A stretch of 64,000 bases of DNA from the IMG/VR virus record IMGVR_UViG_2839031043_000001; one strand, 5' to 3'. Within the stretch, counting starts at the first letter, position 1. Each line of letters opens with the position of its first letter. The position numbers and the translations under genes were made by a program. Shown here piece by piece: positions 1 through 64,000 of the stretch. The notes beneath the pieces are model-generated. The model was not told where the DNA came from. It was given only the letters and a program-made list of their open reading frames with translations, and did not search any database. The stretch is from an uncultured virus (IMG/VR IMGVR_UViG_2839031043_000001) (taxonomy: Duplodnaviria > Heunggongvirae > Uroviricota > Caudoviricetes).

Positions 1-85
1 CTAACCGTCATCCCTTTCTATTTGAGTTAAGTGTTCCAAAACACATTATAATAAAATATGGGTGTCGGTCAAACTTGACAAGTAG

Positions 86-532
86 GTGTCCAATATGATG
101 ACTAGAACAGATATCAATTTAATTAGAACTTATTGTGAGAATTATGGCTATGAACTGCTTACAACTGAATATAAAAATCAAAAACAGAAGTTAGATTTGC
201 GCTGTCCCGAATCCCATGTCTATACTGTTACATTTAACAATTTCAAAAGAGGGGATAGATGTACAACTTGTTCTGGCAAAGGAAGTGGGTTTAATAAATA
301 TGACGCACAAAAATGGTTTTCAGATCGAAATTGTGAATTGTTAACAGACGAGTATCAGAATCAGAAGCAATTACTTGATTATCTATGTAAATGTGGTGAA
401 CCAATGAAGAATACCATGCAAAGACTAAAGAACTTTTCAAAAGACCCATATTGTCTAAAATGTAGAAGAGGTGATGCAAAAAAACAACGACACGAAGATG
501 CAAGAGAACTCTTATCAAAAATTTGGTTCTGA
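86..532 (+). CDS. Zinc-ribbon repeat protein (two LLTxEYxNQKQxL..C repeats), putative DNA-binding protein
   Basis: Duplicated unit 'ELLTTEYKNQKQKLDLRCPESH...CTTC' / 'ELLTDEYQNQKQLLDYLCKCG...CLKC'; similar units occur in phage nuclease-associated Zn-ribbon proteins. Confidence 0.6.
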   Translation: MSNMMTRTDINLIRTYCENYGYELLTTEYKNQKQKLDLRCPESHVYTVTFNNFKRGDRCTTCSGKGSGFNKYDAQKWFSDRNCELLTDEYQNQKQLLDYLCKCGEPMKNTMQRLKNFSKDPYCLKCRRGDAKKQRHEDARELLSKIWF

Positions 533-534
533 TA

Positions 535-563
535 GTATTCATACGGTTGATCTGCACATAATA
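535..563 (+). promoter_or_regulatory. Putative sigma-G/F-type forespore promoter for the SASP gene
   Basis: GTATT(535-539)-17 bp-CATAATA(557-563) resembles the GNATR..CATNNTA consensus; imperfect -35. Confidence 0.4.
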
Positions 564-594
564 ATCTCTAACTTTTAATCATAGGGGTGAATAT

Positions 595-783
595 ATGACT
601 AGATCCAATCGTCTTCTTAATGGACAAGCCATAATAGCCTTAAATCAGCTTAAGTACGAGATTGCAAATGAATTTGGAGTAACACTAGGGGCAGAAACTA
701 CAAGCCGTCAAAATGGCTCTGTAGGGGGAGAGATGACTAATAGGCTAGTCCAATTAGCCGAATCTCAAATGAATAAGTTCTAA
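595..783 (+). CDS. ssp: Alpha/beta-type small acid-soluble spore protein (SASP)
   Basis: Hallmark motifs [10 protein letters not shown] and [24 protein letters not shown]; terminator follows. Confidence 0.95.
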
Positions 784-791
784 ATCAAATT

Positions 792-814
792 ATCCCTCAA
801 TATGAGGGATTTTT
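792..814 (+). terminator. Rho-independent terminator
   Basis: ATCCCTCA/TGAGGGAT stem followed by T-run. Confidence 0.8.
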
Positions 815-1008
815 ATTTATATATTTGAAAATTCAATAACAAAAGGCGAAATGCAGGTTATATAAGGTGGTAAAACGGGTATATAATCAGTAATCTAATT
901 CCAATCATAGCATTTAGGCGATATAAAAGTTTTTGCACAAAATCCATGATTGGAACTGCTTAACATACTTGATAAAATTTATCTAACACAAACATAAGGA
1001 GTTGCATC

Positions 1009-1683
1009 ATGGAAATAGTCAAATTCTTGTTCTTTTCATCCCTAGAATATCTATCCATCTTGTTCATGTTATCTGTATTGTTTCGTCTCTCATTTAAAGA
1101 GAACCTACCGCCATTCATTTTTATAGCGATAATACTTAATTTAGTTTCTTATTTTTCAAGATTTTCTGCTCAAATAGGGAGCTACGCTGTATTCCTCCAA
1201 GTCATCCTTTTGATTTCGTGTATCGTATTAATAATGAGAATTCATTGGTTCTATGCAGCTTCGATGGCGTTAATACCAAGTATTGGATTTTTAGTGGTAC
1301 AAGGGATTATCTTTTATATCCTAGACAGTTTATCACTCTTTAATTTGGCTGATGATGTAGGATCAGATGGAACAATTACATTTTGGGCGTATATGCTTCA
1401 GTTATTCACTGCAACTGTTTACACATTGCTTGCTTTAATTGCAAAATACTTAAACTATGGATGGTCTTTTGTGCCGCAAAGGGTTAAGCGAATAAATTTG
1501 AATCAACGTGACAACAAATTAATGCTATTAGGAATGATCATGAGTGTAGTGTTTTTACTGGTAATGCGTTATGCTGGTTTATCAGGTGGGGTATACTTGT
1601 TGATTAATTGCGTGGGTATGTTGATGTGTTATATCCTACTGTTTTGGGTATTTCATAAAAAGGAGCAGAGTTTTGATTTTTAA
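1009..1683 (+). CDS. Orphan multi-TM AgrC/AloC-like peptide receptor (membrane domain only, no histidine kinase)
   Basis: About 7 hydrophobic segments; paralog of 3889..4584 (FSSLEYL N-terminus, WFYA, LQ..T, FVP motifs). Confidence 0.75.
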   Translation: MEIVKFLFFSSLEYLSILFMLSVLFRLSFKENLPPFIFIAIILNLVSYFSRFSAQIGSYAVFLQVILLISCIVLIMRIHWFYAASMALIPSIGFLVVQGIIFYILDSLSLFNLADDVGSDGTITFWAYMLQLFTATVYTLLALIAKYLNYGWSFVPQRVKRINLNQRDNKLMLLGMIMSVVFLLVMRYAGLSGGVYLLINCVGMLMCYILLFWVFHKKEQSFDF

Positions 1684-1708
1684 CACCTTCTCAATGAAGG
1701 TGTTTTTT
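1682..1708 (+). terminator. Rho-independent terminator
   Basis: AACACCTTC/GAAGGTGTT stem plus T-run. Confidence 0.8.
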
Positions 1709-1818
1709 AATTGAAAAACCGTTTATAATTCTAAATCCTTCCTATGCCGTTTTGGACGATCAAAATAATAAGAAACACCCCATGAAAGATATCATAGAGT
1801 GATTCCTATTTTTTTGAT

Positions 1819-2352
1819 TTAGTTTGTGCAAGTCCAATCAAGAGTGAAATCATGTAAGTCAATATTAATCATTTCATGATTTACTTTTTGTAGTATAATT
1901 TTATTCTCCATTGCAATATGCATATCCATAAGTTGCATACTCGCAGCATACAAAGCATCTTCTTTTCGTATCGCTAGGTCTAAATTGACAATCAATTTAA
2001 GTATACCAAATGTTTTACCAGAATCATAGTCCAGCCATATAATGTCAAAATCGCCTACGCCTAAAGCATATTCATTGCTATCTAATGTGCGAACTGCAAT
2101 AGTTGAAATGTGTAAGTTGTTGTTGTTTAATTTGAAACGTGCCTCTTCATAGCTCTCTGTATTTAAAGAAATATTTAAAATAAACTCACCAAAAACTCTA
2201 GTGAGGGGATTTACATCGTAAAAAAGATGGGTTACACTAGCGATAGTCATAAATAGACAGACCTCCAGAATTTCTACTTTGGGGTTTGGCATCCCTATCG
2301 ATCCGCCAAGATAACTAGGGGTGCCATTTGTATTTATAAAGACAATTTTCAT
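1819..2352 (-). CDS. Hypothetical protein translationally coupled to the LytTR gene
   Basis: 177-aa ORF; ATGA overlap with the 2349..2681 stop. Confidence 0.6.
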   Translation of the reverse strand: MKIVFINTNGTPSYLGGSIGMPNPKVEILEVCLFMTIASVTHLFYDVNPLTRVFGEFILNISLNTESYEEARFKLNNNNLHISTIAVRTLDSNEYALGVGDFDIIWLDYDSGKTFGILKLIVNLDLAIRKEDALYAASMQLMDMHIAMENKIILQKVNHEMINIDLHDFTLDWTCTN

Positions 2353-2681
2353 TTAGTATTAGTCTCTGCCAATGCTTCCTTGACTAATGGAATTCTTGTT
2401 CTTGCAACACTTAGCATGCTGCCATCATTGAGATGGACAACTTGAAGTTTTGAATCAAATTCTTTAATGGCATCTTTTCTTACCAGTATTCCAGAATCGA
2501 TTCGAATAAATGTAGATCCCAATAACAGTATCCAATCATCCAGCGCGGTAATTTGATAGAAAGTCCCATTGCTCGTGTGCACCACAATATCATTTTTTTG
2601 ACGTTGGACATTGTTAATATCTTTAATATCAATCCAATGAATTTGTGAGCCATCTGAATTAATTACAGGAACTTTCACCAT
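2349..2681 (-). CDS. Stand-alone LytTR DNA-binding protein (AloA-like) #2
   Basis: 'IDIKDI...FIRIDSGILVRKDAIKEFD...VHLNDGSMLSVARTR' LytTR pattern; no receiver domain; RBS GGAGG. Confidence 0.8.
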   Translation of the reverse strand: MVKVPVINSDGSQIHWIDIKDINNVQRQKNDIVVHTSNGTFYQITALDDWILLLGSTFIRIDSGILVRKDAIKEFDSKLQVVHLNDGSMLSVARTRIPLVKEALAETNTK

Positions 2682-2832
2682 AACCTCCTCCGTTATCCGA
2701 CCTCTAATATTTTGTCAACAACAAATTGCATATGTGTTTTGTTCTTGACATAAGAATATCATATTATTTCCAGATCGGTAACTACTAGAAAATGCACAAA
2801 ATCAAACGTTGACATCATAACAGATTTATAGT

Positions 2833-2863
2833 AAGAGGTACATGTTTAGTTCATGTACCTCTT
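2833..2863 (-). terminator. 12-bp perfect hairpin at the end of the agr-like operon
   Basis: AAGAGGTACATG(2833-2844)/CATGTACCTCTT(2852-2863), overlapping the LytTR #1 stop. Confidence 0.6.
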
Positions 2864-3219
2864 CTTAATTCATCTAATTTGTTTTCTATATTTTTTTTCT
2901 TTGATAGTGATGCTGTAGTTCGCTCTCCATTCCCAAAGTAAATAATTCTATCTTTTGAGTCAAATCCTTCAATGTAGCGAGAATTAACGAGTATACCTTT
3001 TTCACTCAACACAAAGTCATCGTTGTCATATGATGCTCTAATAGCATCAAGCATGATATCTGCATCTGTTATTGTAGCATACTCCCCGTCTGTAGTGTGG
3101 AAGTGGAGTATCCTTTTATCTGTTGCATTTACTTTCTTGATCATGTAGACATCATTAAGATCAATGACTTTGTATCTCGTTCCTCCTTCTCCCACACGTA
3201 CACACAGGTGTTTGTACAT
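2851..3219 (-). CDS. Stand-alone LytTR DNA-binding protein (AloA-like) #1
   Basis: 'IDLNDVYMI...FVLSEKGILVNSRYIEGFD..IIYFGNG..SLSK' LytTR pattern; paralog of 2349..2681; directly downstream of agrD. Confidence 0.8.
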   Translation of the reverse strand: MYKHLCVRVGEGGTRYKVIDLNDVYMIKKVNATDKRILHFHTTDGEYATITDADIMLDAIRASYDNDDFVLSEKGILVNSRYIEGFDSKDRIIYFGNGERTTASLSKKKNIENKLDELRRGT

Positions 3220-3235
3220 TGTAAGTCTCCTCTTA

Positions 3236-3373
3236 TTATTTCTTAAGTAGCTCTTTTGGCACTTTAGGTTGGTGTACTAATGATGCTGAAAGGGGAGTCG
3301 CGATAATAGTTGCTAAAGCTGCAAGTGCAGTGGAAGCGTAATGTGCGACATTAGCCTTACTGAGTTTTTTCAT
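3236..3373 (-). CDS. agrD: AgrD/AloP-type cyclic lactone autoinducer precursor, 45 aa MKKLSKANVAHYASTALAALATIIATPLSASLVHQPKVPKELLKK (missing from the ORF track)
   Basis: Translated by hand; RBS GAAGGGAGGT; amphipathic leader, S-x4 core and HQPxxPxEL tail typical of AgrD; overlaps the agrB stop. Confidence 0.92.
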   Translation of the reverse strand: MKKLSKANVAHYASTALAALATIIATPLSASLVHQPKVPKELLKK

Positions 3374-3902
3374 TCCATTCACCTCCCTTCGTGATTAACA
3401 GTGTTATCGCTTGTACAAAAAACGCTTTAGTTAAAATATCTGACATGAATAAAAAGTTTGAGGCAACCAAAAGAATAGACAACAATTTTAAAGACGGATA
3501 ATGCTTTGCTGTAAAGATTCTTGATTGATTTATTCCAATAGGTGCCAACCAAGCAATAAGTATAATAGAAGCAATCATTAAACGTATTCCCGAGTAATAG
3601 TCAAGTGGAATCAATGGTAAAGCTACAGCACCAATAATGCTAGATAGGGTACACGCTTCAGCCGTTTTAAAATGATATCCTCCCGAAATAGATCTCAATG
3701 AAACAAATGCAAAAATAGTGAGTAATGTTTCTATTAGGGTTCCAAGTAGAGCAGAGAATAGCATTGAGAAAGCAATTGCTGAACCTGTACCAATAACAGC
3801 GATTAATGAGTATTTCATTACCTCTACACTGGCTGTGTCTTGGGGATTGGCATCTTTTATTTTCTGTGCTATTTTTTCTGCTGCATTTTCAATCATACTC
3901 AA
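3357..3902 (-). CDS. agrB: AgrB membrane peptidase/cyclase
   Basis: 'LRSISGGYHFKTAEAC' with catalytic His and Cys; 'LAP' motif; multi-TM. Confidence 0.93.
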   Translation of the reverse strand: MSMIENAAEKIAQKIKDANPQDTASVEVMKYSLIAVIGTGSAIAFSMLFSALLGTLIETLLTIFAFVSLRSISGGYHFKTAEACTLSSIIGAVALPLIPLDYYSGIRLMIASIILIAWLAPIGINQSRIFTAKHYPSLKLLSILLVASNFLFMSDILTKAFFVQAITLLITKGGEWNEKTQ

Positions 3903-4584
3903 TTAAATTCCTCTTTCTGCACAGATAATAGATTATAAAAATGACTAAGACATAAAACACAAGAATCGGATACTGCAACAAAGGTGTTCTATTAAACACA
4001 TATAAAAAGATTACAGTAATGGCGACTGATAAAAGTTGTGCTACGAATAACCATCTGTTCTCTTTAAGGTTCCAAACTGGTCTGGAGGATTCAGGCACAA
4101 ATTCAAACCACAATTCAAATTTACGTATCAACTTACATAAAATCAAAACGACAATGACTGTAATAGTTTGTAATACAAATCCTATTACTGAAATGCCTGA
4201 TCCTGAAGAACTTTGAAGGTCAGCAAGATAGTTCAAGGTACCAAACTTTTGTAAAACTATGAATATTAATGCCTGAATTAATGTGTACGTTGTCCAAGGG
4301 AATAATGTAATGATGCCAGCATAGAACCATTGAATATTCCACACGTATCTAAACCCGAGCATTAGAAAAAGATTTTGAACAAAAATGGCAGCAAACATTC
4401 CCCACCAATATTCATCAATCCCTAAGCCATACCTAAATATGTGGGATGCTAGGTTTAGACAAACGATTACAAAAAATATCTGCCCCTTGTACTCTCTAAG
4501 CGGGAAATTGAACCAAGTAAAGATAAAGACAAACATAGCCAAATACTCAAGTGAAGAAAACAAAGTAAATAGGATAAATTCCAT
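3889..4584 (-). CDS. AgrC/AloC-like multi-TM peptide receptor lacking a histidine kinase domain
   Basis: About 7 TM segments; first gene of the operon, overlapping agrB; no HisKA/HATPase sequence. Confidence 0.8.
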   Translation of the reverse strand: MEFILFTLFSSLEYLAMFVFIFTWFNFPLREYKGQIFFVIVCLNLASHIFRYGLGIDEYWWGMFAAIFVQNLFLMLGFRYVWNIQWFYAGIITLFPWTTYTLIQALIFIVLQKFGTLNYLADLQSSSGSGISVIGFVLQTITVIVVLILCKLIRKFELWFEFVPESSRPVWNLKENRWLFVAQLLSVAITVIFLYVFNRTPLLQYPILVFYVLVIFIIYYLCRKRNLIEYD

Positions 4585-4680
4585 TTTTCTTCCCCATTCT
4601 ATTCTCTAAAATTAGTATCCTATGTAGATTGTACCATTATGTATAAACATTGGGAGGTGCAAGTTTCCTTTTTTATAAAC

Positions 4681-5359
4681 CCAGAGTATATGGCTACAAG
4701 AGACATGTGTTTACTACTGAACCACACAAACTTTATGACTGCTAAAGTCATAAAGATACGCTTTTTTTATCAGTGAAATTAGAGCAAAGGAAGATAATAT
4801 ACGGATGGGAATATCCAATTTATGTTCGACACCACTTTGAATGAAATGAGAGTTAGTAGAAACTAAGTAGCATATAAAGCGAAAGTTAGACTCAGTTGAA
4901 TATAAACTGGGCAAAGTTTACACCATTGAAGATATTTTTTGTAGAAGGGGTATAGATTAATTACCCTGAAACCTAGCATAAATAAACCATCTCAAATTTT
5001 ATGAGGTCACTGAAAGAGTCTCATAGCTACACCAAAGGTTCAGTCACTCATTAAACAATGAGGAAACTGTGCCTTTTTTCTATATATTGATTCATCACAA
5101 GGGAGATCACAGAGGTTTAGGTATAGACCAATCTGCACTTTTTTATATTCATTGGTATCTTGTAGAATCAATATGCATTTACACACATGCAACAGGATAT
5201 CTAAACATCTGCCAATATCCATAGATATATTAAAGCGACGACTTTGTATTGTAGGTGTCCTCTAGTTGGAGTAGCAGAATTGGATAGATTAGAGGTCATG
5301 GGATTAACTCCATCCGGGTCAATAAGCTCATGAGCAATTAAGTATATGGTATACTTTGG
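4681..5359 (+). ncRNA. Candidate large, ornate structured ncRNA (~680 nt; ROOL/GOLLD-like size class)
   Basis: No credible ORF; 5'/3' closing helix 4681-4690/5350-5359; more than 10 internal helices and at least 2 pseudoknots found by eye; wobble pairs are G-U on the + strand. Confidence 0.7.
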
Positions 5360-5381
5360 AAAACGTTACGAGAGGTTAGAC

Positions 5382-6593
5382 ATGTCTGTCAAATTGGAGT
5401 TTGCAGAGCTTGAATCTAAACTGATACATATATCAGATCGAATTTGCAAAGATGAAACATACCTTTGTCCATTGTGTAAACAAGAAGTCATAGCACGTAA
5501 AGGGACTAAAAGACGGCACCACTTCTCACATAAACCTGACAGTGAATGTTCAGCGAACGAGGAAACGTTATTACATTTTAATGCGAAGAATTACTTGGCT
5601 TATTGTGTGTCCAGTAACTATAAGCTAGACGATATAACGTTCAATATCCCAACTGACTTACTGGATGAGTCTATCCAAAAGGTTTTAAACATTTTAGGTA
5701 TTCGTTATTATCCTTTGTCATTGGATAAGTTAAATTCATTTTATTATTTTTATAAAGCAAAAACAGAGCAACGAGTGGATAACTTTATAGCTGATGTTCT
5801 TGTTAATTGTGTAGAGCATAGGGTTGTCCATCCATACGGTTATTATGATAGTAGTGTTGGATATGACGTAAAAGAGATTGATCATGGCAAGTTTGTGTTT
5901 GAGATGAAAGTAACTCATGATATGGGTGAAGAGAAAAGAAACAGTTTACTCAAATCACGAATCCCATTTATTGAAGCAGTGCCAGAGCAAACAGATAATG
6001 GTTTTACTTACTGGGTTACATCATTATCACGGTTATTAGCAATGGATGACACAAAGAATAACTTAGTTCAATTTTTGAGTATTCTTTTCAAGGATGAATT
6101 GATTCAAGTAGGAAAACAAATGTACGACCATGTTAGAGAAAAAGAGCTTATGAAAAATGCTATTGAGCATGCAATTGACAATGTGGATGGATTAAACTTA
6201 CGCGACTACATAAGTAGGGAGCAGTTCAATAGTATTAACACATTAACAGCACAAGCGTATAAATCAGAAGTGAAGAGAATCAGCACATTGCATAGCATGA
6301 GATACAAGACAAGTCAACAAGGTGCCAACTTCATCTCTGTCAATGAACATTGGTCATGGAGTAGAGGTGACAATATTCTGTATGACTTGATTAAAAAGCT
6401 TCAGGAACAGCAATATGATGTAGAAGTATTAATTGGTGGTTACAATGAAACAACCAAAGATAGAGTTGTTGGATTTCAAATTAGATTACCTGATAAACAT
6501 TTGTATGGAGAGCAACTGAAACGAGTTATTAAGGCTGGATTAATGGATTTATTGAATGAAATAGACGTAAATACTGAAAAAAATACCCCCTAG
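5382..6593 (+). CDS. CoiA-like Zn-finger + PD-(D/E)XK nuclease family protein
   Basis: CPLC..HHFSH..C, ETLLH..AK, ADVLV..FEMKVTH; likely start ATG 5382 after GAGAGG. Confidence 0.7.
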   Translation: MSVKLEFAELESKLIHISDRICKDETYLCPLCKQEVIARKGTKRRHHFSHKPDSECSANEETLLHFNAKNYLAYCVSSNYKLDDITFNIPTDLLDESIQKVLNILGIRYYPLSLDKLNSFYYFYKAKTEQRVDNFIADVLVNCVEHRVVHPYGYYDSSVGYDVKEIDHGKFVFEMKVTHDMGEEKRNSLLKSRIPFIEAVPEQTDNGFTYWVTSLSRLLAMDDTKNNLVQFLSILFKDELIQVGKQMYDHVREKELMKNAIEHAIDNVDGLNLRDYISREQFNSINTLTAQAYKSEVKRISTLHSMRYKTSQQGANFISVNEHWSWSRGDNILYDLIKKLQEQQYDVEVLIGGYNETTKDRVVGFQIRLPDKHLYGEQLKRVIKAGLMDLLNEIDVNTEKNTP

Positions 6594-6610
6594 AATTAAC
6601 TAGGGGGTAT
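6583..6610. terminator. Bidirectional hairpin between convergent genes
   Basis: ATACCCCCTAG/CTAGGGGGTAT. Confidence 0.7.
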
Positions 6611-6625
6611 AAGGTATTACCATTG

Positions 6626-8144
6626 CTACTGCTTTTTGCAAAATGGACAACTGTAAATTTTACCATTACTTCTATGCCTTGAGTTGGGACTGGCTTGCCA
6701 TTCATGCCCACGTATACATTTCCACCACACTTTTTTGTTTGAAGAAAAGGCAATATCAAATGATGTTAAGGGGTGGTTTTTGGTATTATTCCATTCATTC
6801 AACAGTGGAGACTGTTTAAACCCGAGACTTTTACAGACCTTACATACGGCTCTATGGTTAACAACTTTACTAATTTTTCTTTTCCACTCATGCCCATTTT
6901 TACAAATCCACCAAACACTTATTCTTGATTTTGGGGCAAAATTTTCTGGTTTGAGTAATCCATTTCTATCGTAATTCCAATGAGNNNNNNNNNNCAATTT
7001 CGGGGTAAGCAGCCTTCAAACTATTCTCTTTTATATCATTTGAATACAACTGCGCAATATAAGTTTCATCTCTACTTATGTCAATAAATGAGTCCATATT
7101 ATAATTACTTAAGAGTTTGTTATTATTTTCATCACAATTTTGATTTATCCATTTAAAGATATTGACAATACAATCTTTAAGGCTTAAATAATCCGAAGCT
7201 TTTAGATGTGTTAAGACTGATGAACCATAAGGCTTTAAGCTAGGCAAGATATAATTGCCATTACATCGTATCCTAAAAAGTTTAATCCCTTTGGCAGTCA
7301 ATACCTCATTCTTTAATTCGTCTCTTTCAGATTTATTAATGTGCCAATAACCATCATATTCAATGCCTAGTCTAAGAGAAGGAATGTATACATCAATCTC
7401 AAAATTTACTTTATTATCATTAAATTTGAAGCGGTTAACAGTATCTTTAAAAATACTTTTAAAATAATAGTATATCGCCTGTTCTGGAAAAGATGTATGT
7501 AAATAACTTTTACATCTGGGACAACTTTTACCATCTTTTCTGCCTATTATTGTAGTCTCCCATTCGTGACCACATTTTTTACACAACCACCAAGCTTTTT
7601 TATGGGAATATGGTCTAACACTATCAGGTGGGTATGAGTTTTTTGTAGGATGCCATTCACTTGCAAGATCTGGATTTAATGCTAACAAGTTGACCTCATT
7701 AGTTGCTTTCTTGCCTTTACATGAAGGGCAGTCATAATTCGCCAAAGCACGACTACTAATGGATCGACGGTACTCATGACCACAACGACCAAGCCACCAC
7801 ACAATTTTCTTAGAGCCATAAGAAACATCAAACGGGGTTAAGGTGTTATTTTTTTCAGGATGCCACTCTGTAGCTAAATCAGGTTTTACTATTGCTAAAC
7901 AGTTGGCTGAACTAACCTTCTTGCCAGAGCAATAAGGACACCCGGTTTGGTTTCGCTTATTTGTTCGACTATTAACTGTAGCTTCATATAAATGACCCAT
8001 TGAACATTTCCAACTAATAACTTTCTTTGAGCCATAACTCACTTCAAACGGATTTAAGCTGCCATTCTCGTCATAATTCCACTCATTTAGTAATTGTGGA
8101 AATTTTGCACCTAGACTATTTTCTTTACTCAAGAGTACCTCCAC
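6626..8144 (-). CDS. Multi zinc-ribbon (EW..N..P..V..GS.K..WW.C..GHEW) protein with a central Vsr/DUF559-like endonuclease domain; one gene spanning an N-gap
   Basis: About 5 repeated Zn-ribbon units across both ORF fragments; 'EIDVYIPSLRLGIEYDGYWH..D..K' nuclease motif. Confidence 0.75.
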
Positions 8145-8214
8145 AAATTAAAAAAGGCTACTGATAAATTCAGCAGCCTTAGAAAAACAATGTTTCTATA
8201 TTGGAACTTCTTTG

Positions 8215-8529
8215 TTATTTTGATAGAGCATTCTTAAATTCCAAAACGGACTTCTCAATTAATCCCTTTAACTCAACATCAGTATATTTCAAACCCTTTT
8301 TATTTAACTCAGTTGTAATCCATTTAATGGCTTCCTCGTACTTTTGTTCTCCACCATAATCTTTAAATGCCTGCTCAACAAAACGCACACCAATTTCTAC
8401 AAGTTCCTTTTTATCACGAAACTTGGATAGGTCAATATTACGCTTGATAATATATGAGGCACCAGTAGCAACTAAAACCGTGACAATAAGTAGCAAATTC
8501 TCAAAAATATCCTTAATTAATGTATCCAT
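8215..8529 (-). CDS. Phage holin (LL-H-like)
   Basis: One N-terminal TM; 'V.FVEQ....GEQK..EA...IE..V' pattern; next to the endolysin. Confidence 0.75.
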   Translation of the reverse strand: MDTLIKDIFENLLLIVTVLVATGASYIIKRNIDLSKFRDKKELVEIGVRFVEQAFKDYGGEQKYEEAIKWITTELNKKGLKYTDVELKGLIEKSVLEFKNALSK

Positions 8530-8635
8530 GAATAATTTCCTCCAATTTAAAGTTTTGATGAATCGTGAAACCCTTGATACATAAGGGTTTTTAGTTATGT
8601 ATTTTTCGATAAAAGTGATATTTTATTGTATATTT

Positions 8636-9394
8636 TTATTTATTAGAGACTCGATCAAGTAACAAAAGTGTCAGCCATGGAAGTTCCTGATATATAGTGC
8701 CGTCATCCACACGCTTTACCCAAATGTCAGGATCGTTCAAGATACCTTTTTTGGTTAGACTCTCAATAGCTCCCTTTGCGTACTGTTTGCCTTGTTCAGA
8801 CATAATGAATTGCATAAATTTATCCTCCTTTGATTGATCAGGCTTATTTTCAACTTTGCTGTTAAGCATTTGCTTTACCAATACTTTAAAACGTACAAAC
8901 TCAGCAGGATTGTTAACCCAAGGCAATGGGCATCGCTTCCATCCAACTACCCCCTGATGTGTCCAAATATCCTTTTCAGTCAATCCATACTTTTTACAAA
9001 GAATAACCACTAACTCTGCTGCTTTTTGAAAAGTTTTCTCTGTAATGTTTCCATTCTTGTCGATACACATCTCAATCCCAATTGTGCAGTTGTTTGGATA
9101 ACTACCCAGACGATTCAGTGCTTCTGATGTATAATCTTTTGAGCCACAGTGATATGCCATTTCGTCATCTGGTATTGCTTGATATGTATTGTAATCATCA
9201 ACAGAATAATGAGCTGAAGCAAACCTTGCATCGGAAGTATCTTTTTGATATTTAAGTCCATCGAAATACTTAACTATATTGATTGCAGGAGCAGAAGGTG
9301 AAGCTGTGTAGTGCATGACTATGCCTCGAACAGACTTTAGTTTAATGGCTGGTCTTGAGAATTTATTGACAGTAATAAAATGCTGATTAATCAT
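8636..9394 (-). CDS. Endolysin, N-acetylmuramoyl-L-alanine amidase (Amidase_2)
   Basis: IVMHYTA, SAHY.VD, AYHCG, IGIEMC, HQ....K.CP motifs. Confidence 0.92.
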   Translation of the reverse strand: MINQHFITVNKFSRPAIKLKSVRGIVMHYTASPSAPAINIVKYFDGLKYQKDTSDARFASAHYSVDDYNTYQAIPDDEMAYHCGSKDYTSEALNRLGSYPNNCTIGIEMCIDKNGNITEKTFQKAAELVVILCKKYGLTEKDIWTHQGVVGWKRCPLPWVNNPAEFVRFKVLVKQMLNSKVENKPDQSKEDKFMQFIMSEQGKQYAKGAIESLTKKGILNDPDIWVKRVDDGTIYQELPWLTLLLLDRVSNK

Positions 9395-9403
9395 GACTGC
9401 CTC

Positions 9404-9849
9404 CTATATCATTAATTTTAAGAAAGACATAATTTCAGGAACCTTCATTCCTAAAGCTGTTAAAAGAATGATAAGTAAAATAAACCACAAAAATTTCCGA
9501 TCAGTCGTAATGAAAGATTGATACCACTTTGTTTTTTCCTCAGTATCATTGCTCCTGTCTTCAGATCGCATAGTTTCACTTCTGACTTTAATGGTTTGAA
9601 CGTCAATATTGACCTGATCCAATTTTTCATCCATTTTGTCTAAGCGAACATCTTGTTGTTTTGCACGTTCTTGATTTAACTCCATGATAGTAGTTTGTCG
9701 AACAGCGTTTTCTTGAAGTGATTTTAAAGTGTCAACGAGTATCTTTTGACTTTCCCTCCTTTCAATTTTGATTTCANNNNNNNNNNCACAGTTTTTTCTA
9801 AGTTTTGAACCTTAACATCTAAGGCATCAATGGATGGAGTCGGTGACAT
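9404..9849 (-). CDS. Holin-like coiled-coil protein with C-terminal TM (BhlA/XhlA-like); start 9849, broken by an N-gap
   Basis: ATG at 9849 after GAAAGG; reading frames open on both sides of the gap; C-terminal TM; lies in the lysis cassette. Confidence 0.6.
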
Positions 9850-9893
9850 GTTACTCACTGCCTTTCAATTAAAAAAGAGAGGGGAAGCCCTCT

Positions 9894-11267
9894 CTAAATG
9901 ATAAACGCATATTGATAATTACTTTTACTACTTACGTCAACAACCCTCATACTAGATAGTAAATCAGACGCCATTTTTACCTGAACAGTAATCGAGCTAT
10001 GCAAGTCATTTTGTTCACGTCCAATTACATTCATCTGACTTAACAAATCATCTGAGTATTTGACATAGATGGATGCAGGTAATTCGTTCACATACTCGAC
10101 TCTGATTCTACCCAATAAGTCATTTTTATGAGGGATTGTAATGGATGAAGCTAGATGATCATTACCACGAACGCTTAAAGCTAACAACAGATCAGAGTGA
10201 CGGGAAATCTTTTCGACAGTGAGAGAAGACAGTAAGTGTTCGTTTTTCCTAATGCTAATCGAGCTTAACAGAGAATCTGCCTTCTCAAGCTTCTTTACTG
10301 TAAAAGATGATAAGAGATCGGTTGAATCTGGAATAACAATCATGGATTGTAGACTAGACGAATCCTCAATCTTATTGATCTGCATTGAAGATAAAATGGA
10401 ACTGTTATTTTTAACTTCAACATTTAATTTAGCTGAAAGAAGGTTTTCGGCTGCTTTCTTTTCAATCCTAATTAAAGAGCGTAGGATTTCTTCTCGATAA
10501 TTACTAATTACATGTATCTTCGAGAGCAAATCAGCTTCACTTAACACTTGCACAGTGATTGATGACTCTAACTTACTCTCTCCATCATTAATCACAGGTA
10601 ATTCAAATCCCAACTCAAGCTCAGGAGGATTGTCAGATTCCCTAGTTCCAAATAGGATTGAAGCTAGTTTAGATTCATCTTCTGAGCATAGAAAAAGACC
10701 ATAGTTTGGAATGGCTTTTTGATACCATTTTGCTACTAAATTGGTAATGTCAATTTCAATAAAACCACTTTGCGATAGACCGATGTTCTTTGTGGCTACT
10801 TTGTCGCCTTGTGGTGGCTGGTTAGCCCAAGTTACATCTTTCTCTTGCCAATTTGATAAGAGGTTAAATATAGATAAATCCATGTCCCTTGAGAAAGGAC
10901 TATTATATACACGCAATATGGCTTTTTTTAACACTTTGTTTGCTGGGATGGAAGATAAATCAAACTGTATAAGGGAACGAAAAATTTCCCCATTGTATTC
11001 ATCTTTTCCAACCAGCATGCCTCGATCATTACCATAGTTTAACGTTGGTAAGTTTTCTCGGATGGTACTATCTTTAACCGGATTGAGGTAGAATCTCTCA
11101 AGTGGTCTTTCAAGGACATCAAATTTACCTACCATGCGATTAACTGGTGGAATAGTGATGGAGCTGATTAAGTCATTGTTACCACCAATTTTCACAGAGA
11201 TGCTAGATAAAATGTCATTTTCCCTGTACCCCCACACAAGAAACTTACCAGACATTTTATTATTCAT
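9894..11267 (-). CDS. Tail-associated protein with a DNRLRE/CBM96-like domain and C-terminal DLLSSxxV repeats
   Basis: 'KDSTIRE..PTLNYG...RSLIQFDLSSIP...A.L...W.E..VTWANQP...DIT.LV..W...NYG...P.L'. Confidence 0.75.
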   Translation of the reverse strand: MNNKMSGKFLVWGYRENDILSSISVKIGGNNDLISSITIPPVNRMVGKFDVLERPLERFYLNPVKDSTIRENLPTLNYGNDRGMLVGKDEYNGEIFRSLIQFDLSSIPANKVLKKAILRVYNSPFSRDMDLSIFNLLSNWQEKDVTWANQPPQGDKVATKNIGLSQSGFIEIDITNLVAKWYQKAIPNYGLFLCSEDESKLASILFGTRESDNPPELELGFELPVINDGESKLESSITVQVLSEADLLSKIHVISNYREEILRSLIRIEKKAAENLLSAKLNVEVKNNSSILSSMQINKIEDSSSLQSMIVIPDSTDLLSSFTVKKLEKADSLLSSISIRKNEHLLSSLTVEKISRHSDLLLALSVRGNDHLASSITIPHKNDLLGRIRVEYVNELPASIYVKYSDDLLSQMNVIGREQNDLHSSITVQVKMASDLLSSMRVVDVSSKSNYQYAFII

Positions 11268-11297
11268 TCACGCACAACCTTCTCATTGTATTGAGAA

Positions 11298-13502
11298 TTA
11301 CACTGGGTCAGCATTGACGACTATCTCAAAGGTTCCACTATGAGGTTTATCATCCTTATTAGTCACTACTCTAACAAAAACGGGAACTTCTTGTTCGTTT
11401 TCAAGGGTTCGAGTGTATGATATCTGATCTTCAGGTGTAAAAGGGGAGTCTGTTTTCGATAGTTGTATTACTGATTTGGAGTTGTTTGCACCTGCATTCA
11501 TCGTTAACAGTAAATTATGAATGGGGAAGCCATTTTTATTTACAACTCGAACCTTCTTGGGAAGAGTAGTTTGTCCACCTGTAATACGTCCAAAATCCAT
11601 ATAGTTTAAGACGTTGCCGATATTATCAGAAAAGTATTTGCCGCTTTCATCTACAAACATTAGTCCTGAATAATCTCCAAGAAAGTTAATAGCAAGATTA
11701 CTCGCCTTACCGAATTCATCTTCTGCAATAATTTCAAGTAGATTCATCCCGCCAAGGGTGATATCACTAGCATTAATAAAATAATCAAATGTTGAAGGTG
11801 CTTGAAAGAGTGGAGTGAAATCACCTGTTGCTGGATGTACTTGTTTCTTATTGATACTAACCTTAAATCTAACCTTATCTAATTCATTGTCCCCAATCTG
11901 AAGGTGCAACTTCTGACCCTTTACAGTAGCAATCAGTGTTGGCTCAGTATCATATAAAGTAATTGTGCCATAGTTAGTAGCTAAGGCTGAATTAAAAGCT
12001 TCTTCAGCTATTACGGTAATTTTGTATGGACTAATGGAATTTAAAAATGCACTAGATATAATAACAGAATCACTCACTGTTTGATCAGTAAGCTCTGTCC
12101 AATCTTTTAAGGTGTGCGTATTATTGAAGTCCACTTTGTATCGATATTTAGATGAAGGTATTCCTGATATTGTTGCAACTTTAATTACGTCCGAAGCGAA
12201 CATTTCTAAAAATCCAATAGATACATAATCTTGATTTCCATCTACACGATATACTCTAATCCCGTATTTTTGATAAGGAGCAGTGTTAGGAATATCCCAA
12301 GCTCTTGGTATTGTATTTACCCAACCTGTTGAATTAGTTATACTTAAAAGCACAATCCACTGACTTCCGTCCCAAGCAATAAAATCAAAGTCTTTTGGAC
12401 TTGCATTAATATTAGTGGAGCCTTTGATTCTAATACGTGAGATGATTTTGGGGGTGGGAAACTCATACATTAAAGTCTCTGGGTTACTTGGTGTGGGAAC
12501 TTTGCTTGAATACCAACAGCCCTCAACTGCCGCATCTGGAGTGAATGCTTGCCATGCATCATACCTGCTAGGGATTAACACGGAAGATGCACTTGCGATT
12601 CCACTTGGAGTTGTATTAGATGTCATCGTTGGTATGACAGTGCTTGGCGTGGATTCAGGCTTTTTATCATGCCAAAATAACAATTCTGGCTTACGACTGG
12701 TCAGTTGAGAGATAGCATTATTTGCAGGATCAAGAATTTCATCTAGCTTGTCCAGACCTTCACTTAAATACATCGCATCAGTAGTGGTTGAACCTAGTGG
12801 TTTCCAAGAGCCATTTTTGTAAGTTTTTATCGTATCATTATCTTTGATCAAATACTTTTCTTTAAAAAAATCTATTTCACTTTCCATGTAAGTTGGGGGG
12901 TTCCAAGTTCCACCATTTCCTACCCAGTTAAGATGATTTGCAGTGCTTGTTAAATCTTTTGGCGTCCCAGTACCCTCATCAAATGTCCATAGAGATTGAA
13001 GTCCAACTTCAGTACCAAGAAGCCTTTTTTTCATATTTTTACTTATTTGATCTTGCGTTCTCGCCGTATTCCAAATCCTTACTTCATCCATAAGACCTTT
13101 AAATCGATAGGCACCCGGCAAGTTTACGGGATTATGATTAGGTCTTCCTGCAATATAACATTGAATGCTTCCCACGTTCAAATTTAAACTACCACTACCA
13201 GCTTGCTCTCCGTTTCTATATAAGACTACCGACCCATTTGAATGAGTAATTGCAATATGCTGCCAAACTTGATTTGTAAGAATACCACCAAAGTTAAGAT
13301 TATTGCCAGACGAATTTGATAAAATAATATACCCGTTGCCATTAATTGTAGACTGAAAAGTAGGATAAATACCAAATAAACTACCAAAGTCAAAATTAAC
13401 TGGTTTAATCCACATTTCAATAGTCCACGTTGCGCCAAATGTTATATTTTTCTGAGGTAGCACCATAGACGTTCCATCAAAATTTAAAGCATATCCCGAC
13501 AT
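11298..13502 (-). CDS. Tail/receptor-binding protein with LamG (concanavalin-like) and discoidin-like domains
   Basis: WTIEMWIK..WQHIAIT..FKGLMDEVRIWN; 'PTMTSNTTPSGIASASS..AWQAF..SPKDF..WDGSQW'. Confidence 0.8.
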   Translation of the reverse strand: MSGYALNFDGTSMVLPQKNITFGATWTIEMWIKPVNFDFGSLFGIYPTFQSTINGNGYIILSNSSGNNLNFGGILTNQVWQHIAITHSNGSVVLYRNGEQAGSGSLNLNVGSIQCYIAGRPNHNPVNLPGAYRFKGLMDEVRIWNTARTQDQISKNMKKRLLGTEVGLQSLWTFDEGTGTPKDLTSTANHLNWVGNGGTWNPPTYMESEIDFFKEKYLIKDNDTIKTYKNGSWKPLGSTTTDAMYLSEGLDKLDEILDPANNAISQLTSRKPELLFWHDKKPESTPSTVIPTMTSNTTPSGIASASSVLIPSRYDAWQAFTPDAAVEGCWYSSKVPTPSNPETLMYEFPTPKIISRIRIKGSTNINASPKDFDFIAWDGSQWIVLLSITNSTGWVNTIPRAWDIPNTAPYQKYGIRVYRVDGNQDYVSIGFLEMFASDVIKVATISGIPSSKYRYKVDFNNTHTLKDWTELTDQTVSDSVIISSAFLNSISPYKITVIAEEAFNSALATNYGTITLYDTEPTLIATVKGQKLHLQIGDNELDKVRFKVSINKKQVHPATGDFTPLFQAPSTFDYFINASDITLGGMNLLEIIAEDEFGKASNLAINFLGDYSGLMFVDESGKYFSDNIGNVLNYMDFGRITGGQTTLPKKVRVVNKNGFPIHNLLLTMNAGANNSKSVIQLSKTDSPFTPEDQISYTRTLENEQEVPVFVRVVTNKDDKPHSGTFEIVVNADPV

Positions 13503-13516
13503 GCACCAATCCCTCC

Positions 13517-14185
13517 TTATTCAACTAGTATCCCTCTAATTAAAGTCCACTTATCCCTATCTAAAACTTGAGAGAACTGTGTACCTATACCTACCTGTCC
13601 TTGATTCGGCATTTGTGTTGAAACAGAAACATCTTCTGTCCTTATTGTAGGGGTAATCGAGAATGAAAACGTAGCATCCGTGTTCTTTGGAACAGATAGC
13701 TCTTTCTTTGGGATTGTAATTTCTAATTCTCGTCCAGTGACAATCATCATTTCTAATTCACAAACGCTGACATAACTTGTCGAATTGGAATCAAGAACGA
13801 GCAAACGATAGTGGGAATATTTAGTTGTGTTCTCTACTTCAAAATCAAATATTTTTCTTCCTAGTCCAGTCCAGTTAGTTTGACCATCTCTGCTATCTAA
13901 ATTGACCCAAGATGTGCCATTTACACTTCCTTGGAATACCCACTGTTTAGGACTATAACTTGGATTAGTAGATCCATAAATCGCATATCTTGATATGGCA
14001 ATGGGCGTATTAAATTGATAGGAAATCCACTGATTCGCTATTTTATCATGCATCCACCCACCTGAATTGGTAATGCCATTAAAGGCATGAACCCAAGAGT
14101 TAGTTGAAGTGTAATAATATCCACTACCATCACTTTTTCCGTTGACACCATCTTTAATAATGTTCTGGGAGTAAAAGAGAGCCAA
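13517..14185 (-). CDS. Tail protein with a discoidin (F5/8 type C)-like domain
   Basis: 'HAFNG..WISYQF..SPKQWVFQGSVNGTSWVNLD..YSHYRL..ELEM'. Confidence 0.7.
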   Translation of the reverse strand: MALFYSQNIIKDGVNGKSDGSGYYYTSTNSWVHAFNGITNSGGWMHDKIANQWISYQFNTPIAISRYAIYGSTNPSYSPKQWVFQGSVNGTSWVNLDSRDGQTNWTGLGRKIFDFEVENTTKYSHYRLLVLDSNSTSYVSVCELEMMIVTGRELEITIPKKELSVPKNTDATFSFSITPTIRTEDVSVSTQMPNQGQVGIGTQFSQVLDRDKWTLIRGILVE

Positions 14186-14779
14186 TTAATTCACCTCCCA
14201 ATTAATTTCGCCACTAACATCTTTTAAAAGTGGAGCATGTATTTCTTCAATTACGGTGTTGTTTTGTATAATCTGTAACGTACCGTCCATTTCTTTATTG
14301 GCTACCAGTTCAATAGATAAAAACATAGGTGAACCAAAAGGAATTATAAACTGAATTTTTACATTTATATTCACTTCTTGAAATGTTAGCTTTTCCTTAT
14401 AACCAAACACATACTTAATGATTTGAGATGGAATACTGTCTTGAATGCCCAATGGATTAAAAGTGGAAATGGCTTGCTTATAAGTGATGATATCGTTGTA
14501 GCAAATAGGGTTCTCAGTCAGTTTCAATTCTGTATCGCCATACTTGTAAATGAAATCAAACTTACCTTGTGGCAAATGAAAACTGCCACCGAACACATCA
14601 TAGTAGAAGTGATAACCGTGTCCTGTTAAGCCAAATTTAATCAAGTCTTGTTTGCGGATAGAATAAAAATCATTTTTCTTTTTGATAAGATGATCGAATT
14701 CAGCTAAAAATGAGCCATCCGTATATTCGGCTACCCAAATAAAGTCTCTGAGCTGAGTTGGGGAGTATAGTGGCAACAT
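14186..14779 (-). CDS. Hypothetical tail-module protein
   Basis: 197-aa ORF with RBS GGAGG, in the tail operon. Confidence 0.65.
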   Translation of the reverse strand: MLPLYSPTQLRDFIWVAEYTDGSFLAEFDHLIKKKNDFYSIRKQDLIKFGLTGHGYHFYYDVFGGSFHLPQGKFDFIYKYGDTELKLTENPICYNDIITYKQAISTFNPLGIQDSIPSQIIKYVFGYKEKLTFQEVNINVKIQFIIPFGSPMFLSIELVANKEMDGTLQIIQNNTVIEEIHAPLLKDVSGEINWEVN

Positions 14780-14861
14780 TGTATTGTTTCCTCCAAACTA
14801 AAAAGGGCTGCTTATTCAAGCAGCCCAATAAAATGTTATATATATTATTTAATTTTAGTTA

Positions 14862-15370
14862 TTAAGTAAAAGTATAAGAGCAACGTACATTGAACAGATG
14901 CGTTCCAGCCTGAACATTCAATCCCAAAATAGCCTTCAATTCAACTTCTGCGAAGTTTGCTGCACTAGCTGCTTTGTCTCCCGTATTTTTGGAGCCTTTG
15001 ATTACTCCACTAGGTTGTCCACTTGCTTTAATCATTCGTCCGTCATTAATTCCATTTCCACCAATAGGACTGAAATTCACTTCGCTGTTTGAAATTACTT
15101 TCGTGTAAATCCATTTGCCTGTAACAACTGGACTATTAGAGCCACCAGAGGTGTCTACAGTTGTAATGACACAATCATTCATATTAGATACATCATTACT
15201 CGCATCACCATAGTTATTCCAAATCAAAACTTTAAAAGGATTTGATTCAGAATTAGATTGTACTGTGCCAAGATTCCATGCGACATTCCCTGCNNNNNNN
15301 NNNCACCAGCAAGTTCCTTAAGGTCTGATTGATTGTCGCCTGTTCGCCATGTGACTTTTGGATCAGCCAT
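14862..15370 (-). CDS. Tail-module structural protein; true start ATG 15370 (MADPKVTW...), broken by an N-gap
   Basis: RBS AAGGAGG upstream of 15370; reading frame open downstream of the gap. Confidence 0.6.
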
Positions 15371-15395
15371 ATATTAAACCTCCTTATATTTTTAG

Positions 15396-16604
15396 TTACA
15401 ATTCAATATTCAATGTTATTGAGATTCCTTCATGAGAAGGATCAAAATCCTCAACAAAAACTCGGAAGATATCACCTTCAGAAACGTTTGTTACTGTCAA
15501 TGGGGGAACAAAAGCTTTATATTCATTAACGTCAAACACAATTGGTTGTGCGCTAAGTCTTTCCCAAGGTACAGAAGCATTACCTAAATTGGCAATATTG
15601 TTTTTCTCTATGTAAAGAGCCGTCCTCCCTGATGCTACAGGTGTACCACAAATTGCTGCAATAGATGAAATACTAGCATCATACTCAAGGGGAGCAATGT
15701 ATATCTTCTGTTCGTTTGTGTCAGTAATAACAGGCATCACGAAGAGAATTTGTCTATATTTCAATTTGTCATGTGTAAGTGTGAAATCTTCTTTGCTCAT
15801 TAATCCATCAACAACAGTAGAGGCAAGTGGAATAGACCCACGAGTATAATTATCTATCTGTCGCCAAATACCGTTTCCTTCATATCTATATCTAGCACCA
15901 GTTTCTAAAACCATTGTAGTTGAGCCAATTTCAGGAGTCGGGTAAGTGGTTTTTATATCATCGTATTTTGGAACAGGTTCAAGCCAAATAAGCCGAGTCG
16001 TTAGTGCGGCATCATTGGCAAACTTGGCACTATCATCAGCTCTTTTACTCGCATCTATTGCAGTGTTAGTTGCAGAAACAGCAGCATCAGCCGCCTGATT
16101 CGCTTTTCCAGTGGCGATTATTGCACCTTCAGCAGCGATATTTGCATTATTGGTTGCTTTGATTGCTTCATTTGTAACTCTGATAATCTCTTCAATTCTT
16201 TGATGAGATATTTCAATGATCTGTTGTAAGTTTAAGACAGCATCAGGATTGGGGTAGTGCGCCCATATACGGGAGGCAGGATATTGAATCATTCCACGAC
16301 CTTTGTAAATGGCAACGACCATCTTACCTTCTTGAGATGCATGAAAGTCGATAATCCCATTCGAGTAATTTACAATGAAATCTTTTTCATCAGGAATCTT
16401 CTTTGCGGCAGGCTTCCTTTGATCAATCTCAGTGTAGCCATTGATGATTACACGATGAAACTCTGTAGGAATCTCTGACAATACAATGCGATTATTGATG
16501 ATTTTTAAGGATTCTGTTTTATCTACTAGCGGATCATGAATATTCCCACTTCTATATAAGATCCGAACCGCATCGTTGTATTGGTCATATAATCTTGCGA
16601 TCAA
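15396..16604 (-). CDS. Baseplate/tail fibre protein with an Ala-rich coiled coil
   Basis: ATxxANxAA heptads, 'GLMSKED' fibre motif. Confidence 0.65.
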   Translation of the reverse strand: MIARLYDQYNDAVRILYRSGNIHDPLVDKTESLKIINNRIVLSEIPTEFHRVIINGYTEIDQRKPAAKKIPDEKDFIVNYSNGIIDFHASQEGKMVVAIYKGRGMIQYPASRIWAHYPNPDAVLNLQQIIEISHQRIEEIIRVTNEAIKATNNANIAAEGAIIATGKANQAADAAVSATNTAIDASKRADDSAKFANDAALTTRLIWLEPVPKYDDIKTTYPTPEIGSTTMVLETGARYRYEGNGIWRQIDNYTRGSIPLASTVVDGLMSKEDFTLTHDKLKYRQILFVMPVITDTNEQKIYIAPLEYDASISSIAAICGTPVASGRTALYIEKNNIANLGNASVPWERLSAQPIVFDVNEYKAFVPPLTVTNVSEGDIFRVFVEDFDPSHEGISITLNIEL

Positions 16605-16619
16605 AAATGCTCACCTCCT

Positions 16620-17078
16620 TTAGCCACCAATAAATACATTCGAAGAACCATCAGCAATTGTGGTAGTAGGAGTAGAGTGTGTTTTGACAGTACTTCCAAC
16701 AGTGGCAACCAACTGACCACCTGAAAATACATTTTTGGCATTTCCAATGGTTACTTTACCTGTTCCACCAGTATGATTACTGACAGGTTCTCCGGGAACT
16801 TGTGGTGTTTCAGTTTCCGTAACGCTGTCATTTACTCTTGATATGGGCTTTCCATTTACAAAGACGTTTGGTGAAGTAGCAACAACAGTACCATGAATGG
16901 TTGAGCTACCACCTGAAAAATAGTCCCAGCCACCCACACATACTTCATAACATTCTCTATCCTCACCTGAGCCTGAACATTGCTCAACTGTACGCTGGCA
17001 AGGGTTCCATACTCGATACTCAATGTCATTCGTTTGAACGTTAGTTGTTTTACTTCCGTTAAAAGCAACTGCTGGCAT
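16620..17078 (-). CDS. PAAR-repeat spike-tip protein
   Basis: MPAVA..; SPNVFVNGKPISRVND; NVFSGGQLVATVG; IADGSSNVFIGG. Confidence 0.85.
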   Translation of the reverse strand: MPAVAFNGSKTTNVQTNDIEYRVWNPCQRTVEQCSGSGEDRECYEVCVGGWDYFSGGSSTIHGTVVATSPNVFVNGKPISRVNDSVTETETPQVPGEPVSNHTGGTGKVTIGNAKNVFSGGQLVATVGSTVKTHSTPTTTIADGSSNVFIGG

Positions 17079-17195
17079 TTATCCATCACCTCGATCTTAC
17101 TATATATTGTTATGTATTTTATACAAATCACTATATATAGAGATAATAATTCGATAAAATTCATGTTTGATTGGGTCTGCATTAGAAAAGGATTG

Positions 17196-17486
17196 CTAAT
17201 TTTGATTAGTTGATTTCGTTTGAGCTTGATGAATAAAAGACTCTAGTTGAGCAATTCGTTGTTCTTTAAGTTCAATTTGTTGTTCTTTAAGTTCAATAAT
17301 TTTATCTTTTACTGAAATACGCTCATAGTTAATTTTATTTAGTTCTACTAATATTTCGTTTTGTTTTTTATATTGCTCTGTAATCTCTATATGATGTAGG
17401 TCAGTTTGGACTATTCTAATCATCAACAATATTAGAAGGGTAGAAAGAAAAATGACACTGGATTTTGGTGCGAAAATTTTCTGCAT
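17196..17486 (-). CDS. Small N-terminal TM, coiled-coil protein
   Basis: Hydrophobic N-terminus; ELKEQ tandem repeat; RBS AAGGAGG. Confidence 0.6.
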   Translation of the reverse strand: MQKIFAPKSSVIFLSTLLILLMIRIVQTDLHHIEITEQYKKQNEILVELNKINYERISVKDKIIELKEQQIELKEQRIAQLESFIHQAQTKSTNQN

Positions 17487-17581
17487 AGAATTTTCCTCCT
17501 TAATTCAACATTGCCATTAAATAAATGCATAATAAAAACCCCTACAAAGGAGTAGGGGAGGGTTTGAAAATATGTATAAAC

Positions 17582-18394
17582 TTACAATTGTTTAATTAAA
17601 GTCGATACTTCATCTAGCAACTTCTCTCCATTATCAAAGTGTTTAACTCCTTCAATGATGAGTAAATTATTAGATGTTGTAGTGCCTTCTAAGATTTTGT
17701 TGCACATCTCTTTAAACTCTTTCATACTTGCTTTGTATTTTTCATCAAGAGAGATTAAATCTTCATCGTTTGTATTTCTATTCAACGCTTCATCTGCTAA
17801 TGTTTCAAATAGTGTTAATGTTTGATACATCTCAGGAGATGAAACAATCTGTCCTTCTTGTTCTACTAGCACACCTAAGAAAAAGATAACTTGAGCCTGA
17901 ATTCGAATATTGTGCATTTTAATCCATTCTCTGTATTCATTATCAACCTTATTTACAATGTTGAAGTTAGATGAATAATACACGATATTCTCATCTATGG
18001 AAGTATCATGTTTAATATTACTGCCAATAAGGTTAACTCCTTTTTCACCAAAGATGCTTTTTACTGATTCACTTTGCGTATTGGTAACANNNNNNNNNNG
18101 CGTAACAATTTCATATTGATAGTCACCAGACCTTAAAGATTTACCCTTGTCAGAAAAGAAGCTAGATGAATAATTTCCATTAATGATTTTTCCTTTTTCT
18201 TGTGCGACATAACCATTCTTACCTGAAACATTAATCATAAATTCAGTTTCATCAGGTAAATTAGACGTAATAACGACTTTTGCTTTGTTATCATCTGTTC
18301 GTTCTATCTTTGTTTCCAGTTTAACTTCAAGCTTAGGAGCGCCACAACCTGTTAGAAGAACAATTAATATAAGAGAAAGTATCAATCTTTTCAT
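17582..18394 (-). CDS. Lipoprotein (moron-like)
   Basis: Signal peptide with lipobox LLTG-C; contains an N-gap. Confidence 0.75.
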   Translation of the reverse strand: MKRLILSLILIVLLTGCGAPKLEVKLETKIERTDDNKAKVVITSNLPDETEFMINVSGKNGYVAQEKGKIINGNYSSSFFSDKGKSLRSGDYQYEIVTXXXXVTNTQSESVKSIFGEKGVNLIGSNIKHDTSIDENIVYYSSNFNIVNKVDNEYREWIKMHNIRIQAQVIFFLGVLVEQEGQIVSSPEMYQTLTLFETLADEALNRNTNDEDLISLDEKYKASMKEFKEMCNKILEGTTTSNNLLIIEGVKHFDNGEKLLDEVSTLIKQL

Positions 18395-18445
18395 TAAGAA
18401 AATCCTCCCTTAGTTTATACTAGGAGGATTTTACCATTTATAATA

Positions 18446-18682
18446 TCATTTGTTAAGTTGAGGATTATCTGTTCTTCCGAGTAGGTAATCTATAGAGACG
18501 TTAAAGTGCTCGGCAGTTTTGTAAACAACCTCTAAGCTTACAGGCTTTCTCATTTTTTCAATGTTCCCAACGGAACTTTTTGTAAGCCCAATAATCTCAC
18601 CCATTTTTTCAAGAGTAAGATTGTTATCTTTTCTCAATTTCATAATTCGTTCAGANNNNNNNNNNAAAACAGGATGTAACAT
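18446..18682 (-). CDS. XRE/Cro-CI HTH repressor; likely start ATG 18682
   Basis: 'LRKDNNLTLEKMGEIIGLTKSSVGNIE...FNVSIDYLLGRTD'; RBS AAGGAG. Confidence 0.9.
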   Translation of the reverse strand: MLHPVXXXXSERIMKLRKDNNLTLEKMGEIIGLTKSSVGNIEKMRKPVSLEVVYKTAEHFNVSIDYLLGRTDNPQLNK

Positions 18683-18694
18683 GAAAAATTCTCC

Positions 18695-18753
18695 TTGACC
18701 GTGTTCATAGTGAACACCTATAATGAAAAACAAATAGTGTTCTTTATGAACAC
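18695..18753 (+). promoter_or_regulatory. Sigma-A promoter with two palindromic operators GTGTTC-N5-GAACAC
   Basis: TTGACC(18695)-18 bp-TATAAT(18719); operators at 18701-18717 and 18737-18753. Confidence 0.8.
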
Positions 18754-18768
18754 AATAAACAAAAGGAG

Positions 18769-19596
18769 ATGGTTAATGTGAGTCAATTTGATCAAACCTT
18801 CAACTATTATTCTAATGAGGTTAGAGTAGTGCTAGTGAATGATCAACCTTGGTTCGTTGCAAAAGATGTTTGTTATATACTAGGTATTGAGAAATCACGT
18901 AATGCAGTCTCTAGGTTAGATGAAGATGAAGCCCTTACTGTGGGCATCACAGACTCACTAGGCAGAACACAGGAATCACATATTATAAACGAAGCAGGTT
19001 TATACTCGCTTATTCTCACATCACGTAAACCAGAAGCAAAAGCATTTAAACGTTGGGTAACACATGAAGTACTACCATTAATACGTCAGACTGGACAATA
19101 CATACTCCCAAGTCATTCAGAACAATTCAAGTTGCCTTCAACATACAAAGAAGCACTAATTGAACTTGTTGCAAAAGTTGAAGAGAATGAACAGCTTCAA
19201 TTGACAATATCAGAACAACAGCCAAAGGTCGAAATGTATGACACCTTAATGAGTGCAGAAGGTTATCAAAATATGAGTCAAATCGCTAAATCTCTAGAGT
19301 GGGGAAGAAACCGATTATACTCTTTTCTTCGAGAAGAGAAGATACTGATGGATTCAAGTTGCCCCTACAAAAGAAACCTTCCACATCAAACATACATTGA
19401 TAAGGGTTATTTTAAGGTAATTGATGTACCTGTTAGATCATCTTCTGGTATGGGAATTTCACAACAAACATTGGTTACGCCAAAAGGAGTTGAATTCATT
19501 GCAAGGTTATTGAAACGTAAGCAAGTGGAACTACAGTACATTCAAGGAATCAAAGAAACCGAAAATGCAGGTGTGTACAATGAATACAACTTATAA
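18769..19596 (+). CDS. Phage antirepressor (BRO-N + ANT/KilAC)
   Basis: PWFVAKDVC..INEAGLYSLILTSRKPEAKAFKRWVTHEVLP; GRNRLYSFLRE..PHQ.YID.GYF..TLVTPKG. Confidence 0.92.
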   Translation: MVNVSQFDQTFNYYSNEVRVVLVNDQPWFVAKDVCYILGIEKSRNAVSRLDEDEALTVGITDSLGRTQESHIINEAGLYSLILTSRKPEAKAFKRWVTHEVLPLIRQTGQYILPSHSEQFKLPSTYKEALIELVAKVEENEQLQLTISEQQPKVEMYDTLMSAEGYQNMSQIAKSLEWGRNRLYSFLREEKILMDSSCPYKRNLPHQTYIDKGYFKVIDVPVRSSSGMGISQQTLVTPKGVEFIARLLKRKQVELQYIQGIKETENAGVYNEYNL

Positions 19597-19870
19597 CTCA
19601 ATATACATTTGTCGTTACGATTTCACTAAAGAAGAGTGCCAGTGGCTATTAACAGATGACATGACTTATGCAAAATCATTTAATTCCGAAATCCAATTGG
19701 CAAGTATTGCGGACTTGCATGATTGGGTAGCAGCCACTGGCGAAACATTCAATGGTATTTTATCAGTTAAAGAAGGGGAGTGTAAATGGTTTTCAAAAAT
19801 AGTTGCTAATGAATATGGTGACCAAGATATTATTGCAGTGTATCAACTATTGGAGCCTTCACATATGTGA
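19580..19870 (+). CDS. Hypothetical protein
   Basis: Overlaps the antirepressor 3' end; AGGTG upstream of the MNTTY start. Confidence 0.55.
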   Translation: MNTTYNSIYICRYDFTKEECQWLLTDDMTYAKSFNSEIQLASIADLHDWVAATGETFNGILSVKEGECKWFSKIVANEYGDQDIIAVYQLLEPSHM

Positions 19871-19990
19871 GGGCTTTGTTTGTTATTAATAGAATATCAA
19901 AAAAAATGATAATGGTCAATTGATTATTACGTATTTTTGGTTATTAATTAACGAGAAGAGCGCTCCATTACTGGAACGCCAACTGTTGAA

Positions 19991-20767
19991 CTATTGGACA
20001 ACAACATTTAGAACAACCTTCGTATTATTAAGTAAATTCTTGACGGCTACCTGAGTAGTTCCAGCATTCAAACCTTTGATAACGAGGGTGTCACCTTGTA
20101 CTTGCAAGGAAACAAGTTGAGGGTTAGCAGTCCAAAGTTTGTAATTGCCATTAGTGGCATTTATCTTGTAAGTAACAGGTGTTTCTTTCTTTATTGTGTA
20201 TGCTTGTGCTGGCTGCAATGCGGTTTCTGGTGCAAGTTGTAGTGTGACTGGTTGTTTAGCTTGTTGAGTCTGATTCGCTGTTTGGGCTGCAAGCAATTTC
20301 GCTAATTCAGCATCATTTGGATATGGTGTAGTAAATGAATAAACAACTTTATTTAACAATTCTAAATTTGAATCATTCTCAGCATTTAATACTGAATTTC
20401 TGTCCAAAGAAACAGAATAGGTTGTGCGATAACTCAATTGTTGTGTAGGAATAATCTTTAATACATTCTCTGAAATTTCGACTGTATGGGGAACAGTTTT
20501 GCCAAATCCATCTACAAAACTAATTTCTCCTTCTCCTCTATCAATTAGTCTTGAGAAAGATATCTCAACAGTTGTATCAAGAGGCACATCTCTGGCACTC
20601 AGTTCTGGGCTTCTTTTTTCTATTCCAAATGTTGCTGGTCTTAATTGTTGTGCTTTTAACTGTTCAGGCGCATTAATAGAAATAAGTAACATCATAATCA
20701 AAGTTAAAAATAGCTTCCTCATATCTACACCAACCTTTTTAAAGTATATAGGTAATATATACCACAA
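19991..20767 (-). CDS. Secreted protein with an SbsA/Big_5 Ig-like domain and a C-terminal Ig-like domain
   Basis: Signal peptide MRKLFLTL.. (probable start at the second Met); 'SPE..ARDVPLDTTVEISFS...L.I.P...L...TTYSV...FTT'. Confidence 0.7.
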   Translation of the reverse strand: MWYILPIYFKKVGVDMRKLFLTLIMMLLISINAPEQLKAQQLRPATFGIEKRSPELSARDVPLDTTVEISFSRLIDRGEGEISFVDGFGKTVPHTVEISENVLKIIPTQQLSYRTTYSVSLDRNSVLNAENDSNLELLNKVVYSFTTPYPNDAELAKLLAAQTANQTQQAKQPVTLQLAPETALQPAQAYTIKKETPVTYKINATNGNYKLWTANPQLVSLQVQGDTLVIKGLNAGTTQVAVKNLLNNTKVVLNVVVQ

Positions 20768-20786
20768 ACTTGGTGTATTGAAACCC

Positions 20787-23700
20787 CTAGTTAATGTCTA
20801 ACCTGCCTCCACAATGAATCTTCATATTGGTAGGTGCCCACAGCTCCATACTACCGCCTGTAGTATTATAAAATGCCCCATACGAATCTTGGATCTTTAT
20901 GCTCCCATCATTTTTCATATCAAAAGCACTCAAGCCGTTAGCTGTTTCAACAGTAACACTTGCCCCTTGATCGTTCAGGACAAATATACGTTTTTTAATT
21001 CCTGTACTTGCAGAAGAAGTGTATTCAATGAAAAATTGTTGACCTTGTTTGAACATCTTAACCTTTTCCGCATCTCCTACACCACTACCAGCGCCCCAAA
21101 TCATCATTGGATATGAATCGTACCCTGTTCCCTCAAAGTACATTGAGAGCTTATCATATCGTTCTGTATTGTAATCGACCAGATGAACAGGAATACCAGT
21201 ATCCTCAGTTGTTACTCGATTCTTTTTGGAGTCAAGCCAGAATAAAGGTCTTCCCTTTGAGTCTTGGGCTTGAGTTCCTGACTCGGTTGCAACTGCTGTG
21301 ACCCATCTCATGTAATTATCTTGAATATCAATAAAATCAACAAGACCAAGCTGATCACGCTTAACAGTTCGTAATCGATTTACAGTCAAATCGTTAATTG
21401 CTCCAAATTCAGTATCAAAGAATGTAGAGATAACATTTTGGGCTTCAAGAGAACCAATGATCATGTCAAAGTTCTCAAGGTTAAGAACACGTTGATTAGC
21501 ATCCAACAATATCTTACCGTTTGAGCCTACTAATAGGAGACTTTCTGCAATCAAGTCTTTAGCGTGTAAAATACCGTCAGGATCTACCCAAAATTTACGG
21601 TCTCCATCGTTATCTATAAAAATACCATCATCAGCGTTTAACCCAATGACCACTTGCTTGTCTTTTCTGGTGATTTTGATACCTTCATCTGGTTTAAGAG
21701 TGATTAGTCCGTTGTCATTTTCAATGGTCAAGTTCTTGGCAAACATGTTATTCGCCTTAATGTCGTTACAAACTACGTTGCCATCATTATCTACATAAAA
21801 GACATCTGTCCATATTCCACTATCATAACGACTAATTGAGATTCCTCTATCAGCATTCAGCCAAATCTTATTCTTATTAGGTCTCGTTACAGTAATTCCA
21901 TCATCTACACTCAGACGAATTTCTTGACCTAGATAGCCTTCTAGTGGACGAAGATCAATTAAGCCCTCTTCAGCATCAAGAATGATTTCACTCTTAGATC
22001 CGTGTAGTTTTAGTCCTTTGGCATGAATATATCCTTGCAAGTCCAACCAGATGATTTTATCCCATGAACCATTTTTCTTGCGAGTTATAACAAATCCTTC
22101 ATCTCGATCCATAATAACTTGGTTTGTGTCATTTTCAAGTTTGATACCAAACCGATCAGGATTAGAATCAAACAATCCCATCCACATTACTTCGCGTCCA
22201 TTACGATCAGTGATGACCATCTTGTTACCACGAATCTCTAGGATACCGTCAGGATCGCCAACAATAACACGTTCACCAGTTATTATTCTCCCGAACACTC
22301 TCTCGGCAATAAGCCCATCTGGGGTCAATGCTGTCTCATATCTGTTACCACCACTTTTAGTAAGCCCAATCGCTCCATGGGCAAGCCTCAAAAATCGAAG
22401 AGGGTCAGCCTCATCTTTAATTGTAATCCCAGTGCGATCAATAATTACGGTTTCATTTACAGCCATATCTATTTGCTGTTTGGCTTTATTCCAAAACTCT
22501 TCGAGGACTTTACTGATATCTCCTAAGTCATTTTCGTACTTGTCCCACTTAAACTTAGACATGTCAACCTTAGTAGAGGAGGAGTTTCGATACAACGACT
22601 TGATGAACTTCTCCTCATTGCTTTCAATGTCTGTAACATTTGCAATGGTCAATTGAATGCTGGAATCATTATAGTTATACTCAATTTCAATGATTTTGGC
22701 AGTGACATTGATTCCTAACTTGTCATAGGCAATTACAATGGTATCGCCTAAATTTAATTTATCCCAGTTGCGTTGCTCCTCAACAACTTCTAAGAAATTT
22801 ACTATATCCATTGAAATAACTGTTTTTGGCTTCGAAAATTCCTCGAACACCTTTAAACCAGCATCCAGTAAGTCTTTGTCACTAATAATTTGTTCATTTA
22901 CCCATTCTTTTTCAATGATAAATTGGTTTCTCTCTTTAATTAGCTCTGGCGAGAAATTGGCTTCCACAGAGAGTTTCACTTTTAGTTGGTTAATCTTAGC
23001 CAAAGCAAGATTAACTTGATCTTGTACATTTTTAATAACAATTTTCTGTGCAGCGATTTCCTGTTCCTTGGCTATTTTTTGTGACTCATATCTACCTGTA
23101 GGATAGGGGAGTGCCTTATCACTTACAAATATGTTATCTTCAATCTTTTGTAGTTCTGTTTGGAGAGTTACCAGCTTTTGTTGCTCTTTGGTTAATACCT
23201 TTTGGATGTCCTCAAGTTCTTTGAGATGGATAGTAAAAGTGCTCTTATGATCTTCGATCAATTTTGTGTAGTCAAGAATTGCATGGCACAGCTCATCGCT
23301 CATGTATTCACTATGTGATAGTACATTTTTCTGGCTGTCCCGCATGAAAGGATACATGAAATATCCAAAATTCTCGATGTAGTCAGTTCCAGTCGAATTT
23401 ACACGTTGAATAGAAAGGTTGTCTTTACCATAGACTTTCAACCTTGTAGTCATTTCGTCAGGTTGAATTTCTCGATTTAAGCTTTTAAGATACTTTCCAT
23501 AAGATAGTTTAAGCCCACGATTGATCCCATATAATTCGTGATTATAGAAGTGGATACGTCTGTTCTGAGTGTCCCAGAGAATTAAAGCGTTAAATGTTTC
23601 AGCAATCTCATATACAAAATCAAGAACTGTTTTTGAGCTGACATCAAAGGATCTGAATTTCACATCAAATTGGGCATCGATTGATCCGATATTCCAAAGA

Positions 23701-24125
23701 GTGTATTTCAATGCAGTCAGTAGAGCCTGAGAAGCATTTTTAGAGTCTTCTTTATAAGCCCGAACCATTTTATCTTTCAATTCAAAACCCAACGAGATTG
23801 CATTGATCTTTTTAACATCTCCGTCTTCGGTCATCGAATCTTCTGACGAATCAATAACAAACCATTCCTCATATTTACCGAGCACAAGCTTCAGCAAATA
23901 CCTGTGTCGAATTAAATCTACATGTGTATTTCGTATAAATTCATGGTTAATATCGATTTCATACGGAATTGAAAAACTCAGCTCATTTAATGAGCCGAGC
24001 CTTTTATCAAAGACAATATCATGTGCCTCTGTGAGTTTTGCAATTATTGTCCGAGTTCGGTCTGGTTTAGCAAGGAAAATCTGAGGCTTTACAGGTTTTT
24101 TCTTTCTATCAATATCACCAAGCAA
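20787..24125 (-). CDS. Tal / tail spike (YomG-like) with a gp5/VgrG-like beta-helical C-terminus
   Basis: Prophage-tail N-terminal hub domain (TRLKVYGKD, LNLGDTI..I.AKIIEIEY); repetitive beta-strand region ending 'MKIHCGGRLDIN'. Confidence 0.8.
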   Translation of the reverse strand: MLGDIDRKKKPVKPQIFLAKPDRTRTIIAKLTEAHDIVFDKRLGSLNELSFSIPYEIDINHEFIRNTHVDLIRHRYLLKLVLGKYEEWFVIDSSEDSMTEDGDVKKINAISLGFELKDKMVRAYKEDSKNASQALLTALKYTLWNIGSIDAQFDVKFRSFDVSSKTVLDFVYEIAETFNALILWDTQNRRIHFYNHELYGINRGLKLSYGKYLKSLNREIQPDEMTTRLKVYGKDNLSIQRVNSTGTDYIENFGYFMYPFMRDSQKNVLSHSEYMSDELCHAILDYTKLIEDHKSTFTIHLKELEDIQKVLTKEQQKLVTLQTELQKIEDNIFVSDKALPYPTGRYESQKIAKEQEIAAQKIVIKNVQDQVNLALAKINQLKVKLSVEANFSPELIKERNQFIIEKEWVNEQIISDKDLLDAGLKVFEEFSKPKTVISMDIVNFLEVVEEQRNWDKLNLGDTIVIAYDKLGINVTAKIIEIEYNYNDSSIQLTIANVTDIESNEEKFIKSLYRNSSSTKVDMSKFKWDKYENDLGDISKVLEEFWNKAKQQIDMAVNETVIIDRTGITIKDEADPLRFLRLAHGAIGLTKSGGNRYETALTPDGLIAERVFGRIITGERVIVGDPDGILEIRGNKMVITDRNGREVMWMGLFDSNPDRFGIKLENDTNQVIMDRDEGFVITRKKNGSWDKIIWLDLQGYIHAKGLKLHGSKSEIILDAEEGLIDLRPLEGYLGQEIRLSVDDGITVTRPNKNKIWLNADRGISISRYDSGIWTDVFYVDNDGNVVCNDIKANNMFAKNLTIENDNGLITLKPDEGIKITRKDKQVVIGLNADDGIFIDNDGDRKFWVDPDGILHAKDLIAESLLLVGSNGKILLDANQRVLNLENFDMIIGSLEAQNVISTFFDTEFGAINDLTVNRLRTVKRDQLGLVDFIDIQDNYMRWVTAVATESGTQAQDSKGRPLFWLDSKKNRVTTEDTGIPVHLVDYNTERYDKLSMYFEGTGYDSYPMMIWGAGSGVGDAEKVKMFKQGQQFFIEYTSSASTGIKKRIFVLNDQGASVTVETANGLSAFDMKNDGSIKIQDSYGAFYNTTGGSMELWAPTNMKIHCGGRLDIN

Positions 24126-24137
24126 AAAATCACATCC

Positions 24138-24782
24138 TTATCCTTGCAAAGTCTTGAATTGATATCGAAACATGACTTTGAATTTCCCTTTAAATTCTAA
24201 AACATTGTTGCCAGTTACCAATTCAAGATACTGATTATTAAAGTTATCATAACGATATTTCATGTTGATATCTGTCTCAATATGTTCGCGTTCACAATCT
24301 ATGTATAAAAGTTCTTTGTCCAAGATGTTTACAAACTTAAACTCCTGATTATTGTTCGTCCGATTGATGATGGAGAAGTCACCGTTTCCAATCTTCTCAA
24401 TCCAAATTTCTGGTCTACAAGACATATCCCCGTTGTTAACGAATAGATAGGTGGGTGTAACAGTTAACGAAAGATCGTGTAGAAGTGGAAGAGAGGTGAC
24501 AGTAGTGGAGTCCCCAATAAAACGATATTGGAACACTGTTGCTTTGGATTTGGTTAAAGGTGAGAAATCTGGTAATCCAAAGTCTTTCGTTGCAGCTTTC
24601 CAGCCTTCCCAATTATAACCACCGTCATATGACACGTTCGTTTCGAGTTTATAGGCACTGCCTTGCGGAATTGTTTCGTTCCAAGTAAGAACAGAGTAAC
24701 CACTACCAGTGTCTGTAGCTATATAATAAAAGGGAGAGGTTCTAACTCCTCGTATCTTGCGTAAATCATCCCATTTAGCCAT
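24138..24782 (-). CDS. Distal tail protein, C-terminal half (Dit-C)
   Basis: 'NNGD...PEIWI...IIN.TN...LYID.E...LEL..G.N.L' Dit C-domain pattern. Confidence 0.7.
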   Translation of the reverse strand: MAKWDDLRKIRGVRTSPFYYIATDTGSGYSVLTWNETIPQGSAYKLETNVSYDGGYNWEGWKAATKDFGLPDFSPLTKSKATVFQYRFIGDSTTVTSLPLLHDLSLTVTPTYLFVNNGDMSCRPEIWIEKIGNGDFSIINRTNNNQEFKFVNILDKELLYIDCEREHIETDINMKYRYDNFNNQYLELVTGNNVLEFKGKFKVMFRYQFKTLQG

Positions 24783-24791
24783 AATTACCTC

Positions 24792-26114
24792 CTAAAAAAT
24801 CATGATTGTAACTTTGGCATTTGGGGTAGTTCCTTTAAGGTACATGTGAGTATTAGTCCAGAGTGAATTTCCAGTGTAGAGTTGTACTGGCTTATCAGTA
24901 TTGACTAAGAGAAATCCCTTTGGAATACGGTTAAGACCGTGAGCAATTATGTCTTCTGGATTGTAGGAGTCATAACTACCTCTCACTGTGAAAGTCCGAT
25001 ACTCTGCATCTAACTTACCTGCTTTTGTAGCATTTGCAACATTACCAAGTCCAATATCTGCATTTTTGATTTTTTCATTGGTGACTTGCTGCTCTTTGAT
25101 GTGATGCTCAAGAATAGCATCGGTTGCGATTTTAACACTTGTCACAGAACTATTTTTTAGCTTCTTTGTTGATACTGCATCAGTCGCTAATTTTGATTCA
25201 GTAACTTGTTCATCTGAAAGTGTTGGACTAACAACAAGTGGACTCATATTTCTTGTATCAATAACTTCTGTGACGTTATATGAACTTGTAATCACCCTTG
25301 CCAATTTAATTGCATTAATAGGTGCAGCAGGTTCAGAGCCACCAATAGCAATTGCTTTAAAAATGTAAGTTCCGTCCTTATCCAAGTAAACAAAAGTCTC
25401 TTGATTGTCTCCAAATGTATGAGTAGACTCATTTTTTACAATGCGATAACCACCAATATACCCAATGCCAGAAGAAATAGTGGTATCCAAATCTACGCCA
25501 TTGATATGGTCAACCCACAAAGAGCAAATACCCTTATCTACATTCATTTTAATACCTACGGATATGATACCTTGTAACAAAGATACATCATTTAAAGGTA
25601 GAGTAATCAACGTCCACGTATTTGCAACAAGCGCAGGAAAAGGAAGGTCTTTAATTGGTGTCTGAGACATGGCATTCTTACTTAACAGTAGAGAGTAATC
25701 ACCAGCGTTTGTATTTATATTCGATTTCACCCACAAGCGAACAGAAGAGCAAGTACGAACATCAAGAGAGGAGACTGCTTTAGAAGCCAAGATCCCCACA
25801 CCAGCAGATGAGTCCATGTTGATCTTAAGGCATCCAATTCCCATTTTATAATCAAAGGTATCTAAAACAATTGATACTCCTGCTGATGGGTTAATTTCGT
25901 CCCACAGTGTATCACAATCATGAATAATAGTTCCAGTTGTTGTAGCTGGTTGTAATCCGTTAAGCACAAAGTCATTGAACATATCATCATGGCGCTGAAT
26001 TACGTTGAATCGAAGCCATTCATCCAACATTTGAAAATTGCTATTTAAAACAGAAATGTCGGCATCATCGTCATATGAAGGTTGTGCGAGTTTAATCAGC
26101 GATGTAGTCTGCAT
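24792..26114 (-). CDS. Tail fibre-like protein with a CBM-like insert and 'VT..KLA..AV' repeats
   Basis: L.QP..DD..D...LN.NF..LD fibre N-terminus; VTESKLATDAVSTKKL repeats; HGLNRIP C-terminus. Confidence 0.65.
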   Translation of the reverse strand: MQTTSLIKLAQPSYDDDADISVLNSNFQMLDEWLRFNVIQRHDDMFNDFVLNGLQPATTTGTIIHDCDTLWDEINPSAGVSIVLDTFDYKMGIGCLKINMDSSAGVGILASKAVSSLDVRTCSSVRLWVKSNINTNAGDYSLLLSKNAMSQTPIKDLPFPALVANTWTLITLPLNDVSLLQGIISVGIKMNVDKGICSLWVDHINGVDLDTTISSGIGYIGGYRIVKNESTHTFGDNQETFVYLDKDGTYIFKAIAIGGSEPAAPINAIKLARVITSSYNVTEVIDTRNMSPLVVSPTLSDEQVTESKLATDAVSTKKLKNSSVTSVKIATDAILEHHIKEQQVTNEKIKNADIGLGNVANATKAGKLDAEYRTFTVRGSYDSYNPEDIIAHGLNRIPKGFLLVNTDKPVQLYTGNSLWTNTHMYLKGTTPNAKVTIMIF

Positions 26115-26706
26115 TTTTTAAATCACCCCATTTTTTTCTTTTGATGTCACCCCATTTAGGTTTTTTAGTACCTAATTGCAAATCTCCACTTGGAAGAGCG
26201 ACCATATTATAAAGAACTCCTTTTTGAAAATCTGCTTGAGATGTTTCAGTTAAGACTAAAGGAGTGTTACGAATCTCAAACCATTCAGATAAATATTGTG
26301 GAGAATAGGAATAGGGTGAATCACAGCGCATTTCAATTTCTACATAACCTTCTTTTGCTCCATTGTGAATAAGAGAAGAGGAGGAGTGTAGAATGCAATA
26401 GAAAATCCTATCTGGGTTGTCTGTAGTAAAGAATGGCTTATAGTAATCTTGATCTAGCCATCTTGCAACCTGCCTTATTTTCTCGTGATCATATTTATCT
26501 TCAAATGCAAATTGTAGTGAAAAAACAAGAGGGGAACGTTCCACACCTTGAAAGTATGGCTTGTCGTTCCCTCTAACTTTGATCTCGTGAATTTCTTTAT
26601 CTGCTACGAATGGCTCCTCAAATAAACCTCCACTAAATTGAACATTGAGTAAGCCCATGTCGGAAGATTTGATGCCATCATAGCTAAATTCCAAGCCTTC
26701 TTTCAT
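26092..26706 (-). CDS. Distal tail protein, N-terminal half (Dit-N)
   Basis: FSYDGIKSSDMGL..VARWL....YKP......P.RIFY..GYVEIEMRCDSPYSYS. Confidence 0.8.
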   Translation of the reverse strand: MKEGLEFSYDGIKSSDMGLLNVQFSGGLFEEPFVADKEIHEIKVRGNDKPYFQGVERSPLVFSLQFAFEDKYDHEKIRQVARWLDQDYYKPFFTTDNPDRIFYCILHSSSSLIHNGAKEGYVEIEMRCDSPYSYSPQYLSEWFEIRNTPLVLTETSQADFQKGVLYNMVALPSGDLQLGTKKPKWGDIKRKKWGDLKNADYIAD

Positions 26707-26710
26707 AGGC

Positions 26711-29700
26711 TTACCGTCCTTTCTTTTTATTTGCTTGTACTACAGAGTTCATGACAAAGTTTTTTAACTTATTAAAGTCTGTTTCCGTACCCATGAATCG
26801 CTCAATATGAATACTGATTGGGATGTCACCCGATCCACCTGTGGCTGTACTTAAATTGACCACCGGAGTAATACTTGACATCAAGTTTTTAAGGTTGGGA
26901 ACAAAATTTTGAGCAATATTCTTAGGCGTTGTCCACATTTCACCTTGTAGAACTTTGGCAATACCTTCATCTGGTTTCAGGTTAAACATCTTATTTACGA
27001 TTTCTGTTAAGCGATCACTTTTCCCATCCACAATACCGCCAACATGAAAGTTGCCCTTATACCAGCTAAAAGCCTTCTTGTAGTCCATTCCTCGCAATAG
27101 GGATTCTAAATCAGAAGGTAGTTGAGAGTAGTATTTTTCGGCTTTTCGAGAAGCTTCATCCATTGCTTTTTGATCATTTTTCTTCTGTGCTTCTGTATAT
27201 AAGCCTTTGTTGTAGACTATTTCATTAACCTGTGATTTATATTTCTTCCATTCAGAATTGACGCCATTACCTTTTCCACCACCAGAACTACCACCGCTAC
27301 CTCCTGAAGAACCTGATCCACCACCACCAACACCAATTTTAATGTTATTAAGAGATTCAAGAGCCTTCTTAGACTCTTCAATTTTTGCTAATAAGTTTTG
27401 AGCAATACTGTTGCCAATTGCACTCATATTGTCTTTTACAAACTGCTCAAACTTTGCCAGATCACCCTGCATTGCAGAAAGATTACCCGCCAAGATAGCC
27501 TTTCTCATATCTGCATAGCGTTTTTCATCAGCAATAAGCTCATTGAAGTGACGCTCAGTTTCTTCTTTTTCTTTTTGAAGTTTGGCTAGTATGTTATCGT
27601 GTTTCTCATTTTCCTTCTGGATCAACTTATCATAGTAATCTTTGTAATAGGTGAGTTGCTGATCAAGTTTTCTTTTTTCAAGCTCAAGCTTTTTAACAGC
27701 TTCATCATACTTAGCCTGTTCAGCCTTTTTCTTCGCATCGATGTCTTTTTCATAAGCATCACGTTGATCTTCTAAGTTATCCTTGCGAAGTTCTGTGCTG
27801 CGCTTATAGTTTAAGTCTTCGATTTCTTTGTCTTTTGTTGCAAGTTGTTCAGCTAATTCACTAAGACGAAGCTTTGCTTCATAACTATCATCAAGAGAGA
27901 GGGTGTTGATTTGCTCTTGAAGCTTCTGACGCTCGGATTGAAGTTTTTCTAGTTCATTGTCATATTCACGTTCACTAGACTGTCTATCAATTAACTGGAG
28001 ACGCTTATCAATGGCTTCATTGAACTTATCCATTTCTTCGTCTAAGGCATCCATGGCTGCTTTATGACGCTCATCTTCAGCTTTTCTAGCATCATCAATA
28101 GCTTCGATCTCTTTTTGAATAGCTTTTTCTTTTTTCTTTCTTTCGTCTTCGATGCGCTCTAGCTTCTTTTTGTGTCGCTCATTTTCTTTTTTCTCTTCAT
28201 TCTCAAGGGCTTTGAGTGCAGCGTTTTTCTGCTCTTCATATACTCGTTTGTATGTATCGATGATCTTATCAGCAGTAGCTTGGTTGACTGCTTCTTGTAA
28301 TCTGATTTGTTCAATTTGAAGATCGACAATCTCATTTTTGTACTGTCTAACAAGATCTATATTATGAAGATTTTGCTGGATGAGCTTTTCCCTTAGAGAT
28401 ATTTCTTCTTGGAGGCTCTGCTTTTTGAGGCTCATCAGTTGGAGATAGTTGACATACTCAGTAAGGTATTGCTCTGAACTGGTATCTCCTACTGCATCCA
28501 TTTTTGCTTTAGATAGTTCAAGTGACTTGGAAAGGTCGTCTGTTTTATTCTTTTGCTGCCCAAGTAAACTGTTTATTTGCTCAAGTTTCTTAGTGTCAAT
28601 GGTGTTCTGTAGGTTTAGCCAATTTGATTGTAGCTCAAGAAGTTTGTCGTTAAGTTCATCCCTTTGAGCAATAGATAGTTTTCCATAAGCCAATTGGCTG
28701 CGAATTAGCTCTGCCTCTTCATGAAGATTGTCTTGTTTCAACCCTAGATGATTAGTTTCTTCCTCAATTGCATCTCGATACTCTTGAGAGGTCTTAGAGT
28801 AAGCGCTCATGCGCTCTTGTATAATCTTAATCCTTGACTCTAAGTATTCGTTCTTGTCAGCAAACTCTTTCAAAGATGAATTGATCTCATCAAAAGATAG
28901 GGTGTTTATCTGATTTTGTAATTGATCAATCTCACGTTGTAAGTCATAAGCCCGTTTGAGGGCATCATCTGATAATTTCGCAGGAAACTTGTTACTCTGA
29001 ACCTTCCCATTAAGTGCTTTAGTTTTTGTAACTTGTTCATATTCTTTAATTAACAGTTTTAACTTTTGTTCTTGCAAATCTCTTTCTTGTTTTAAACTAT
29101 TGCGGTATTCAGAAGAAGAATTTGATAGAAGCTGCCGTTGATTTTGAACTTTTGAGAGTTCCGTTTCGATTTTCAGTAATTCTTTTGCATCATTTGAGAG
29201 GGGAGTGTATGTAGAAGATGAGCCAGAGCTTGAAGAATTTTTTGTCTTGGTTTTTACTTCGGGTAAACTTACCTTTCCAAGACCATTGAATAGTTTGTCA
29301 TATTTCTCTAGTTCTTCGTTACTTTTTTTTATGTCCTCAAGTTGTTTATCAATTTTATGCTGCTCACCTAACGCCATGTATCTTGCTTCAGATGCATCTA
29401 ACTTTCTTTGACTGCCATCTACACCAGTAATTACTGTCTGCTTAACTTTACTTTCAATGGTATTGTTGAGTTGATCGCGTTTAATAATTAACTCATCAAT
29501 TTTATTTATCTCTTTATCATATATATTTACAAGATTAAGTAGAGCATTTTCGCGTTCTTTAACTTCACTCTTGGCATTATCATAAGATTGCTTGATGAGT
29601 TCTTTATACTTATTAATTAACTCTTGGACTTTTTCACTTGTAAAGTAGTACTTGTCTCCAACATTTTGAAGTGAGGGAGATAACTCTTTATATTTATCAG

Positions 29701-32130
29701 TTAGATCTTTTGCTTGTGTAGCTGTGAACCCTTGCTTATTATTCATACGGTCTAGCACTTGCGTTAACTCATCAATCTTTTTTCCTTCATTATCAAAAAC
29801 CTCAGAGAGATTATTGTTCTTGAGTTCTTTTGTAGTGCTATTCATATCTTGAAGCTTTAGATTTACAGCAGTTAAGGCTTCGCCCAGAGTCTTAAATTGT
29901 ANNNNNNNNNNATGTTGATACCAGCAGTCTGAGCTAGATCTTTTAACTCTTGATCGATTTTACTAGGATCAAGTCGATCATTCATTTTAATTGGTGCATA
30001 CTTAGGGTTTATACGAGAACGCTTAGTTTGAAGATCATCTTGTTCCTTCTGAGCTTTTTGAACTTCTTGGAGCATGCTTTTTAACTTTTCAAGATTATCA
30101 ATTGTCTTCGTGTAGTCAAAAATCTGCTCACTCTTTGTACTTCCAATTACTCGAAGTGTTTCTTCAATTTCTTTTAATCGAGCATTGGCTTCAGTGGCAG
30201 CACTCTCAAGTTTCTTCAATTCTTCAACGTATTCTTTGTGCTTGCCCATAGTATAAACAATTGCTGCACCTAAGCCGACGATTGCGGCAGTAGCAAGTGC
30301 TACGGGATTAGCCATTAAAGTAAGAAACGAAGCACCTAGTCCACGAACTGCAATTGAAAGGGAGCCGAGCAAAGGTATCATTTGAGCAACTTTAGGTATA
30401 AAACCAGCAATAACAAGTGATAAACCTGTAACTCCAGTTTGCCAAGAGAAAATATAGGGCAGCAACTCAGTTACACCCTTTATTAGAGTGGAGGTTACAG
30501 ATAAAACACCATACATTGCATCTCGCAATCCGCCTTCGCCTATTGAGTAGGCTAATTCCTGACCTGCTGCTGTAACTTTATTTATAGCAGAGGAGAGGGA
30601 CTCCATGTGTTTTCGGTTTTCTTCCATGGAAGAGCCAAGGCTATTTTGAGAAGTTGCGGAAGCTTTACTAACTGTGTCCCAGTTATCTAAGAGAGCGATC
30701 ATACGGGTTATATGATATTTACCAGCAAGACTTTCTGCGACATAGGATTTTTGCGCTCTTGTCATTAAATCCCATTGTGAAGCTACATCTGCATAAACAT
30801 CTGTAGCAGAACGTAATTCTCCATTCACATCTTTAACAGCTACACCAATGGAAGCTAATGCTGTTTGGGTATTATCCATGTTGAGTCTTGCAAATACGGT
30901 TTTTAGCGAGTTACCAATTACATTACCTGATTCCCTTGTGGCTTGACCGATTGCAGTTGTCATACCAATAAGTTCATCGAGGGTTACACCGAAGGTTTGA
31001 GCGGATTCACCAGCTTTTGCAATTGATTGGGCAAGTCCAAGAGAGGTGACGCTGAAGTTGTTATCAACCTCATTAAGTTTATCAATTACTTTTGTAGACT
31101 CTTGGGCTGAAAGATTAAACTGAACTAAAGCACCTGTAAGATATTCTGCCATTTGCCCCGTCTTTAAGCCCGTCACATTTGCTCCTAATAGGGTGGCATT
31201 CGTCATTTGCAATGCTTGCTCTGCTTCAAATCCAGCTTTACCAAATTCAATTAATGCATCTTGAGCTTCAGTGAGTGAACGACCATAAGTATTTGCCAGT
31301 TCTACAGTATTACTCATCAACTCATTGAAGTTAGTGTCACTAGAGAGAACCTTGTACATTTCAGTAAGCTTTGTGTCAATATCTACGATGGTTGAAAGTA
31401 ATGCCTGTAGAGCTTGTTGAGCACCAAAAAAGATGCTACCAGCAGCACCCCAAAGAGCCATCTTATTGAATGCATGTCCCAATTGCTCTGTAAAAGAAAA
31501 AGTTGATTTCTTTGCATCCATTGCTGATGTACTAATTTGCCTAAATCGCTCATTCAATCGAGCCATTTCCTGTTGAAGTCTTGGAGTATTAACAGTTAAA
31601 CGTTGTACTTCCGCAGTCCATTCTCGAAGGGCTTGTTGGTCAACAAACTTACCTGCACTTTGAAGGAGCCTCGTTGAATTATAACTAGCTTTATCTTGAT
31701 ATACATTGAGTCCTAGTTGCGCTTTTGCTTGTTGGGTAGATAGGCGTTGATTAAGACGCTCTTCACGCAACTCACGATCCTTAAGTGATCTTGCCCACCA
31801 ATTAGCATAGTTTTCTGCTGCTTTTTGTTCTCTTTGTTGCTGCTGATTTTGTAACTGTTCAATTCGTCTTCTTATACGTTGTTCAGTTTGTAAAACCTGC
31901 TCACGCTGTTTTTCTTCTTTGGCAATTGCTCTTGCCCACCATTGTTCATAGTTAGTAGTCTGTCTGCGAATGGTGTCAGTAAGCAGTTTGAATTTTTCTG
32001 AGTTGAAGTTTATATTTACATTTACATTGTCTTTTTTTAAATTCTTAAGTTGCTGATTGATTTGCTTTTCTGTGTTTTTTAGGTCTAACTGACCTGTAAT
32101 TAGAATAGTAAGTTTATTATCTCTTGTCAC
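26711..32130 (-). CDS. Tape measure protein (~1800 aa; one gene broken by the N-gap at 29902-29911)
   Basis: TP901-type TMP core in the 752-aa part, long coiled coil in the 1044-aa part; the downstream frame stays open up to the gap (QFKTLGEALTAVNLKLQDM). Confidence 0.88.
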
Positions 32131-32280
32131 AATACCACATCCTTTCAGGTGAAATAAAAAATCACCATCTAGGTGAGTGGTGATTGGAGTAGACTATTGA
32201 ATAAAATTAGAATTTGATTTGAAAATGTACTCAAGACTGTCAGTAGGGGAGAGAGGTCTACTGACACTTTTAAATACACA

Positions 32281-33237
32281 TTATGAGAAAGCATCATCTA
32301 ATTCATCATCAGTTTCTTTAATTACATAAATTTTAGTTGTTTCTGAACTTTCATGTCCTAAAAGGGCTTGGGCAGACTCAATGTTTTTTCCGCTCAATAC
32401 AAGGTGAGTAGCTCTTGTAGACCTAAGCTGATGGGGATGAACTCGTCTTCCAACAATTGCTGTGAAAATTTCAGAGCACCAATAATTAAAGGTTGTCGGG
32501 TTGACCTGATTTACTTTACCTTCTTGAGTTTTTTTAACAAAGACATACGGACACTCATCTTCACCACGAACAGCAATCCATTTTTTTATTGCATCCATGG
32601 CTTGATCATCAAATACCAATTTACGCTGCTTACCTTGTTTGCTTCTACCTTTGCACCGAATAGTATGGGTTAGGTAATAGGGCTTTCCCTTAACTTTCGA
32701 ATAGTCAACGACTTCTTTCAATAACTGACGGACTTCTTCACGCCTTGCGCCAGTTGAGTATGAGAATTGTATATATGCAAGCATTTGCCATTCTTCACGT
32801 TCCTCAAGGGTTTTAATTAACAATTGAAGTTCTTCTTCGGTCAAAGGCTTCTTTTCATTTTTAAGTGCTTTTGGGGGATTAGGGATTTGCTTATTGTAGA
32901 TGTTTCTAAAAAGGGGATAATCTTCTCCATAGTACAGTTCAACAAATCCACAGAGACTTGAAACAACAGATCGCTTTAATTTAACAGCACTGGATGAAAG
33001 TCCACGAGCCATGAGAAAATTTTGATATTTCAGAGCATCCCTAGCTTTTAATTCATAAATAGGCTTGTTCATACATTGATCATGTACAAACCTAAAGAAG
33101 ATTCTCAAAGCACTGCGGTATTGGGTGAGCGTCTTATCAGATAGATGCTGTTGATTTAAGAACTCTTCGGTGATGGTTTGATTAAATTCTTTGACCAATG
33201 CCCATTCCTGTTCTGTTACTTCTGTTAGTTTTTGCAT
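32281..33237 (-). CDS. Tyrosine recombinase embedded in the tail operon (SPbeta YomM-like)
   Basis: TGARREE, HPHQLR, LLGH, TKIY: full catalytic set. Confidence 0.9.
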   Translation of the reverse strand: MQKLTEVTEQEWALVKEFNQTITEEFLNQQHLSDKTLTQYRSALRIFFRFVHDQCMNKPIYELKARDALKYQNFLMARGLSSSAVKLKRSVVSSLCGFVELYYGEDYPLFRNIYNKQIPNPPKALKNEKKPLTEEELQLLIKTLEEREEWQMLAYIQFSYSTGARREEVRQLLKEVVDYSKVKGKPYYLTHTIRCKGRSKQGKQRKLVFDDQAMDAIKKWIAVRGEDECPYVFVKKTQEGKVNQVNPTTFNYWCSEIFTAIVGRRVHPHQLRSTRATHLVLSGKNIESAQALLGHESSETTKIYVIKETDDELDDAFS

Positions 33238-33246
33238 TCAATTCAC

Positions 33247-33678
33247 CTACTTAACATCTAGACCCTTCTTGCGAAGGCTCTTTTTTAATTCCTCGACATG
33301 AGTATTTTTCTGGACAAGCTCATCTTTTGTTCTTTCAACAAAAGGACGTTTCTGTTTGGTCTTATAAATTTCCGAACCTTTCCAGCTATATCCATTACCA
33401 GTTTCAATAATTGCAGGAATGTATCGTCCATTTTCCTCACGGGTGGGGGATACTTCAACTCCATTTTGAATAGCTGTAACCTCAATTTCTTTTGCAAGTC
33501 TTCCAGTGCGCTCATATTCAGTAGGAGTGTACTCATCATAAGCATCTTCAACAACATGCATTTGCATGACTTGTTTTACTTTGTTTCCAACATCCGTTGA
33601 TAATGATTGATTTGTAACTTTATTAAGATACTTGGCTATTTCATTTAGATTGCTAAATGCTTGTGATATAGGTATCAA
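33247..33678 (-). CDS. HK97-gp10-like tail completion protein
   Basis: YERTGRL...RPFVE motif. Confidence 0.6.
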   Translation of the reverse strand: MIPISQAFSNLNEIAKYLNKVTNQSLSTDVGNKVKQVMQMHVVEDAYDEYTPTEYERTGRLAKEIEVTAIQNGVEVSPTREENGRYIPAIIETGNGYSWKGSEIYKTKQKRPFVERTKDELVQKNTHVEELKKSLRKKGLDVK

Positions 33679-34142
33679 CTCCCATTATTCTGCTCTTTTA
33701 ATTCATCCATAACTTTACGAAGCTCTACGTCCCATTGGGCAACTTGATCGTTAACATGATCAATCATGGACTGTAATTCAACTCGATCAAAAGAATTTAG
33801 AATAGGTGAGAGGTAGTCATTATCAGTCATAATAATGAAAAGTTCTACATAGTCATCAAGGGTTTTAAGATCTTTAACATCTATAGTTGTGAAGTGTTTG
33901 ATAATAAGGCTGACCATAGCAGCAGAAATCATTTCACCTGAAACTGATTCACTTTTTTGTGCTTTTTCTTGTGAAAGTTTATACAGGTCAGCAATTACTT
34001 GATTTCTTTTACTTGGTCTGAATACAAGATCGAGTTCTACTTTAGTGGCTCCATCATTAAACAAGACTTGTTTTTTATCTTTAAATTTCTTAGCATCTTC
34101 TTTTTTAAGGTGTGAGAAAGATAGGTTTTTTACTGTTGCCAT
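33675..34142 (-). CDS. Putative tail assembly chaperone
   Basis: Position between tail tube and TMP; size. Confidence 0.45.
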   Translation of the reverse strand: MATVKNLSFSHLKKEDAKKFKDKKQVLFNDGATKVELDLVFRPSKRNQVIADLYKLSQEKAQKSESVSGEMISAAMVSLIIKHFTTIDVKDLKTLDDYVELFIIMTDNDYLSPILNSFDRVELQSMIDHVNDQVAQWDVELRKVMDELKEQNNGS

Positions 34143-34174
34143 TTCAAATTACCTCCCTAATTTGATTGATCTGT

Positions 34175-34603
34175 TTAGTTTGTATAGTTTAGTCGTTCGA
34201 AAGCTTCGCAGTATCGATCATATTGAAAAGCTTCTTGACCACTTAAAGGAATAGCAAGGTTGGTTAAAATGTCGCCAACAGTCAAAAGCATGTCTCGATT
34301 TGTTTCAGATTCTTCAATAACAAACTCTTCAAACATTAGAAGATTAAGTTCATTGTTAAAGGAATCAATATCATTCAAATGGTATTTAACTTGACTCTCA
34401 TCAATAGTTTCAACCAATGGTTTTCCGTTATCGTCTTTCTTTGAAAACTCAAGAATCAAGCGTTCACGCTGCTCGATGATATCATTGATCTGTTCACCAA
34501 TAAGTTTGCAAAATCGAGTTCGCATTCTGTTCTGTTTACCAACAAGTTCTAACGATATAAGGAAATCAAATAGATGTTTCAATTCGAAGTTGTAAAACTT
34601 CAT
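34175..34603 (-). CDS. DUF1617-like phage protein
   Basis: 'L.G.QNRMRTRF.K......R..LI.EF.KKD..G' pattern. Confidence 0.55.
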   Translation of the reverse strand: MKFYNFELKHLFDFLISLELVGKQNRMRTRFCKLIGEQINDIIEQRERLILEFSKKDDNGKPLVETIDESQVKYHLNDIDSFNNELNLLMFEEFVIEESETNRDMLLTVGDILTNLAIPLSGQEAFQYDRYCEAFERLNYTN

Positions 34604-34663
34604 TATTTACCTCCCTAAAATGAGCGAGTGGAGGATTACCCCCCACTCGTATTTTTTTATATT

Positions 34664-35440
34664 TTATTCGCCATAGAGAACAATATCGTATAGTGTATCT
34701 TTGTAAGATCCATCAACAATGACTTTTTGAGGGAAAATATCAAAAACCATAGATAAAGTCGTTGGATCTCCAGTTGGAGAGAAATTTAAGGTGAAATTTG
34801 GTTGGAGTCGTGCTTTATAGTATGTTAATTGACCAGATACAATATCTGTTGCAACTTCATCTGTATAAACAGTATCTCCAATGATTTTTACATATTTAGG
34901 GAAGTCACCAGAAGTAATACTCAACCTTTGGGCTTCAGTTGTTGTTTCAAATTGATAAAACACTTCCACTTCATCACCTGCAACAACTTTTCCTGATGTT
35001 AACTCCACGTCTTTTGTTTTAATGGCAGTAGGTACGATTTCATCCGTTGCAACACCATTTTCAAACAAAACGACAGTCATACTTGTGAGATTTAGAGGAG
35101 TTTTTTCCAAAGTGATTGTCAGTGCACCTGCCTTATCTACAACAGGTACTACTTCGCGTCTAAAGATACTTCTTACGCCTTTCTCGATTTCACGCCCTGC
35201 GAACATTGCTAAATGTTTCATGGTGAAAATTTGAGTCTCAAAAGTCAATGTACTTTGCTTACTACCAAAGAAACTGATACGCCTTGGAGCACCATCACCA
35301 CCTGTTGCATAAACAACGTCTGCGGTTGTCTCTTGAGAGGCAGTATTCGCGTAGTCCATATGCATAAATGGCTTTCCAGTTGCGTAATCAAAAATTGTTG
35401 GGTTTAGAATTGCCCGTGAACCATAACGTCCAGCTTTCAT
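34664..35440 (-). CDS. Major tail tube protein
   Basis: Position; 'YATGG.G.P', 'F.L.FS.TGDP.T.SM.FD' typical of SPbeta-like tail tubes. Confidence 0.7.
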   Translation of the reverse strand: MKAGRYGSRAILNPTIFDYATGKPFMHMDYANTASQETTADVVYATGGDGAPRRISFFGSKQSTLTFETQIFTMKHLAMFAGREIEKGVRSIFRREVVPVVDKAGALTITLEKTPLNLTSMTVVLFENGVATDEIVPTAIKTKDVELTSGKVVAGDEVEVFYQFETTTEAQRLSITSGDFPKYVKIIGDTVYTDEVATDIVSGQLTYYKARLQPNFTLNFSPTGDPTTLSMVFDIFPQKVIVDGSYKDTLYDIVLYGE

Positions 35441-35487
35441 TCAGTTACCTCCTGATAATAAAAAGAGTGACCATATGGTCACTTAAA

Positions 35488-36191
35488 TTAAAGTTTTGTT
35501 TTGACTAACCAATCTTGTAATTTAATGTCTTCTTTTAAATGTCCATTTGCCCAAACTTGTAACATTCTTCGGTGTGATTCCTTTACTGATAATCTTTCAA
35601 AATGCTCGTATAGCTGATAAATGGTCAAATCTCCAATATTAANNNNNNNNNNACGTTGATTCCATTACCCTCTGCATTGCACAAGATAGAACAAATATCT
35701 TTTAAAGAAAGGTTTTCATTAACGTTATATTTTTGTTCCATTTCTTTCATCAGATAGTAATTTTTCTCTGCTGTTTTATTTCGAAATTTAGGCTTTTCTT
35801 TTTCTTGAATTCCATTAAGCTCTTGGATTACTCTTGATATTTCTTTGTAATTATCTAAAGATACCAAGGTTAGACCATCTATCAGAAACATGTCATTTAG
35901 AAAGATAACATTGCTACCAGCAAAGAAAGTGAGTGCTCTTTCAATCTCAGATACTAACGGTGTGGATATCAAAAAATTATAGTCATCATATTCTTGGATT
36001 TCCTCCATCTCTTCAAATGATGGATTGAAAAGAGCCTTAATCAGCTCATCTTTATTAAACGATGCCAAAGACAAATAGAAGTTGTACATGCCTTCACCAA
36101 TTTCTGCGATTGATCGTACAGTAGGTGATTTGATCTTGCAGTTTGTATCAGTTGAAAAAGGCATTCCAAGGAACATTTGCAACCTATCCAT
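35488..36191 (-). CDS. Hypothetical structural protein (extends past the N-gap to 35488)
   Basis: Frame after the gap: ..NIGDLTIYQLYEHF..DWLVKTKL*. Confidence 0.6.
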
Positions 36192-36199
36192 AAGATCAC

Positions 36200-36673
36200 C
36201 TAGTTGAACTCAACTAAACGATATGCAATATATACGCCCATGTACTTTTCATTTATAGAGAGTTCGTCCATTTCAAAAAACTCCACTTTCCCAATTCCAA
36301 TCCCTTGTGTACTATTCATCAACTTATCAATTTGATTTATGAGAAAATCTGTTCTCAGAACGCCATAATCAGTCTTCATGAGATCTTGATGGACTAATAC
36401 ATGTATATAAATTACTCCTGACTTAAACGAGTTTCGAATAGGACGGTAATTATTGAAGGAAAGTGTTATGAAAGAAGTTTTATCATTATTAAAATCTGGA
36501 ATCTTTTTGTATGGAAATACTTGTTCGTAAATAAGACTTGAGGTATCTTCGATGTCAGGCTGATCAAGAAAGCCAGTATCTGAATATTTAAGCGCCTTGC
36601 AGATATCTTGTGATGATAAAATTCTTTGCATCACTGTAAGCTTATCAGCACTAAGTTTTTCTAGTCTCGACAC
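36200..36673 (-). CDS. Putative tail terminator / head-tail protein
   Basis: Position; 'RTD.L...ID..MN..GIG' pattern. Confidence 0.5.
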   Translation of the reverse strand: MSRLEKLSADKLTVMQRILSSQDICKALKYSDTGFLDQPDIEDTSSLIYEQVFPYKKIPDFNNDKTSFITLSFNNYRPIRNSFKSGVIYIHVLVHQDLMKTDYGVLRTDFLINQIDKLMNSTQGIGIGKVEFFEMDELSINEKYMGVYIAYRLVEFN

Positions 36674-36686
36674 TTTATCACCTCAG

Positions 36687-37220
36687 CTAATTGACAATAA
36701 AATTATGAACTAATTCGTAGCGAAGAAACCCATCAGAGTTAGTATCTCTACTCATATCAAGTGTCTTAATAATGTTCATAGCTTGCTCAAGTGTTACAGG
36801 AGTAGTGGCATGTACTTCTTCATCTGTGCTGTCTCTTGCAATAAGAGTGTAGTTATCAGCATCTAGTTTCAAATTGCCCAGCTCATAAGTAACCTGTACA
36901 TTTTTCAAGGCAGCAGTCGCATCAGCTTTGGTGGCATGAGTTGCTTTAGCAAAGGCGAGTTTAATCTTATTATCAGTTCCAATGGCAAAGGCATAGTTAG
37001 TTCCTGTAAGTACCACATCTAGATCGGCTTCAACAATTTCAGTTGCAGTAATACCATCGAATTGAATGTGTCCATCAATTCCACTACTATTTTGCTTAGA
37101 GTAGGGAAGTGGCTTAAAGACCAAGTAGTTGTTATTTGCGCCAGTGTTAACAAAGGCTTCTACAGAAAGGCTAGTCAGCCGAATGTTGGCTTGTCCCATA
37201 GCAATCACTCCTATATCCAT
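36687..37220 (-). CDS. Hypothetical structural protein
   Basis: ORF in the late operon; probable start at MGQANI after GGAG. Confidence 0.6.
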   Translation of the reverse strand: MDIGVIAMGQANIRLTSLSVEAFVNTGANNNYLVFKPLPYSKQNSSGIDGHIQFDGITATEIVEADLDVVLTGTNYAFAIGTDNKIKLAFAKATHATKADATAALKNVQVTYELGNLKLDADNYTLIARDSTDEEVHATTPVTLEQAMNIIKTLDMSRDTNSDGFLRYELVHNFIVN

Positions 37221-38482
37221 GATTTAATTTTGATTTCTTTTTTGTTGGTTATTAATCCATTCTGATTGCTTACATTTAAGACAATCTTTCCAATTGCCTT
37301 TCCTGCTATGATTTCACATGTAGTATTATCGATAGGCATTAAAGTTGCTAATTGAGTAGGCGTACCATCTAATGAAGTTATTGAGAATGTAGCAATATCA
37401 CTTATTGGTTCTCCATTATTAAAGAAAGATACTTGATATTTTTGAGATTTGTCAATTTTAATCTCATCGCTTCCAGAGATATCAAGGGTATAGTTATATG
37501 TTCTTCGGTCAGTTACGTTTATATTAATAGAAGATGATACATCCTTGTAGGTGATATGAACAATTGCCTCACCCTTGCCAACTGCTTGAATCAGTCCAGT
37601 CTCAGACACAGTTGCAATACTATCGTTTGATGAAGAAAAGTGGAGTAGGGGGGAGAGGATATCAAGTCCTCTGTTAATAACTCGAATTTTTAGCTGCAAT
37701 GTATCATCTAAAGCTAGACTGTTTGTAGAGCCATTCAACACTAAAACCTCATAGTCAGCTACTTTGCCGTAATAATCAGCAATTCTAAGTGCAAGGTTGT
37801 CGACGGAACTATTTATTTGGTCTTCTTCAACAGTTAACTCAAGGAGTCCAGTTGTTAAACCATCAAAACCAACAACCTTCCAGCAGCGCCTATCAAAGAT
37901 GAATCGTTGACCTTTGTCAATTCCCAGTGTATCTTCATTAGCTTGAACAAGAATATTACGTCTTTCTTTTGATAAAATCATAATTTTATCTTCTTCAAGA
38001 GGATAGGCTGAAGAGGTTGATTTTTGAGTAAATGGAGTTTCCTTAATGACACCTGACAAGTTTAACCATTTCAAGGTTCCTTGAGTAATTTGCATAACAT
38101 TTAAATCATATTGATCTCTTGTTTTCAAGGTGTTCATAATAATGAAAGTTTTCTTATCTATGAGGGGATCGTGAGAGAACTCAACAATATCCCCAGTTCT
38201 AATGTTGTCATTACGCTTTGTCCATACCTCATGATGAAAACTTCTTTGGGCACTTTTGACATTTGCTTTAGATGGAAGGTTACCGTAATCAACAACACAT
38301 TTATAAGAAATTCCATCCTTGATTAACTCATTGACTCGATTAGAACTAAAAATGATATCGAAAGTGGAGATAGCGCTGCTGTTTTGCTGAGAGTATCTAT
38401 CTGCAAGTTTATCTAGAAAGCCATTATTGAAAGACCCACCCTCAACATACTTTTTGAAATTGCGGATTTCATCAATCTTCAT
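37211..38482 (-). CDS. Head-tail joining protein with a Big_2 Ig-like domain
   Basis: 'FSSSNDSIATVSETGLIQAVGKGEAIV' Big_2 signature. Confidence 0.7.
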   Translation of the reverse strand: MKIDEIRNFKKYVEGGSFNNGFLDKLADRYSQQNSSAISTFDIIFSSNRVNELIKDGISYKCVVDYGNLPSKANVKSAQRSFHHEVWTKRNDNIRTGDIVEFSHDPLIDKKTFIIMNTLKTRDQYDLNVMQITQGTLKWLNLSGVIKETPFTQKSTSSAYPLEEDKIMILSKERRNILVQANEDTLGIDKGQRFIFDRRCWKVVGFDGLTTGLLELTVEEDQINSSVDNLALRIADYYGKVADYEVLVLNGSTNSLALDDTLQLKIRVINRGLDILSPLLHFSSSNDSIATVSETGLIQAVGKGEAIVHITYKDVSSSININVTDRRTYNYTLDISGSDEIKIDKSQKYQVSFFNNGEPISDIATFSITSLDGTPTQLATLMPIDNTTCEIIAGKAIGKIVLNVSNQNGLITNKKEIKIKSWI

Positions 38483-38965
38483 TTAGATGTCACCTAAATA
38501 GATACTTTTATACTTCCACGTTAATCTGTCCCTTGCGAAGTAATTTTGTACCGCATTTATTGTCGATGTCTCAACCTTTTCAATCATATCCAAAGTAGTA
38601 CGCCTTTCATTTGCAGGGGAGAAGACATTTAATTCATTACTTTTAAATGTCAAACTCAAGGTCTTGATTTTATTCCGTTGCTCCTCAATGTAAGAAAAGT
38701 ACATGATATCAGATAGTAAATCGATTTCCTGCACTACAAGGTCAATGTTAAATTGTTGTATGGTGTCATCTTTGTCATACAAATTGATATCAGGTTCACC
38801 ATATTTGTAAATGAAACCTACTGCGCGATCAATCAATGAATGGAGATGGAAGTTGACCATCTCTTCAATTTCCGACTCAGGTAAATTACCGTAATTAAAG
38901 AAGTCATCATCATTTTTGATTTTGCCGATAAATTTTTTAGTTAACAGATCATAAGAAGTTGACAC
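38483..38965 (-). CDS. Putative head-tail adaptor
   Basis: Position after the capsid; 'FSPAN' motif of SPbeta-like adaptors. Confidence 0.5.
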   Translation of the reverse strand: MSTSYDLLTKKFIGKIKNDDDFFNYGNLPESEIEEMVNFHLHSLIDRAVGFIYKYGEPDINLYDKDDTIQQFNIDLVVQEIDLLSDIMYFSYIEEQRNKIKTLSLTFKSNELNVFSPANERRTTLDMIEKVETSTINAVQNYFARDRLTWKYKSIYLGDI

Positions 38966-38975
38966 TAAAAATCAC

Positions 38976-39713
38976 CTACTTGTCTTTAGGTGGTCGTCCA
39001 ACTTGCTTTTTATTATCATCCGTAGCATTGGCAGCCTGTTTAACCTCTGACAAACTATCTACTTTAGCCAATAGATCTTCTATAGCAGCTTGTGATTTTG
39101 AAAGGAGAACATCTTTTTGTTTTGTTTCTTGTTCAAGAGTTTCGACCTTTTTCATTAGCTGATCTAACGTTTCTTGAAGCTTACCTTCTTGTTGTGCTTT
39201 TTTATCCAATTCCATAATTCGATTAATTTCACTGTCTGGATTTCGCTTGCCACCATTTTTTAATTCACTTAACCGCTCACTTACCACGGCAGTAATTGTA
39301 TGTGGAGGCATTTTCCCAGTTCGTTCCATAGTAAACAACTTGGATTTCATTCGCGTTAAAAGACTTAATGACTTCAAAGAGCTAATTCGCTTAATGACAT
39401 CAATAGAGTCATTCGTTAGCAAATCAAATAATTGCTTATCACTTAGGATGTTTTCTTTGTCCTCAATGCCTAACTTGAGATAAATCTCATCCTCTTCGTC
39501 AGGATGAAATCGGAGACGTCCAACTTTAAAAAGGTCTGATTTACTATTTTCAATTTCGATATCATCAAATGCAACTCGTTCAATAACAAAGTCTTCATTT
39601 TCATCTCGTCCTCGAATGAAGACGCCTTGTTGGTTGTGCTGACTAGGAAATCCAACAGGAGATTGTTCGTAATTCAGTACTCTGATCTTTCCATTTAAAA
39701 TATCTAATGACAT
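38976..39713 (-). CDS. Head-module protein (YonA-like position)
   Basis: ORF just after the capsid; C-terminal coiled coil and GRPP tail. Confidence 0.55.
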   Translation of the reverse strand: MSLDILNGKIRVLNYEQSPVGFPSQHNQQGVFIRGRDENEDFVIERVAFDDIEIENSKSDLFKVGRLRFHPDEEDEIYLKLGIEDKENILSDKQLFDLLTNDSIDVIKRISSLKSLSLLTRMKSKLFTMERTGKMPPHTITAVVSERLSELKNGGKRNPDSEINRIMELDKKAQQEGKLQETLDQLMKKVETLEQETKQKDVLLSKSQAAIEDLLAKVDSLSEVKQAANATDDNKKQVGRPPKDK

Positions 39714-39788
39714 TCAGCTATCCTCCCAAAAAAGAAAGAGGGCACATCGTTAATTAAAATTTGTGCCCTATAATTTTAGTCAATTTAA

Positions 39789-40793
39789 TTAGGAAAAGGT
39801 AATACGAGAAAGTTTATCGAGGTAGTAAATAGTGTATTCGAAGTCATACCCTGTAAATTTCAAATCAACTTTTTCAGCATTGTTGTCATAAGTCTCATAG
39901 AGACGCATTTCGCCGCGCATTTGTGCATCACCAATGATACCAGCAATACCGAAGATACGCTTGTCTGGAATGAGCGTGTTTCCTTTTGTGGTCTTTTTAG
40001 CGGTTGGAACAGAGGAGAGACGCACACCGTCAAACATTGCAAGGCGACCCACGCGATTCAACTCATCTTTAAGGTCGTTACTTAGATAGGTTTCATAGCC
40101 ACTCATGCGAGCCATACCATCAATGTACTTGGACAAACCAATCATAAATGGATTACCTTCAGACATATCACGGAGATAGCGAGCAAGAGTCTCAGTGCTG
40201 GTTTGGGTAAGAGTGGAGCCTGTGTCGATATTCTGTTCACCTGTAAGCGAGTCGAGAGCAGCATCAACACCAGCAAATAGACGATTAAACATTTCTTGCT
40301 CAAATGCTTCACGAGTGAATTCAGTCATCTTAGCGATAGATTTCCAGCCATTTCTACGAAGATCAGAATAATTTAACTCAGTTTCAACTTGAAGCTTATG
40401 TTTAACTGGTTGGAAAATGCTAGGATCAACATAGCTCTTAGGTACATTGCCACCTCGAACCGCATCATATGCTTTAATAGTGTTCTTAGGTAGACCTGTG
40501 TACACTGTTTCATCAAATTCACCGATGGAACCCATATTAAAGATATTTGACAAAATGCTTGTATCAGGTTGGAATACTAGGGGTTCAACTGTGCGCTTGA
40601 CCAATTCAGAAATGAGAGTTGTGTTTTCAGATGTCTTTCCAGATGTACCAATTTCCTTGGCGAATACATCCAGTACCTCAATCATTTCCTTATCGCTTGA
40701 ATCAAGTTGATTATTTTTATGTCTTTGAGAAAGCTCGATGATATTTTTTTCTTGCATAGCCGAAGCAATTTCAGTGTTAAAAAGTTTAGACAT
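39789..40793 (-). CDS. Major capsid protein (YonB-like)
   Basis: 334 aa, strong RBS, downstream of scaffold and decoration genes. Confidence 0.75.
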   Translation of the reverse strand: MSKLFNTEIASAMQEKNIIELSQRHKNNQLDSSDKEMIEVLDVFAKEIGTSGKTSENTTLISELVKRTVEPLVFQPDTSILSNIFNMGSIGEFDETVYTGLPKNTIKAYDAVRGGNVPKSYVDPSIFQPVKHKLQVETELNYSDLRRNGWKSIAKMTEFTREAFEQEMFNRLFAGVDAALDSLTGEQNIDTGSTLTQTSTETLARYLRDMSEGNPFMIGLSKYIDGMARMSGYETYLSNDLKDELNRVGRLAMFDGVRLSSVPTAKKTTKGNTLIPDKRIFGIAGIIGDAQMRGEMRLYETYDNNAEKVDLKFTGYDFEYTIYYLDKLSRITFS

Positions 40794-40818
40794 TGTGATA
40801 AATCCTCCTTAAATATAA

Positions 40819-41283
40819 TTAGGCAACAGTAACTGGATACACAACTTCAAACTGGTGAAGTGTTTTAGTTCCATCGATGTATTGACCGACATACTTGTAG
40901 ATTGAAATTTTACCTGCTGTAGCTTTAACCAACTTACCTGCATTCGCTGCTGTTCCAGCAACCAAATAGTCCCCTGCATTCAAACCAGTGGGTACGATTT
41001 GATCAATTGCCCATTGTGTACCTACTGCTGGTTTCACAAGGACAGCGTATGTATTAGCTTTTACAGTATCCATAGCATCTTCATAAGCAGAGATTTCAAC
41101 ATCACTCAAGTGACCCATAGGTTGGGAGTCGAAGTCAACCAAATATGTATCAACTGCAACATCAGATGCTTTATCTGCAACTTTTGTTCCAATATTTTTA
41201 GTTACTACAGTGCCTCGTTTGACATCAGAAGAGACTTTATAGATTTCTGTTGTTTTTGAACCAGTAATTACATTACGTAGCAT
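40819..41283 (-). CDS. Head decoration/cement protein (YonC-like)
   Basis: Position between scaffold and capsid. Confidence 0.55.
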   Translation of the reverse strand: MLRNVITGSKTTEIYKVSSDVKRGTVVTKNIGTKVADKASDVAVDTYLVDFDSQPMGHLSDVEISAYEDAMDTVKANTYAVLVKPAVGTQWAIDQIVPTGLNAGDYLVAGTAANAGKLVKATAGKISIYKYVGQYIDGTKTLHQFEVVYPVTVA

Positions 41284-41311
41284 AGTTGTTCCTCCTAAAT
41301 TATTTTAACTA

Positions 41312-42811
41312 TTATTTACCTAAAAATCCTTTAACAATTTGAGATGCTGTTAAAACGCCATCTCCATCTCCGTTGTTAAGTGTTGACTTAGCAGCCTTAA
41401 AACCATCCTTGCTACTGGTCTCGAAGTTGTTACTGTTATTTGTATCATTCTTGTTATGCTTGAACTTTTCAATTGCACGACGACCCTTAATAACTTCAAT
41501 TTTACTTTGACTTGACTCAAGGTTTTCAAGGGTTAGGTCTGAAAAGATAGTAGACAATTCTTCATCTTGTTCCAATTCTTCGGAAGTAATCAGATCTGCA
41601 TCAAGAGCAAAAGTTTTTAGTTCATCCTTCTTTTCAGCTAATAGTCGTTGCTTTTCTGCTTGTTCCATTTCCTCGACTTTTTCCTTAAAAGGAGTCAGCT
41701 CAGAAATGGTGGTTTCTAATTGTTCTTTTTGCTTAGAAATCTCTGTCAATGATTTTCCAGCCTCGGCTATTTGACTTTCTGCTTCTGCCAGTTTTTCTTG
41801 AAGCTCTGACACTTGAGTGTCAACAGCGGCTTTTGGCACAAATACCATCTCAACTTGTTTCTGGCTAGTAATACTTATAGTATCATCAGAATTAACGCTG
41901 TAAGTAAACTCAATAAAGTCAGAGTCCTTATCTCTATTCCAGTCATATGCAATAGCTCTATATTCGTAAGGGTAGATCATTGACATATAGTAGTATTTTT
42001 CTTGAGTGGTGCTGTTAATTGCTTTTCTTACTTTTCGATAAACATCATTCTCTGTGAGAGCAGAGGTGTTAAGATTTTTACCTTTATCCACTTGTTCATT
42101 TCCTCCTTCACTGTGTAATAATTCATTGTCTTTGGTTGGTGTATTATCTGTTTCATTCTTTTCGGCTAAAGCCAGAATATCCTGCGAGAGAGCATCAGCC
42201 AATTCTGTATCTTCTAGTTCGCTTGCCACATTAATCAATCCACTGCTTTTGTAGGCAGGTTGCACATCTGCACCAAGAACCGCATGTCCGATAAATACCC
42301 CTGAATCGATAACCTTGATGTTCTTATTTTTTATTTTTTCAGAATGAGATTCATTTACGCTAATCTCCCAAGACGTTTTAATTCCTTTTTTACTTTTAGC
42401 TCGTTGTTCGAAGACTTTGTATGCTCTTTTAAATCTCTTCCAAATTTTTGCTTGTGCTACAATATACTCAATGTCATCAATTGTTTCAATTCCAACGCTA
42501 TAGAATGTACCAAATGCATCAGTGTCAAATTCAACAGATTTGATGATATTACCATCTTCATCTGCTTCTTCAATGATTCGAGCATTATGACCAGTGAAAT
42601 CGTCTTTCCCGCCGATTTTTTTGATTACTTTACCAACCACTGGCTTGTTAACCAGTGTGTCTAGCCAATCTTCGATTGTTTCCCGATTTAATGAAACATC
42701 ATTAGCGTTAGGGGAGAAGTCACAGATGATAAATTTTGCGTCAGCGCAATCACTTGAGTTATCTTCACTTAAAAAAATAGGAAAAAAACTATCTAATTTA
42801 ATTCGATCCAT
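41312..42811 (-). CDS. Prohead protease-scaffold (YonD-like)
   Basis: 'KPVVGK..DFTGH..TSWEI..FIGHAVLG..V.PAY' protease-like N-terminus plus acidic coiled coil. Confidence 0.7.
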   Translation of the reverse strand: MDRIKLDSFFPIFLSEDNSSDCADAKFIICDFSPNANDVSLNRETIEDWLDTLVNKPVVGKVIKKIGGKDDFTGHNARIIEEADEDGNIIKSVEFDTDAFGTFYSVGIETIDDIEYIVAQAKIWKRFKRAYKVFEQRAKSKKGIKTSWEISVNESHSEKIKNKNIKVIDSGVFIGHAVLGADVQPAYKSSGLINVASELEDTELADALSQDILALAEKNETDNTPTKDNELLHSEGGNEQVDKGKNLNTSALTENDVYRKVRKAINSTTQEKYYYMSMIYPYEYRAIAYDWNRDKDSDFIEFTYSVNSDDTISITSQKQVEMVFVPKAAVDTQVSELQEKLAEAESQIAEAGKSLTEISKQKEQLETTISELTPFKEKVEEMEQAEKQRLLAEKKDELKTFALDADLITSEELEQDEELSTIFSDLTLENLESSQSKIEVIKGRRAIEKFKHNKNDTNNSNNFETSSKDGFKAAKSTLNNGDGDGVLTASQIVKGFLGK

Positions 42812-42848
42812 AATATTGTTTATTCACCACCTTTCTACAGAGTAAAGG

Positions 42849-43004
42849 TTATCCAAGTTCAATGCTAAAAGCCTCAAGAGTTTCTTTCGATGGTTCAGGC
42901 AATGAATCTGAAACTAAAGTCAATTCAATACAATCGTCTTCATTAACTAAGATCCTCAAACACTCATTACAACATGGGCATACTGTCTTTTGCACTCGAA
43001 GCAT
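42849..43004 (-). CDS. Small 51-aa CPCC protein MLRVQKTVCPCCNECLRILVNEDDCIELTLVSDSLPEPSKETLEAFSIELG (not in the ORF track)
   Basis: Fills the portal-protease gap on the operon strand. Confidence 0.55.
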   Translation of the reverse strand: MLRVQKTVCPCCNECLRILVNEDDCIELTLVSDSLPEPSKETLEAFSIELG

Positions 43005-43012
43005 GGCTTACA

Positions 43013-44611
43013 TTACCTACCTACATTTTTATTATAATCAGTGTCATAATCTTGCTTATCAACATCATCAGATTCTGAGGGACGTCCAACATCATCTTCA
43101 CTATTACCGTTATTGGTGTAAGCTGTTTGGCGTGGAGCAAATATATATTCGTATCCCATTTCTTTCTCTTGTTGTCTCAGTTTAGCTTCGGTTTTAACAT
43201 CTAGCCCAAGAACTTTATAAGTGGTTGTTAATGAGGCATTCATCTCTGTGTTAAGCATGCGAGCCAAATTCATAGACAATTCCACACTCAGCTTTTCAGA
43301 ATCAATTACCTTAATTTTAGGGCAGTATTTAGGATCAATGCCATTATCAATAAGGATGCCTTTGTACCACTTTACTAAAATCGATTCTAACTGCTCACCG
43401 ATCTTATTGATCATCTTCATTAATTCTTCAATGCTAATTTTTGAGCTGCCATAACCTTTGTCAGCAGAACTTAGATAGGCGATGCCAACACTTGTCATGA
43501 TTTCTTGTCTGTATTGGTTCTTAATTTGAACATTCGTTTGTTCAAGTTTAGGCTCAATGTACTCAATATTTTCTGTCCATGGGGTGCCTGTGAATACACT
43601 CGTACCTTTGCTGTTTAATGCTGCCATTAGATCAACATGAGCTTTGGCTTGTGCTGCACTCCAAGTAATATTAGGCAGATTACCTTGTGTAACCAACTCT
43701 TTAATCAGCTTTTGAAAGATGATCTTTTTACCACGGACAAGTGTATTCTTGTCATCAGACAATTCGATATTCTCCAAGCGAATAGAAGACTTTAAAGCTC
43801 TAAAAATAGGGGAGAGACCATATTTTCGTTTAAGATTATTGATTCGAATTAGACCCGAGTTCTCAATGTCCAGCTTTGCATATGATTCTTTATTTGAGTA
43901 AGCCTTATAAACCTCATTCGGGTATGTGTCTTTGATTTCTTCATCCATGTCTTTATAGAACAAAGGTTTGTTGTTTTTGTTTTTTTTGTATATCTTCCTT
44001 AATCTTGATTCCAATTCTTTAATATTGATAAGAACATAAGGTTCGCTTGCAACTTCATAATCTGCAACTTCACATATGCTAAGAGGGTAGTAGTCAACTT
44101 GATAGCGTTGCTTGTCTGCATCTTTCCGCAGGTAAATTGCATAGTTTCCTTCTAGATATGTCATTGGTATGGATTCAGTAATCAATTTACTTAACCCAAT
44201 TTTCTCATTGAAATCCTTAATCAGACTGTCTACTTCTTCATAGATATTTTTCTCATCTTCCGAATAATTTGGATAGCTTAAAGTCCATTCTGAATTTACG
44301 TTCGTTTCAATTGCTTCATAGACTTTACCCAAAATATCATTCTTATTTACATAATATCTAACGATATTATTGATTTGAATAATGTTATTGAGGTTTGACT
44401 GTGCATTAAGAGCGAGGCGGTCAATATCTTCAATTTTAAAATTGATTAGAGTAGAGCTTTCGTTAAAGTAGGTGGATCGGTAGTTCGAGTTGTTATTGTA
44501 ATCGTATATGGCTTTCTCAAGAATTTGCTTTTCGTTTTCTTGGGCAGTAATTACAAAAGTATTTTGGTCTAATTGAGATATAAGTTCATTTGAAGACACA
44601 AAGTTTTTCAC
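43013..44611 (-). CDS. Portal protein (YonE-like)
   Basis: 532 aa directly after TerL; 'YGLSP', acidic 'GRP' tail. Confidence 0.78.
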   Translation of the reverse strand: MKNFVSSNELISQLDQNTFVITAQENEKQILEKAIYDYNNNSNYRSTYFNESSTLINFKIEDIDRLALNAQSNLNNIIQINNIVRYYVNKNDILGKVYEAIETNVNSEWTLSYPNYSEDEKNIYEEVDSLIKDFNEKIGLSKLITESIPMTYLEGNYAIYLRKDADKQRYQVDYYPLSICEVADYEVASEPYVLINIKELESRLRKIYKKNKNNKPLFYKDMDEEIKDTYPNEVYKAYSNKESYAKLDIENSGLIRINNLKRKYGLSPIFRALKSSIRLENIELSDDKNTLVRGKKIIFQKLIKELVTQGNLPNITWSAAQAKAHVDLMAALNSKGTSVFTGTPWTENIEYIEPKLEQTNVQIKNQYRQEIMTSVGIAYLSSADKGYGSSKISIEELMKMINKIGEQLESILVKWYKGILIDNGIDPKYCPKIKVIDSEKLSVELSMNLARMLNTEMNASLTTTYKVLGLDVKTEAKLRQQEKEMGYEYIFAPRQTAYTNNGNSEDDVGRPSESDDVDKQDYDTDYNKNVGR

Positions 44612-44630
44612 CTCACTTTCTTAAGGGACA

Positions 44631-46472
44631 TTAGAGGATAATATTTAGAGTCGAGACTTGTGTGGGGATAGTTGTCAAGTCAATGTCTTCTTTTTTTACT
44701 TGAAGTTCTTTTTCTTTTAAGCTAATAAAATAGTTTCCATAAGCCAAACTTGCATATCTGTCTTTTCTTTTCCCTGATTGTTCTTTAAGCTTAACGAACT
44801 TTGGATGTTCTAACCTTTCCAGCAGAACCATTTCATTTTCAAGCAAGACAGTTTGTAAGTAGGGGTTTAACAATTCAATTTGCTCTTCGGTGCTTAATTT
44901 ATTGAACCAAGCCTCATGCAAGAAGTATTCTCTAATATCATTTTTAGAAACTAAGAAGTTAATTCGCTTATTTATAATTTTATCTTTCAAGTCTAATGCA
45001 ATATCGTGGTTAAATTCTTCTGTGGCAGAGACGGTAAATATCTTCTCTTCATAGTCGTCTTCTATGTGGAAAGCTGCAAGCTTAGGGTCGTCTTTCTCGT
45101 TCATGGAGTAGAATGGAGGATATTCTTTTTTTCTTTCCTCGTCATACTGTCTTCTACATAAATACCCATAAACACTGATACCATTACCTTGTCTATCTAG
45201 CACTATATAATCACATTCAAAATCATCAAAAAGCCTTCTGATAATAAAGGATTGGGTTTCTGGATGTAGACCTTGGTGGGCTTCGATATTCAAAACTTCT
45301 CGTTTATATCTTGTGCCATTTTTGGTCTTCTTTGCAGTAATAAGAGTATAAACAGAGGCATCATTGGCATCTCCACCAAGCAACGCAATATCACATGATA
45401 GGATGCGAATCTCGTTTTCTTCTTTCTTACGTATTATATTTTTATTCTTAATAAGGGATGACAGTTCTCTTTTATATATTGGAAATTGGATAGTTTTAAT
45501 TTCTTTGATTTCTTCAGTCTTAAAGTATGCTTTTTCACTTTCCCCAAAGAACAAAGAATCCATTTCCATGTGCCAGCCTACTTCATCAATATCATCTTCA
45601 GCCAACTCATCAAGTAATTGCTCTCTATTTACTAGATTTTCTTTAATAGCAATTTGATAGGGGAGACCACAAACAAAGTATTTTTTACCATCGAGCATAG
45701 CATTTATAAAAACTTTGAAGCGCTCATACGACCAATTAAATTTGTAATAACATGAAGTCAAGAAAATCTCTTGATTACGCTCAAGATATTCTTGCTTATT
45801 TTTATATTCAGGATTTTCTAAGAATCCCGGCTGCCGAGATGCTGCAAGAAATCGTCTTAGTACATTTTTATAAATCAATGGGTCAATCATTCGAAATTCA
45901 TCTAACACCAATAGGTTTGCACGAGCCGAACGAGCGCCTTGAGTTGCTGCTACCACTTTAATCCATGAGCCATTGAGAAACTCTACGTTAGGATCATCGG
46001 TATTCATCGAAGTGCGAATTGATCCCTTAATTTCCCGTTTTAGCATGCCAGTTTTAGACTGATTTATTAATTCAGGTATTTTCTCAGTGACAATCTTCAT
46101 TCCTTGGGACTTCTGACCAGCAGCAATAACGATTTTAGTTCCCGGAAAAAGAATACATTTAACTACACAATAGAGTGCTGTTAAATAACTCTTACCTAAC
46201 CCACGGCTTGCAAAAAAAGCAGTGTAGTTATAAATAATCATGCAATAAAGCAATATCTTTTGAAAAGGCTTTAGAGACAATCCAAGATATTCTTCAGCAA
46301 AGACATCTGGTCGAGAACGATAGAAGGATGCCCAACTTGCAATTCCATTCATTAATTTTTGTGATTTAGTTACATTATCTGAGCTTTTGTTGTAATTATT
46401 CACCTTGTCAAACACACCAATGGCATTTTTTTGCTTGTTTCGCTTTACTGAAAAATTCTTATAGCCTGCCAT
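44631..46472 (-). CDS. terL: Terminase large subunit (YonF-like)
   Basis: LKPFQ, ASRGLGKS (Walker A), LVLDEF (Walker B), DIA..ND nuclease, KDRY. Confidence 0.92.
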   Translation of the reverse strand: MAGYKNFSVKRNKQKNAIGVFDKVNNYNKSSDNVTKSQKLMNGIASWASFYRSRPDVFAEEYLGLSLKPFQKILLYCMIIYNYTAFFASRGLGKSYLTALYCVVKCILFPGTKIVIAAGQKSQGMKIVTEKIPELINQSKTGMLKREIKGSIRTSMNTDDPNVEFLNGSWIKVVAATQGARSARANLLVLDEFRMIDPLIYKNVLRRFLAASRQPGFLENPEYKNKQEYLERNQEIFLTSCYYKFNWSYERFKVFINAMLDGKKYFVCGLPYQIAIKENLVNREQLLDELAEDDIDEVGWHMEMDSLFFGESEKAYFKTEEIKEIKTIQFPIYKRELSSLIKNKNIIRKKEENEIRILSCDIALLGGDANDASVYTLITAKKTKNGTRYKREVLNIEAHQGLHPETQSFIIRRLFDDFECDYIVLDRQGNGISVYGYLCRRQYDEERKKEYPPFYSMNEKDDPKLAAFHIEDDYEEKIFTVSATEEFNHDIALDLKDKIINKRINFLVSKNDIREYFLHEAWFNKLSTEEQIELLNPYLQTVLLENEMVLLERLEHPKFVKLKEQSGKRKDRYASLAYGNYFISLKEKELQVKKEDIDLTTIPTQVSTLNIIL

Positions 46473-46474
46473 CG

Positions 46475-47377
46475 TTATTCATCCTCAAATTCATCATCTT
46501 TATTGACATCTTTGAAATTAATGGTGTAATCACCAATGGCCTTATCATATTTTTCAGTCATCTCATTATTAAGACCTTCCATTTTAGCTAGATGACCAAC
46601 CATATATGTATCTATATACATCTTCATTTCGTCTTCGAGTGCTTTTGGTACAGGTTTATCATTTTCCCATTTTTTAATCAAAACTCCAAAAGTTAATTGG
46701 TCGTTTGCTTCTGCTCCTGTTGCTTGAATGGGTTTCATTTTGGCGTCATTCATTAAGTCACTTCGGATCTTTATCAACTTACTAATTTCTGTACTTCCAT
46801 TGGCACGTTGTTCACCACGGATTTTTTCGATATCTAAATTGATGAAGCAGATGTCTCGCATAATCATTTCCATGCCATAATCAGGGCATTCGAAACTAGA
46901 CATCAATTTCATTTTTTCTTCTTCAAGAAATTCATACTGTTCTTTACTGTAACCTTTACCCCAATAGCTAAATAGTTCTTGGATGTCAACTTCAGAGTCA
47001 AACTCAAAGTCTTTCTCGTTAACTTCAACCTGCTTCCCCTCATTCAAAAAGAAGGTGCTATCTTTGAACTGACTCTTCTTATGTTGTGGGAGTGAGGAGA
47101 TTGGAGGTATATACTTTTCCCATGACTTCTCTAAGTTAATCCATTCACTGTTTAAATATGGCTTATTGAGCAACGCAAGTACTAATACGACTCTATTAAA
47201 GTACTCTGATTCATTACTGCTCTCAGAGATATATTTTTGGATACAAGTTTTGCATATTGGTAATTGTTTCATTTCACTCGAAAAAAGTGGATTACTGTTC
47301 ATATAGAAGTTAGCAGGAACTTTTTCAGATCCACATCCCATACAGACAATTTTCTTATTCTTTTTTGTTGTGCTCAT
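46475..47377 (-). CDS. Putative terminase small subunit (N-terminal CxxC..CxxC; YonG-like)
   Basis: Immediately upstream of TerL; WGKGY..E.Y.FL motif. Confidence 0.55.
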   Translation of the reverse strand: MSTTKKNKKIVCMGCGSEKVPANFYMNSNPLFSSEMKQLPICKTCIQKYISESSNESEYFNRVVLVLALLNKPYLNSEWINLEKSWEKYIPPISSLPQHKKSQFKDSTFFLNEGKQVEVNEKDFEFDSEVDIQELFSYWGKGYSKEQYEFLEEEKMKLMSSFECPDYGMEMIMRDICFINLDIEKIRGEQRANGSTEISKLIKIRSDLMNDAKMKPIQATGAEANDQLTFGVLIKKWENDKPVPKALEDEMKMYIDTYMVGHLAKMEGLNNEMTEKYDKAIGDYTINFKDVNKDDEFEDE

Positions 47378-47550
47378 CTATACACCTCCATAAAAGAAAA
47401 TAGGGAAGAGGGAGGGGAGGGCTACCTCTTGTCAGATCGCTCCTATCCCTACTCAAGACAACTAAAAGAGAGTTGTCTTAGACTGCGCCCAGTGGGGTTT
47501 GTAGGCGCAGATAAGATAACTCTTGGTAGGGGAGGGGGAGTCCTTAGTAT

Positions 47551-47868
47551 TTATTTTAGCTCTTCCATCAATGACGATGATAATGCTAGCAAACGAATAT
47601 TTGAAATACCAAGCTTTCGATAGTTGTCTTCAAATATTAAGTGAGAAGTATTACTTAATTTCTCACACAAATCAATCTCATACTTCAATAGACAATGAAA
47701 CTCCCAAAACTTATTGCCATAATTACCATAAATATAAGAAATAAGTCGTTTTTCGTTGATAAGTGATTCAAGTAAATCATCTTTTAAATCTATTTTGTTA
47801 TCAATTAATGTGTTTATTCCCTGAAGGAAATATACAATCATTGAACTGTCAATCTTTCGTTGTTGCAC
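47551..47868 (-). CDS. Hypothetical protein
   Basis: ORF with RBS GGAGG. Confidence 0.55.
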   Translation of the reverse strand: MQQRKIDSSMIVYFLQGINTLIDNKIDLKDDLLESLINEKRLISYIYGNYGNKFWEFHCLLKYEIDLCEKLSNTSHLIFEDNYRKLGISNIRLLALSSSLMEELK

Positions 47869-47914
47869 TTCAAATCCTCCAATGCGTCGTCAATAAAATT
47901 AATATTTGATGGGA

Positions 47915-48232
47915 TTATTTGCAATGACAGCGTGAATTACAAACTAAGTCGCCTTCATCATCTAAGACATCAATTTCCATATCATGCAGATCGCCCAATT
48001 TAAGTGTGATTTCTTCATGAATATAGTGTTTAACTTCGTTATCTGAGGCAGCATCATAAAACTCAAGCAGATAAGAATAAAGTTCGTCTTCTGATTTGGC
48101 ATTTTTAATTACAGAGTAGAATTCAGCAACAATATCTTCAGCATCACGCAAATTGATATTAATTTTATTTGTTTCAAGTTTGCATCCACTACAAGAATTA
48201 GCATCAAAGTTAAACCCAGTGAATGGTTCCAA
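47915..48232 (-). CDS. Hypothetical acidic protein
   Basis: ORF with RBS GGAGG. Confidence 0.55.
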   Translation of the reverse strand: MEPFTGFNFDANSCSGCKLETNKININLRDAEDIVAEFYSVIKNAKSEDELYSYLLEFYDAASDNEVKHYIHEEITLKLGDLHDMEIDVLDDEGDLVCNSRCHCK

Positions 48233-48247
48233 GGTCAGACCTCCAAG

Positions 48248-49441
48248 TTAAAGTAGAATTTTATAGGTGCAAATCTGACCAGTTTCATCAAAGATTAGCA
48301 TCTTTTGCGCTGGCTTACTTACCTTGCGGATATCCCTCGCATACTCATCAGTGCCAGACAGAGAGGGATTAACAATGACATCAATGCCATTGAACTCTTT
48401 CTCCCAATTGTGATGATAATGTCCCATACAAACAGCAATAGGGAACAGTTTTAGCATAACAGTAAGGTTTTGAGCAACTTCAGATACTCGATCCTTGTGT
48501 CCGTGTGTACCAAAAACTATATGACCTGCAATATTTGCTACTATCATTTCATCATCATATGTATTCTCCATGACCTGAAGGTTAGGAATGTGAGACGTTC
48601 TTGCTTGCACGAACCATGGGACAATATCAGCAAAACTTTCTTTAGAAATAGCATCATGCTTGTTTGCAGTCACACGATCATGATTCCCACGAACGCTGTA
48701 GAATTTAACTTCCTCAAACTCACTTGCGAATTTTGCAAGTACTTCACTCATTACCTCAGACACTACTTTTACTTGTGAGATTATGTCTTCAGAGTTCTGT
48801 ACTCGAACAGATACATGAAGAATACCGCTAACAATGTCTCCCAAGTTAAAAGCATGAAGTTTCTTTACTCCATGCAATTTTCCATATTCAATTGTTTTAT
48901 GTACTAATTTCTTTACACGGTCATGGAAGATTGCAGGGTTGAATTTGTTAAAGAAGTTATCGGATTCAATTCCATAATGCCAATCAGAAAAGAGTACAAC
49001 TGCTTCTTTATCACCAATGGACTTATATGGACTGCTCCAATTTAAGGGTTTAAGGTTGGCAACTTCCTTGACAGCCTTGATGATTTCATCTTTTAAGTGG
49101 TCATATCGAGCATCATTGCGGATGAGGTTCCTAAATTCACGTTTTTGGTCTTGTACTTGATATTTAGTTTTCTCATATTGAATAATTTTGTCTTCTATAT
49201 CATTTGGTTCAGTTTCGACTTTTTTAAGAATCTTAGGCTGCTCATTGATAAAGTTAGGAATACGTTTCCGATACTTCCTGAAGTAGTCATCACTTTTATG
49301 CTCACCTGTATGGTCGAACCATAATTGAGAAATGTCATGCCAAGATAAACCAAGCGCCTCTTTATTTAGCACAAGACGGTCTTTGTACTGATTCAATGTC
49401 TCATCGATTTGACGTAGAGTAGGGGAGAGAGTAGTCATCAA
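48248..49441 (-). CDS. Calcineurin-like metallophosphoesterase (YonJ-like)
   Basis: SDWH, GD, GNHD, HGH, GHYH motifs. Confidence 0.88.
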   Translation of the reverse strand: MMTTLSPTLRQIDETLNQYKDRLVLNKEALGLSWHDISQLWFDHTGEHKSDDYFRKYRKRIPNFINEQPKILKKVETEPNDIEDKIIQYEKTKYQVQDQKREFRNLIRNDARYDHLKDEIIKAVKEVANLKPLNWSSPYKSIGDKEAVVLFSDWHYGIESDNFFNKFNPAIFHDRVKKLVHKTIEYGKLHGVKKLHAFNLGDIVSGILHVSVRVQNSEDIISQVKVVSEVMSEVLAKFASEFEEVKFYSVRGNHDRVTANKHDAISKESFADIVPWFVQARTSHIPNLQVMENTYDDEMIVANIAGHIVFGTHGHKDRVSEVAQNLTVMLKLFPIAVCMGHYHHNWEKEFNGIDVIVNPSLSGTDEYARDIRKVSKPAQKMLIFDETGQICTYKILL

Positions 49442-49449
49442 GTCACTCC

Positions 49450-49671
49450 TTACTCTTGATCGTCTTCTTGTTCATCATCTTCCTGATCAACAAGAAACTC
49501 AGAATCATCGCTCTCAATAGAAATGGAGAATTTAACCAAATTTCCATCATACTTACCTAAAACTTTACGTAAGTCATATACTTTTAATGCTTTCTTGGTT
49601 TCTTCTGTAATACGCATCATATCAAGTTCAAGAACACCTGTTACACCAAATTTAGAATCATACTGTGCCAT
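49450..49671 (-). CDS. yonK: YonK-family protein
   Basis: 'G.L.LD.M.ITE.TK.....YDL..VL..YDG..V..SI' matches SPbeta YonK; syntenic. Confidence 0.75.
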   Translation of the reverse strand: MAQYDSKFGVTGVLELDMMRITEETKKALKVYDLRKVLGKYDGNLVKFSISIESDDSEFLVDQEDDEQEDDQE

Positions 49672-49876
49672 AAATCAATTACCTCCCATAATTGAATGAA
49701 ATCCTCTTTTTATCTTGATATTCAAATAGGGGAGAGGTGTAATCACCAATCCCCAGTAACAACCTCCATTACTTTGCGCTCAGTTGCGCGGGGCGCGGAG
49801 ACCCATGCGGTAATGGTCGCATAACATTCTTCTTAGTCACAAACTGCTCAATCGAGCATTCACATTCATCTATGTA

Positions 49877-50149
49877 TTATTTCACCAATTCTTTGAGTGC
49901 TTTTGCTGGTTTAAAAGCAGGTACTTTTGTAGCAGAAATTTCAATTTCCTCACCAGTTTGTGGATTACGACCTTTACGAGCCGCACGTTCACGAACTTCG
50001 AAGTTACCAAAGCCGATCAGTTGGACTTTATCACCAGTTTTCAATGCATCTGCAATTGCGTCAAGAACTGCATCAACTGCTTTTGTTGCATCTTTCTTGG
50101 TGAGTTCTGTGGTTTCAGCCACTTTTGCAATCAGTTCTGTTTTGTTCAT
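49877..50149 (-). CDS. hup: HU DNA-binding protein (YonN-like)
   Basis: [39 protein letters not shown]. Confidence 0.97.
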
Positions 50150-50362
50150 TTATTTAATCCTCCCAGATTTAATTTTATTTATTATTGAAAGGGGAACATT
50201 TGCCTCTTCACTTTGTATATCAGGATATGTTGTCCCTTAAAAGACCATTATCATAAAATTGATGAAAACCTTGGCGCGCAAGGAGTTTGCTGATTTAATC
50301 CCATCATTGAATCAGAGGAAAGGTAGTACAAACCCTTGTGCAACATGTAATACAAAGATTTT

Positions 50363-52963
50363 CTAATTGGTAAAGTCCTTTGATTTTTTATGATAGTACC
50401 TGAGCGCCTTTTCCCTGTTTTGTTTTTCTCGAATTTTCTCCGAGCAGCCGTCACAGTATTTTTTTCGATTCCCAGTCACTTCGATTCGCTTGAAACATAC
50501 TTCACACTGAATACTATTTTCACCATACCGCTCTTCTAAATTTTTCTTTAGATTTGAAACAATGATATCACCAAAACTCGACCACAAGGTCGTCTTATGA
50601 TTACTTTTTTTATTCTCGTATAGATACTTTACAAGAACATTTACAACATAATGAACATCATTGTTCAATTCAAGAATTTGATTGCGAATGTCTCTGTAAA
50701 CAAATTGGTTGTCGCCAGTGAAGTCCCGATCATTGGCTTCAATCTCAATAAAATGCTTATTAAGATCCAATTCAGTGTATAAAGCAATAATGTTATTATC
50801 TATTGCTATATCATTGCAACTCATTAACATCTTATAGTTGAATTTACCTAAATTAGCTGCTTCAAAATTGATTCTGGTGTTTGGAATGATCTTGCTTAGT
50901 CTATTAACCACGCTGTTGTTTGTCTTTTCTACCTCATTACTTTGCTTATCTTTTGCATACATAAAAAAATGGGGAACTTTCTTTTTCGTATACTGAGTAA
51001 TCTGCTTGCCAATATCTTTGGGTCTTTTTAATTTGTATAATGTCTTAGCATAGTCGATAGTAAAGTTATTCTCCATGCATAGCCATTTAATCACGTCAAG
51101 ATTGACATTTTCACTGTTCCAGATCTTCGTAATGTTATTCGAAATTACACCAATGTTTCCACCTGTGTATGCTGCTTTAAGTCCATTGTAGATATCACTG
51201 TTAGTAATAGTGCTCTTACCAGCGACTTTCATGTCATAGTAGAGAGGAACTATATCTTGCATATTGCGTTCTGCAATTTCAATAAGTAGTGGATCAGCAC
51301 AAACTAGCCCCTTATCCCCATCAACATCAAACATCAGTATCTTGCTTATAGGATCATGTATGCTAGTGTATACGCCATCAGTCACGAACCACCGAGTCAT
51401 TTCCTTTGTGATTACATTGTTTCGAACTGCGTGCTCTAAATACAAGTGTGGGCTGCGGAGACAATCTAACTTGGGTGCGTCTTTGTACAATCTACATGAC
51501 ACTTGCCCATTCTCTAGTAGACCACTTGGGTGTTTCTCGTTAAGAATCAACCACTGACAAAAAGCATATAAATCTGGACATATGAATGTATACTTTCCTT
51601 CGATATCAATTTTTGCTGCCCTAGCATCTCTAACCATGCTTCTTTTAACATTCTTTAGGATTTCCTTGCTATATGTATCGCTTAGTAATTCAGGGTAAAT
51701 TTCAAGTGCTTGTTGTAGATAGTTTTTATTCATGTTTGCTTTAACAACACCAAGTACCTTGAGCATTGTTTCTTTATCTCTACCAATATTAATAATACTA
51801 TCCTTAGTTTTTTTACTTAGAGCTTCTAGCTCATCATTGGTCATGTCAGTAAGGGTTTGAAGCATCTGATAGTTGATCTTTGCATTAGTTAGTAGGGACT
51901 CTTCCTCATTACATTTCCCAGCCTGACAATTGTATTTCACAAAATTATCTTTATATGATTGCCAATCATGATAGTATTTGTGCATCTTGAACTGACTTTT
52001 AGTAAATATTACTTCGATTCCGTCTTTAATGATATCATGCTGCTTTCCATAAATGTCAGTCACAACACCATACTTATTGCCATCTCCATTGCGGTTTGCT
52101 TCGCGCACAAACTTATCGAAAGGGAAAGGGACGAGTAGCCCCTTGATCCAAGGCAAACGAACCATCATGCTTCGTTTATTCATACGTGGTAACATCATTC
52201 CGCAACCATCTGTGTGACTAATCAAAATATCCATTTCTTTTCTTGTGATTTCATAGGTACTATCATCAATGTAATCAACAACGCTGCGTACAGTTGTTTC
52301 CATATCATCAACTACAATTGCTTTGCTTATGTCAAAAACTGTCCATTCATCAGTAGCAGAGTTGCAAAGTGCAAGATAGGCGAGATATTTATTTATATTC
52401 ACGCCACCTTGCTCATTAATCTGATCGATGGATAAACCACAAGTAAGGGAGTTGAAATGTCTTTTAAAGACAGCTTCTTTGATAAATACAGTCTTCTTAG
52501 TTCTAATTTGACCAGCACTAGCAGTAAAGCATACATATCTCTCATTTTTGTACATATAACCATTTAAAATGATGTCTTCAAGTACTTTAAAATAGTAGGT
52601 TTGTACAACCATTAAGTCATCAGAAAGTTTATCGGGTGTGAGTCCTAGTGTACGTGTTAAGACTGAATCAAACACAGATATGTAAGTCTTTTTGCTTAGA
52701 AGTGTATCATCTAAAGTCCGAATCCCTTTATGTAGAGTAAGTTGATTTTTCAATAATTCCTTAAGCTTTTCAATTCGCTTATTAAAGTAAGTATAATGCC
52801 GTTGTAACTTTAGTCTTTCATAATCATTTTTAGCTTTATGTATACGTTTTTTAATTTGGGATTTAAGAACGAATAGTCTTTTTAGTTTGTTATGTATTTT
52901 TAACTCTTTTTCATCATAAAAGAAGCTAGTATCAACACTATGAATCAAAACTTGTTTGTCCAA
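50363..52963 (-). CDS. yonO: YonO-type single-subunit double-psi RNA polymerase
   Basis: SAGQIR, HTDGCG, RLPWIKG, RSPH, catalytic FDVDGD; syntenic with HU/yonK as in SPbeta. Confidence 0.9.
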   Translation of the reverse strand: MDKQVLIHSVDTSFFYDEKELKIHNKLKRLFVLKSQIKKRIHKAKNDYERLKLQRHYTYFNKRIEKLKELLKNQLTLHKGIRTLDDTLLSKKTYISVFDSVLTRTLGLTPDKLSDDLMVVQTYYFKVLEDIILNGYMYKNERYVCFTASAGQIRTKKTVFIKEAVFKRHFNSLTCGLSIDQINEQGGVNINKYLAYLALCNSATDEWTVFDISKAIVVDDMETTVRSVVDYIDDSTYEITRKEMDILISHTDGCGMMLPRMNKRSMMVRLPWIKGLLVPFPFDKFVREANRNGDGNKYGVVTDIYGKQHDIIKDGIEVIFTKSQFKMHKYYHDWQSYKDNFVKYNCQAGKCNEEESLLTNAKINYQMLQTLTDMTNDELEALSKKTKDSIINIGRDKETMLKVLGVVKANMNKNYLQQALEIYPELLSDTYSKEILKNVKRSMVRDARAAKIDIEGKYTFICPDLYAFCQWLILNEKHPSGLLENGQVSCRLYKDAPKLDCLRSPHLYLEHAVRNNVITKEMTRWFVTDGVYTSIHDPISKILMFDVDGDKGLVCADPLLIEIAERNMQDIVPLYYDMKVAGKSTITNSDIYNGLKAAYTGGNIGVISNNITKIWNSENVNLDVIKWLCMENNFTIDYAKTLYKLKRPKDIGKQITQYTKKKVPHFFMYAKDKQSNEVEKTNNSVVNRLSKIIPNTRINFEAANLGKFNYKMLMSCNDIAIDNNIIALYTELDLNKHFIEIEANDRDFTGDNQFVYRDIRNQILELNNDVHYVVNVLVKYLYENKKSNHKTTLWSSFGDIIVSNLKKNLEERYGENSIQCEVCFKRIEVTGNRKKYCDGCSEKIREKQNREKALRYYHKKSKDFTN

Positions 52964-52971
52964 ACTAATTT

Positions 52972-53250
52972 TTATCCCTCCTGTTCATTTGCTTTTAAAG
53001 TCCCATCTCTCATATCTTCAATCTCTTCTAGCTCATAGAAAGCACCTTCAATACTCTCAAGATCGCCTTTATTTAGTGTATAGCCCACAACATCTAAGAA
53101 TGTAGGATTACTATTTACATTTGAATTTTCTAATTTCGTTGCACCGTATGTATAGAGAAGATAGTCTTCAATGCTCGCAAAATCAGATGGTGACTTACTT
53201 TTTATAATATTTACTTTCTTGGTCATTTTCCTTACTGCTATTAAAACCAC
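52972..53250 (-). CDS. Hypothetical protein
   Basis: ORF immediately upstream of yonO. Confidence 0.5.
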   Translation of the reverse strand: MVLIAVRKMTKKVNIIKSKSPSDFASIEDYLLYTYGATKLENSNVNSNPTFLDVVGYTLNKGDLESIEGAFYELEEIEDMRDGTLKANEQEG

Positions 53251-53312
53251 AACAAAACATAGCAGTTACACCTCCTTGATTTTAAATTTATGTAGTTTTA
53301 TAATTTTACTTT

Positions 53313-53462
53313 TTAATTTCGTTTATCAGATATGTATTCAACATAATCCATATAGTCCTCAATACTGCTATCAATACCATGTTCAGAAGCTATATCGATC
53401 TGGGTTCTACCATAGAATCTTGATAAGATTTTATCAATGTTGTTCTGCTTTACTTCAGTCAT
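53313..53462 (-). CDS. Small 49-aa protein MTEVKQNNIDKILSRFYGRTQIDIASEHGIDSSIEDYMDYVEYISDKRN (not in the ORF track)
   Basis: RBS AAGGAGGTG; directly behind a TTGACT-17-TATGAT promoter. Confidence 0.65.
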   Translation of the reverse strand: MTEVKQNNIDKILSRFYGRTQIDIASEHGIDSSIEDYMDYVEYISDKRN

Positions 53463-53487
53463 TCATTCACCTCCTTGGCTTGTTTTT

Positions 53488-53569
53488 ATCATATATTTTA
53501 AGTTATTATAAGTCAACTATTTTTTATTTTTGGATTTATTATTGCAAATCCTTACCAATTGAATATAAT
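53488..53569. promoter_or_regulatory. Divergent sigma-A promoters (yonO operon on -, recombinase-like gene on +)
   Basis: Minus strand: TTGACT-17-TATGAT; plus strand: TTGCAA(53542)-16-TATAAT(53564). Confidence 0.65.
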
Positions 53570-53601
53570 TTAGTTATACACCAGTACATAAAGGGAGTGG
53601 G

Positions 53602-54651
53602 ATGTTAATGAATACAGCGGTTAATAACATTGTTGGTTTCAATAATAGGAGTGTGTATAGCACAATCACATCTTTTCTAGAGTATAAAGGGGATAGAAGC
53701 GACGATACACAGAAAGCATATAAAAAAGACATAAAAATATTCTTTATGTACACAAGGAACAAAAATATAGATCAATTAGAAGTAATTGACTTGGAATTTA
53801 CCATTGAAGATGTAATTAAATATCGAAATTATTTGGGAGGGCTTAAGAAAGCAGATGGGGAGCGTAAATATGTAAATAAGTCGATAAATAGAATGATTGA
53901 TTCACTTCGATCACTATACAGCTATCTTGAAAGAGCAAAGTATGACGTAGATAAGTCAGCATTTGCTTTGGACGACCTTCCTGAACATGACTCTAAAGAG
54001 ATTGGATACTTGACTCTCGAAGAAATTGAGCAGATGATCGAACATGCTAAAAGCTTGCCTAATGGCACTGAGAAGTATATTTTTTGGGAATTGGGCTGGA
54101 AGACATCGATTCGTATTAATGCATTATTATCAATTACTTGGGAGGACTTTCGGAAAGTAAATGATGACATTGTGATTGTACGTGCCATTGAAAAAGGCAA
54201 TGAAATCAGAGAGATGCCAATTACAAATGAGTTTTATCAACGTATCCTAGAAATTAGAGGAAATGCGAAACCGACAGATAGAGTCTTTAAATTTGGAAGC
54301 ACGACCGTTTTTAATACAATGGAAATACTCAAAGAAAGAATTGGCATTTCAGAAGATAGAGAGGTTAGTTTTCATTCAGTGCGTAAATTCTTGATTGATT
54401 TAATGGTTGACCTTGGTGATTTAAAAGCAGCTATGGCTCAATCAGGTCACAAAAGCATTGAAACATTATGGAAGCACTATGCGAATAAACAAAAAGACTA
54501 TGAGAGCATGGCAGGAGTTATGATTGAAAGAACCCTTAACGAAGCAGCATTAGATGAAATGAGCAAAGAAGAGCTACTTGCAATTATTAAAGCAGATGGT
54601 CAAATTAAGAATCGAGTTTTGATGAAACTTGCAAGAGGGAAGAGAGGCTAA
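53602..54651 (+). CDS. Tyrosine recombinase-fold protein (divergent box I); recombinase or MrpR/YopR-like regulator
   Basis: SAM-like N-terminus; TSIRINALL, FHSVRK, SGH, KHY. Confidence 0.8.
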   Translation: MLMNTAVNNIVGFNNRSVYSTITSFLEYKGDRSDDTQKAYKKDIKIFFMYTRNKNIDQLEVIDLEFTIEDVIKYRNYLGGLKKADGERKYVNKSINRMIDSLRSLYSYLERAKYDVDKSAFALDDLPEHDSKEIGYLTLEEIEQMIEHAKSLPNGTEKYIFWELGWKTSIRINALLSITWEDFRKVNDDIVIVRAIEKGNEIREMPITNEFYQRILEIRGNAKPTDRVFKFGSTTVFNTMEILKERIGISEDREVSFHSVRKFLIDLMVDLGDLKAAMAQSGHKSIETLWKHYANKQKDYESMAGVMIERTLNEAALDEMSKEELLAIIKADGQIKNRVLMKLARGKRG

Positions 54652-54704
54652 TCTAATCCCTCTTTTAATATACAAAAATATATGATAAACTAAATCAAAA
54701 TGGA

Positions 54705-56894
54705 ATGGAGGCTGATAAATTGAGTAGCGAATTATTTGAGATTGAATTAACAGTGTTAAAAGGTAAGCATTATCAGAATGATTTTGGTCGCTATTACTGC
54801 ACAACAGATGAATGGGAGAAGGTGGAATTTGATAAAGAAAGTACATTTGTGATTATTGGCACTATGCCAGTGCTAAATGAGAACGGGAAGTATAAAGCCA
54901 CACTAAAACGAAAGGATCATCCCACATTTGGTGTGCAATATGAAGTGAAAATGATCTTGAATTGCATGCCAACTACAAAAGAAACTCAGAGAGACTTTCT
55001 GAAAACCATGATGACAGAACTTCAACTTAAAGCAATATACAATGCTTATCCAGACCACGACATCATTGCACTCATGAAAGATGATACGTTTGATTATCGG
55101 AAAGTGAAAGGCATAGGTGAATTCACATATGGATTGATCCGTAAACGGATTATAGATAATCTTGATGTTCAGCAAGCATTGGCAACATTCGGTAAGTATG
55201 ATATCTCATACAAGAAAATTATGAAGATGGTAAGACATTATGGGTCGACTGAACTTTTAATTCAAAGGGTCGAGGAAAATCCATATGAACTGACCTCGGT
55301 TTCTGGAATTGGATTCAAGAAAGCTGATGAGATTGCTAAAAATATGGGATATGATATGAGTAGTCCATTTAGAATTCGAGCAGCAATTACTTATGTAATA
55401 GAAGAAGAGCAGATGAATGGACATACATATATCGAGTATGATGAACTAGTCATAAGAGTCCGTGACCTAATAAGCCGCAGCGAGGATTGTATCAAGGCAG
55501 AGCTTAGAAATCACGATGGAATAATTTTAATTGGTGACAGAGTTTCCAAGCAAAAGACATACAACGATGAGAAGTACGTAGCAGAAAAATTAAATTACAT
55601 ATTGGATAATAGTAAAGAGTTAGTGTTTGATGTTGAATCATTCATTACAAATCAGGAGCAGCTATACAACATAAGTTTAACAGATCAGCAGAAATCATTC
55701 TTTTACAATATAAAAAAATATGGTGTAAATTTTCTGGTTGGCTATGCTGGATGTGGCAAGTCAATGCTCCAGAAGTTGTTTATCAATCTTTTAGAGGAAT
55801 TGGGATTGTCATATGCACTGCTATCTCCAACTGGGAAGGCTGCAAAAGTACTGGCTAAATATACTGAGAGAGCCGCATCTACGATCCATAGAGCCACTGG
55901 TGTGGGCAAAGATGAGAGTGAAGGTCTGTATGAAATCGACAAAGACTTTGTGATCGTTGACGAAGCAAGTATGCTTGGAGTGTCCTTATGTGCGAGGATG
56001 CTTAGGAGATTAACCAACAAAAATGTTCGCATTCTCTTTATCGGCGATGATTTCCAAATTGCTTCGGTTGATATGGGCAACTTCTTATATGATTCAATTA
56101 AGAGTGAAACACTTCCTGTCACTAAGCTTGATGTTGTCTTTAGGCAAAGTGAGGGAGGAATATTAGATATTGCTACAAAGATTCGCCAAGGGAAAAAGTT
56201 TATTGGTAATAAGGATTACGGGACATTTAAGTTCGGGGAGAACGTAACCTTATACTCGGCTAAACAAGATAGAATGGTAGATGGATGCGAATACTCCTAT
56301 AAGCAACTCATGCACCAATTTAGTCCAGATGATATCATGGTCTTATCACCAACTAAAAGATCTGACCTTGGAACTCATTCAATTAACCAATCCATTCAGA
56401 AGATTGTTAATCCACATGATGGTTTAAAGCGAGAATGGTCTATGAGAGATAGTGTATTTAGGGAAAGTGATAATGTAATCAATGTAAAAAATACATATGA
56501 TGTTACTGCTTTAGACGGCAAGGTAGTTGATATTGTTAATGGAGACACAGGGAAAATACAAACAATTGACTTAGAAAATAAAATTATAAATATTGATTAT
56601 GGATTTAGTATTGTACCTGTTAAGTTAGATGAATTGGACAATATCTTACACTCATATTGTATCACTATGCACAAATCACAGGGATCTGCTGCTAAAGCAG
56701 TACTGGTCATTTTGGATAAAAGTCACAAGTTTCAGTTGAATGCAAATCTTTTGTATACCGCTGTAACTAGAGCAAGTGATTATTTGATTATCTTAGCTCA
56801 AGCAGATGTAATAAACCATGCAATGACCAAAAATGCAAGCTTACAAAGGAATACATTCCTTATGGAGATGCTAATGGCTTTGGATAACGAATAA
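54705..56894 (+). CDS. recD2: RecD2-like SF1B helicase
   Basis: HhH (GIGFKKAD), GYAGCGKS, VDEASM, GD..Q, FRQ, NGD.G, YCITMHKSQGS, LYTAVTRA. Confidence 0.92.
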   Translation: MEADKLSSELFEIELTVLKGKHYQNDFGRYYCTTDEWEKVEFDKESTFVIIGTMPVLNENGKYKATLKRKDHPTFGVQYEVKMILNCMPTTKETQRDFLKTMMTELQLKAIYNAYPDHDIIALMKDDTFDYRKVKGIGEFTYGLIRKRIIDNLDVQQALATFGKYDISYKKIMKMVRHYGSTELLIQRVEENPYELTSVSGIGFKKADEIAKNMGYDMSSPFRIRAAITYVIEEEQMNGHTYIEYDELVIRVRDLISRSEDCIKAELRNHDGIILIGDRVSKQKTYNDEKYVAEKLNYILDNSKELVFDVESFITNQEQLYNISLTDQQKSFFYNIKKYGVNFLVGYAGCGKSMLQKLFINLLEELGLSYALLSPTGKAAKVLAKYTERAASTIHRATGVGKDESEGLYEIDKDFVIVDEASMLGVSLCARMLRRLTNKNVRILFIGDDFQIASVDMGNFLYDSIKSETLPVTKLDVVFRQSEGGILDIATKIRQGKKFIGNKDYGTFKFGENVTLYSAKQDRMVDGCEYSYKQLMHQFSPDDIMVLSPTKRSDLGTHSINQSIQKIVNPHDGLKREWSMRDSVFRESDNVINVKNTYDVTALDGKVVDIVNGDTGKIQTIDLENKIINIDYGFSIVPVKLDELDNILHSYCITMHKSQGSAAKAVLVILDKSHKFQLNANLLYTAVTRASDYLIILAQADVINHAMTKNASLQRNTFLMEMLMALDNE

Positions 56895-56952
56895 AAATAA
56901 CAAATATATAAATAAAAAACGAGAATATTATACACAAGGAGTGTTGTGTTGT

Positions 56953-57745
56953 TTGGATAAGCAAATGAATTGTTTTATATGTTCATTAAAAGGAAGTAAA
57001 AGTGAAATGATCCGAGAAGAATTAATAAAAAAAAAGAAAACCATATTNNNNNNNNNNGTACTATCATTCAGATTGCAAGAACATTAATGAGTTTAACAGA
57101 TCTACAAACAATGGCAGATATAAAAATGAAACAAGATCTCATCTGGGTGCAAAACGTAAAATTTTTGAGTTGCTACTTGATGAAAGCATTTCTTTAATAG
57201 ATCAAAATTATAACATAATAACGTTGGATATGGAATTTGTTGCGATTGAATCACCTGTTACAAATTTACATAAGAATAGGATTCCATTTATCAATTTAAA
57301 AGAATGCGCCAACTGTGTGAATCAATATAAAAAAGTAAATGATTTCAACATTGGCTCCAAAAGGGAATTTTTCGATAAATTGAATATTGCATCATACAAG
57401 CACAAGTCAGGCAATGAGATTTACTATCAACACCCTTGTCTTAACTGCCCTTTTAATAACTTAAAATACAGATATGTGTTTGATATAGGGATTGGAAAAA
57501 ATGGTTATTATACAGGCGCAATTGAAATTTTACATACAAGTGAAATTAAGAAAGAAAAAATACTGTTTTGTATTGAAAACAATATTGAATTGATTGAATT
57601 TCCTTCAACTATAATTAAGGTAAAGAATGAAAACAAAGAATTAAATTGTGAGCGAATTTGGTGGAAAGATGAAAAGGATCAAATACATATTTCTAATAAA
57701 TATAGTCGCCTCTTTCAAGCAAAGAAAGGAGCGATGTATAATTGA
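56953..57745 (+). CDS. CoiA-like PD-(D/E)XK nuclease; start probably TTG 56953, broken by an N-gap
   Basis: Upstream in-frame 'ETRSHLGAK'; 'FDIGI...IEI..TS....K'; N-terminal CFIC. Confidence 0.55.
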
Positions 57746-59676
57746 AATTAAACTTGGATGCCGTTCAATACACAATAAAACCAAGTAATTATGAAACTAA
57801 AATAATATCAAATAGAATAATGTGTAAATCGGTGGATATCAGTCCCCAGCAATTAGCTGGAGAAATACTTAAGGGTAAGTCGTTTACACCTGCGTATTTC
57901 GGCGCACTAAATAAGGCTGGAAAACTTGCTCGATCTCAAGAATGCTGGACTTCTCAGCAAGTTCTTTGTATTGATTTTGATAATGAGACTTTAGATAATT
58001 CATCAAATACAAGGATAAAGGATATTGCTATGACAATTGATGATGCGCTTGAGGAATTCAAACACTCAGGTGCATTCCTTTATAAATCATTTGGATATAA
58101 AGATGATCACCCTAAATTTAGAGTGGTTCTTATACTTAACAGGGAAGTGAACAAAGCAGAAGAGATCGATTGTATCTTGGGGTATTATAAAAATAAGTAT
58201 CCAGATGCTGATAGCAGTTGTTTTGAAAGAGCAAGGTTGTTCTATGGTGGGACTGAAGTCATAGAGATTAATTATGATAATGTGGTTAGAGTTGATGAGA
58301 TTTTGAATAAATGCAGCAATCTCAATGGGTTTAGTCGTGCAGGGGTTTTTTCTACCCCTAATAATAATAACCTAAAGATATATAGGGTAGAAAAACTATA
58401 CAATAATTTTAAAGGTAATGAGTTTGTTGAATTTAATCATATAAACGATGCTTATGAATATTTGTATAAGCAAGACATGAAGGGATATCTGTATGAAAAT
58501 GGACATATAGATGGACATAGTAAAAACTTCCCCTGCTTATTTCATGAAGATAAGAATCCATCAGCCTCAGTATTCTTGGATAGTAAGACTGGTAATTACA
58601 TGTACAAGTGTCACAGTGGTTCATGTGGTTTCACAGGGAACATTATACGAGTTGTGGAGAGGATTCAGAAGGTCAAACGTGTTGCAGCATTCAAGCACCT
58701 CTGCGACTATTATAATGTTAAGTTAACTGAGACGGATTGGCAAAAAGAGCAGAAGGAGATTCTTGATCATAACATTCATTACATGTGTAGTGATACCTTT
58801 AGAGATGAACACCCAGAGCTTTATAAGCGGATCAAAAAATATATTCCTTTACTAGTGTTATTGAATATGTTGGCAAAGCAATACATAGGAACAAAGACAT
58901 TGCGAGAAGTTGAGCATAACATATTTACTGTAAGTAAAAAGTACATAGCTGAAATGGCAAAAGAATTTTCTGGTGTGCTGAACGAGTTAACGAGTAATAA
59001 ATTGGAATATACAAAGTTGAACAGTGATCCAAAAGAAATTAGCAAACGTATTGATTTGTTCTCTTTCTTGGGTGTGTTAGAGAAAATTCACGTTGATAGC
59101 ATCCCAGAGGATCTGTTCAAAATTGCTGTTGCAGAAAGAGAGCGAAGAATAAGGAGTGGCAAGGGTAGAAATGAAGTTAGGTTTCAAAATTACTATTCGA
59201 TCCCAGAATACGGAGATGACTTATTAACCAGCGCAAATCAAAAGGCAATTGAATTTAAAAAGAACAATTTAAGCATGACAGGCTTTGGGCGAGAAATGGT
59301 TTTTAGAGGTCTGAATAAAGAGGCTGCTGATAAGATATACCCTATGATGAGTAACATGGGATTGTCAAATTCGAGTAAAGAGGTGTCAGTTCATATACAT
59401 AAAAAATTTATTACTAAAATTGAGGAAACTGGATGGGTATTAGAAAGTGACATATTGGATGAGTTGATACAAGAGAATCTACAGAAAACTAATGGATTGA
59501 TTAAGGGCAAGGCTAAGAATATGAAATACATAAAAAGAAATGTGAATGAGTTATTGGAGAGTTATGACTGGAAAAGAGTAAGATTAAATAAGAAATTGAA
59601 ATTGGAATTAAGTATTGACGATCAGGTAAAAGGGTTTCCATTTATTGTTTATAGGGAGAAAACTGAGACGGTTTAG
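57742..59676 (+). CDS. Primase/replication protein (AEP-like N-terminus + CHC2 zinc finger)
   Basis: 'CIDFDN', 'KFRVVL', 'D..C....RLFYG'; 'CLFHEDKNPSA...YKCHSGSC'. Confidence 0.75.
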   Translation: MKLNLDAVQYTIKPSNYETKIISNRIMCKSVDISPQQLAGEILKGKSFTPAYFGALNKAGKLARSQECWTSQQVLCIDFDNETLDNSSNTRIKDIAMTIDDALEEFKHSGAFLYKSFGYKDDHPKFRVVLILNREVNKAEEIDCILGYYKNKYPDADSSCFERARLFYGGTEVIEINYDNVVRVDEILNKCSNLNGFSRAGVFSTPNNNNLKIYRVEKLYNNFKGNEFVEFNHINDAYEYLYKQDMKGYLYENGHIDGHSKNFPCLFHEDKNPSASVFLDSKTGNYMYKCHSGSCGFTGNIIRVVERIQKVKRVAAFKHLCDYYNVKLTETDWQKEQKEILDHNIHYMCSDTFRDEHPELYKRIKKYIPLLVLLNMLAKQYIGTKTLREVEHNIFTVSKKYIAEMAKEFSGVLNELTSNKLEYTKLNSDPKEISKRIDLFSFLGVLEKIHVDSIPEDLFKIAVAERERRIRSGKGRNEVRFQNYYSIPEYGDDLLTSANQKAIEFKKNNLSMTGFGREMVFRGLNKEAADKIYPMMSNMGLSNSSKEVSVHIHKKFITKIEETGWVLESDILDELIQENLQKTNGLIKGKAKNMKYIKRNVNELLESYDWKRVRLNKKLKLELSIDDQVKGFPFIVYREKTETV

Positions 59677-60497
59677 TAGCCGTCTTTTTCTTTTGCGATA
59701 TTCGCTTATCGTGGGTGATATGAGGTGTATTGCAAAAGTGTAGGCGTATCAAGGGAAATGGATAATTTTTGATGTAAAAGATACCCCCTCATGGAGTGCG
59801 ATATAGCCTCATATCGTAAAAGTGTAGATGGGACATGGCATTGGATAATGTGAATGGGTGAGAAAGTGGGTGATTGGAGTAAAAACAGGTGAAGGGTGGA
59901 TATGGGAAAATGTTGATAATATTGAGTTTCTACGATATGCGGAACGATATTCGATTTGAAAAATAAGTTCAGTGTGTGAGTGGAAGTGCTGCCGCAATAT
60001 TCATACCAATAAGCCACTTTTTGAATGTAAAATAGCCCCCCACCCCTTGATATACAAGCAGTTATATAGGTGAATATAACCATACTTATAGCCACTTATG
60101 TTGTCTGACTCATATATCTTCGCATCTTACACATAATAGAATGATAACTATTACATATGACGATCATGACTATCTATTATATTTTTTTGAACAACAACTC
60201 ATAGTAATTAAACATGACACCAAATGGTTACATATCGTTAGGGTAACATTCTAGCAATGTCTCAACACATCTATAATCACTACCTATACTACTACACACA
60301 TCAATAGTCTATACCTATATCAAATTAACATCCTTACCTATGACCATTACCTATCACTAATCAATCCATTATAGGTATCACTTATACATCTATTACACTC
60401 ACATATCCAACACTCGATCATTGACACCTATATCCATTCACACAAACATACCAACCATTGCTACAATACTCATATGCTTCACACAAAAAGTCATATA

Positions 60498-60542
60498 ATA
60501 TCTAAAAATATAATATACAACAGAGTGTATTTGTGTTATAAT
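60498..60542 (+). promoter_or_regulatory. Promoter with ATATCTAAAAATA box 26 bp upstream of an extended -10 TGTTATAAT
   Basis: Box 60498-60510; TATAAT 60537-60542. Confidence 0.75.
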
Positions 60543-60575
60543 AAAGACAAGAAGAAACAAGGGAGCGGATACATA

Positions 60576-60926
60576 ATGATTAACGAATGCACTGAACGCA
60601 ATGAGATACAAGCAATGGAAAGAAAATACCGTGAAGTTCTTGCATGGGAAGCTGAGTTTGCTCAACAAATCGAAGAACTCAACAAGATAGATGACTCTGA
60701 CAAGGAAGCACTGAAAGTTGTTAATGATATACTGAAAGCATATGATGATCGTAAGAATATCAAAGGAAAGAAAATCAACATTGCTTTAGCATCTAATAGT
60801 AAACGCATTGATCGTCTTGAAACTGCTTTGAAATCTCTGGGTTACCTGTTTACTAAGTATGCTATCAACAAGCATAATGGCTTATGGTTTGAAACGGTTT
60901 CCATTTATAAATTAAATAATATCTAA
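60576..60926 (+). CDS. Hypothetical protein (probable start MINECT)
   Basis: RBS GGGAG; downstream of the boxed promoter. Confidence 0.6.
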   Translation: MINECTERNEIQAMERKYREVLAWEAEFAQQIEELNKIDDSDKEALKVVNDILKAYDDRKNIKGKKINIALASNSKRIDRLETALKSLGYLFTKYAINKHNGLWFETVSIYKLNNI

Positions 60927-60963
60927 AAATAAACTATACAACAATTCATCTACATGTTATAAT
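60919..60963 (+). promoter_or_regulatory. Promoter with ATATCTAAAAATA box 26 bp upstream of TGTTATAAT
   Basis: Box 60919-60931; TATAAT 60958-60963. Confidence 0.75.
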
Positions 60964-61007
60964 AAATCATAACCTAAAATAAACTGTTTCACTAAAGAGG
61001 TGATCCT

Positions 61008-61313
61008 ATGCAATTGTTAATCATGAAACATGTACGCGAACGAATGGCTGAACGTTGTATCACGCATGATGATGTAGTTACAACTATTCAGAATGGTCAT
61101 GTTGTTGAAGCAAAAGAGGGACGTAGTGTGTACACTCATGGTATCATCCGAGTGGTTGCAACAGTACATAACAATGAAATGATTGTTGTATTCACAGTCA
61201 CATACGTTTCATCTTACAACCGTAAAGCGGAAGCACTGGTTATGAAACTAAAAATAACAATCACAGAAGCATATAAAATATTAAGAAATCAAGATGAAGA
61301 AACACCACCTTAA
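61008..61313 (+). CDS. DUF4258-family (RelE/BrnT-like) protein
   Basis: 'KHVRERMAERCIT.DDV..TI..G......VFTV'. Confidence 0.7.
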   Translation: MQLLIMKHVRERMAERCITHDDVVTTIQNGHVVEAKEGRSVYTHGIIRVVATVHNNEMIVVFTVTYVSSYNRKAEALVMKLKITITEAYKILRNQDEETPP

Positions 61314-61451
61314 TACCAACTAAAAACGGGATTGCTAAACAGTAGTCCCGTTTTACACACTATTACAATAAGCGTATAATGATTACCAACGAATAGGCAT
61401 ATCATATAGAGAAGTCTTACAGTCTATAATCAATATTCAAGGAGGCATACT

Positions 61452-61673
61452 ATGAGCACATGCCCAATTTGTAATACTGGAACACTGGAGCCAATATATA
61501 AATCCTTTTCATATCAACGTGGATCAACCACTCATATTATCCCAAATGTTAGGCATTTAGTTTGTAATCATTGCGAACAGGATTTTGTAGACGAGGAAGG
61601 ATCGAAGGTAATTGATCAATATGTAGCAAATGAACCTGAATCTACTCAAGACCAGAATGAGAATGTGGGATAA
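61452..61673 (+). CDS. YgiT/MqsA-type zinc finger protein
   Basis: CPIC..G......Y.G....IPNV...VC..C. Confidence 0.8.
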   Translation: MSTCPICNTGTLEPIYKSFSYQRGSTTHIIPNVRHLVCNHCEQDFVDEEGSKVIDQYVANEPESTQDQNENVG

Positions 61674-61724
61674 CATTCATATAATAGTAGTACGAAGCCC
61701 AATACAACGGGCTTTTTTGTTTTA

Positions 61725-61769
61725 ATATCTAAAAATATACTGCAAAAACAAACGAATCTATGTTATAAT
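61725..61769 (+). promoter_or_regulatory. Promoter with ATATCTAAAAATA box 26 bp upstream of TGTTATAAT
   Basis: Box 61725-61737; TATAAT 61764-61769. Confidence 0.75.
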
Positions 61770-61784
61770 ATTCATGTAAGGGAG

Positions 61785-61988
61785 ATGGGAAACGAGGTGA
61801 GACACTTGGACATCTTACACTTCACTGTTACTTACATTCTACCCATTGCATCCTTTCTCCTAGCTTTCACCACATACATACACAACGAGAAACGAGCTAG
61901 AAGACAGGAGCGTGAGAAGAAGCGTATACAGCCAGAAACGCAAAATGGTGGACTTCCTCCACGAAAGGAAACCCACCACAAACGCTAA
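61785..61988 (+). CDS. Small single-TM protein with a basic tail
   Basis: Behind the boxed promoter; hydrophobic stretch then an R/K-rich tail; start uncertain. Confidence 0.5.
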   Translation: MGNEVRHLDILHFTVTYILPIASFLLAFTTYIHNEKRARRQEREKKRIQPETQNGGLPPRKETHHKR

Positions 61989-62109
61989 ACTTCTTGCTAT
62001 AAGAGAGTGCTTGTACAGGCTCTCTTATTCCCTTACATTGTATTATATGCAAGAACATATTGTTTTACAACTGATTCACATAAACAAATTCAAGAAAGGA
62101 GAATTCCAC

Positions 62110-62274
62110 ATGAGAACAAAGCTAGTATATGTATTCCTTATCATTGCAGCTTCTTTAATTCTTATGAATCTAATCACCTTAACTGGATTGTTCATCAAAG
62201 CATTAATCATCTTAAGCATTCTAACTATCATCATATCTGTTATTGGATTCTTTAAGCATGGGAAAAGGGAGTAA
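62110..62274 (+). CDS. Small two-TM membrane protein (start MRTKLV)
   Basis: RBS AAAGGAG; two hydrophobic helices. Confidence 0.55.
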   Translation: MRTKLVYVFLIIAASLILMNLITLTGLFIKALIILSILTIIISVIGFFKHGKRE

Positions 62275-62299
62275 GTAATCATACAAAGGAGGATTCATA

Positions 62300-63535
62300 T
62301 TGTCTCAAACACCAAAAATCAAAGTGGTCGATTCAATCATGGGAAGCGGGAAAACTTCAGCAGCCATTAATTTAATGAATCAGGATACAGAGCATAATTA
62401 TATATTCATTACACCATATTTATCAGAGGTTGAGCGTATCAAAAAGTCTTGCTCTGACAGACGATTCTTTGAACCTAAGATTAAATCAGTCAATGGAGAG
62501 TTGCATGGTAAATTTGACTCACTGCATGATCTGCTTAAATGGAATAAAAATATTGCATCTACTCATGCATTATTTAGACGTTCCAATGAAGAGACAAGGG
62601 AACTTATACATGCTGGAAACTACGTTTTGATTTTAGATGAGGTAATGGACGTTGTAGAGCAATTTGAAATGAAAAAATCAGATATGAAAATGCTTTTTGA
62701 GTATGGTTTACTTTCGATTGAAGATAATTACATTGTATGGAATGATGATAATCCACAAGCTAAAGAGTACGATGGTGTTTTCAATGATTTAAAACAAATG
62801 GCTCTCAATAAAAATCTTATATTTTACCGTGATACAATTTTGATTTGGACGTTTCCAGTAGATATATTTAAAAGTTTCAAAGAGGTATACATACTAACTT
62901 ACTTGTTTGATGCACAGATTCAACGTTATTATTATGATTTGAATGGCATACAATTTGAAAAGTATATAGCAGCAAATGAAAGCGACTCGTATATATTTAA
63001 AAAGAATGTTGATCACTCTGACAGGTTACTTAAAGCTGAACTAAAGAATAAGATTAAAATTTACGATGGGAACTTAAATGATATTGGTGCCATTGATTAT
63101 TCATTGTCTAAATCTTGGTATAGGAAAAGAAGAGAAGCACTTACTAAGTTGAAAAAGAACACAGAAAACTATTTCAAGCACAAAACAAAAACTACCTCAC
63201 AACAAAATATGTGGACTACTTATGATGACTTTTTCTCGAAAATTAAAGGCAATGGATACACAAAAGGGTATGTCGTTTGTAATTCTCGTGCAACTAATGA
63301 GCATAGAAGCAAGACAAATCTTGCATATTTGGTAAATAGGTTTGTTAATCCAATCATCTATGGTTTTTTTGAAGAAAAGGGAATTAGAATCAATCAAGAA
63401 ATGTACGCAGTATCAGAACTATTGCAATGGGTATGGAGAAGTGCTATAAGAGATGGTGAGGAAGTTAGTTTGTATTTACCCAGTAAGAGGATGCGTAATT
63501 TGTTTATTCAATGGCTAGAAGATGAAATTAAATGA
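62300..63535 (+). CDS. SF2-like P-loop ATPase/helicase
   Basis: DSIMGSGKT (Walker A), LILDEV (Walker B), ELLQWVWRSAIR. Confidence 0.75.
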   Translation: MSQTPKIKVVDSIMGSGKTSAAINLMNQDTEHNYIFITPYLSEVERIKKSCSDRRFFEPKIKSVNGELHGKFDSLHDLLKWNKNIASTHALFRRSNEETRELIHAGNYVLILDEVMDVVEQFEMKKSDMKMLFEYGLLSIEDNYIVWNDDNPQAKEYDGVFNDLKQMALNKNLIFYRDTILIWTFPVDIFKSFKEVYILTYLFDAQIQRYYYDLNGIQFEKYIAANESDSYIFKKNVDHSDRLLKAELKNKIKIYDGNLNDIGAIDYSLSKSWYRKRREALTKLKKNTENYFKHKTKTTSQQNMWTTYDDFFSKIKGNGYTKGYVVCNSRATNEHRSKTNLAYLVNRFVNPIIYGFFEEKGIRINQEMYAVSELLQWVWRSAIRDGEEVSLYLPSKRMRNLFIQWLEDEIK

Positions 63536-63866
63536 TTTGCCAGAATGAACCTTCCAAATGTAAAAAATAGTCCTTGTGTATCAAGGGTTTCAAGCGTTCA
63601 CCCTTAAGAAAACATATATTAAAATATACAATAAAGAGATTTGAATATTAGCTATAGGAAACTAAATGTTCAACTTTTTGATTTATGGTATACGGCACTA
63701 AGGTGACAAATTTATAATCAAAAGACCGTCATTCACACAGTTCCTTACGTCACTGTGTTCATTCTTCGAATTCATAAGCTACACTAGCGTTCCGCTTACT
63801 CATTCGTGATATATCTCTTCTCTTTGACCAGTATTCTAATCTGGTCTTATTTTATTCCTGAAAATT

Positions 63867-63921
63867 ATATCTAAAAATATATGATAAAATGGTTGATAAC
63901 CTAGTTATATTCAGTTATAAT
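63867..63921 (+). promoter_or_regulatory. ATATCTAAAAATA box plus sigma-A promoter TTGATA-17-TATAAT
   Basis: Box 63867-63879; -35 63893-63898; -10 63916-63921. Confidence 0.75.
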
Positions 63922-63957
63922 AAGAGTAACAAAACAAACGAAGCGGGGTAATGAAAA

Positions 63958-64000
63958 ATGTCTCAAACACAATTAGCTGTAGCAAAGTCAAAAATTCAAC
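63958..64000 (+). CDS. Partial CDS running off the window (MSQTQLAVAKSKIQ...)
   Basis: ATG after GCGGGG and the promoter. Confidence 0.45.
   Translation, partial: MSQTQLAVAKSKIQ

Follow-up and report, generated by a model that had tools for sequence, protein, structure and literature searches.

Gene content of the locus

The window analyzed here, a stretch of 64,000 nucleotides from an uncultured virus of the Caudoviricetes (IMG/VR IMGVR_UViG_2839031043_000001), carries an accessory late-end gene cluster of a large Brevibacillus prophage that is located after the lysis genes. The cluster is composed of an agr-type cassette with genes for a membrane protein (C1), AgrB, AgrD and a LytTR protein (LytTR-1), to which a second membrane protein gene (C2), a second LytTR gene (LytTR-2) and a small gene without family assignment are added:

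856..886, plus strand: direct repeat GGTTATATAA-11 nt-GGGTATATAA (21 bp start to start), a weak candidate LytTR box
950..978, plus strand: sigma-70-like promoter site upstream of C2, TTGGAA-17-TAAAAT with TG extension (consensus match only)
1009..1683, plus strand: C2, orphan membrane protein of 224 aa with seven helices, from the kinase-less AgrC-sensor-like family (ORF, profile, predicted structure, dN/dS)
1682..1704, plus strand: intrinsic-terminator-like hairpin at the end of the C2 transcript (terminator scan; -12.5 kcal/mol, z -3.6)
1776..1801, minus strand: terminator-like hairpin at which the minus-strand transcript would end, downstream of the 143-aa gene (-21.4 kcal/mol, z -7.2)
1819..2250, minus strand: 143-aa protein without family assignment, with an ORF reaching 2352 (177 aa) (homologue starts; dN/dS 0.29)
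2349..2681, minus strand: LytTR-2, 110-aa receiver-less LytTR DNA-binding protein (Pfam LytTR, 6.5e-11; dN/dS 0.33)
2834..2862, minus strand: hairpin with an 11-bp stem between the two LytTR genes, a possible partial terminator or attenuator (-17.3 kcal/mol, z -3.8)
2851..3219, minus strand: LytTR-1, receiver-less LytTR protein of 122 aa, encoded at the end of the cassette (Pfam)
3236..3373, minus strand: AgrD-family precursor, 45 aa from its ATG (ORF to 3382) (TIGR04223, 31.8 bits, cut-off 19)
3357..3902, minus strand: AgrB peptidase homologue, 181 aa (PF04647, E 4.5e-22, 78.7 bits against a cut-off of 23)
3889..4584, minus strand: C1, kinase-less membrane protein of 231 aa resembling the AgrC sensor, with whose gene the cassette starts (ORF, phrog_15604)

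HMM searches over all ORFs of at least 30 aa in the window detected one AgrB, one AgrD-like peptide, two membrane proteins of the family described below and two LytTR proteins, in agreement with the initial annotation, which had listed a single agrD and a single agrB. No kinase gene was found in 1..9000 by ORF list and Pfam, and no second signal gene in the window or in a related provirus of 163 kb. The locus shares AgrB (PF04647), AgrD (TIGR04223), an AgrC-type sensor module and an AgrA-type LytTR domain with staphylococcal-type agrBDCA systems but differs in its gene order of C-B-D-LytTR, in its additional orphan receptor and regulator, and in having neither a histidine kinase domain (HATPase_c_5 or DHp) nor a receiver. 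C1 and C2 end after helix 7 and match no Pfam domain, and both LytTR proteins consist of the LytTR domain alone without any REC domain. With neither kinase domain nor receiver, the logic of a canonical AgrC-to-AgrA phosphorelay, which the term receptor/regulator pair of the initial annotation implied, does not apply to the extra genes. The C-terminal part of the AgrD homologue (TPLSASLVHQPKVPKELLKK) has the conserved ...VPKEL tail and contains no cysteine, and a lactone (probably a serine lactone) is hence expected instead of a thiolactone; the TIGR04223 family name covers cyclic lactones.

A family of kinase-less AgrC-like membrane proteins

Using a profile built from C1 and C2 (threshold E<=1e-3), we obtained a family of 313 representatives. 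Among the 150 best matches, lengths of ca. 210 to 245 aa apply to nearly all. C1 shows all three features of this family, i.e., ca. 220 aa, seven helices and a position directly upstream of agrB, while C2 fits by length, fold and profile but lacks this position and is called an orphan because no agrB lies directly downstream. The family profile (A2) also matches the N-terminal ~210 residues of 441- to 474-aa kinases, among them L176, L177 and L178 (471, 441 and 453 aa; residues ~5-215; per-genome E of 6.4e-9, 3.6e-6 and 6.2e-6, respectively). All three carry HATPase_c_5, joined by SPOB_a in L176 and L177, and they are encoded next to AgrB (L177 and L178) or to a REC-LytTR gene (L176). Residues S10, E13, S47 and R51 are mostly common to the family and these kinases, with E13 present in all three, whereas the loop motif G151/F154/P156 is conserved at 0.81-0.94 in the kinase-less family and not in the three true kinases. 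The C1/C2 family is thus homologous to the sensor half of AgrC without its kinase, and it is this homology that suggests a role as receptors.

Sampling of 401 Bacilli genomes yielded 39 chromosomal kinase-less loci. The family gene is found directly 5' of agrB, often overlapping it, at every one of these loci and in phages Emery and Davies. A 110- to 136-aa ORF follows the small peptide ORF at 29 of the 39 loci, and 22 of these 29 match Pfam LytTR at E<=0.001, four of which score slightly below the cut-off that Pfam itself sets. No LytTR gene is located within 6 kb at seven of the 39 loci or in the cassette of the B. brevis group, suggesting that the membrane protein need not act via an adjacent LytTR protein, and the fusion of one family representative (P0079) to AgrB is compatible both with sensing and with a part in peptide production. 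Members of the family are encoded in 24 of 61 sampled genomes of the Brevibacillus family and in their phages, and a second intact copy is seldom present within 6 kb, with one case in 54 chromosomal loci and two in five phages. A search of the open-access literature found no functional study of a kinase-less cassette, which received a passing mention in 2014. The name AloC, given next to AgrC in the initial annotation, was not found for such a receptor, and by title none of the papers listed deals with a protein of this kind.

C2 is an intact and diverged second family member

The C2 gene starts with an AGGAG 7 nt upstream of its ATG, is intact over 224 aa, and points toward the operon in convergent orientation, on the strand opposite to LytTR-2. 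Its earlier description as a diverged paralog of the operon receptor proved correct: C2 and C1 are 27% identical over 197 residues (E 2e-18), and both match phrog_15604 (E 1.5e-16 and 2.1e-15). All nearly invariant residues of the family are kept in C2, and its AF2 model is confident with seven helices (pLDDT 88.6). In comparison to provirus L003, dN/dS amounts to 0.11 at a dS of 0.24 for C2 and to 0.10 for C1, and the two genes occur together in all four carriers of the module. C2 is therefore a genuine, intact and conserved gene and no decayed copy. Searches of the PDB by sequence profile gave no matches at E<=10, and Foldseek with the C2 model found no PDB entry at E<=0.001 and only generic seven-helix proteins. 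No related locus was detected with C2 alone as query in species-representative genomes, and neither blastn of 800-4800 against phage records nor tblastn of C1 against phages returned a match.

In the family tree, C1 and C2 fall into the same 22-row clade (96), yet they are not sisters. Together with the low identity and the long separate branch of C2, this placement rules out that C2 is a recent tandem duplicate of C1. Relative to host-type receptors, a comparison that the initial annotation had put forward as a check, both proteins are part of an unresolved polytomy in which C2 has a long branch and is no closer to the host type than C1. Among the sequences compared, no cassette of C2's own type is known.

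The initial annotation further held that C2 is transcribed from the opposite strand with its own terminator, and both the hairpin at 1682-1704 and a promoter-like site at 950-978 agree with this view, the latter overlapping an inverted repeat (899-915/939-955). The region shows no excess of such promoter-like sites, with 21 found in 1..5400 and 26 expected from shuffles. Direct repeats of 9 bp with a spacer of 11-13 bp are placed ~10 bp upstream of the operon's -35 in LytTR regulatory systems (LRS), according to the accessible part of the relevant paper (PMC6193735). The window contains one weak candidate of this kind, 856-886, which lies upstream of C2 only, with none upstream of C1 or LytTR-2. 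It is positioned 12 bp 5' of a second promoter-like pair with a weak -35, TTCCAA (899-904)-17-TATAAA (922-927), but similar repeats appear in 13% of resampled sequences of the region, i.e., within chance, and no other copy is present in the window at up to three mismatches. No convincing motif is common to the regions upstream of C1, C2 and LytTR-2, footprinting of four chromosomal cassette promoters gave no clear direct repeat, and an Rfam search of 1..9000 produced nothing beyond a chance-level miRNA match.

LytTR-2 and the adjacent 143-aa gene

LytTR-2 is only 22% identical to LytTR-1 of the operon, and a tree of LytTR proteins places both on long branches without support. Across four genomes, LytTR-2 has matches of only one kind, the LytTR protein of a chromosomal cassette (31-32% identity, E ~2e-10), and LytTR-1 has no BLAST match in these genomes. 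It had been claimed that LytTR-2 possesses its own ribosome-binding site after a hairpin. Both elements exist, GGAGGAGG directly upstream of the LytTR-2 start and the hairpin at 2834-2862, but this hairpin 3' of the LytTR-1 gene has no clean T-run and is not scored as a terminator by the scan. Since no promoter-like site was found on the minus strand in 2682-2850, LytTR-2 could equally well be transcribed by read-through from the operon or on its own.

Coupling of LytTR-2 to a 177-aa gene, also part of the first description of the locus, did not withstand comparison with relatives. The first 34 residues of this ORF (1819..2352, minus strand) are absent in three of four relatives (L003, B. brevis X23 and B. 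porteri), whose 143-aa homologues start at an internal Met, and one JGI relative has the 177-aa form. With the extension absent in most relatives, the conserved gene probably spans 1819..2250; it would then begin ~98 nt after the stop of LytTR-2, probably without translational coupling. Homologues of the 143-aa protein are confined to this prophage lineage, and it has no Pfam family above cut-off and no PHROG, NCBIfam or Atlas match. Its AF2 model is all-beta and of low confidence (pLDDT 53). A hit of the 177-aa form to Methyltransf_35 was rejected as chance-level (E 0.02, 14.7 bits against a cut-off of 27).

Related systems in bacteria and phages

Systems in which a membrane protein restrains a LytTR regulator, and in which release of the regulator results in autoregulation, are known as LRS from HdrRM and BrsRM of Streptococcus mutans (Zou et al. 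2018, PMC6193735). As described in the accessible part of this paper, the LRS resemble our locus in encoding a receiver-less soluble LytTR regulator together with a membrane protein but differ from it in that the regulator gene comes first and that peptide-synthesis genes are not part of the system; homology of their membrane inhibitors to AgrC is not reported there. The Clostridioides difficile phage phiCDHM1 is, like the virus studied here, a temperate phage with agr genes just after the lysis genes. Judging from the available portion of its description (PMC3901668), it encodes a full-length AgrC of 453 aa and no LytTR regulator, in contrast to the kinase-less receptors and two LytTR proteins of the window.

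The closest parallels are cassettes that Hargreaves et al. described in phages Davies (gp44-48), Emery (gp53-57) and Abouo (gp44-47), all of which are temperate Brevibacillus phages with a kinase-less phrog_15604 membrane protein. They have the same order as the window, i.e., membrane protein, AgrB, AgrD with a ...PKEL tail and an ORF of ~121 aa in LytTR position. This last ORF goes unmentioned in the accessible part of Hargreaves et al.; it matches the LytTR profile made here with E ~1e-30 and shows no Pfam LytTR at E<=0.001. Davies and Emery resemble the window also in having a second membrane paralogue, but their copies are arranged in tandem on one strand with one LytTR gene, whereas the extra copy of the window runs in convergent orientation between a promoter-like site and a terminator of its own, and a second LytTR gene and the 143-aa gene accompany it. 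C2 is only 25-27% identical to the proteins of these phages.

The extra copies of Davies and Emery are 50% identical to the sole receptor of Abouo and 33-37% identical to their own neighbor copies. The neighbor copy matches the single cassette L134 along with AgrB, AgrD and LytTR, and the AgrD of Abouo is unlike those of Davies and Emery. In Davies and Emery as well as in one related prophage, the only comparable cases, sequence comparison assigns the extra copy to a different receptor lineage, nearest to the receptor of a cassette with a different peptide, and it has evolved under purifying selection in all three elements (omega 0.18-0.26). Abouo and Davies are nearly collinear with different cassettes, and we conclude that cassette swapping does occur. 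On the bacterial side, the chromosomal cassette of the B. brevis group is composed of a C protein of 218 aa, AgrB and an AgrD with ...STASFGFVGKPEIPEELKK, and B. brevis X23, which is a carrier of C2, probably also has this separate chromosomal cassette with its different AgrD.

Possible function of the module and alternative explanations

Peptide communication of phages is known mainly from arbitrium, and agr-type genes on phages have been seen before but, to our knowledge, never explained. The best explanation that we can offer, tentatively and at slightly less than an even chance for the whole of it, is a kinase-less agr-type module in which C2 and LytTR-2 most likely add a second peptide input or tune the output. 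AgrB and AgrD would generate a secreted cyclic peptide that may be bound by the membrane protein in an outward-facing polar pocket. The membrane protein would then control a LytTR protein directly, by holding it at the membrane and releasing it via the cytoplasmic loop G-F-x-F-V/I-P. Such control by holding and release is most likely comparable to the LRS, and inhibition of LytTR proteins by C1 and C2 is proposed by this likeness. C2 would be a further receptor that belongs to a distinct lineage, is transcribed separately and has no signal genes of its own, and LytTR-2 together with the small downstream protein could serve as another output or as a modulator. Candidates for the second signal are the peptides encoded by the chromosomal cassette of the host and by a related phage.

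A second peptide input was already suspected in the initial annotation. The idea gains from the intact and conserved state of the extra genes, the absence of agrBD directly downstream of C2, the precedent of Davies, Emery and the related prophage, and the additional AgrD that X23 probably has, while the phosphorelay logic once attached to it does not apply. We regard an input via C2 as plausible, with a putative ligand, a putative pairing of receptors and regulators, and a putative output; a role in the life-cycle decision of the phage is conjecture. A more far-reaching version, which we think is unlikely, is a phosphorylation-free sensor with two channels. C1 would read the lactone of the phage and C2 a foreign one (of the host's ...SFGFV type or from a rival phage), each directing a bare LytTR protein via capture and release by the GFxFVP loop, so that the phage could compare its own numbers to those of its host; orphans kept after cassette swaps as in Davies and Emery would then be a general route to eavesdropping. 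If the receptor role is true, the family stands for sensing of cyclic peptides without kinase or phosphotransfer, and a direct link from receptor to LytTR would join agr systems with the still uncharacterized LRS. The window is a natural case of two receptors and two regulators with one signal and bears on the question of phages listening to a signal that is not their own.

Alternatively, C2 might provide no independent input and form mixed oligomers with C1 or titrate the same peptide, setting threshold or gain, with LytTR-2 and LytTR-1 competing for the same DNA sites. Dimers are the active form of AgrC-type sensors, and receiver-less BlpS-type proteins are regarded as competitors of this kind in streptococcal bacteriocin loci. 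The shared clade of C1 and C2, the FSSLEYL motif in the N-terminal helix of both, the missing second signal gene in the window and the related provirus, and, in Davies, Emery and L136, the presence of two membrane proteins beside a single AgrBD and a single LytTR would all fit. However, C1 and C2 have diverged to 27% identity with cytoplasmic loops unlike in charge, and C2 is flanked by transcription signals of its own on the opposite strand. In Davies and Emery, the extra copies resemble the receptor of another cassette and not their neighbor, and a single copy suffices in Abouo and L134. On balance, we doubt this explanation.

It also seems quite improbable to us that the family proteins are not receptors but partners of AgrB in maturation, export or self-protection, with C2 as a spare or alternative export or immunity part and the LytTR proteins regulated otherwise. 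The constant position 5' of agrB, the P0079 fusion and the loci without a nearby LytTR gene are what one would expect of such partners. Yet the homology to the sensor half of true AgrC-type kinases spans the entire family protein and includes buried polar residues, canonical agr systems do without such an extra protein, orphans that lack agrBD, such as C2 or the additional copies in Davies and Emery, are hard to fit as maturation factors, and the P0079 fusion could be a frameshift between overlapping genes.

Finally, it is very unlikely that C2 and LytTR-2 are mere remnants of an older cassette overwritten by phage recombination and without current function, because the cassette swap between Abouo and Davies, the long stem branch of C2 with no known cassette of its own type, and the dN/dS of LytTR-2 and the 143-aa gene above that of the core genes are set against seven genes that are all intact in the carriers seen, the low dN/dS and preserved near-invariant residues of C2, its good ribosome-binding site and terminator, purifying selection on the extra copies in three other elements, and the placement of C2 and LytTR-2 on opposite strands, which is not the layout of a simple degenerate C-B-D-LytTR unit.

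Two receptor-like proteins and two regulators beside one agrBD pair

Seven genes are grouped at the left end of the window, six on the minus strand and one, encoding the orphan membrane protein C2, converging on them from the plus strand.

Genes and signals at the left end of the window
4584..3889, minus: C1, operon membrane protein, 231 aa, no Pfam domain
3902..3357, minus: AgrB (PF04647, E 4.5e-22)
3382/3373..3236, minus: AgrD-family precursor, 45-48 aa (TIGR04223, 31.8 bits, cut-off 19)
3219..2851, minus: LytTR-1, 122 aa, Pfam LytTR domain only
2681..2349, minus: LytTR-2, 110 aa, Pfam LytTR domain only
2352/2250..1819, minus: ORF without assigned function, 143-aa conserved form
1801-1776, minus: strong hairpin closing the minus-strand unit (folding)
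950-978, plus: promoter-like site of C2 (consensus match)
1009..1683, plus: C2, 224 aa, no Pfam domain
1682-1704, plus: terminator of C2 (hairpin)

As the initial annotation had proposed, C2 is a diverged paralogue of the operon receptor C1 (27% identity, E 2e-18), apparently transcribed separately from the opposite strand with its own terminator and with a ribosome-binding site before its start. HMM scanning of all window ORFs of at least 30 aa returned a single AgrB, a single AgrD-like peptide and two each of the membrane paralogues and LytTR proteins, and this inventory bears out what had been observed except for a supposed coupling of LytTR-2 to a 177-aa gene: the N-terminal 34 residues of that ORF are missing in three of four homologues, so the conserved form is a 143-aa protein whose translation is not coupled to that of LytTR-2. 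The two LytTR proteins share 22% identity; the hairpin between their genes lacks a clean T-run, and no promoter-like site was found upstream of LytTR-2. The 761 bp upstream of C1 (4585-5345) contain no convincing ORF and no Rfam match; they include a terminator-like hairpin at 4755-4731 (minus strand), some 150 nt ahead of the first codon of C1, and may be the source of a small transcript or form a long leader with a regulatory role.

The window belongs to a large prophage and encodes a holin (8215..8529) and an endolysin (8636..9394), besides tail proteins and a tape-measure protein; it also has one terminase-like and two tyrosine-integrase-like genes (32281-33237 and 53602-54651), one of them embedded between the tape-measure gene and further structural genes. 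The cassette lies just past the lysis genes and adjoins a small acid-soluble spore protein gene (595-783, alpha/beta-type, PF00269, 5.8e-20); it is flanked by zinc-ribbon/CapR/HNH-endonuclease-like and CoiA-N-like genes (86-532, 5346-6593, 6626-8144), one of which is broken by an 80-N run from 6985. A 163-kb provirus record carries the entire module collinearly, with a 95% identical C2 copy at its end, and exact look-ups found C1 and C2 together in all four carriers, namely B. brevis X23, B. porteri, a JGI contig and the 1.17-Mb contig of which the window is part. Between the window and the related provirus L003, C1, C2 and the LytTR proteins are 93-95% identical (dS 0.11-0.30), whereas AgrB and AgrD (3236-3902 in the window, 2217-2886 in L003) are far more diverged at 73% and 76% amino acid identity (dS 0.86-1.13). 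The segment has the appearance of a swapped or hypervariable unit for making the signal; the putative AgrD ring SASLV is unchanged.

A sensor-like family without a kinase

A profile of C1 and C2 matched 313 proteins among 1.84 billion representatives at E<=1e-3, and nearly all of the best 150 are ca. 210 to 245 aa long; among the matches listed, one 408-aa protein (P0079) joins the membrane protein to AgrB in a single polypeptide, which may be a genuine fusion or reflect a frameshift where the two genes overlap. Of 401 evenly sampled Bacilli genomes, 37 contain a match: the strong ones are kinase-less proteins, and the weak ones cover the N-terminal ca. 210 residues of longer proteins (406-474 aa). 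Three of these longer proteins (L176, L177 and L178) have the AgrC-type ATPase domain HATPase_c_5, with AgrB beside two and a REC-LytTR gene beside one. Since the profile thus matches the N-terminal part of AgrC-type kinases, the family is by homology the sensor half of AgrC without its kinase. Six other loci encode 406-450-aa proteins in which the family sensor half is joined to a C-terminal half where no ATPase domain was detected. In four (L155, L171, L175, L179), AgrB and a complete REC-LytTR regulator come next; in the other two (L172, L173), the neighbouring gene encodes a soluble HisKA+HATPase_c kinase of its own ("split sensor" layout).

The AF2 model of C2 has seven helices (pLDDT 88.6, pTM 0.87), and no solved structure was found to match either the model or the sequence profile. 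Conserved polar residues lie within helices (S10, E13, S47, R51, Q64, Q98, Q131), with E13 common to all three true kinases, and the G-F-x-F-V/I-P loop that links helices 5 and 6, conserved in the kinase-less family only, would be cytoplasmic by the positive-inside rule.

AgrB is the next gene (Pfam) in all 39 kinase-less chromosomal loci and in phages Emery and Davies. A 110-136-aa ORF follows the small peptide ORF in 29 of the 39, and with a threshold of E<=0.001 Pfam assigns 22 of these to LytTR (four just below Pfam's own cut-off); six more are matched only by a custom LytTR profile partly built from the same six, and a seventh by this profile alone. The remaining loci have a full REC-LytTR regulator (two), a 242-aa LytTR protein (one) or no LytTR gene within 6 kb (seven). 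The kinase-less family occurs in 24 of 61 genomes of the Brevibacillus family. Genome G422 has six family matches and, 7 kb from an intact cassette, a decayed one (L165, 6010-6880) with a fragmented membrane-protein gene and a 162-aa AgrB. A passage in Hargreaves et al. 2014 (PMC3901668) notes phage cassettes and their "one or two" membrane proteins without ATPase domain in passing, and we found no functional study of a kinase-less cassette in the open-access literature.

Parts list, homology, conservation and comparative pattern are best read as a phosphorylation-free agr variant, whose ligand, binding, pairing and output we infer: the family membrane protein would sense the peptide and control the bare LytTR protein directly, without phosphorylation, in a way similar to the membrane inhibitors of LytTR regulatory systems (PMC6193735). 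In this circuit, C2 and LytTR-2 would serve as an additional input or as a modulator.

Origin and possible role of the extra pair

A second copy of the family gene, intact and no more than 6 kb away, is present at one of the 54 chromosomal loci (L136, prophage-like and related to Emery) and in two of five distinct family-bearing phages (Emery and Davies have two copies; Abouo, Harrison and Paisley one). Two small LytTR genes were found at no other locus compared; L118 and L159 have a second LytTR-containing ORF of a larger type, in L159 (4023-4910, G410) one of 295 aa immediately after the small LytTR gene of the cassette.

C2 and C1 fall into the same 22-row clade but are not sisters, ruling out a recent duplication; C2 and its orthologues alone make up a long branch, which the tree does not order relative to two chromosomal receptor types. 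In Davies and Emery, the additional copy upstream shares 50% identity with the sole receptor of Abouo, a phage with a different AgrD, and 33-37% with its neighbour copy, so the orphans of such phages are, judged by similarity, members of other receptor lineages. The neighbour copy, AgrB, AgrD and LytTR match the single-receptor cassette L134 at 67-88%, and the orphans were probably retained during a cassette swap. Both copies of the Davies/Emery type are under purifying selection (omega 0.18-0.26 for the extra, 0.09-0.14 for the main copy), and C2 retains nearly invariant family residues; against the provirus copies, dN/dS is 0.11 for C2, 0.10 for C1, 0.09 for LytTR-1, 0.33 for LytTR-2 and 0.29 for the 143-aa gene, figures of modest weight because they come from a single sequence pair.

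The earlier idea of C2 and LytTR-2 as a second peptide input finds partial support: the components and the Davies/Emery precedent agree with it, yet no finding connects C2 with LytTR-2 or with one peptide in particular. As rival readings, C2 may be a partner or damper of C1, the family as a whole may be a maturation or export factor, or C2 and LytTR-2 may be leftovers of cassette replacement. For a second input, two chromosomal cassettes offer candidate signals. The B. brevis-group cassette comprises a 218-aa family protein, AgrB and an AgrD ending ...STASFGFVGKPEIPEELKK, with no LytTR gene within 6 kb (seen at L123-L128 and L130; G333, G196, G360, G288, G279, G252, G306), and forms a cluster of 58 members. 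One cluster member apparently lies in the C2 carrier X23, so a second, distinct peptide seems to be produced in at least one carrier strain. The other cassette, with B. reuszeri-named proteins, has an AgrD 59-70% identical to that of the phage, with a putative ring SAGLS instead of SASLV; we place the AgrB cut site, and hence the ring, by analogy to staphylococcal AgrD. Across four whole genomes, LytTR-2 matched only the LytTR protein of this cassette (31-32% identity).

What the first reader, a model, noticed from the sequence alone, without database searches (positions are those of the whole stretch)
2851..4584. Complete agr/Alo-like peptide quorum-sensing operon in an SPbeta-like phage
Seen: a minus-strand operon in the order receptor (TM only), agrB (GGYH..C), agrD and stand-alone LytTR. 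The first three genes overlap. There is no kinase or receiver domain anywhere in it. Known: this architecture matches the agr-like (Alo) operons of Paenibacillus polymyxa chromosomes, whereas SPbeta-group phages use arbitrium (aimR/aimP). No arbitrium genes occur in this window. Inference: a phage communication system based on a cyclic peptide and phosphorylation-independent signalling (membrane sequestration of LytTR), possibly controlling lysis-lysogeny or host sporulation.
Basis: partly seen in the sequence, partly recalled or inferred. Interest (0 to 1): 0.9.

Follow-up and report, generated by a model that had tools for sequence, protein, structure and literature searches.

The report
Kinase-less agr peptide-signalling operon in prophage
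A large SPbeta-like prophage carries an intact operon that should make a cyclic signalling peptide. The usual sensor kinase and phospho-regulator are replaced by a bare seven-helix sensor protein and bare DNA-binding proteins, a widespread wiring that nobody has tested.

Summary
On the minus strand lie a 231-aa seven-helix membrane protein, AgrB, a Ser-type AgrD and a LytTR-only protein. They are tightly packed, with no kinase or receiver domain. The operon runs further than reported: a second LytTR-only gene and a 177-aa ORF follow, and a second membrane-protein paralog sits nearby on the plus strand.

The phage shares SPbeta hallmark genes (YonO-like, YomG_N, YonK).

- "Alo" systems are RRNPP systems, not agr-like.
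- The same cassette is already in published Brevibacillus and Paenibacillus phages and was noted in passing in 2014. This scan has reported it at least four times on other DNA.
- The cassette is mostly chromosomal: 57 of 59 related loci have the membrane protein directly before AgrB, and the family is in 102 of 151 sampled genomes of the order.
- A collinear relative of this phage (about 90% nucleotide identity) carries an arbitrium-like receptor-propeptide pair outside the region this window covers. So agr need not replace arbitrium.

New support for the "receptor" reading: the membrane protein matches, over its full length, the sensor domain of histidine kinases that sit beside AgrB in three genomes.

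How the signal reaches LytTR is untested.

The parts
3889..4584 (-). Seven-helix membrane protein (231 aa), a candidate peptide sensor without a kinase
   Evidence: ORF. phrog_15604, E 2e-15. No Pfam or NCBIfam family. AF2 pLDDT 92.8, seven long helices. The family has 230 representatives at E <= 1e-3. Its profile matches the N-terminal domains of agr-linked histidine kinases at E 1.6e-44 and 2.2e-38.
3357..3902 (-). AgrB-type membrane peptidase/cyclase (181 aa)
   Evidence: PF04647, E 4.5e-22. phrog_10353. R70, G75, H77, C84 invariant in 8 of 8 aligned sequences.
3236..3382 (-). AgrD precursor (48 aa). Predicted five-residue ring SASLV closed through Ser (a lactone), followed by HQPKVPKELLKK
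   Evidence: TIGR04223, 31.6 bits against a cut-off of 19. The same column holds Ser in 20 and Cys in 14 of 52 AgrD-like ORFs found at 65 AgrB loci.
2851..3219 (-). LytTR-only DNA-binding protein 1 (122 aa)
   Evidence: PF04397, 35.3 bits. 95% identical to a Brevibacillus brevis X23 protein.
2349..2681 (-). LytTR-only protein 2 (110 aa), the copy closer to the LytTR of other cassettes
   Evidence: PF04397, 42.8 bits. BLASTP E 4e-14 and 2e-13 to the cassette LytTRs of L006 and L014. LytTR-1 scores only 1e-5 and 0.03 against the same two.
1819..2352 (-). 177-aa ORF that overlaps the end of LytTR-2 by 4 nt. Function unknown; possibly an output gene
   Evidence: No family. Atlas hits all below 0.9.
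1776..1801 (-). Terminator-like hairpin ending the six-gene minus-strand unit
4585..4760 (-). Upstream region with the likely operon promoter. A terminator-like hairpin at 4755-4731 lies just above it
   Evidence: The block TTGCACCTCCCAAT...TGGTACAAT is conserved in L004.
1009..1683 (+). Second copy of the seven-helix membrane protein (224 aa), convergent with the operon
   Evidence: 28% identity, E 2e-21. phrog_15604, E 1.5e-16.
856..886 (+). Direct repeat GGTTATATAA-N11-GGGTATATAA (21-nt period) upstream of the paralog. Candidate LytTR site, unverified
   Evidence: It is the only such site in the window, but the search pattern was derived from this site, so the statistic is circular.

Best explanation
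This is a self-contained, kinase-less agr-type peptide-signalling operon carried as an accessory module in the arm beyond the lysis genes of an SPbeta-like prophage, probably of a Brevibacillus host.

**Shown**
- AgrB has its catalytic His and Cys.
- AgrD has the family's C-terminal recognition tail and a Ser where relatives have Ser or Cys.
- The membrane protein belongs to a family that serves as the N-terminal sensor domain of histidine kinases beside AgrB-AgrD in three genomes.
- The only regulators in the operon are LytTR domains without receivers.

**Inferred**
- AgrB cuts AgrD and closes a five-residue Ser lactone (SASLV), which is exported.
- The seven-helix protein binds the peptide outside the cell.
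- It passes the signal to the LytTR-only proteins without phosphotransfer. The most likely route is holding or releasing them at its conserved cytoplasmic loop (the FVP motif around P164), as in LytTR regulatory systems.
- The freed LytTR then switches on the operon, the second sensor gene and unknown targets.
- The peptide most likely reports lysogen density to the lysogen. It is probably not the phage's main lysis-lysogeny switch.
For: **Cassette conservation**
- Of 59 genome loci found with the cassette AgrB, 57 have a stand-alone membrane-protein ORF directly before AgrB.
- 47 of the 59 have a LytTR-only ORF of 108-164 aa as the first ORF after AgrD (Pfam E <= 1e-4).
- Only 1 of the 59 (L018) has a REC+LytTR regulator among the first two downstream ORFs.

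**Sensor homology**
- Full-length matches to kinase N-termini: L024, E 1.6e-44 and 2.2e-38, both with HATPase_c.
- The same layout occurs in G036 and G050.

**Phage context**
- The same four genes are in phages Abouo gp44-47, Emery gp54-57 and Harrison gp38-41 and in 4 IMG/VR records.
- All ORFs are intact and 93-95% identical to relatives.
- GC is uniform with the phage.

**Sensor to regulator ratio**
- Two sensors and two LytTRs share one AgrBD here and in L004. The same ratio occurs independently in L043.

**Precedent**
- Membrane control of LytTR-only regulators is documented in LytTR regulatory systems (PMC6193735; abstract and section 9 read).
Against: - No test of binding between the membrane protein and LytTR was possible, and none of peptide chemistry or expression.
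- The membrane protein shows no detectable similarity to a canonical AgrC-type kinase of L005 (hhalign probability 0.25), and it has no solved-fold relative.
- Two related phage-like records (L005; L006, which is the same contig as L018) carry a REC+LytTR regulator and a GHKL kinase right after the cassette. The sensor may therefore work with a kinase in some contexts.
- One library protein fuses the membrane protein to AgrB (P0088), and the two genes overlap. That would also fit a role in peptide processing.
- No LytTR-type direct repeat with 20-22 nt spacing lies upstream of the cassette itself.
- Across 61 upstream regions the enrichment is weak: 7 loci at 20-21 nt against 2.2 expected from shuffles.
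- The prophage ends are not in the window. In the relative G001 the cassette sits in the last 3.6 kb of a predicted provirus.
Confidence: 0.55

Rival explanations
1. Split receptor. The seven-helix protein is only the sensor half and signals through a sensor-less kinase and a REC+LytTR regulator encoded elsewhere in the host or phage. The LytTR-only proteins act as phosphorylation-independent competitors or co-regulators at the same DNA boxes.
For: In L006 (the same contig as L018, Brevibacillus gelatini, 136 kb) the cassette is followed by a 265-aa REC+LytTR protein and a 277-aa GHKL kinase. BLASTP aligns residues 4-65 of that kinase, a hydrophobic stretch, to the start of the L014 protein. 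L005 has a REC+LytTR protein and a 437-aa kinase. In Brevibacillus reuszeri a 207-aa relative of that short kinase remains, with a faint GHKL hit at E 0.027.
Against: Only 1 of 59 genome loci has a receiver-containing regulator among the first two downstream ORFs, while 47 of 59 have the LytTR-only gene. No kinase or receiver is in the 64-kb window. The rest of the genome could not be searched because no genome is held.
Confidence: 0.2
2. The membrane protein is a helper of AgrB (export, second cleavage or self-protection) and not a receptor. The LytTR-only proteins are constitutive regulators, or they respond to something else.
For: The gene overlaps agrB by 14 nt and precedes it directly in 57 of 59 loci. 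A 408-aa library protein fuses the two.
Against: The family forms the N-terminal membrane domain of histidine kinases, which is where sensors sit, at E 1.6e-44 and 2.2e-38. A second copy in this window stands alone without an AgrB. Some genomes hold up to 18 copies. The fusion protein may be a frameshift or a gene-calling merge of overlapping genes.
Confidence: 0.1
3. One reading: the cassette is the phage's own lysis-lysogeny communication system, taking the place of arbitrium.
For: In Abouo, Harrison and L007 the cassette lies next to integrase and repressor genes. No arbitrium gene is in this window.
Against: Here the cassette lies beyond the holin and endolysin genes, in a variable accessory arm whose intervening genes differ between the window and L004. 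The collinear relative G001 has a helix-turn-helix receptor plus a secreted propeptide ending DPGGGW. G002 and G003 have homologous pairs. Where the downstream genes gave Pfam hits, the related chromosomal loci sit among cellular genes such as HflX, PrkA, MatE and SLH nucleotidase.
Confidence: 0.15

Closest known systems
Staphylococcal-type agr quorum sensing (agrBDCA)
   Same: An AgrB with catalytic His and Cys. An AgrD with a five-residue ring position and a PxEL tail. A LytTR DNA-binding output.
   Different: No AgrC kinase and no receiver domain. The sensor is a separate 231-aa protein with no detectable similarity to a canonical AgrC-type kinase. The gene order is sensor-B-D-regulator. 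The ring residue is Ser.
LytTR regulatory systems (HdrRM, BrsRM of Streptococcus mutans; PMC6193735)
   Same: A LytTR-only regulator co-transcribed with a membrane protein and no phosphotransfer.
   Different: In those systems the regulator gene comes first, the membrane proteins belong to other families, and no peptide-making genes are attached. Their hallmark 9-bp repeats with a 12-bp spacer just above the -35 were not found upstream of this operon.
Cassettes of Brevibacillus phages Abouo (gp44-47), Davies and Emery, and Paenibacillus larvae phages Harrison and Paisley
   Same: The same four genes in the same order. AgrB is 33-34% identical and the membrane protein is 24% identical over its full length. 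Hargreaves et al. [quoted passage not shown]
   Different: Those are 44-58 kb phages with the cassette beside the integrase. Here the carrier is an SPbeta-like phage of roughly 160 kb, with the cassette beyond the lysis genes and with a second LytTR and a second sensor. Those phage AgrDs lack Ser or Cys at the ring position. In the passages I read, the paper does not link these cassettes to a LytTR gene.
phiCDHM1 agr3 of Clostridioides difficile phage (PMC3901668)
   Same: Phage-borne agrB and agrD plus a sensor gene.
   Different: phiCDHM1 has an AgrC of 453 aa and no regulator. This window has a regulator and no kinase.
Arbitrium (AimR-AimP) of SPbeta-group phages
   Same: Peptide communication encoded by a temperate Bacillales phage.
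   Different: Arbitrium is a cytoplasmic TPR receptor with a linear hexapeptide, an unrelated family. It is absent from this window. A look-alike pair is present in the relative G001, scoring 23 bits against NF038310 where the cut-off is 70.
   Same: The N-terminal 200 or so residues belong to the same family as the window's membrane protein.
   Different: There the domain is fused to a kinase core and paired with a REC plus LuxR-type regulator (GerE hit weak, E 0.0012). No LytTR-only gene follows AgrD.

Membership tests
agr quorum sensing (AgrBDCA) | AgrB membrane peptidase with catalytic His and Cys | tested here: met
   PF04647, E 4.5e-22. H77 and C84 invariant in 8 of 8. That these two residues are catalytic is recalled, not taken from a call.
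agr quorum sensing (AgrBDCA) | AgrD precursor with a ring-forming Cys or Ser five residues before the cleavage site and a conserved C-terminal tail | tested here: met
   TIGR04223, 31.6 bits against a cut-off of 19. Ser aligns with Ser or Cys in 34 of 52 relatives. The cleavage site is inferred.
agr quorum sensing (AgrBDCA) | AgrC receptor histidine kinase (GHKL ATPase domain) | tested here: not met
   No HATPase domain in any of the 69 window ORFs scanned.
agr quorum sensing (AgrBDCA) | AgrA response regulator (receiver plus LytTR) | tested here: not met
   Two LytTR domains of 122 and 110 aa with no Response_reg domain.
LytTR regulatory systems | LytTR-only regulator co-transcribed with a membrane protein | tested here: met
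   The gene order is reversed relative to the S. mutans type.
LytTR regulatory systems | The membrane protein inhibits the regulator | not testable with these tools
LytTR regulatory systems | Direct repeats with a spacer of about 12 bp just upstream of the operon's -35 | tested here: inconclusive
   None upstream of the cassette at 9-mers with up to 1 mismatch and 20-22 nt spacing. One 21-nt-period repeat lies upstream of the paralog. Weak enrichment across 61 loci.
Alo systems of Paenibacillus polymyxa | AloR receptor (helix-turn-helix plus TPR) with AloP linear secreted peptide (RRNPP type) | tested here: not met
   PMC7425212 passages. No TPR or RRNPP-like frame in the window.
Arbitrium (AimR/AimP) | AimR receptor and AimP propeptide | tested here: not met
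   No match in the window's 117 frames. The window covers only part of the phage.
SPbeta-like phages | Shared hallmark genes (YonO RNA polymerase, YomG, YonK) and a large temperate genome | tested here: met
   YonO-like protein 52% identical to SPbeta, phi3T and relatives, and 57.6% to Clostridium phage D-1873. YOMG_N and YonK. The relative provirus is 163 kb. No nucleotide similarity for window 1-8000.

The most novel reading that the evidence does not exclude
The seven-helix protein is a receptor for a cyclic peptide that gates a LytTR transcription factor directly, with no kinase. That would be a new way of transducing an agr signal. Phages of this lineage would then run two separate peptide languages at once: an arbitrium-like RRNPP pair in the early region and this agr-like operon in the accessory arm, reporting lysogen density.
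Probability: 0.3. Interest if true: 0.8.

Novelty: new variant of a known kind. Interest (0 to 1): 0.55.

Why it matters
agr signalling is understood only as a two-component phosphorelay. A widespread version with a bare sensor and a bare LytTR domain would be a second transduction mechanism for cyclic peptides. The family is in 102 of 151 sampled genomes of the order. The kinase-fused relatives found here give an evolutionary anchor and a natural control for experiments. Its presence on several unrelated temperate phages suggests that prophages use it to sense or manipulate lysogen populations. In this lineage it may sit alongside an arbitrium-like system, which makes these phages a testable case of two communication channels in one virus.

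Tried and rejected
- **Nucleotide search of phages.** Window 1-8000 gave no match. tblastn of the membrane protein against 50,697 phage records gave no match at 1e-3, although pairwise BLASTP to Abouo gp44 is significant.
- **Word-based homolog searches.** They found only near-identical proteins: 1 hit each.
- **Fold searches of the membrane-protein model.** Foldseek against the PDB: best E 0.4. VIA-align wide: only a helical hairpin at residues 165-231, Z up to 8.7, inside the noise range the tool gives for helical proteins. This shows neither a new fold nor a relationship.
- **hhalign of the family against one AgrC-type kinase.** Probability 0.25. The target was a single sequence, so this is a weak test.
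- **The window's own genome.** None is held, so att sites, host kinases and an RRNPP pair in this very phage could not be checked.
- **Sequencing runs.** No RNA holder is listed and no reads were laid.
- **The 177-aa ORF.** No family. Atlas scores are below 0.9 and the Atlas's own model has pLDDT 0.35. No similarity to the Brevibacillus 207-aa kinase remnant.
- **Rfam and tRNA scans of the window.** Nothing found.
- **The 17-nt direct repeat at 4862-4878 and 4890-4906** (28-nt spacing). The first copy is not conserved in L004, so I dropped it.
- **Methyltransferase and MatE in Cohnella loci.** From their sizes I first took the 255-282-aa and 448-464-aa ORFs downstream of Cohnella-type cassettes for a regulator and a kinase. 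Pfam showed methyltransferases and MatE transporters.
- **Literature.** Searches for the cassette as a unit found only the 2014 remark and gene-table entries (PMC4909266 and PMC4168068, passages read). Subscription journals and supplements were not searched.
Full report
**What is in the sequence**

The minus strand between 4584 and 1819 holds six closely spaced ORFs.
- A 231-aa membrane protein (3889-4584).
- AgrB (3357-3902; PF04647, E 4.5e-22).
- A 48-aa AgrD (3236-3382; TIGR04223, 31.6 bits against a cut-off of 19).
- A 122-aa protein that is only a LytTR domain (2851-3219; 35.3 bits).
- After a 169-nt gap, a second LytTR-only protein of 110 aa (2349-2681; 42.8 bits).
- An overlapping 177-aa ORF without any family (1819-2352).

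The first two genes overlap by 14 nt and the next two by 26 nt. AgrD and LytTR-1 are 16 nt apart. A terminator-like hairpin follows the last ORF (1801-1776), and another lies about 150 nt upstream of the first gene (4755-4731).

A 224-aa paralog of the membrane protein lies convergently at 1009-1683 (28% identity, E 2e-21).

None of the 69 window ORFs scanned has a kinase ATPase or a receiver domain.

**The phage**

The rest of the window is phage DNA. It holds a holin and an amidase endolysin (8215-9394), tail and tape-measure genes, a terminase-like protein, two tyrosine recombinases, a helicase and a primase.

The 866-aa protein at 50363-52963 is 52% identical to the YonO-like genes of SPbeta, phi3T and relatives, and 57.6% identical to one in Clostridium phage D-1873. 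Pfam finds YOMG_N and YonK.

An IMG/VR provirus of 163 kb (G001, CheckV 100%) is collinear with the window at about 90% nucleotide identity. It has the same cassette with a 93% identical membrane protein.

"SPbeta-like" is fair as a statement about gene content, though there is no nucleotide similarity to any listed phage for 1-8000.

LytTR-1 is 95% identical to a Brevibacillus brevis X23 protein, and the nearest chromosomal cassettes are in Brevibacillus. The host is therefore probably a Brevibacillus.

GC is 33-36% throughout the window, cassette included. Brevibacillus chromosomal flanks run at 45-47%. This fits the cassette being part of the mobile DNA. However, the att sites are not in the window, and in G001 the cassette lies in the last 3.6 kb of a predicted provirus.

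**The cassette is a conserved unit, mostly chromosomal**

*In phages.* AgrB finds 8 phage records representing five phages: Abouo, Davies, Emery, Harrison and Paisley. In the three I opened, the order is membrane protein, AgrB, small peptide, then a protein of about 120 aa annotated "peptidase" or hypothetical. Abouo's copy aligns weakly to LytTR-1, and LytTR-1 also matches phrog_15081, the family labelled 'peptidase'.

*In chromosomes.* A scan of one genome per species with the cassette AgrB gave 59 loci in Brevibacillus, Cohnella, Paenibacillus, Chengkuizengella and metagenome-assembled genomes.
- 57 of 59 have a stand-alone membrane-protein ORF directly before AgrB.
- 47 of 59 have a LytTR-only ORF as the first ORF of 85 aa or more after AgrD.
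- Four more have an ORF of 112-121 aa there with a weak hit or none.
- Only L018 has a receiver-containing regulator among the first two downstream ORFs.

*Neighbours.* Where Pfam named them they are cellular: HflX, PrkA, MatE, methyltransferases, an SLH nucleotidase, and Sda-like sporulation inhibitors in three loci.

*Breadth.* The membrane-protein family has 230 representatives at E <= 1e-3 in the 50%-clustered library. It occurs in 102 of 151 sampled genomes of the order, with up to 18 copies in one genome.

**Is the membrane protein a receptor?**

It has no Pfam family. The model is confident (pLDDT 92.8) and shows seven long helices. No solved relative was found. It shows no detectable similarity to one canonical AgrC-type kinase.

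The decisive lead came from L024 (Chengkuizengella marina). Two tandem histidine kinases of 466 and 454 aa lie directly upstream of AgrB-AgrD there. Their residues 8-214 match the family profile end to end at E 2.2e-38 and 1.6e-44, and both have HATPase_c.

The same layout (regulator, one to three such kinases, AgrB) occurs in two further genomes. One of those kinases is 57% identical over its full length to a kinase of L024.

Of the 150 listed matches in the order sample, 6 lie in frames of 456-477 aa. The rest lie in frames of 214-273 aa (132 further matches were not listed).

The stand-alone protein is therefore a homolog of a kinase sensor domain in the same genomic context.

Against this, one library protein fuses it to AgrB, and the two genes overlap. 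That would also fit a role in peptide processing.

**The peptide**

The window's AgrD ends ...TPLSASLVHQPKVPKELLKK. Of 65 AgrB loci examined, 52 have an AgrD-like ORF by my pattern. The residue five positions before the [H/Y/F/N][Q/R/S]P motif is Ser in 20 and Cys in 14.

By analogy with agr, the ring would be SASLV closed as a lactone. This is an inference.

The remaining 18, mostly Paenibacillus, have neither Ser nor Cys there and carry a Lys one position later. The phage Abouo, Harrison and Emery peptides also lack a Ser or Cys at the ring position.

**How the signal reaches DNA**

This step is not shown. The closest documented logic is the LytTR regulatory system, in which a membrane protein holds a LytTR-only regulator inactive (PMC6193735; abstract and section 9 read).

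Points in favour:
- the constant pairing of sensor and LytTR-only genes;
- two sensors with two LytTRs around one AgrBD, here and independently in L043;
- a nearly invariant Pro in the loop between helices 133-155 and 177-197 (P164). I read this loop as cytoplasmic from the positive-inside rule, not from a tool. Both kinase-fused forms lack the Pro at the aligned position.

Points against or open:
- No 9-mer repeat with 20-22 nt spacing lies upstream of the cassette.
- A GGTTATATAA-N11-GGGTATATAA repeat lies upstream of the paralog, but its uniqueness test is circular.
- Across 61 upstream regions, 20-21 nt spacings occur in 7 loci against 2.2 expected from mononucleotide shuffles.
- L005 and L006/L018 carry a REC+LytTR regulator and a GHKL kinase after the cassette, and Brevibacillus reuszeri keeps a degenerate piece of that kinase. 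A split-receptor arrangement with a kinase elsewhere therefore cannot be excluded.

LytTR-2 is closer than LytTR-1 to the LytTR of other cassettes. LytTR-1 therefore looks like the divergent extra copy.

- Alo systems are RRNPP receptor-peptide pairs (PMC7425212).
- The absence of arbitrium genes is true for the window, but the window ends at a point matching about 103.7 kb of G001.
- At 72 kb, G001 has a 448-aa protein with a significant helix-turn-helix, a weak TPR hit, and 23 bits against the AimR model (cut-off 70).
- Seven nucleotides after that gene comes a 31-aa ORF, MKAAKAKLLMALAYIVPVALVILQQDPGGGW.
- G002 and G003 have homologous receptors (27-53% identity) followed by small ORFs ending DPGDGW and DDGERG.
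- This looks like an arbitrium-type pair. It argues that the agr-like operon is an additional, accessory channel.

**Prior knowledge**

Hargreaves et al. 2014 already remarked on agr cassettes in Abouo, Davies and Emery, with membrane proteins that may be AgrC homologs lacking the ATPase domain. The phage genome papers list AgrB only in tables.

My four searches found no functional study and no description that includes the LytTR gene. Supplements and subscription journals were not covered.

This scan has reported the same cassette type on other DNA at least four times.

**Verdict**

This is a real, intact member of a widespread but uncharacterised kinase-less agr variant, here on an SPbeta-like prophage. 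The receptor role of the membrane protein gains support from the kinase-fused homologs. The mechanism of transduction and the biological output remain open.

Noticed in passing
L009:553-1899 (-) and L009:451-546 (-); L011:1375-2739 (+) and 2745-2867 (+); L010:646-2001 (-) and 452-565 (-): Three phage-like records that carry the cassette also encode a receptor-like protein of about 450 aa (helix-turn-helix, weak TPR). Each is followed by a small ORF with a signal-peptide-like start, ending DPGGGW, DPGDGW or DDGERG. This is a candidate arbitrium-like RRNPP family.
   Followed up: partly
AgrD was seen in L024 only. A canonical AgrC-type kinase (Pfam-confirmed in L024 only) lies convergently.
   Followed up: partly
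L046:8103-8387, L047:9107-9376, L061:9095-9361: In three Paenibacillus loci the gene after the LytTR-only gene has an Sda (sporulation inhibitor A) domain. This hints at a sporulation output in some chromosomal cassettes.
   Followed up: no
L021, L022, L025, L029, L038, L056, L060 (about 9200-11500 in each): In these seven loci (six from Cohnella, one from a metagenome-assembled genome) the cassette is followed by a SAM methyltransferase and a MatE transporter. They may modify or export the peptide.
   Followed up: no
L033, L037, L046, L048 and others (AgrD ORFs listed): 18 of 52 AgrD-like peptides, mostly from Paenibacillus, have no Ser or Cys at the ring position and carry a conserved Lys one residue later (...LKPxxHSPEAPKELRK). 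That suggests a different ring chemistry or a linear peptide.
   Followed up: no
L014:9325-9948: A 207-aa Brevibacillus reuszeri protein after the cassette. BLASTP aligns its hydrophobic N-terminal stretch (residues 7-72) and a faint GHKL remnant to the 277-aa short kinase of B. gelatini. It may be a decaying kinase.
   Followed up: partly
P0088 (library protein, 408 aa): The membrane-protein family (residues 7-214) fused to an AgrB domain (242-382). It is either a genuine fusion or a merge of overlapping genes.
   Followed up: no
window 595-783 (+) and 86-532 (+): An alpha/beta-type small acid-soluble spore protein gene and a CapR-domain protein lie at the left edge of the window. Neither is present in the relative G001.
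   Followed up: partly
window 5346-6593 (+), 6626-8144 (-): A CoiA-N-terminal-domain protein and two ORFs, the larger with DUF4379 treble-clef zinc-finger repeats (also hitting HNH-endonuclease PHROGs), lie between the cassette and the lysis genes. L004 has different genes there, so this arm is variable.
   Followed up: no
window 16620-17078 (-), 18446-19596: A PAAR-motif protein sits within the tail module. An XRE repressor and a divergent Bro-N/KilAC antirepressor are embedded among the tail genes.
   Followed up: no
window 6985-6994, 9777-9786, 15294-15303, 18090-18099, 18656-18665, 29902-29911, 35643-35652, 57048-57057: Eight runs of exactly 10 N interrupt the window. Two fall inside long ORFs (the DUF4379 protein and the tape-measure protein).
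   Followed up: no
L018 and L006: The 136,134-nt contig 13 of Brevibacillus gelatini DSM 100115 is the same record as an IMG/VR 'linear' viral contig. Its GC is about 32-33%, so the whole contig may be a phage or a plasmid-prophage.
   Followed up: no
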